Shown here: positions 1-43,654 of the stretch, piece after piece
How positions within the stretch are numbered: the stretch's first letter is position 1
Layout: each line of letters begins with the position of its first letter
Position numbers and translations under genes: made by a program
NCBI GenBank assembly: GCA_002269645.1
Contig: NIVC01004509.1
Span: forward strand, 1 to 43,654
Direction: 5' to 3'
From: Macrostomum lignano
Taxonomy: Eukaryota
Length of the DNA: 43,654 nt
The notes under the pieces: generated by a model
What the model was told of the DNA's origin: nothing
The model's database searches: none
What the model saw: the letters and a program-made list of their open reading frames with translations, nothing else

Positions 1-181
1 TGTGCGCAGTTTTTACTCACCTGGTCTTCAAAAACCAGGAGTTCTAACTAGTCACCTGTACAGCAACCCGACGTCGGCAACGGTCTAAATTGCACCGACG
101 TTCGGCCGACATATGACGTCGTTAATGTTAATATTTATTAGGTCAAACAGAATAATTTTGGCCTTGGGTTGACGCTTTCGA

Positions 182-455
182 CAGGGGTCGATCGCCACCA
201 GGGGGGAACAGGGGGACATGTCCCCCTCTAGATCCTCCCATTAAAGTTATGGGGGGACATGCCAATGCTTTGCCCCCCCCCTCACCCGCGCCTTTGTTGA
301 CTTGTTATGGAAATCAATAATTTTGCTTCAGGGCAACAAAACATATTTAGTGCCTGCGGCCAAAATGATTGTTAACAGCATCAATTCCTAAAATAATGTA
401 CATGTAGAATTCTTGGCTTTGTCCCCCCACCATGAAATCCATGGCGACGCCCCTG
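182..455. mobile_element. Possible small hAT-like MITE
   Basis: Imperfect terminal inverted repeats: CAGGGGTCGATCGCCA at 182 versus the reverse complement of ...TGGCGACGCCCCTG ending at 455. The candidate 8-bp TSDs (gctttcga / gacatcga) match at only 5 of 8 positions. Confidence 0.3.
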
Positions 456-1146
456 GACATCGACGTCACTGCAGGGTTAGGGTATTTTAAGTATATGAAC
501 TCAAAGTGTGCAATAATACGGTAGTAGTGTGACACCAGACATTTGTATTTTCTCTAGTTCCATCTATCAGGAACTGTACGTGTTTTACCCACTCAGTTCA
601 GTAAAACGTGACACTTGACAGATTTACTGAACTATCTTGGCAACTCACACTGGGTACCTGCAATGCGTGCCTAATTTAGCAGGGCTTGCATGTCAGTAGG
701 ACGAACAGAAGTATAAAATGGATACAAGCCAGGCTTAAGGGCAATATTTTCTCGTTTAAGCTGATAAATTTAAACCAACTTTAAGCGTTTATCAAAAACA
801 TTGGTTTGGCGAATTATTTGTATAGCTAGACTCTTTGTACTTCTCGTGTGGTAAGTTAATCGGCAAAAATACTTCGGACCTTGCTTTTGCAGGGGCATAC
901 TCAGGAATTTTTATGTAAGGGCCTCATGCATAAAGGGGCGCCAACATTCTGTAAGACCAGAATTGCGAGAGAAATACACACTCAAAGGCCAAATTTAGTC
1001 GATATATATATTTGTCACGCACGAAGTATTCATGTACATGTATGTAATCGATATTGACGCAGGTAAATAAAAGCGTGCCCAACCCCCAGCGCAGGCCAAC
1101 CCCAGAACAGCAAACACAAAACTCACAATTCGAATGCTTGGTGTCT

Positions 1147-3895
1147 TGGTGGGCGCCCTGCTGTCTGTTGGTGGGCGCCCTGCTGTCTGTTGGTGGGCGC
1201 CCCTGTCCCTTGTTGGTGCATGGGCACTCCTGTCTCTTAATAGTGGGTCCCCCTGTCTCTTAATAGTGGGTCCCCTGTCTCTTAATAGTGGGTCCCCTGT
1301 CTCTTAATAGTGAGTCCCCCTGTCTCTTAATAGTGGGTCCCCCTGTCTCTTAATAGTGGGTCCCCCTGTCTCTTAATAGTGGGTCCCCCTGTCTCTTAAT
1401 AGTGGGTCCCCCTGTCTCTTAATAGTGGGTCCCCCTGTCTCTTAGTGGGCGCCCCTGTCTCTTAGTGGGCGCCCCTGTCTCTTAGTGGCCGCCCCTGTCT
1501 CTTGGTGGCCGCCCTTGTCTCTTGGTGGCCGCCCCTGTCTCTTAGTGGCCGCCCTGTCTCTTGGTGGCCGCCCCTGTCTCTTAGTGGGCGCCCCTATCTC
1601 TTAGTGGGCGCCCCTGTCTCTTAGTGGGCGCCCCTGTCTCTTAGTGGCCGCCCTGTCTCTTAGTGGCCGCCCCTGTCTCTTAGTGGGCGCCCCTGTCTCT
1701 TAGTGGCCGCCCCTGTCTCTTGGTGGCCGCCCCTGTCTCTTGGTGGCCGCCCCTGTCTCTTAGTGGGCGCCCCTGCCTCTTAGTGGGCGCCCCTGTCTCT
1801 TAGTGGCCGCCCCTGTCTCTTGTGGCCGCCGCTGTCTCTTGGTGGCCGCCGCTGTCTCTTAATAGTGGGTCCCCCTGTCTCTTAATAGTGGGTCCCCTTG
1901 TCACTTAATAGTGGGTCCCCCTGTCTCTTAATAGTGGGTCCCTCTGTCTCTCAGTGGCCGCCCCTGTCTCTTAGTGGGCGCCCCTGTCTCTTAGTGGGCG
2001 CCCCTGTCTCTTAGTGGGCGCCCCTGTCTCTTAGTGGGCGCCCCTGTCTCTTAGTGGGCGCCCCTGTCTCTTAGTGGGCGCCCCTGTCTCTTAGTGGGCG
2101 CCCCTGTCTCTTAGTGGCCGCCCCTGTCTCTTGGTGGGCGCCCCTGTCTCTTAGTGGGCGCCCCTGTCCCTTGGTGCATGGGCACTCCTGTCTCTTAATA
2201 GTGGGCCCCCTGTCTCTTAATAGTGGCTGCCCCTGTCTCTTAATAGTGGGTCCCCCTGTCTCTTAATAGTGGGCCCCCTGTCTCTTAATAGTGGCTGCCC
2301 CTGTCTCTTAATAGTGGGTCCCCCTGTCTCTTAGTGGGCGCCCCTGTCTCTTGGTGGGCGCCCCTGTCTCTTAGTGGCCGCCCCTGTCTCTTGGTGGGCG
2401 CCCCTGTCTCTTAGTGGCCGCCCCTGTCTCTTAGTGGCCGCCCCTGTCTCTTAGTGGGCGCCCCTGTCTCTTAGTGGCCGCCCCTGTCTCTTGGTGGCCG
2501 CCCCTGTCTCTTGGTGGCCGCCCCTGTCTCTTAGTGGGCGCCCCTGCCTCTTAGTGGGCGCCCCTGTCTCTTAGTGGCCGCCCCTGTCTCTTGGTGGCCG
2601 CCGCTGTCTCTTGGTGGCCGCCGCTGTCTCTTAATAGTGGGTCCCCCTGTCTCTTAATAGTGGGTCCCCTTGTCACTTAATAGTGGGTCCCCTGTCTCTT
2701 AATAGTGGGTCCCTCTGTCTCTCAGTGGCCGCCCCTGTCTCTTAGTGGGCGCCCCTGTCTCTTAGTGGGCGCCCCTGTCTATTAGTGGGCGCCGCTGTCT
2801 CTTAGTGGGCGCCCCTGTCTCTTAGTGGGCGCCCCTGTCTCTTAGTGGCCGCCCCTGTCTCTTAGTGGGCGCCCCTGTCTCTTAGTGGCCGCCCCTGTCT
2901 CTTGGTGGGCGCCCCTGTCTCTTAGTGGGCGCCCCTGTCCCTTGGTGCATGGGCACTCCTGTCTCTTAATAGTGGGCCCCTGTCTCTTAATAGTGGCTGC
3001 CCCTGTCTCTTAATAGTGGGTCCCCCTGTCTCTTAATAGTGGGCCCCCCTGTCTCTTAATAGTGGCTGCCCCTGTCTCTTAATAGTGGGTCCCCCTGTCT
3101 CTTAGTGGGCGCCCCTGTCTCTTGGTGGGCGCCCCTGTCTCTTAGTGGCCGCCCCTGTCTCTTGGTGGGCGCCCCTGTCTCTTAGTGGGCGCCCCTGTCC
3201 CTTGGTGCATGGGCACTCCTGTCTCTTAATAGTGGGCCCCCTGTCTCTTAATAGTGGCTGCCCCTGTCTCTTAATAGTGGCTGCCCCTGTCTCTTAATAG
3301 TGGGCCCCCTGTCTCTTAATAGTGGGTCCCCCTGTCTCTTAATAGTGGCTGCCCCTGTCTCTTAATAGTGGGTCCCCTGTCTCTTAGTGGGCGCCCCTGT
3401 CTCTTAGTGGGCGCCCCTGTCTCTTAGTGGCCGCCCCTGTCTCTTAGTGGCCGCCCCTGTCTCTTAGTGGCCGCCCCTGTCTCTTAGTGGCCGCCCCTGT
3501 CTCTTGTGGCCGCCCCTGTCTCTTGGTGGGCGCCCCGTCTCTTAGTGGCCGCCCCTGTCTCTTGGTGGCCGCCCCTGTCTCTTGGTGGCCGCCGCTGTCT
3601 CTTAATAGTGGGTCCCCCTGTCTCTTAATAGTGGGTCCCCTTGTCACTTAATAGTGGGTCCCCCTGTCTCTTAATAGTGGGTCCCTCTGTCTCTTAGTGG
3701 CCGCCCCTGTCTCTTAGTGGCCGCCCCTGTCTCTTAGTGGCCGCCCCCGTCTCTTAGTGGCCGCCCCTGTCTCTTAGTGGGTGCCCCTGTCTCTTAATAG
3801 TGGGCGCCCCTGTCCCTTGGTGCATGGGCACTCCTGTCTCTTAATAGTGGGTCCCCCTGTCTCTTAATAGTGGGCGCCCCTGTCTCTTAGTGGGC
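1147..3895. repeat. GC-rich minisatellite/satellite array of 20-24 bp units with higher-order duplications
   Basis: Units such as agtgggcgcccctgtctctt, agtggccgcccctgtctctt and aatagtgggtccccctgtctctt. A rare marker unit (ggtgcatgggcactcc) recurs near 1215, 2173, 2944, 3204 and 3820. Confidence 0.97.
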
Positions 3896-4133
3896 CGTGG
3901 TGCCCCTTACTCTGCGTAAGCCACGGTAGTTTAGCTGCCAATGTTTTAAAAGTTCGCTACTGAAAGCACGAGTTTTGTAAATACCGTTTCAGTAGATTAT
4001 GTACCTTGTGCGTGCATTTTTACCAAGTGCGATTCCTAAGCCACTCTGATTTACTCACGGAATAAAAACATCACTTGAATCGCAGGCTGCGCTGGTTCTA
4101 CAACTGCATTGTCCTGAGTACCATTTGATCAAT

Positions 4134-7100
4134 ATGACGACTGCAGTCGGTCCGCCTGCAGCAGCACAGTTACAGAATGAGGAGATCAGAGGAAGCCTGC
4201 TTGTTGAAGCCAAACGAGGCAATTTCGAAGTTTCCATCAAGCACATTCAGCAGGCCTTCAGTTTGGAAAGAGACGATGAGGGTCGAACTGCGGCTCACTT
4301 TGCCGCCATGGAACCAGGAGGCTTCCGTTTGCTCGAGGAACTGTCTCGCAGTGCAGGACTTTCTTGTCTTGACATGGAAGATGAACACAAAGCAACTCCG
4401 CTTCATTACGCCACCGCAAGCTACTCGCTCGAGCAACTCAAGCAACTCTGGCCGAACGTGCTTCGTTTTTTATGCAGCTACCGGCTCAGAGACAAATACG
4501 GAAACACACTGGCCCATTGTGCCGCTCGGAACTGCAGCCACGAGGAGGTCATTCTAGAAATTTTACGAGCATCAGACGGCAACCAGCGGACCAACTGGCC
4601 TGTCACAAGAGGATTTGTGTTGTGGAAGAATAGCAAAAAACAGACCGTGCTTCACATAGCCATGGAGCACTGCAGTGTAGAGACCGCCAAGACTTTTCTA
4701 AATCATGCATTGGAATCTGATGAACTCGGTGCTCCTAAAAATCTGGTTGATGACGAGGGCGACACTCTCGCTCACTATGCAGCTAGGAACCAGCACGTTC
4801 ATTTGGATGCATATTCAGGGAAACAGCATGACAGCTTTCTCAATTCAGTGGCTCTGGCATGTTGGGGACAAAAGTGCTTGAATTGGAAGAATGCCAACGG
4901 CCAGTCAGTGATGCAGGCTATCATTAAATACCTGCCTGACAGCGCAGCAGAACAAATGGCTGACATAGTCTCACTGGAACTGTTTAGACCCGATAAGTCC
5001 GGTAACACGGTTCTGCATTACACTGGGCTGTATGGGAAGCCCAGGACTTTCATGAAAATTACCAGACGGATGGTCATGACGCCAGTTGAAAATTTCGCTG
5101 AGAAAATAGCAGAAGATGCCAATAACGACGGCCAGACACCGATACATTTTGCTGCGCAGGACAAAGGCGTTATGGACTTTCTCAAAGAAACAAGCGACAT
5201 CAACTGGTACTCAAGCAAGCAGGACCGATTCGGCAGGAACATGCTGTTTTACGCATGTATGGGCTGGAATTTCGAGTTTCTTCTCGCTACTGATGCACCT
5301 AAGAAGGACTTTCGAATTTGTGACTTGGAAGGAAACAGCCTACTTCATGCTGTCATGCTCGGCAGTGGAAATAGCGAGTCAATCAAGAATTTCAATGCCG
5401 CTGTCCAAAAGCTGATCAACAACTTTGGCATCGATCAGAGAGCTGAGAACATTCTGGGACAAAACTGGCTTCAGTGCAGTCGCCTGAATGAAGACGTTCT
5501 TAAAGCCGTGCTATCATCGGCTTCAAAGCATGTCAAAGTGTCACTAAACTTGAACGCTTACAACTCGTCAGGTTTTCATATTCTTCATTTCTACTCTGGC
5601 AGGTATTCTCTAGAGAACATTGTTAACGTATTTAAGACCCAGTTGAACACAAAGTCGTACAAACTTGTAAGAGAGCAGGTCCTGAAAGGCCCCAGACTCG
5701 GCGCCACCTGCCTACACTTTGCTTGTCAAGCTGCTCACAAGAACAACATTGACTTTCTTTTGAAGAAGCGGCTAAGACTTACAGATTTAGACAGCGCAGG
5801 GCTCACTTGCATTGACTATGCAGTTGAAGCCGGCAAGCTAGAAAGCCTTTTAGAGGCTCTCGAAATCCGCGTAGTTGACGCGCTTCGTTTTATTGACCCA
5901 ATCCGATGGTCGCTAGAGCTACCTGACTATGACAGCGCATGTCATGTGCTGTCTGTGGCAGACAATGGATCAACGGTTTCCACTCTGGAGCAGCAGCCTC
6001 TTGTGGTATCAAAACAACAGATGCTTTTTGCAGACGCATTTCGCCAAGCTTGGTACCTAGACTCTTCTGTGGCTTTCAGAAGTGCACTCAGACTAAATCT
6101 TATTAGTCCAGACGCGGAAACAAAGTTCCTCGACTATCTGGTTGAGCAAAGTCGATCAAATCTGCTTCCAGGCTGTCAGCAAACAAATTCGCAGTCGGAG
6201 CTTCAAATAGTTGATATCGCCCTGAAAGCTGGCAAGTTCGAGCTTCTACCAGATCTTGTCATCACGAGACAGTTTGACCTGATTCCTGCATGCCTGCGTC
6301 TGATCATACAGCTGCAAAATCAGCGGGGTGAGACTTGCAGCGGATATGAGCAACTCGAAAACCTATATAAAAGAGTAATAAGAGTTCTCGTCGTTGTCGT
6401 CAACCATCTGTTTGAAAATGCTAGCTGGAGCGAGAAACAGATGCTATTCCGGTACATCCGGGGCAACATTTGTGACGACCAAGCTCAAGCTGGTGGGCCT
6501 CGTTTTCCTGGAGCGAACTGTAGTACTTGTGAAATTTACCACACGGCTACGAGTGTCACCATCATGGATCTGATTGAGGAGGCCGACTGCGACGAGCTCC
6601 TAGCAACAGATTGTCTTCATAGGATGGCCAATGATGAATGGCGATCTTCGTGTTATGAAAGGCGAGGCCAAGGAACAAGTTCCAGCTCCTGGATTTATAG
6701 CTTCGGACTTGCAATGTTGTTTTATGCGCGTCTAGCCGTCCATGCAGTGTTCCTACTTTACTTTTCGTGGTACACAATTGACTTTGCGCGGACTTTTAAC
6801 TCATGGACAATTGACGCGATTTTAACAGCCTTTGCTTCGTTCTTCCTAATTCTACAAGTGATCGATGTTGTCATGGCTTTGATGCCTCACACCTGCCGCA
6901 GATGCGGGACCAGCGCCAGACCAAGAAGACTTGGAAGCTGTCCGCCGTACTGCAGAGACTTCTCTAACTTGATAGACTGGTGTGCTCTTATTCTACTCTG
7001 GTTGGGAATAATTTGGAAGTGGTGCATCTTTCTCAGGCCCACTGATATCACCGTGTACGCTTGTCAAGCCACAATGTCGGCCTCATGTCTGTTGTTTGGA

Positions 7101-8432
7101 CTTCGGCTAATTGCTTTCTTGAACTTTTCATCGACAGTAGGACCCATGATCGCTATGATGAAGTGCGTTGTTCTGAAAGACTTTCTGCCTTTTCTAAGCA
7201 TCGTTGGAATTATTTTTTACTCATTCGGAGTTTTCTACTTCAACTTGTTGTTTCCTGTGACTACGTCAGTGCAGAGTGAGCTCAGTGCGAACACCTACTG
7301 GTGGCGAGTGATTCTACAGATATTCACCCTGCCACTTGACCTGCTGTTTACAAAATTTGACCAGATCAACTTCGACACACCGCGTAGCGGCCTCGACCAG
7401 TCTGTAGGATCAGTTGCCAACGCGATCGGGCTCTCCTGGTTTCAAAATCTACTCGTGTTTGTCTTTCTCAGCCTGGTAAACATCGTGATGCTGTACCTGC
7501 TCATTGCCAGGTTCAGTAGCCGCGTCAATGAAATGCGTGACAAAGCGGTCGGGCTGTGGAGGCGGTCGTATTTTGAGCTGCTGCGTGAGCATCAGAGACG
7601 AGTGGCGCTCTTTACCTGCTGGTCTTGTGGCTGCTTCAGACGGTTGAAAGTTGATTGTGACAATGAGGTACGTCTGTTTGTTGTTGTTTATTGTAGTCAC
7701 CACGGGAAAAGACAGTAGAAATATTGTCCTCCCAGTAAAGCTATATGTGGCGGACAAAGATAGTAATCAGTTTTGCTTTTTGGACGCCAAAATGAGTGCC
7801 TGCAGTTAAAAATCAGTGTACTAACGACACTGATCCTAAAATATAATGTATGGTTTGTTCGTTTAGGAATTTTTCCCACCTTCCACTTTCCCTTGGACTT
7901 AATTTCTACATGTATTCGCGGTTGCAAGACGTAAGTATGCACTCAGTTCTGCAGCTATGTGCGTATATTCTACACTGCAACAGACAATGAAAAGTAAGTG
8001 ACGCAATTATTATAATCCTATGCTCGTATACAATGTGCATCATTGCAATCCAGATGCACGAAACACACGTAAATCGATAGAACTAACGAAAATGATTTAC
8101 CTTGGCGTATTATCAAAGCCTCACATTCGTCATGTAACTCACTCGCAATATAAACCCCTCGCTAGGGCTGGTGGAACAATGAGCATCAGTACCCGCTGGA
8201 GTACCTGCGTTATCTTGGCTTCCAAGCCAACCAGCTCCGCCACCTGCGCTACCAGCTGGGCAGTCTCTTGGAGCATCAGCCGCGTTGGCGCTCGGCATTC
8301 CAGCCGGCATTGCCGATGACAAGCGGTCAGACTTCCAGAATGCCGCAAGAAAATCGACGATACAATAATGCTCAGAAACCAAAAAGCTGGCTGCCTGTCG
8401 CTACTCAGACTGCAAGGAAGAAAAGGGGTTGA
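4134..8432 (+). CDS. Ankyrin-repeat TRP cation channel with TRPM-like TM/TRP-box region, paralog 1; exons 4134-7667 and 8166-8432 (about 1266 aa)
   Basis: Ankyrin motifs (TAAHFAA, TPLHYA, TLAHCAA, TVLHIA, TPIHFAA, ATCLHFAC), six hydrophobic segments, VNIVMLYLLIARFS and a TRP-box-like WRRSYF. The first ATG is at 4134 (the ORF track starts at a TTG). Donor GAG|gtacgt at 7667/7668 and phase-0 acceptor ctag|GGC at 8165/8166 give GWWNNEHQYPLEYLRYLGFQA...stop at 8432, homologous to the last exon of paralog 2. Confidence 0.88.
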
Positions 8433-8449
8433 AGCGAATCTATGTGGAA

Positions 8450-9046
8450 AAGATTATTAACGTCCATGACAGGAGATTTTCAATGTCCATGTACAAAGAG
8501 AGACCTAAGTAGAACAAATTATCCACATCCACGTAGAGAAGATTGTTCATATAGATGTAGGGAAGATTGTCAATGTCTAAAAGAGGAGATTATCAATATC
8601 TTTGAGTTGAGATTATCTATATCCATGGGATGAGACTAATAATGAGAATGAAAATCCATTTGAGATCATGTGAGATTATCCACATCCATGTAGAGTAGAT
8701 TACTCAATCTAGGAGAGGAGATTATCCAACCCATGTAAGGAGATTATCTCTAAATATGAAAGAAGATTATCCAGATCGATGAGAGGACATCGTCGATATT
8801 CATGAGAGGAGATCTATCCATATCCATGAGAGTAGATTATCCCTCTGTCTATATGGAGAAACAAGCAATTATTTTTATCCCTGCATAGAAGATTATCTAT
8901 TCAGAGGAGAATATCTATTCAGAGGAGAATATCTATTCAGAGGAGATTATCTATTCAGAGGAGATTATCTATTCAGAGGATATTATCTATTCAGAGAAGA
9001 TTATCTATTCATAAGAGATTATCTATTCAGAGGAGATTATCTATTG
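8450..9046. repeat. AGATTATC-based degenerate repeat ending in an 18-bp tandem array
   Basis: About 9 copies of gattatctattcagagga at 8891-9046, preceded by decayed agattatc-containing units from about 8450. Confidence 0.85.
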
Positions 9047-10911
9047 AGAGTATCTATGCGGAGAAGATTATCTTACCGCGAATTGGAAGTTCTGCATGAC
9101 TACGGCGCCTCCTGTTTTAGTGTCCAAATAAAAGGTTTGCTGCTTCTCTATGGTTTACTCAAAAAATCTTATTTAACTTTCAACTGCCCAACGCTGACTT
9201 GCAGCGAAACTGTCCGACCCATATTTAGAATTATTATTCTCGATTAAAATCTTAAATACAAATTAATTGGAGAGAACATTTAGATTGCTAAAATTCAATG
9301 TTAAATAATTTGTAAGCGTGGAGAAAATAATAATTCGTCATTGTTTCCTTGCATCAATTCTTTCTTATTTACTGATGAACAATTAGAACGTAAACTAATT
9401 GATAAAATAATTTTCTGGTATCCTAGTTTGTCCAATAATAGCTGAATTTCATCATCGTTATGTATTAAAAAGTCTTAATTTTTTAGAACGATGTTCAAAT
9501 TAAGCGCAGTCTTAATACTCGTAAATAGCATTTACGAGCTAAATTCAATTGCACGTGAAAATAAGGTAGTAAGAAAACAAAAGCCAACAGAAAAATATAC
9601 GAGGAGTGAAACTCCTCCTACGGAGGAGAAAGGGGAAGAACTCCCACCGCCAGAATTCCATTACCTGAAATCCATCAGCTGAAATCTCATGACTTGAATC
9701 TCATCTTCCAAATCGTCTCCAAATCCTCTACAAAACCTATCAAATACTTGCTGAGCTGCAAGTAGTCTAGGAGGAGTTATGCAACACACAAACCAACAGA
9801 CAACAAATAAACATCGCACCAATTTTAGTATTAAGAAGAAGAGCATAATTTTTATTTGTTGCCAAAGCGTTTTGTCGATCATATAGACGTCATCAGGGTC
9901 TATTCAATCCAAGTGATCCCAAAACATATCAGTATACGTCGTATTTATGAACAACAAGCTGTGAAGTCCGAAGACGGGTCAATACAGTCCGGTAAAGTTT
10001 CAAAACGAGCCTAAGTACAGAACGGCGGGAGATAGATAGTAGACTCACGGCACTGCTCACAGTATTCTGAGCTCACGCTCCACCCCTTGCCACAATACAA
10101 TGACATGAAAGCAAGGTGGAACTATACGCTTCTTTTGGGACACGTGCAATAAATTCTCTTAATACCATCTAGTTAAAGATATGAGTAGTTGAGTAGTTTG
10201 CCTTACCCCTAGAAGTGGTATACACCCGTAGAATAACGACTAAAATACTGGCAAGGTACAGTGCAACTATCTACCGTTGCCAGGTTGCTTAAGTAAAGAA
10301 GAGGCAACGAATGAATGAGTTCTTGGTATCTTTTCAACCTTCTTATAAACCCATAAAAAATTTGAGGCAGTTTTTTTTCTAGCAAGCATTATTAAAGCAC
10401 ATTGGTGCTGCTGGTTGCTGTATTGCTTTTTACATTTTCTCCTTTAAATTCGAAGTTAGTTTCCCCCAATAGCGAACTAAAAGTGTACTAGAGGTAAGCA
10501 TACCGATTTTTTGCATTTGATTATTTTTTATTATTCAATATAAAGATTTAAAAAATCTGACTTCGATACCTACAAGCGTTTCTGTGTACTATAACTTATT
10601 ATGGTTCAGTCTGTTTCATGTACGCTCGTAGTTTAGACCTGAATTTCAATCATACCTTTTTCTAACAAGCCTTCACTATGCTGCTGGGAATGGAAGGCCT
10701 AAAGATGGGAGACTTTTGTCGTCAAGTAAATAGGGAAGAGTCGGGAAAACTCGATAGAAAAAGACTCGACCTTTATTGCGATCGTAGAAGAACACCAGCT
10801 ATGTACGAATACTGAACATTCTTTTGTAATTGGGTAGATTGCTAAAGTAGATGTGCTTTAAACATACTGGCAGTAGTTCCCGTTTGGGCAATGTTAGTAG
10901 ACAAAGGGATA

Positions 10912-11275
10912 TATGGATATAGATAGAGGCAGGGGGGTTGTGTGCACCCTGGCGCACTTTAAGCGACATAGGCACACAACCGGCGAGAGGCATTACTGCC
11001 CATTCCGCCGACTCCCCTGAGCAGGCATACAAGCGCGCGGATACGTACGCAGGCACACACTCACACAGGAGTGTACAGCGGCCCTAACTTTATATTATCG
11101 TTAGGCATGTACACTTCACTGCGCCTTGGGGGTCGGCTCTCAAGGCCGTTAATTGCACGAGCAGAGCCAAGCCGAGATTCCAATTCAGCCCCAAATTAAT
11201 GTGACTGCACTTGGAATCGAGCCTGGGTCGCTGGCACACCAGAGCAGCTGCGCTACCGCTGGGCTACGGCCCCCC
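10912..11275 (-). mobile_element. tRNA-derived SINE (364 bp) with 14-bp target-site duplication
   Basis: The minus strand begins GGGGGGCCGTAGCCCAGCGGTAG, with an A box at 11256-11266 and a B-box-like GGCTCGATTCC at 11213-11223. The 3' tail is simple (ctatctatatccat). Identical flanks tagacaaagggata lie at 10898-10911 and 11276-11289. Confidence 0.85.
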
Positions 11276-12575
11276 TAGACAAAGGGATAGATAAAAGGTT
11301 TAAAAGTTTCTATATCAGTGTCTCTACAGAGTAGTTAGGATTAGTGAAACGCAGACTTCGTCCACAATTACAATTTGGAGGCGAATTAATTGAGAGTTCG
11401 GGTTCCGCTGAGAGTAGCGAGGTAATGCATCTCGAGGTAATGTAGGTAAGAGACACAGGACGCCGACCAAAAGTAGAAGTGAATAAGGGATCCTTATTCA
11501 AGGTATTAACTTAATACCTTGTAAAACTTATTGTATGCTTATTAAAAATTGAACATCTGTCTAATTAATGAATACGCGCAATCTTGAGATTTTTGCTTTC
11601 ATTCTTTATAATTATTAATTAAATATTCCAATATAGAGATTAAAGATCAGACAGTTCGTTTCATAAGAAAGATTTAATAAGGCTGTGATAGTCGGAGAAA
11701 TATGTAGATGTCTGTGAACTATAGATTTTACTGGTTGAAATCACACTATTGCCTTTACAAACACAACAGTAATACGACTAGTTGAAACCTTATTGCTGTC
11801 GCCATACAAGCTGTAGCTATTGCACCTCTTTAGCATCGCTTAGTAGCTGTAGAATAAGCTCACTTTGCATCAGTTGTATTCGTTCCGTACAAAGAGACGC
11901 AGCTGTGACAGCAACTCTATAGCAGCTATTTGTTGGGCTCGCTAGATTCAGGCATAGTTGCTGTCATTTTAGTTGCCTGGCCGAAGTGAAATATGATGAA
12001 TAAAAAGGAGAGGAGAGCGGCAGACCTTAAATAATGAATGAGTCGCTAAAGAGCACAGAACAAACAACAGACGGAGTAGATAAGATACAAGCCATAGTTA
12101 CTACGTTAGGTTTGATAGCGTCGACCGAGTCTGAATTATTCATAATCAATGTATGCTACTGATAAGTAGCAAGCAGAGAGTTCTTGGGCATTAGGAAACT
12201 TATGGTTAAATAATGATATTCATGAGAATTAGGATTCAAATGTAAATTTATTACGCTGTAATTAGAGTAAATACGAGCACACTGAAGTGATTAAGTAGCT
12301 CTAACTGCACTGTAAACACTGTAAACCGGTAATTCCGAATTCATTTCTCATTAATTATTTTTGATGATTTCGTGAATCTTAGGTAGATTCACTAGCGATT
12401 TATTAATCAATTCAAAGTCGTGTGCTTTGACTATCTTGAACATTGTTTGTTGACAATTCTATACTAACTTAGATTGATGGGTAAGCTTTCAAGCCAATCA
12501 ACTGTTTTTTTGTTGTTATCCGATCAATCATTTTGCTGGACAAATTAAAAAAAGGAATGAAACTCAAACTATAAA

Positions 12576-15500
12576 ATGCAAAAACCCATCACAGAAGCGG
12601 AAGCCCAGCGCGAGTGCGACTCAGCTGGTTGGATAATGCAGCAGCCGGAGTCGAGCGTGAGTGTTCAAGGAAAGCACGCGGTCTACTATGACAGCAGCTC
12701 TTGTGACGAGACCGACGGGGATACCCTGCCACCAGGACTTCCCGACGCGAGGAATACAGCTAGCAAACAATCTCTGAATTCGGAAAAATGTTCGGTTGAG
12801 AATTCAGACTTTCAAATGTCTGCAAACAAAGAAAAAGACACAGAAGACCCTCAAGACCCAGAAGACTCAGAAGAGTCTGAAGACCCAGAAAACACAGAAG
12901 ACCGAAAAGACCCATATTTGGAACTTCTTCAGTTTACAAAAGCAAAAAAATTCCAGAAGGCCCGGAATCTCTTAAAGCGAAATAAAAATTTTCGACCGAA
13001 AAAACTGGTGAAAGACGATACAGAAGAAGGATGCAAGAGAACTGCAGCGCACTACGCCGCAATGACTTCAGAGGGCGAAAAGACGCTTTTAAAAATTATA
13101 GAACACTTCAAGCATAAAAAAAACTGCATGCTGAAAAAAGACAGCCACCGGACAACGCCTCTGCATTACTGTATGAGTTGCTTCTCAAAAGAATCTCTGA
13201 AAGAGATTATTAAGATGGTGCAGAAACCCAAATACTTTTACAGAACAAACTGCGATGGCGATACCGTGTTCCATTTTGCCGCCGTCAACTTAAACCGCCC
13301 AGAAGAGAAAAATATTTCGACAGATTACTCGTGCGACTCAGACAGCAGCGAAGAAAACGCAGAGAAATGTGAAAAAATGAAGGTTAAGAACCAGGTAACC
13401 GACTACCAGGAAAGCGTCAACAAGGAAAGTAGCAGCAAGAAAAGTGATAGCGTGGGGGAAAGTAGCAGCACGGAAAGTGACAGCGAGGAGGAAAGTGACA
13501 GCGAGGAGGAAAGTTTTGGAGAATCCAGCTGCGTTCGCTGGATTCGCGGCGCGAGTTCCTGTTGCAGCGCTACTGTTACTCCTGATGACGGAAGCAATCA
13601 AGCAGCCAACGAAGGGGAACGCAAAGACGGTGATGAATCGCAAGATAAAACGAATGAAGAACCATCTACACTATTTGGGTTAGTTCTTGCAAAAATACGA
13701 GTACTCGTACATACTCGTAAAAAAGATGGCGGAGAAGTGAAAAAAGAGGCGGAAAGTGCAAAAAAAGTTCTCTTGTTAAAGAACAAAAAGGAACAGACAG
13801 TGCTGCATCTGGCTGCAATGCATGCAAGCCCTAAGGAACTCAGTTTTCTACTGAAAACTGCCTGCAATCTCTACAAAGCATGCTTGGAAGCACAGGACAG
13901 AGATGGCTACAACTTTTGTCATTATGCAGTTCAGAACGAGAACCAGAATGATAAAATTGTAGACCAACTGTTGTCCGTTCTTGACAAAGTGGAAAAAGAA
14001 AGGGTCTCCACACTGATAGGCGAATACGCTACTCAAAAAGCTCAAAAATCTCAACAAGCTCAAAAAGCTCAGAGACTCACGCTACTCCAGACAGCAATCG
14101 ACAGTAAAAGTTGCAAAGATAATACCGTAGTAAAAATCTACAAAAAGCTGAAAAGTCTTGGAAATGAAGGTAAGATCGACTTCAAAAAGTACATCGAACA
14201 ACAAAACAAGTGTGGAAACACGGCGCTTATTCTGGCTGCAATGAGTTTCAACAAAGAAGAGAAAAAGTACAAAACAGCGGGGAAGTTATTTCATCGCACA
14301 GATAGACAACACTGGGTTGTCATGAATAACCAAGGCAAAAGCGCGTTGCATCTTGCACTTCAAAGCTCGCAATTTACGGAACACTTGAGGAAATGGCACA
14401 AAAATACCTACAAGGAACTGATTTCTGAGAACACACTCGACAGAGATGGCAGATCGTGCCAATTCTACGCGTGTATGAGGTGGAATTTTGATCTTTTTCT
14501 GCCCAACAAAATTTCGCCGTGCACGGACTTCGACAAAAATACGCTGCTCCACGCATTGTTCTTCTATACCGGAAAACTTTCAGAGGACAGCCAAGACGAG
14601 CCTGACCAACGTGTTGAAAACTTTATGAAAGTATTTTTGAAAATTGCGTCAGTAACCGATATAGCAGCGGAAAATGACCTCGGTCAGAACTGCCTTCACG
14701 CTTCGACCCTAACAGAAGATACTTTGGAGAAGATACTGAGTAAAACAGCTTCGGTAGAAAATGAAGGGAAAGACTCAAACCAAGACAATACATGCTTCGT
14801 TGCGAGATTTCGCAAAGAATTAGAAAAGCTTCTAAAGGCATCAAACGGCTCTCATGCCATCCATTCGTTTGCGAGCAAATACAAGCTCAAAAAAGTAGCT
14901 CCACTATTGGCCAAACTGTCTGATTTGCCTACGGAGTCCCTGCTGCAGCTTACAGTAAGCAGCGGTCCGCTCAAGGGTGCCACCTGTCTGCACTTCGCCT
15001 GCGAGACCAACAATGAAGAGAACATCAAATGGCTTATGCGTCGAAGAAATTGGCAGGCCCTCGCCGCTGCTACGCACTCTAGGCTGACTGCTGTCGACTC
15101 CGCAAAAATCATTAGCCGAATGAAAGTTGTTGACGAAACGTTTAAACGCCAGGAAGAGAAATCTAAGCTAGAAATGCTCTGTCTGATCGATCCAGTTCAC
15201 CACGGACTCCCATTGCCGCGCAGAACTGAAGCTCGACAGCTTCTTATCACCATGCTGGAAAAAGCATCCCGCGATAAAGTTGCCAGAGGCAAAGATAGCA
15301 AGCAGAGTAAATTCATTGGAAACTTAAATGTTGACATTAGGGAAGGCAATGAAGATGATGAACGCACGGATGAGTGTATCTTGTTCCAGGCGTTAGATCT
15401 TGATTCGCCAATCATGTTCCGATGTGCTCTCCGACTGAAAAGGGTTACTCGAGAAGTTGAGGCACGACTTTGGGACTACTTGCAGCGCAAAAGCAACAAG

Positions 15501-18217
15501 GGAAAAGAAAAAAGAAAGAAACGAGTTGCCTCATTGGCCAAGTACAATGAGCTCAGTCCGATCCTTTCACCGACCGGATCATCGGAGATGCTGGTAGTTG
15601 ACGTCGCTCTGTTCCTCAGGAAACTGAAAATCTTGCCGGAAATTATTCTGACAAGGCAGTTTGAGTTGATCCCAGTGACGCTAAGCCTGCTATTGCACCT
15701 GAGGTTGGAAATTGTTAATAGCGAAGACACCACCACGCAAAATCAACTGCTGGAACTTAAAGCAAAGCTCCTTCAAATTGCAGTGAATGCTCTAGAGTGC
15801 TTGTACGCTAATATCGACAACGCTAAAGATAAGAAGCTATTAATGAAGTATTTAAACGGCAAAATTGGCAGTTCTCAAGCGAAAAAATCTGAAGAACAGC
15901 CTAATGGCAATGATCAAACGCAAAGCCAGCAGTCTGACAACGCCAAAAGAGCAGAAAATCCGGCCCCACTCGGTCCAAAATTTCCGTGTCGGTACAAGGA
16001 GAACCAAAGTTTCATCTACAGAGGGGATACTGAACAGAGAGAAACTGCGTCGAAGCGTCATGAATACAACGGTCAGAATAAAATGAAGAACGCTGTGGAG
16101 CCAGAAAAGGATACCGTCAATTACTACTCCGTTTACGAAATGGTCAAGCTGCTTGATTCAAAAGATATTTTTGCAACTGAGTGCATCCACCGACTCGTTA
16201 GAAATAAATGGAACGAAGCACCAAAATACAACTGCCTTTCTCCTAAAACCAACTACTCTATAAACTTCTTTGCATTCATTGCCTTTTTAGTGTTTTTTGC
16301 GTGGTACTTGATTGATTTCCGGGTGACTTTTGACTGGGCTATTCCAGACGTGATAATGGCACTCTACCTGGCTTCATTTACGCTGCAAGAATCGTTTGAA
16401 ATTTACAAGGGCGCTAGCAAACGACACTTTTTGAAAGGCAGCAAAGCATTTATGTTGCCGCGATATTTTAAGGAACAGCTCAATATGTTTGACTGTGCCG
16501 CGATTCTATTCCTGTGGATCGGTCTGGTCTGGAAGTGGATCATCTTCTCACACGGCATCTCCTACCCCACTGCCTATCCCTGCCAGATGGTTCTCAGCAC
16601 CGCATTCTTGCTGTGGGGCTTCCGGTCAGTGTCCTTCCTGAGCTACTTTGAGACCATCGGACCAGTGATCTCGATGATGCGCAGCCTGCTTCTAAAGGAC
16701 CTTTTGCCTTTCGCCGCTATCACCATTGTGATATTCTACTCCTCCAGCGTCTTCTTCTTCAATCTGCTCTTCTCAACTGTAACCGCTACCGCATCCGAGC
16801 GGGAGTCAGAAGGCTACGCCACCAGCGTGTTCCTACAAGTATTCACCCTGCCGTTCACCCTGTTCCTGGATAATCCTCCAGACTACACGGAATCTGGCGG
16901 TGGAACGGACCAAGAAATCGGATCCGTTGGCAACAAGACCGGCGTCACTGCCTTCAAAAATTTCTTCGTATTTGTCTTCCTGATTGTCGTCAACATAGTG
17001 ATGGTGAACCTATTGATCGCTCTGTTCAGCCTCCGCGTGAGCACAATGGTCAGCAGGGCCCGCTGCATCTGGAGGCGAAAGCACTTTCACCTGATGCAGG
17101 AGTTTCAGCATGCCAGTCCTGTCCCTCCGCCATTTTCATTTATTTACTACATTTTAGCCTTCTCCAGGGAGGTGAATACTCGTAAGGAACGGCAGAAAGT
17201 GAAAAGTCAAGAGATGGTAAGTCGGCGAGATTTTGCATGCTATTTTTTCATATTCAGAAACGGATCCAGGGTTTTTTAGGGGGTCGACTGTTTTATTTTT
17301 CAAGGGGTGAATTGGAGTTTCATGTCATGACGAGCTATAGAGTTTCGTCAGTGCTATTTCAGAGCAACAATTAAGTGACAGTTTTTTTATGGACTATTTT
17401 TTCTCGCGGTCAGTTGACCCCTTGACCACGATTGACCACAATGACTGCATACGTTGCAAAAACTATATTTTATTTCTTTCATTTTTTTTATTTTAACCTT
17501 ATCCCCACCACTGTACATGTACGAGCGTACTTCTTGTCAATTTGTGCACCACAGTCCGGACGAATTGTATTAGGTTTTGAGAACAAGTAGCTGCCCATGG
17601 CTTTGCGCAGTAGATAAGCTTGGGATTACAGAGGTGGGAAGTGAAGGAAGAATGATATAAGATTTAAATTTAAATGTAGCTATTCCGAATGCATTATACT
17701 TGGTCGCTGCTCGAACTTACGCATTCGAAATTCTGAACGAATTACCGTGGATGTAGGCCATTTTAAAATGTATTAGAGGCCATGTTATCGAGACCACCTA
17801 AAAACCTTCACTCCAAATACTACGGTAAAGCAGAACCCCAGAGGACGACTAGAAAACCTAGAGCGTTCCAATTTTTTTAAAACGTGCTTTCCTAAACTTC
17901 AGGAGTGGTGGAAGTCGGATGGCAGTTCATATCCAGAAGATTATCTGAAATTCCTGAGGATCCAAGCCAGCTGCTTCAGCAGAAACCGAGCCAATTTTCT
18001 GCAACAGCTGGAAGAGAACCAGCCGGACTTTGATGCTCTGAAGGCCTTCACACGCAACTCCCTCGCTCAAATGCGCGACAAGCTGGGAGAAACTATGGAC
18101 AAGCAGGAAGAGAAGCTGGAAGGGATGAACGATAGTTTGCGCTCGGCAATGCTGGACAGGATGAACAGCTTGGAGAGTAAAGTTGACCAGTTGGTTCAAC
18201 TAATTTCAAAGAGTTGA
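12576..18217 (+). CDS. Ankyrin-repeat TRP cation channel with TRPM-like TM/TRP-box/coiled-coil C-terminus, paralog 2; exons 12576-17216 and 17903-18217 (about 1651 aa)
   Basis: Ankyrin motifs (TAAHYAA, TPLHYC, TVLHLAA, SALHLAL, ATCLHFAC), LNMFDCAAILFLWIG, IGPVISMM, VNIVMVNLLIALFS and WRRKHFHLMQEFQHASPVPPPF. Donor ATG|gtaagt at 17216/17217 and acceptor ttcag|GAG at 17902/17903 give EWWKSDGSSYPEDYLKFLRIQA plus a coiled-coil-like tail (...DRMNSLESKVDQLVQLISKS*). Confidence 0.9.
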
Positions 18218-18899
18218 TGGACAAGGCTGCAAGAAGAGCTACTGCAGGTGATAGACGAATGAGTGCACAGTAAATTTTGACTGACATATTTTAAATCGAT
18301 TTTTATTTTATCGTTCCTAAAGAAACTTTACGAGCTAATTAAAACGAATCTGTACAAATTTTGGTTATTTGCTGCAGCAAAAGATTTATTTGTTTTGATA
18401 ATGTTATATTTTTGAGAGTCAAAAGCACCTTATGGTGACTGAGACTGAATAAGATGCTGCTTAAAAGTAGAAAAGATCTGAATTAGCACAATTGTCTATT
18501 TTATCAATAATTAACTTTATCAATAAGATCTTTGACTCTTAAGGACTCAAGTCCCCATTAAGGAAAGTTTTAATGTAGGACAAATTTTCTTAAGAATGTT
18601 TTAGGGCTATAAGTATTACCATACCATAAAATAGAAAATACGGAAAACACGGCTTTAGTGATTACGAGCTAAATAATGTTGTGGGCCGCATTCCTTTAGT
18701 GAATTTTTCTAAGATTTACGTTGAAGCAGAGTTTGCCGTACCTTCTATCTACAGTAATATATCGCAGAGGTTCAAATTTTAGCTAATCTTTAGTAATAAT
18801 GCTTCCATATTATATTATACATTATCATATTTCTTGAAGCGTGTTTGTAGCTGTTTATTTAGCTAGCGTGTTTTTACGTTTAATTTAGTATTGAATTTT

Positions 18900-20003
18900 A
18901 CGTATGAAACATTCACCGACACTTGTTCAGACACTTCTACAGACACTTTAGTTTCTGTCATACGAATTGTAGGAACAAGCATTAAATTTGTTTATTCCTA
19001 ACAAACTATCAGTAAAATGCTTTATTTTAAGCTTTTTTTGCTTTATTTTATTAAATATGAATTAGGAAGTGTCCTGGACAAATTTAACATTCTTCTTCAC
19101 GTGAAGAGAATCTATGCAGAATAACAAATTTCATGATTCATATTTAATAAAATAAAGCAAAAAAGCTTAAAATAAAGCATTTTACTGATAGTTTGTTAGG
19201 AATAAACAAATTTAATGCTTGTTCCTACAATTCGTATGACAGAAACTAAAGTGTCTGTAGAAGTGTCCGAATAAGTGTCGGTGCAAGGACGACTTAAGTA
19301 GAAGGACGGGAAACCTCGTTTCTTAGAAAATTTTTGAAGGCACTTTTTCCCGAAAAAATACACTGCGGAGATAGGAAGTTTTCATTTTTTCAGCACAAAA
19401 ATTGCTATAACTTTTGATAGGAGGCAGATCCAGTGTTGATCTTTTGATATGTTGTGCCTTTTTTATTGCTCTATCGATATTTATAAAGCTTTCCGTTCAG
19501 AAAATTAGGATTCTATGTTAATTTTTTATTCTACGTATATTTTCATGTGTCTTGTGCTTGAAATACATTAGAATGCCACGGCTTGGCTCTTTGATTTTAT
19601 GAGTCTATTTTATCCTTCTTACCTGACTGTATAGCAAATAGTCGTAACATAGATGATAAAATAGATTCATAAAACCAAATATTAGAGCTGTGTCATGCAT
19701 TTTTGTGATTTTTAGATACAGGAAATATACGTAGAATAAAAAATTAACATAGAATCCTAATTTTCTGAACGGAAAGCTTTATAAATATCGATAGAGCAAT
19801 AAAAAAGGCACAACATATCAAAAGATCAACACTGGATCTGCCTCCTATCAAAAGTTATAGCAATTTTTGTGCTGAAAAAATGAAAACTTCCTATCTCCGC
19901 AGTGTATTTTTTCGGGAAAAAGTGCCTTCAAAAATTTTCTAAGAAACGAGGTTTCCCGTCCTTCTACTTAAGTCGTCCTTGTGTCGGTGAATGTTTCATA
20001 CGT
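18900..20003. mobile_element. Outer palindromic MITE (about 163-bp TIRs) interrupted by a second MITE
   Basis: Left arm 18900-19062 is the inverted repeat of 19136-19283 plus 19990-20003. Flanking direct repeat tgaatttt at 18892-18899 and 20004-20011 (8-9 bp TSD). Confidence 0.85.
19284..19981. mobile_element. Inner foldback MITE (259-bp TIRs starting CAAGG, 8-bp TSD; hAT- or P-like)
   Basis: 19284-19542 and 19723-19981 are near-perfect inverted repeats and the core is also partly palindromic. TSD tgtcggtg at 19276-19283 and 19982-19989. Confidence 0.9.
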
Positions 20004-21250
20004 TGAATTTTTCTATATTCGTGTTTTAATAGCTCTTTGTTAGAATGCTCCAGTAGCTATTCTTTATATAATGTTATCTATTTCCCAGATGCGTTTTTAG
20101 TAGCTTTTGTTACAATTTTCAATAGCATACAAACAAATCATTTTTGGTATATGGATGTAATTCCATAACTGTTTGAGTAGCTATTTGTTAGCGTGTTCCA
20201 AATTCTACATAAAATTATCTGCTTCTCAAGATGTTGGTTCTCGTAGCTTTTCTTTAGCATTTTCCCATATTCTTTATATTTTCTAGATGCGCGTTTTGCA
20301 TGTAGTTGCGTGCTTAATTACTTAGAAGTTAGTTACATTTTACATTATTTTTATACGCGTGAGTGCCTTTTATCTTAAATAAGTTCTCATGTACAGTACG
20401 TAGTCTTTAACACTATCTATAGATTTTTCTAATACTCTTAATCTCGCTATGTACTTTTGAAATAAAATATAGTTAGCAGTTTTCATCATTAAGACAAGTT
20501 AGTTTTTTAATGTAGATAGATTTTTTGCTGAATAAGGATTTTTTCCGCTAAATTCCGTTCAATGAATTGGTTTCATTACAAAAAAGAATATATTCGAACA
20601 AAAACTCATATTAAGTCAGCATAAATTTAGTGAGAATACGACTGACGTTTATTTGCAAAAAAACACTTGTGGCAAATACTTTGAATTGTTAAAACAACGA
20701 TAACAAACAAGTGATTCTAGTCGACTCAGGATGAGAATCAATAAAGAAATTATAAATCCTAAACAGATGTACATGTACATGTCTAAAGTGCATCCAATCG
20801 CTGAATGATTTAAAATAAATGGTGCCCGCTGCTCAGCAGTAGGCGACGCTCACATTCTACATGTAAAAGTAAATAAGCAAGTTTTTTTTCGAGCTCCTGG
20901 CCCTCAAAAATTGAAATTAGCTATAATAACGTTGATGAATAAAAATACATGTACCTGTATTGAAAAAAAGACAGCAGAAACTGGCTAAATCTAGGTGATC
21001 TGCAGATTACTATAGACTAACGCAGCTATTTCACATGCTCTCAAATGGAGATCCACAGAAAGGCACGTGAAATTAAACAATTAAATGTCGGCGTATAGCT
21101 GGAAAATTTTGGTTGCGACTTGTGCGATTTACGTACATGTTTGCCAACCCTAATACATGTATCACAGAGAGTATACAATGCTTGACAATATGAAAGTCAA
21201 GGTCGCGGTGCACCCTGTGAGTGTTTCTGCATTCTCTAACTACTCGTATA

Positions 21251-21268
21251 ACGAACTAACTAACTAAG

Positions 21269-21299
<31 letters not shown>

Positions 21300-21348
21300 G
21301 TAAATAACTAACTAACTAACTAACTTACTTACTTACTTACTAACTAAA

Positions 21349-21381
<33 letters not shown>

Positions 21382-21396
21382 TACTTACTAACTAAA

Positions 21397-21435
<39 letters not shown>

Positions 21436-21436
21436 T

Positions 21437-21498
<62 letters not shown>
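21251..21498. repeat. (TAAC)n tetranucleotide microsatellite
   Basis: Long run of actaactaac with minor variants. Confidence 0.95.
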
Positions 21499-21696
21499 GC
21501 TGATTGACTAACAAACAAAGTAACTATCTTGCTAACAATCTTACTAACTAATTAAAAATTACAAAATTGGTAAAAAATGACTTATTTTAAACTTGTCCAC
21601 TGCGTTACCAGCGTAGAATGCCTTCATTGCTCCGTTCAAGTTCTCCAAACATTGCTGGAGTGGCAGCGGAAGGTTAATATTGTATACATTTTTGTT

Positions 21697-30839
<9,143 letters not shown>

Positions 30840-32245
30840 GTAGTTTTTATACCTCTATTTTTGCTGTTGTCCAGGGGTGTAGCATATTTTTATTTATGGT
30901 AGCAGGGTAAACAATTTGATGTTTAGTGGGATCGCAAAACGGTAAACCTCAAAAAATGAGGTTAAGTAAGCAGATTAAAAAGGTGGAAGACTCAGAATAA
31001 GTACGTAATTTTGCTTATTTTTATACCTATATAAAACACTAGAGTAAAAAATTACGTCCCTAATTAAAGAAAACAAGTTTAAGATTTTAATTTACTATTT
31101 TTGCATTTCGCTTTGTTATATTTTTATAACTAGCAAATACTTTTTAGCCGCTAATTGTAACACCGGCGACGTGGGGGTGCAATTCTGGCGCTCTGATCAC
31201 AAGCTCATGTCCTTTCATCTGATGGCCGTGCGTAGCGCAAATCATATCATGTGGAGACAAAACTCTACGAGCACTAGTTAGAAATTTAAGCTTATCATGC
31301 AGCGACTCGCCCTGCTGGGGGAAATCTATGCATGCAATATATCATGCATCTTCGCGCCAACCATCCACGATCACGTCGTACCAGAAGCGAATGAATTTGC
31401 AACTGTATGGGGCAGATTTTAGCATTTCTGATACTAATAAAAAGCCTCGAGAGATGCCAGTGACTTGAACACATTTCTAATAATGGATACATGTTACATT
31501 TACATGTTAGCCGATTGTACATTTGTCGCACAAGCACAGTGCAGTTGCTCGCATGATGCCAACAAACAGCAAGCTGAGTCTTAACAGCTCGCCTGCTTCA
31601 AAGCCATGCACTCGCAGCCACGAGCTGATGCGAGGAAAAGAAGCACTCATGGCCACAGCCACACCGAAGAGCCGTGGCAAACTGCTTTTTGTGGCAAGAA
31701 ACCACAGATGACGACGCCTTCGTCTCTTGATCCCGACTATAGCAGATTCTAGTGTCTGTTCTATTCAGTCTAGCAGTACTGTGCTATTTGTTCTATCAGC
31801 ATTTTTCTGTCTGTTCTACAGTTTATAATCTATATTAGTTTATATCTTTTAATTGTTCAGCAGGCGATATATATGCACTGAAAGCAGAAACATAGAAAAG
31901 CCAACAAGTAACGTTATGACTTTTTATTGTTTACACGATGTAGAACGCCTGACGCAGAAACCGATCGAGGTCTGAGAAAAGCCGATGCGACGTTACGCAT
32001 GCGCCGGTTGACAGCCATCTCTAAAAATGCCTGGAACCGCTGCGGTCGGCAGTCACGCGCCGCACGCAGATCTTGAAATTTTTACTGTTCGCAGAAACTT
32101 CAACTGGTGCAGCACGAGTGCACCGGCACTAAACAGCTAGACTTTGGCTGAGGGTTCGGATGCACCCAGCTGAGGCTTTGACTGACTCACGCCATTGCGA
32201 CTTTCACTATTGGACGGCATGCACCCCTAAAACTGCATTGAGCTC

Positions 32246-32252
32246 TATATAA
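32246..32252 (+). promoter_or_regulatory. Candidate TATA box of the fibrinogen-domain gene
   Basis: TATATAA about 140 bp upstream of the ATG at 32391; motif only. Confidence 0.35.
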
Positions 32253-32390
32253 GCCGATGCAGCGCACAGCCCACATTTCGCTTCTGATTTGGCTGCTTTC
32301 AATCTGCGAGACACAGCAGCAGTATTCTATTGTGCAAATCAAAGCAATAAAGCTTAACTGCATTCAGGCCCTACGCTTGCATCTCAAGCC

Positions 32391-35058
32391 ATGCACCTCT
32401 GTCAGTTGCGAGTTTCTGCAGCGTTGGCTCTGCTGCTCTGCTCGCTGGCAGCCGGCCAGGTCTCTCAGTGCGCTCCCGCTGACTCTCCGCGGCTCCGCTT
32501 CGTGGCGCAGCTCAGCGTGAACGGCTGCGCGCTGTTCGTGCACGACACGGGAGCGAGCGACGGTCCGCACTTGGCAGTCGAGCCGCTCATGTGCGTGACG
32601 GACAGCCTGAGAGGCATTGTTCCCCGATTCGACTTCATCACCCAGCAGCTGTACTTCAGCGTTCCTGTATTGATGAAGGATGCTGGGATGCTCGCAGAGG
32701 CTCAGCGTCAACTGCGGCATCTGTCACCGAGGTCTGTGAGCTTCGCCACGGTAACCAACATCAGCGTCTCAGCCGACACCCGCTCATCGGTTCGGGTTTT
32801 GTGCTTCCTGTGGACTCCAAATGAGCCAGTAGCCACTCTGAGACTCGGCTTTGGGCAAAAAATCAGATATGAAATTCTAAATCAGCGAAAAAACATGGAA
32901 GGACTGGTGAATATCAACCAAAAGAAAGTTTTTTTGTTAACACACGCCAAGAAAAACGAACGAGAAAAAATCGAAAATTCCACAATTGGGACTCTAAAAA
33001 ATGTAAAACTCTCACCTACCATTCTGTTGAATGGCTGTTTCCACGAAGTTCAGAGCAGCTTCATGCTGCAAAACGACAGCTTTAATGATGTCAGCGTGTA
33101 CAAGCAAAAATTCTTACCCGCGTGCCGACAGCTGCGGTTCACTCGGTAGTCAATCTCGAGAACTGCTCTGCTCGAGTGCACCAGAGACTCGACATCGAGG
33201 GTCACTTCCTCATCGAGCCTCTGCTGTGCCACAACATCCCCAGCTTGAGCAGCGAGTCAGTCAGGTATGACTACAGCCGAGACACGCACTACCTGAAGCA
33301 GCTTGATCTGGTGCTGCAAGATGAGGCCACACGCGATGCTGTGAGGACTCAGTTGGCCGACTTGTCGCCTCGCTCGGTCGATTTCATGCGGCTGTGGACT
33401 GCTGAGAGATCGGTGAGCTCTTCGTTGAGTGCTCGGTTCGAGGTCGGTCCGCTGATGGCGTCGGCAGACTGGAGGTCCGCTCAGCTGCGGCTGCTCTGCG
33501 GAAACTGGACGGAGTGCCGCGGTCTCAGGTTGGCTGACATGCTTGTGAACTTCTGATGCCTTATTCTAGACTAGAATTTACATGTATTCATGCGAATGTC
33601 ACTTTCAGTACGAGCCTAGAGTTTGTTACGGTTTTATTTTGTAGTGTTTTGGTTTTTAGCCGTCAAATTAGATAATGATCTGAATTAGTCCAAACAGCTG
33701 CCAACAGCTTCACTGACGCTGACTTCCAGGACTGCTGTGCTGACGGAGTCCGCTGACCTGTGGCGACACGTGCAGTGGCGGGTGACATCGCTGGTTGCTG
33801 AGCAGTGCCTCTTCAATTCCAGTCGAATCACTTCATCATGGAAAATGAAATCGTCTGTAGCAGCTATAGGTGCTCCAGCCCGAAGTCCTGTGCCAAGCTG
33901 CAATGCACCTCTGCTCAACACACAGCGTACCCTTCCAGTGCGTTTCAACTGCAGCCAGACGGTCGCTGCTTCCTGAAGATTCAGCAGCGACTTACTGGCA
34001 GAGTGAGTTTCCAACGAGACTGGACTGAGTACGAGACTGGCTTCGGTGACCGCACGGACTTCTGGATCGGTGAGCGGCAGTTTTGTATCAACTAATATTT
34101 GTGACGGGTGTCATAACAGATCTTGTCCATCTTATGACAGAGTGCTAGCTGACTCAAGCGCTTTCAATTGATGCGAGATGGATGCACAGCAGAGTACATT
34201 TACAGAAAGGAGTTAGATGTCTACTTTACACTAGGCTTGCTCCCTGGACCTCAGTGTAAATTCTGCTAACCCCCAACCCCATTGCGCCTCCTCTCCTCCG
34301 CGTGCCGTAGGGTTTCAAGCCTCTTGTTCACAGGCTCGGCCTGACTCCTATTGCTCCGACTCCAATTTTACTTTGCTGTCGCTGCTTCGCGCTCCCTGCC
34401 ACCCGGCTGCCTTTGCCTTCTGCCTCTGCTGGTGGGTTGCGGATCCTTCTGTTATCAGCTGAGCCATCAACTCATCATCAACTAATATGACACTAAAAAT
34501 GATGATCAAAAACGACTGCAGCCACTCAGAAGGAAGAGAGAGAGAGAAAGAGAGCGATCTCTGGTGGTTGTCCATAAGGAGCGTCACTGCAGGCTGACAG
34601 TGTGACTGAAGTGACTCAGACTCAGCCGCTCTCCTCCCGCAGGTCTCTCCGCCATCCACTCGCTCAGCCAAGGCGGCGCCACCCTCAGAGTGGAGATGAA
34701 GCTGTGGAACGGCTCTGAGCTGCATGCGGAGTACGCGGGATTCCAGGTGGGAGACGCCAGCACTGGGTATCGGATGACGTACCGAGAGATGCTGAGGGAC
34801 AGGTCCAGTATCCGTTTTGACGCTTTGGAGCCTAGCAAAGGCAGGCGGTTTTCCACGGCGAAGTGGGAACTGTGGAGTTCTGAATGCTCTGACAGAAATG
34901 GAGGGAGAAACAGAAGAAGTGGAGGCTGGTGGTTTACAAACTGCTATTATACTAACCCTAACGGAGCCTATTTTCCTTCAGTTGCTCCAGTTCCGGTCTG
35001 GTACTCTGGCTCTGCTCTGCTGTCTCTGTGTGAAGTGCGACTTATGCTGCAGGTTTGA
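32391..35058 (+). CDS. Secreted fibrinogen-related-domain (FReD) protein with two N-terminal repeats; exons 32391-33528, 33730-34069, 34643-35058; two 1-bp frameshifts (assembly errors or pseudogene)
   Basis: Signal-peptide-like start (MHLCQLRVSAALALLLCSLAAG). FReD motifs IQQRLTGRVSFQRDWTEYETGFG...FWI|GL..IHSL, LRVEM, FST, GGWWFTNCYYTNPNG. Splice phases 2 and 1 are consistent. Single missing bases near 33140 and 33957 break the frame. Confidence 0.8.
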
Positions 35059-35435
35059 GCATCAGAAATTAAGCAACTCAGTGAAGCAATCTGTTAATTA
35101 AAATACAGTTTTTATCGGATTTATGCTATTTTACCGGTATATTTTTAAACACTAATATCTAACCAGGGAAGCTTCCATAGAGGCTTCCCTGATCAAACCT
35201 TCCCAGATTATTAACCATAAAGTATAGATTTTTGAAATTTTTCTGGCTGTAAGAGATTTACTGACTAAGAACAGTCGAGCGTAAAATAACGGAAAACAAT
35301 AGTTTTTGTGATTTTCAACTCAATAAGCTCATATTTTCAACAATTTTTATTTAAATTAAGTAGTAGGGCGAATTATGATACTGCCGCACTAGCACTGGCG
35401 AGATAGGCGGCAATGCAAATGTACAGGGAAAAATA

Positions 35436-35811
35436 CACTGCGGAGATATGAGCCCTATCTCTGTGCATTGGGGACGGCTAAGCACTGCAGAGATATGAGC
35501 TCTATCTCTGTGCATTGGGGACGGCTAAGCACTGCAGAGATATGAGCTCTATCTCTGTGCATTGGGGACGGCTAAGCACTGCAGAGATATGAGCTCTATC
35601 TCTGTGCATTGGGGACGGCTAAGCACTGCAGAGATATGAGCTCTATCTCTGTGCATTGGGGACGGCTAAGCACTGCAGAGATATGAGCTCTATCTCTGTG
35701 CATTGGGGACGGCTAAGCACTGCAGAGATATGAGCTCTATCTCTGTGCATTGGGGACGGCTAAGCACTGCAGAGATATGAGCTCTATCTCTGTGCATTGG
35801 GGACGGCTAAG
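35436..35811. repeat. 47-bp tandem array (8 units) with an internal palindrome, subterminal in the Polinton
   Basis: Unit cactgcagagatatgagctctatctctgtgcattggggacggctaag starts at 35436, 35483, 35530 and so on to 35765. A 39-bp block is duplicated at 35375-35413 and 35835-35873. Confidence 0.95.
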
Positions 35812-36166
35812 CACTGCGGAGATAGAGGCGATTCATGATACTGCCGCACTAGCACTGGCGAGATAGGCGGCAAAAAGGATATAGGAAAAATACACTGCGG
35901 AGAGGATCCTATCTCTGTGCATTGGGAACGGCTAAACATTGCAGAGATAAGAGGGGTGGCCAATCTCTGTGCTCTGTGTTAGGGTAAGGTTATAAAGTTT
36001 TACAACTGCACAGAGGACGGCTGGTGTTGCTTACCTGGATAAGGGGACGGGGGGGATACACTAATTACAGCCGGTGGCCTCTATAACGGTAAAGTAATTA
36101 TTACCTGAGCATGGCTGGATGTTCATATACGATATGATAAGGAGAGGGCATGCATGTACAAATTAC

Positions 36167-36173
36167 TATATAA
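36167..36173 (+). promoter_or_regulatory. Candidate TATA box for the first Polinton ORF
   Basis: cTATATAAgcagcc about 105 bp upstream of ATG 36277; motif only. Confidence 0.45.
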
Positions 36174-36276
36174 GCAGCCACGCAAGTACAAATAAACAAA
36201 TAGACAAAAACAAAATTGTATAAAAGGATTTTTAAAAACCTTACTACTTCTAAAAAACAACTCTTTCTCTTTCAAA

Positions 36277-37572
36277 ATGAAAACTTTTAAAAGTTGTCAT
36301 AGAGACCTCTATGAGGTCTGTATAAGCTGCGAAGTGTGCCTGCTTGGAGGCGTGTCCCCAAGACACCACGAGAATGAGAACTGTCTGGTCTCATGCTGGT
36401 TGGCATGCGACCAGTGCGGCACCGTCGAAGCTCTGCAGGAGGGAAAAATTCCAGCATATCATCGAGGACACAGGATCGTCAGCGATGACAAGAAAAAGCA
36501 AGAAAGTAACCGCTGGAAAGTAATCCGCGCCATCAAAAAGAGCAACGAGAGAGAAAAGAAGATCCAGCAGAAAAAGGGAGCCAGCAGGAGTCTGCTATCA
36601 GCTCACTTGAGTCAAGTAATTGACTCTACATTGAAGAGGATGAGGCCAAGCGGGTCTTCAGCAGCTGCAGAATTTGAAGTTGAGCTGTCTGCTGGAGTCG
36701 AGGCTGCTGGAGTCGAGGCTGCTGGAGTCGAGGCTGCTGGAGTCGAGGCTGCTGGAGTCGAGGCCGCTGGAGTCGAGGCTGCTGGAGTCGAGGCTGCTGG
36801 AGTCGAGGCTGCTGGAGTCGAGGCCGCTGGAGTCGAGGCTGCTGGAGTCGAGGCTGCTGGAGTCGAGGCTGCTGGAGTCGAGGCTGCTGCTGTCATAAAC
36901 TTCATAGAGGAAGATGTCCTGGATCAGTTCCTCAGGGAATTCAACGCTGGTCAGCAGCAGCAGCAACCTGTCTCTTCGGTTCCGGTGATTGCTGGAAAAC
37001 AACTTCATCTAATTGAAGACGACCACGAAATGGAAATCCTAGAAGAGGAGGGCAGCGACAATGAGTCGCATAATGCAATTGTGCCACCTGCAGCTCCAGC
37101 CGCCCCAGCTGCTCTGGCCGCCCCAGCTGCTCTGGCCGCCCCAGCTGCTCTGGCCGCCCCAGCTGCTCTGGCCGCCCCAGCTGCTCTGTCCGCCCCAGCT
37201 GCTCTGGCCGCCCCAGCTGCTCCAGCCGCCCCAGCTGCTCTGGCCGCCCCAGCTGCTCTGGCCGCCCCAGCTGCTCCAGCCGCCCCAGCTGCTCTGGCCG
37301 CCCCAGCTGCTCCAGCCGCCCCAGCTGCTCTGGCCGCCCCAGCTGCTCTGGCCGCCCCAGCTGCTCTGGCCGCCCCAGCTGCTCCAGCCGCCCCAGCTGC
37401 TCTGGCTGCCCCAGCTGCTCCAGCCGCCCCAGCTGCAGCCTCTACAATTCCAGCTTCTCAATCCGAAACTCCACCCGTGCCAGCTGGAGTTGCCTTCTTT
37501 CTGCCTCCTGTCGGCGGGGCTGGGTACGAGGTAACGATTTTCGAAAATCGTATTAGAATTGTGCCGCTGTGA
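36277..37572 (+). CDS. Polinton ORF1: Cys/His-rich putative zinc-binding N-terminus, basic stretch, 13x AGVEA and about 18x APAAL(A) repeats; possibly the first exon of the polymerase transcript
   Basis: 431-aa ORF with CISCEVC...C...C...CDQC...H. In-frame 15-bp repeats at 36691-36885 and 18-bp repeats at about 37100-37437. Donor-like GAG|gtaacg at 37530/37531. Confidence 0.7.
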   Translation: MKTFKSCHRDLYEVCISCEVCLLGGVSPRHHENENCLVSCWLACDQCGTVEALQEGKIPAYHRGHRIVSDDKKKQESNRWKVIRAIKKSNEREKKIQQKKGASRSLLSAHLSQVIDSTLKRMRPSGSSAAAEFEVELSAGVEAAGVEAAGVEAAGVEAAGVEAAGVEAAGVEAAGVEAAGVEAAGVEAAGVEAAGVEAAGVEAAAVINFIEEDVLDQFLREFNAGQQQQQPVSSVPVIAGKQLHLIEDDHEMEILEEEGSDNESHNAIVPPAAPAAPAALAAPAALAAPAALAAPAALAAPAALSAPAALAAPAAPAAPAALAAPAALAAPAAPAAPAALAAPAAPAAPAALAAPAALAAPAALAAPAAPAAPAALAAPAAPAAPAAASTIPASQSETPPVPAGVAFFLPPVGGAGYEVTIFENRIRIVPL

Positions 37573-38457
37573 CTAAGCAATTTTTGTACTTTTTTGCTTT
37601 CTGTGTGGAGTGAGAAATCTACCCATTTATTGCAATTATTGCTAAAACTTTATTTCAACTAGCTTTTTAAAGTTGAAAGTAGGTACATTAATTAATGATT
37701 TGATCATCTCATAACTCTGTATTCGCTTCTAGGAATCTTGCTTATAAGTTTTCAGTTTTCATTTCCAAATTAGTTTTAAAAAAAGCTCGTAGCTCGTAGT
37801 GGCAACCAATATTTTTTTGGTATCCGAGGTAAAAAAAATTATTTGAAAAGTAGGTGAAACATTATACAGTTGAATTTAACAAATTAAAATCAACATAACA
37901 TACTTTCAATAAATTGGTGATGGTTTCGTATGCTTGGTGCGATTGATTAGGTATAATTTTCTTTCTACTGCTTTGACGCGGTGTTTCCTCATTCTTTAAT
38001 TATTGAACTTTTCAGCTATATTTCTGCTTCTAAACTCTCGTCTGTATTTTTAATTCATTGTTCCATGCATTGTTTATTGACTATGATTGCACCATGTGAA
38101 TTCGATAATTTTTTAAAAAAATATATACATATAATGTCAGCATTTTTCCACTCGGTGATTGGTTTGTTAATTAACTATTGGCTTCATTTTGCATTTTTTA
38201 CCGATTGAGTCTGCGTAGGAGGCAAATAGAAACGAACTTTTACGAATAGGGATCAATAGAATATGCATGCAGAGAGCTAGCTTAAGGGAGAACCAAAAAA
38301 ATATAACCAGCATCTACTAGCTTGTAAGTGTGGATATTGTACCAGTATTGCAGCAATAAAGACTTACGAAAAAGATTTCCAATATTCACTCCCAGTTGCT
38401 TATGACACTCAGTTGCAGCCAGTAAACACTGTCAGCTTTTAACTGCTTGCCTTTTCT

Positions 38458-38875
38458 ATGGTTGAGCACTCCTGGATGGAGCAGGAGAATGACCACTCAT
38501 GGATGGAGAATGACCACTCATGGATGGAGAATGACCACTCATGGATGGAGAATGACCACTCATGGATGGAGAATGACCACTCATGGATGGAGAATGGCCA
38601 CTCGTGGATGGAGGATGACCACTCGTGGATCGAGTATGACCACCCTTGGGTGGACCATGACGTCAGCAGCGAGTCAGCAGCCAGCAGCGAGTCGGCAGCC
38701 AGCAGCGAGTCGGCAGCCAGCAGCGAGTCGGCAGCCAGCAGCGAGTCAGCAGCCAGCAGCGAGTCAGCAGCCAGCAGCGAGTCAGCAGCCAGCAGCGAGT
38801 CAGCAGCCAGCAGCGAGTCAGCAGCCAGCAGCGAGTCAGCAGCCAACAGCGAGTCGGTGACTGATGCACACCAAG
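38458..38875 (+). CDS. Repeat-encoded exon (ENDHSWM repeats and 10x SSESAA) probably spliced to the polymerase
   Basis: Open frame from ATG 38458 to a consensus phase-1 donor CAAG|gtaagt at 38875/38876, in phase with the acceptor ccag|GT at 39107/39108. Confidence 0.55.
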
Positions 38876-39107
38876 GTAAGTGCCTTTATTTATCCTTTTC
38901 AACTTACTTAAAAATTTTCTTATCAATGCGATGTATATTATGCAGTCTAAAATTTTAGTCCAAAGAATGGGAGAAGGGGAGATAAAAGACTTTATACCGG
39001 TAGGGTTGTACATGTATGCTTGGGTACAGACGTTTAGTTTAGTATCTTTGATATTTGAAACTATAGGCAGCAAAAAACAAAAATATTATCCTAAAACCAC
39101 AAACCAG

Positions 39108-42100
39108 GTTCAACAGTCAGCTTCAGCAGAGTTGCCCAAGCCTATGATCAATCACTGGAAATACTGAGGCTCAGATCGAGTCACCCAGACACGCTTCCGT
39201 CAGAATTTTTTGTCCAAGCTGGAGACAAAATTATTGAGGCAGTTCAGCAAAGAATTTCAAGACATCATTACAAAGTTCAGCTAAATGCGAATATTCGAAT
39301 GGTCCGAATAAGAGATGGGGAGATGCTTGCCGAAGAGGACAGATGGATAAGCTGTAAAATGCAGGCCCTAGACCTAGGTGGTGAAGCAGGCCGTTTAAAC
39401 AACTGGTTGATTGAGCAGGAGCAGGAGTTGGAGAGGATCTGTAGTATGATTAATACGAACGGCAGTGGCTGGACAATTAAACAAATTAATTTTCTAGACA
39501 TCAACCTTGCCAGGTACAATCCAATTCGATTTCGCCAGGGCAGAGCCGTTAGATTCAATCTTCCTGCCAGTTTGAAGAACAAAAAGGCTGTTATCAATCC
39601 ACCGAGCACAGGCAAAGACTGTTTCCTGTACGCCTGTCTCGCTGCACTGCACAGCGCCGATCCGAAAGTTCAGAAATTGCCCAACAGAATATCCTCTTAC
39701 GATGAATGGTTGCGTGAGCTGGACTTTGCAGAAATCTCCATGCCAGTGAGTGTCGCTGATATCGATCGCGTCGAGTCTAACAATCCAGGAATTTGCATTT
39801 CTGCGTTCTCTTGGCAGCAGGGCAGTGTGACTCTTCTCCGTCGCCGCAAGCATGAGTCAGATGACCGAAGACACCTCATGCTTTTGCTAGTTAAAGACAG
39901 CTACGGATCGGAGCACTGGTGTGCAATTACTAATTTTGACAGGTTAATGAACAGTCGTAATGGTCCCGCCATGAGGAAGTGGTGCACGAAATGTTTAACA
40001 TCATTTTATAGCAACGAGAGGCTTCAAGAGCACAGGAACGAATGCAGCATTACTGCAGAAAATCCTGTCAAAGAAACGCTTCCAGTTCCAGGACAGAATG
40101 AAATAAAGTTCCGAAACTGTCAAAACACTGTCAGTCCACCATTCGTTGCCTATGCCGACCTGGAAGCCATTTTGCGAGCGAACACAGACCCTGCTAACCT
40201 GATCTCAAAGCATGAACCATGTGCAGCAGCTTTTCTTGCAGTGCCTCGTGAAGGCATGACAGGACCTCCGCTTAGGCCAGAAGGAGACATGTACAAGGTC
40301 TTTTGCAATGCGGACCCTGATGAGTGTATCCTTGGTTTTCTCAAATCTCTTGAAAGCCTGGCTCAGGATATATTTCACTGGAACCAGAAGCATAGCCACC
40401 AGCCGGCTGACCGATCATCCGCGACCGTCATGGATGATTTCAATTCTGCTGAGGTATGTCACTACTGCAAGAAGAACTTTAAAAGTTCTACAGATAAACA
40501 TTTTGACCACGATCATTTAAATGGACAGTACAAAGGTGCAGCATGTCAAGAATGCAACCTGCGAGCACAGCTCCGACGCCGGTTTCTGCCCCTGGTTTTT
40601 CACAACTTAGGCGGCTACGACCTTCATCTTCTACTTTCCACTGCGCTTGGGAGCATGAAAAATTGGAAACTTAGTGTTGTTCCGCAATCATCCGAGCGAT
40701 ACTTGTCACTAAGGGCGGAATTCCCTGTTGCAAGTTACGTAAAGAACGGAAAAGTTGTGCCAATCATGTTTACAATTCAGTTCATCGACTCGCTCTGCTT
40801 TTTGAAGGGAAGTTTGTCCAATTTGTTTGCTAATCTTCCCGAAGCTGAATGCAAGCTGACAATGCAAATGCTTGAGTCAAGACCACATCTTTCAAGAGAG
40901 CTACTTCGAAAAAAAGGGATTTCCCATATGATTACCTCACAGGATTTGAGATTCTCGAGCAGTCGGTTTTGCCACCTAAAGATGCTTTTTTTTAATCGAC
41001 TTTCCGATAGGGGAATTTCCGACGACGACTACAATAGAGCAAGAGCGGCATGGGCGGCATTTCAATGCAAAAGTTTGAAGGATTATATGCTCGCCTATCT
41101 TGAAATGGATGTAAGGCAGCTGGCTGACATTTTCGAGACATTCCGACAGGCCAGTCTGAAAGAGGACGGATTGGATCCGGTACACTACTTTACTACTCCT
41201 GGTTTGTCTTACGACTCAGCTCTAAAGTCGACTGGAGTGGTTCTAGAGCAGCTGACTGATGCTGACATGTATCATCTGTTTGAGAAGGGAATACGAGGAG
41301 GCATGTCCTTCATTAATGTGCATTGCGTCAAAGGTAATAATCCTAGCTTGCCAGGTTATGATGATCAGCAAGAGAGTGTAAGCCTCATGCCGATCGATAT
41401 GAACAACTTGTATGGCTTTGCCCTGTCGCTTCCGCTTCCATGCAGGGAATTCAGGTGGGTACCGGAACAGGAAATCCAGTTCTGGGACTCCAATCGGTTT
41501 CTGTCACTCAATCCAGAAGCCGAGATCGCCTACCTTGTTCAACTCGATCTAGAATACCCAGCTGAGATTCACGATTCGACTCAGGAGTTACCGTTTGCAC
41601 CTGAAAAATCAAAACCACAGCCAGATCAATTCTCGCCGTACATGGCCGAACTATGGAAAGAGATTGCTGAACAGCGAACTGGCAATGCTGAAGCTAAGTT
41701 TCAAGCAACGGAGAAGCTTCTACTCACCTGTACCGACAAGGATTCTTACGTAGTTCACAGCACCGTTTTAAGATTTTACCTGCAACACGGAATGCGGATC
41801 AAGTGCGTCAAAAAAATGATTTCGTTCAAGCAGGAAAATATTTTCGCGCCGTACATTGCCAGCAACAATGAAAAAAGAGCTTTGGCAACTTCCGAGTTTG
41901 CTAAGGATTTTTACAAATTGAAAAACAATTCTCTCTTTGGAAAAACTATGGAAACGTTCGAAAAAGATGCGATGTTCGAATTTGCACTAACCAGACTCAA
42001 GCAGAAACTTGCGCCTCTCGACCAAACTGTGCCGCATTCTCGATTATCAATGAGTCGTTGAGCATTTTTCAGCTCAAAAAAGATAAAGTCACGCTTGACA

Positions 42101-42741
42101 AGGCCATTTTCGTTGGCCAGGCAGTTCTCGATCTCTCTAAGATGGCCATGTACAGCCTACTATATGACAGGCTCCGACCGCTGTTCTGTCATTCAGACGG
42201 TTCCAGAGACATGATGCTTTGCGGAGGTGATACTGACTCATTTTTTCTAGCTTTCAAGAATCATGATTTAACATCGGAGGTAATCCCGAAGCTTAGAGAG
42301 GAAAAAATACTTGACACATCCAACTATTCTCGAGACCATCCGCATTTCTCTGAAGAGTTAAAAGGAAAGCTGGGCTGCGTTAAAGATGAATCTGCTGGTG
42401 GAATTTACCAGGAGTGGATTCTTTTGCGTCCAAAACTTTATTCGTTTCTCCCTGCCGAGAATTCGAGTGCAAAGATCAAGAAAACTGCCAAAGGCGTGAA
42501 GCAGTCAAATTTCGCATGCGAACTATGTCGACGCGTTCGAGTCCAAGCAAGAGCAGATGGTTGCCATGACAGCGATTGTTTCAAGAAACACGAAATCTTC
42601 ACGTCGGTCATGGAGAAAAGAAGCCTATCGGTGTGGGAGGATAAGCGAGTGTGGCTTAGCAGTAATCGAAGCCTGCCCTACGGACACTATGCGCTGACGC
42701 CCGCATCCCACGATCAGCTGAAGCGCATCCGACTGGTCTAG
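39108..42741 (+). CDS. polB: Protein-primed family B DNA polymerase of Polinton type with an endonuclease VII-like insert; about five 1-bp indels
   Basis: GSGW...YNP N-terminal motif, ExoI YADLEA, DHDHLNGQYKGAACQECN, ExoII HNLGGYD, FIDS, alternative-frame KGIFPYDY, ExoIII YLEMDV, IRGG, DMNNLYG, KLKNNSLFGK, DTDS, LRPKLYS and DKR. The frame is open upstream of ATG 39299 back to 39095. The frameshift at about 41953 splits the two ORF-track entries (39299-42061 and 42058-42741). Confidence 0.93.
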
Positions 42742-43320
42742 TGCGGGTGTTTAACAGACTGTTTAGTACTTTTTCTTGCTTTTAGAGTTGTTTAAATTGC
42801 CAAATTCTGTTTTAAATGTAGTGACTTGCATGTAGTAACTTTTACAAATTTGTATGCTTGGCTAATTGCGCTAGATTTAGCTGTCAATTTGTTTTTGCGG
42901 CGTGAAATATTGATATCAATTTAAGTTTTACTTTTTATAAAGCTGTGGCAAGTGCGCTCATACAATATTAATTCATTTTTGTTTGCTTTGTGTACTACTT
43001 GTTTAAAATGTGTTTTTGGTTTTTATCTGACACAAATTGTTCCTGTAAATTCAATCAGCGTTTTAATCATATTTTCTCTATCACTTTTCTATTTCTCTTC
43101 TCTCGGTGCACATCGTTTGTTATAACGATGGTAGTATTGTTTACTTTCGGATTTGATATGCGTTTTGCGATACTTTTGGTGATGGGCTAAATACGTTTTT
43201 GAAGTGTTCCATAGCTGTCTACCTGGGAAAATGAATGTAAAGAATACAAGTTTATCCTTTTATTCACTTTTCACTAATCATTGAAATATTTGCGGCAAAT
43301 TGCTTGACTTGACTTTATTT

Positions 43321-43654
43321 TTATTCAATGGAAAGAACTACATTGAGTAGACGCATGCTATCGGTATGCAACTGATTCAAGGACCGAGCTCCACTGAGAA
43401 CAAAAGAGCCGCTGTGAAAAAGCAGACATTTACAAAAGTTTAAATTGAAAATTAAAGCAGAAAAGGATTCTGGTTCATATTCGGCGTTTGGGATAATTGA
43501 TTTTAACATTAATAAGGAAAGTGCGGAATGAACTGGAGCTGTCCATGAGCAGTAATAGTTTTAATTCGAACACAAATTGTTGATGAGGCAGCAGTTGAGC
43601 CGGCACCTCCGATGCAGCATAGCACGAAGCGACGGGCAGCCCTTTTGGCGTCTG
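43321..43654 (-). CDS. TATA-box-binding-protein-like gene (5' truncated by the window; 1-bp frameshift near 43520)
   Basis: AEYEPESFSALIF...CLLFHSGSFVLSGARS matches TBP repeat 2 (YEPELFPGLIY...LLIFVSGKVVLTGAK). The adjacent upstream frame reads DAKRAARRF...VRIKTITAHGQLQF, matching the end of repeat 1 and start of repeat 2 (AARKY...KIQNMVGS). Confidence 0.8.

Follow-up and report, generated by a model that had tools for sequence, protein, structure and literature searches.

A divergent TATA-binding protein in the capsid gene block of Macrostomum lignano Polintons and a candidate promoter word for late genes

The window analysed here is one whole contig of 43,654 nucleotides from Macrostomum lignano (NIVC01004509.1, assembly GCA_002269645.1), which carries the left part of a Polinton/Maverick element and stops at position 43654, inside a gene for a TATA-binding protein (TBP). 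Features of the element are collected in Table 1. On the host side, two long single-frame ankyrin-repeat genes of 1222 and 1572 aa lie at 4050-7718 and 12561-17279 on the forward strand, the second also with an ion-transport domain and TRP channel-like. At 19284-19981, two 259-bp arms form a perfect inverted repeat around a 180-bp spacer, which is probably a small transposon, and a fibrinogen C-domain exon (34615-35058, +) stands about 300 bases left of the Polinton insertion.

Table 1. Polinton features in the window, positions 35,359 to 43,654
Feature	Position	Strand	Remarks
Left terminal inverted repeat (TIR)	35359..35700 (right limit approximate)	+	Starts AGTAGT; 47-bp tandem unit inside; start identical in 6 other copies
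Canonical TATA box TATATAAG	36167..36174	+	110 bases before first ORF
Cys-rich ORF with Ala/Pro repeats, adjoining left TIR	36277..37572	+	
Short repeat-rich ORF upstream of pPolB	38458..38958	+	Possible first exon of polymerase gene
pPolB with endonuclease VII-like insert	39095..42741	+	Two frames in window copy
Three AATAAA hexamers, at and past the TBP stop	43259..43325	-	Likely polyadenylation signals
TBP gene, 3' part (about codons 80-190 of 190)	43321..43654	-	Pfam TBP; full frame in other copies; fold

The right end of the window copy is outside the assembly, and target duplication and TIR pair were read from a complete copy. This uninterrupted copy, the one examined, is 16.7 kb long with a 6-bp target-site duplication, and its TIRs form a 341-bp inverted match of 99.7% with ends AG...CT. 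One terminal unit more at one end is expected from slide-back in protein-primed replication; a copy on G000:C530 has one AGT unit more at its right end than at its left. One strand reads, from the left, TIR, Ala-rich ORF, repeat ORF and pPolB. The other reads, from the right TIR, a PC4-like gene, integrase, probable minor capsid, a basic ORF, probable major capsid, protease, ATPase, a 112-aa ORF, a PZ-like gene, an exonuclease-like ORF and TBP, the last gene of the capsid block. Pfam recognizes pPolB by PF03175 (E 6e-11, above cut-off) and PF02945 (E 1e-5), and in another copy the gene is one open frame of 1152 aa; the weak PF03175 match would fit the divergent Beta polymerase class of adintoviruses. 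Between the repeat ORF and pPolB stand a splice-donor-like word near 38876 and an acceptor-like word at about 39068, and the sequence suggests a polymerase gene spliced across both ORFs. In another copy, Pfam supports the rve integrase (E 3e-13) with chromo domain (E 1e-5), an adenain-type protease (Peptidase_C5, E 7e-5) and also PC4. The packaging ATPase is a P-loop ORF with weak Pfam matches, 34% identical to a metagenome Polinton ATPase. Capsid candidates are ORFs of 427 and 272 aa with no Pfam match, the 427-aa ORF being conserved across lineages; the names major and minor capsid are presumptive, given from size and position. The element is thus a multi-copy Polinton/Maverick with TIRs, target duplication and core genes, the set found in the complete copy, and it extends past 43321. 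A PC4 coactivator-like protein (L024:7163-7936, -; metagenome L074:261-797, +) lies behind a canonical TATA box in the element and in metagenome relatives.

On the minus strand, the frame 43324-43560 hits Pfam TBP above cut-off (E 2e-10), as the initial annotation had read it from the letters; the 47-aa frame 43512-43652, searched on its own, gave no Pfam match. That annotation had further joined the two frames by adding one T. A two-repeat TBP is indeed encoded, with both repeats present in full copies, and the idea of a single break did not hold. Single-base gaps disrupt the window copy, which the contig end also cuts: compared with another copy, it is short of 1 base in the 43000-43499 bin and 4 in the last ~150 bases (455 versus 460 bases over the TBP region), and because these five bases are missing, the middle of the joined peptide is out of frame. 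The clustered losses at the contig end are likely read errors. A DNA search returned 134 candidates; the 40 scored copies are 97-100% identical. In 32 of them a single open frame runs from Met across the two TBP repeats, which makes the join needless, the full frame being missing in the other 8. Short-read contigs of four runs contain no indel over the TBP span among the matches listed, and a database protein labelled Macrostomum lignano is 99% identical to the element TBP. Assembled contigs of four runs (run type guessed), placed on a 10-kb copy, give flat cover with no splice or leader joint; in one run a contig ends where pPolB stops and depth over the spacer is low, to which, as a single study, we give no weight. 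The gene is convergent to pPolB at a stop-to-stop distance of 579 bases, in agreement with the ~580 bp given earlier, and this linkage holds in other copies and families.

The exonuclease-like ORF (L024:426-1274, -), named from a motif and presumably of that class, overlaps the TBP gene (L024:185-754, -) by ~110 codons in a different frame. The overlap is open in 7/8 families, with synonymous change far lower there than in the free part. A DEDD-like/TBP fusion, present as a database model and at 2 loci, was rejected as a frameshift product; most copies have separate frames.

The 190-aa product matches both repeats of the Pfam TBP family (PF00352) at E 1e-24, and also matches 35 solved TBP sequences. 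AlphaFold models it as a TBP saddle with a pLDDT of 93.8, and the best 40 Foldseek rows listed are all TBPs (TM 0.78-0.84 to solved TBPs), so that profile and structure both bear out the first reading. Pairwise dN/dS among 8 families ranges from 0.07 to 0.56, mostly 0.1-0.25: the protein is under purifying selection. It is a bare core with no N-terminal extension, and its identity to the host TBP core is ~25% (24-28%). Host TBP and a TRF2-like gene exist separately in the genome, and AU tests reject a clade with either host TBP (p 5e-6) or host TRF2 (p 3e-4). The element TBP is not a host TBP/TRF2 paralogue, as had been proposed from its divergence; in the tree it stands apart from both, with four giant-virus sequences on a separate branch. 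A single origin of all Polinton TBPs is not claimed, since the supporting branch of the quick tree has an SH-aLRT of 85 and the careful tree gives no resolution, with long-branch warnings.

Numbered as in yeast TBP, residues N69, V71, T112, L114, E186, E188, F190, L205 and F207 are kept; changed are F99>P, F116>Y, V122>S, T124>C, N159>T, V161>T, L189>S, P191>S, V203>K and T215>S, substitutions that are nearly invariant across families. Two of the four DNA-intercalating Phe remain (F190, F207), F116 being Tyr and F99 Pro with a Trp beside it; W47 was considered as the replacement of F99 and dropped, the register placing P48 at that site. Central base pairs are contacted by the symmetric Asn/Thr pairs of TBP; N69 of this set is kept, and the other three members read N159>T, T124>C and T215>S. 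Acidic stirrup residues of TBP serve TFIIB contact, and both E186 and E188 are kept next to L189>S, E188 in nearly all element TBPs. Judged from these residues, contact of the element TBP with host TFIIB is likely, as is the reading of a non-canonical word by its altered DNA-binding face; F99>P, F116>Y and L189>S may weaken DNA kinking and TFIIB contact. PMC1636458 states that the C-terminal repeat of TBP reads the 5' half of the box, that P191 enforces the first (5') T, that V203 belongs to the three sites changed in the altered-specificity mutant TBPm3, and that G at positions 6-7 is not selected by wild-type TBP. Metagenome TBPs with G at word position 2 have V203T and a changed L205, as in TBPm3, a match noticed post hoc; the P191 state does not follow the first base of the word in all lineages.

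We then come to the promoters of these genes. The end genes (Ala-rich ORF, PC4-like) have the canonical boxes TATATAAG and TATAAAAG, their counterparts in related families have such boxes too, and a canonical-type box precedes the exonuclease-like gene. Most genes of the integrase/capsid block sit behind CTTAAGAA, which occurs almost solely on the sense strand. In 10 of 13 related stretches, CTTAAGA is found 5-6 times in sense and 0-2 times in antisense; the count is 2-3 in two partial stretches and 0 in one that belongs to another lineage. Shuffled sequences contain it 0.4-0.8 times on average (maximum 3-5), and host-side DNA 0.2 times per 7 kb. The word precedes the ATG by 59 bases at the integrase, 44 at the minor capsid, 110 at the major capsid, 45 at the ATPase (second Met), 46 at the 112-aa ORF and 80 at TBP; the basic ORF has TTTAAGAA 148 bases upstream, and the exonuclease-like ORF has TATATAAGAA ~50 bases upstream. 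In the related stretches compared, the protease gene has no preceding word and PZ no conserved one. TTA-AGA is used at only 3/19 Leu-Arg codon pairs, exactly those that form the word inside upstream genes, with ~0.4 expected from codon use. Canonical and variant classes overlap in a shifted register, TATATAAG containing TATAAG. The TBP gene is behind the late word here and behind a canonical box in lineage A2 and several metagenome elements. Many metagenome TBP genes (L073-L086) show TATA with a TCATT initiator-like word ~25-30 bases downstream.

The initial annotation had placed TBP genes outside the core Polinton set; the gene is not confined to one element and was found in every capsid-bearing lineage tested here. 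Among 18 non-host TBP loci fetched, 17 adjoin pPolB, capsid or integrase genes, and some of the families have a pPolB that is no more than 42-55% identical. Loci picked by packaging ATPase alone have a TBP-like ORF in 10/10 cases (7 distinct sequences, profile E 5e-59 to 4e-3), of which Pfam recognizes 5/7 distinct sequences, one of them below cut-off. The one lineage B TBP tested folds as TBP (pLDDT 95, TM about 0.7); support for that of lineage C is weaker (feature score 0.93, low recognition). Five further loci were picked by capsid gene, three with TBP and two on stretches that end before its place. In all, a capsid-bearing Polinton devoid of TBP was sought in 15 further loci and none was found, 13 having a TBP-like ORF and 2 being on stretches too short. 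A divergent TBP is present in every capsid-bearing lineage tested in this genome. Sister TBPs lie beside a Polinton integrase in 13/15 metagenome contigs, one of which is a nearly whole element with the other polymerase class. Scans of viral contigs with element TBP, sister TBP, ATPase and capsid protein gave no match; one scan returned 4 giant-virus loci, which branch apart. A further protein search gave only 5 hits, none of them named. In lineage B (L089:6293-7015, -; L089:1026-1601, -; L099:994-1659, -) a deoxynucleoside kinase adjoins TBP and a dUTPase follows pPolB; several of its TBP frames have no obvious start Met and may be spliced.

Capsid-less pPolB loci of the other polymerase class have TBP in 0/10 cases and no integrase, capsid or ATPase match; the ten are probably one lineage. 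A capsid-less, integrase-less Polinton-like family (G000 C135, C24, C41, C986, C1159, C428; loci L110-L115, L118-L119, L122-L123, L126-L127) has TIRs at its ends and spans about 8-11 kb. Its pPolB appears to contain introns, the members read for it have a PC4-like gene, and no match to integrase, ATPase, capsid or TBP was seen. Strand-biased TAAG words occur in capsid-less elements too, 5-9 in 4/6, as splice-donor-like and GATAAG repeats within the polymerase region.

A TATA-like word ranks first among the 7-mers in 10/12 capsid blocks, and it differs by lineage: TTAAGAA/CTTAAGA (3/3), TATAAGC/ATAAGCA (5/5), ATAAATA (1) and GTAAGAA (1/2). In the other 2/12 blocks a TATA-like word ranks third, and the corrected P per single block is 0.002-0.2. 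Lineage words stand 10-120 bases before the ORF start in 55 of 91 cases with 15 expected, the words having been chosen after seeing the data. A TAAG core is common to the words of lineages A, A2 and B and of metagenome elements; the word of lineage C, TATAAATA, is canonical.

From the gene with its fold, selection and residue changes, and from the enrichment, strand, position and co-occurrence of the words, all observed directly, we infer the binding, timing and recruitment of an early/late switch. We consider it fairly probable that an altered-specificity TBP drives the late genes via the lineage word, by analogy to herpesvirus TBP mimics with TATT. Host TBP would read the canonical TATA boxes, so that the end genes (Ala-rich ORF and PC4-like coactivator) start first. 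The variant word, predicted to be bound poorly by host TBP, would keep capsid, protease, ATPase and integrase genes off until element TBP is present. The overlapping upstream gene has a TATA(T/A)TAAGAA-type box, from which a first supply of element TBP could come; leaky use of the TBP gene's own word is the other possible source. The protein would then boost its own expression, bind CTTAAGAA and recruit host TFIIB and Pol II, switching the late genes on. Each Polinton lineage would have its own TBP-word pair. The redirection of host Pol II proposed in the initial annotation may apply, and that annotation had named TATATAA at 36167 as an example of its targets. The box is there, as the canonical box of an end gene; TATATAAG at this site is probably an early promoter read by host TBP, and CTTAAGAA is the likelier target. 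Several observations weigh against this late switch. Among the loci examined, no Polinton with capsid genes lacked a TBP and could act as a control, and both the word and the TBP might simply accompany the capsid block; the TBP gene itself is behind the late word here, a start-up problem; and the capsid-less elements, probably one lineage, also have strand-biased TAAG words. Likewise adverse are the changes at F99, F116 and L189, the protease gene with no word, the canonical word of lineage C, the 2/12 blocks where the word is not top, the block P of 0.002-0.2 and the post hoc choice of words.

Alternatively, the word is a genuine late promoter that a host factor (TBP, TRF2 or some other) recognizes, the element TBP having another DNA job such as bending the termini in replication or packaging. 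The loss of one intercalating Phe and the change of both central H-bond threonines would suit such a job, and the accessible part of PMC12209930 offers a precedent in Giardia TBP, which lacks such residues and prefers single-stranded DNA; the canonical word of lineage C and the host's own TBP and TRF2-like gene point the same way. However, lineages within one host genome have different words, a pattern that fits a single host reader badly; nearly all element TBPs retain E188, the acidic stirrup residue for TFIIB; and capsid-less elements replicate with pPolB and TIRs and no TBP. We regard this alternative as unlikely. Quite unlikely is the version of the initial annotation, in which the protein is a general supplement to TBP and reads the element's ordinary TATA boxes, the one at 36167 among them: canonical boxes do stand at both ends and before the exonuclease-like gene, and TATATAAG does contain TATAAG, but capsid-less elements have the same canonical boxes before the PC4-like gene with no TBP, and P191 and V203, which shape recognition of the 5' TATA, are changed. 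We give very little credence to a decoy that titrates host TFIIB, NC2 or Mot1, or obstructs host promoters, and so dampens host transcription or defence while driving no element genes. The glutamates that face TFIIB are indeed more conserved than the DNA face, as a decoy would have it, but DNA-face substitutions that are invariant across families suggest new specificity rather than decay, and the lineage-specific upstream words and the link to the capsid block are left unexplained. A decayed or hitch-hiking host TBP copy devoid of present function, to which the broken window copy and the 8/40 copies with no full frame could point, is scarcely credible and largely refuted by purifying selection, 24-28% identity to host TBP, AU rejection of host grouping and presence in several deep lineages and metagenome Polintons.

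Returning to the altered-specificity TBP, in its wider form the model holds that much of the animal Polinton diversity has a divergent TBP as a regular component of the capsid module, one that has been overlooked. Each lineage would co-evolve a private TBP-promoter pair that acts on host Pol II as an early/late switch made of a single protein, in the manner of a sigma factor; for this claim we judge the chances to be even. Polintons have capsid genes and no RNA polymerase, and a TBP with a private word would offer them a concrete early/late switch and possibly a virus-like programme. If true, the lineage TBP-word pairs are natural experiments on TBP-DNA reading; together they would form a natural set of orthogonal TATA codes and might serve as orthogonal promoter tools.

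Compared with known systems, the element shares with Polintons/Mavericks (adintoviruses; Starrett et al. 2021, PMC8502044) the TIRs, 6-bp duplication, pPolB, RVE integrase with chromo domain, adenain-type protease and ATPase, and putatively capsid genes. Unlike here, the accessible part of that paper does not describe TBP as an adintovirus gene and gives neither a promoter word nor a late-gene role; one figure legend names a TBP-like gene for related MELD viruses. Neither TBP nor TATA appears in a term search of the main text of PMC10748475, PMC11131425 and PMC8097293. No published account of Polinton TBPs or their promoters was found, subscription papers and Repbase lying outside the search, and the figure legend is the only earlier mention found. 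Cellular and archaeal TBP and TRF2/TLF (PF00352) have the same two-repeat saddle with N69, T112, L114, E186, E188, F190, L205 and F207, and the element TBP differs from cellular TBP/TRF2 in having no N-terminal extension, in the ten listed substitutions and in grouping with neither host gene. Giant viruses (Nucleocytoviricota) and mirusviruses likewise encode TBP homologues; those with TBP mostly encode their own RNA polymerase, and the four sampled giant-virus sequences form a branch separate from element TBPs. In the accessible part of PMC4893493, a TAAG core marks baculovirus late genes. There it is read by a viral RNA polymerase, whereas no polymerase gene of this kind is seen in these elements, and the likeness may be chance.

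The closest parallel is with the herpesvirus vTBPs (KSHV ORF24, EBV BcRF1, HCMV UL87), where, in the accessible parts of PMC6541308 and PMC4893493, a virus with no polymerase of its own runs its structural genes on host Pol II by a TBP-like protein and an altered TATA word (TATT). Those proteins are ~10% identical to TBP; they contact Pol II directly and act in a six-protein viral complex. A Pfam search of the element ORFs returned no family of the herpesvirus late complex, and no partner set was identified; in contrast to the vTBPs, the element TBP is a bare core of ~25% identity with the TFIIB stirrup kept. At most, it works like a herpesvirus vTBP and is not a member of that family. If the model is true, Polintons would represent a second, much simpler route to the same solution of a viral TBP with an altered TATA word.
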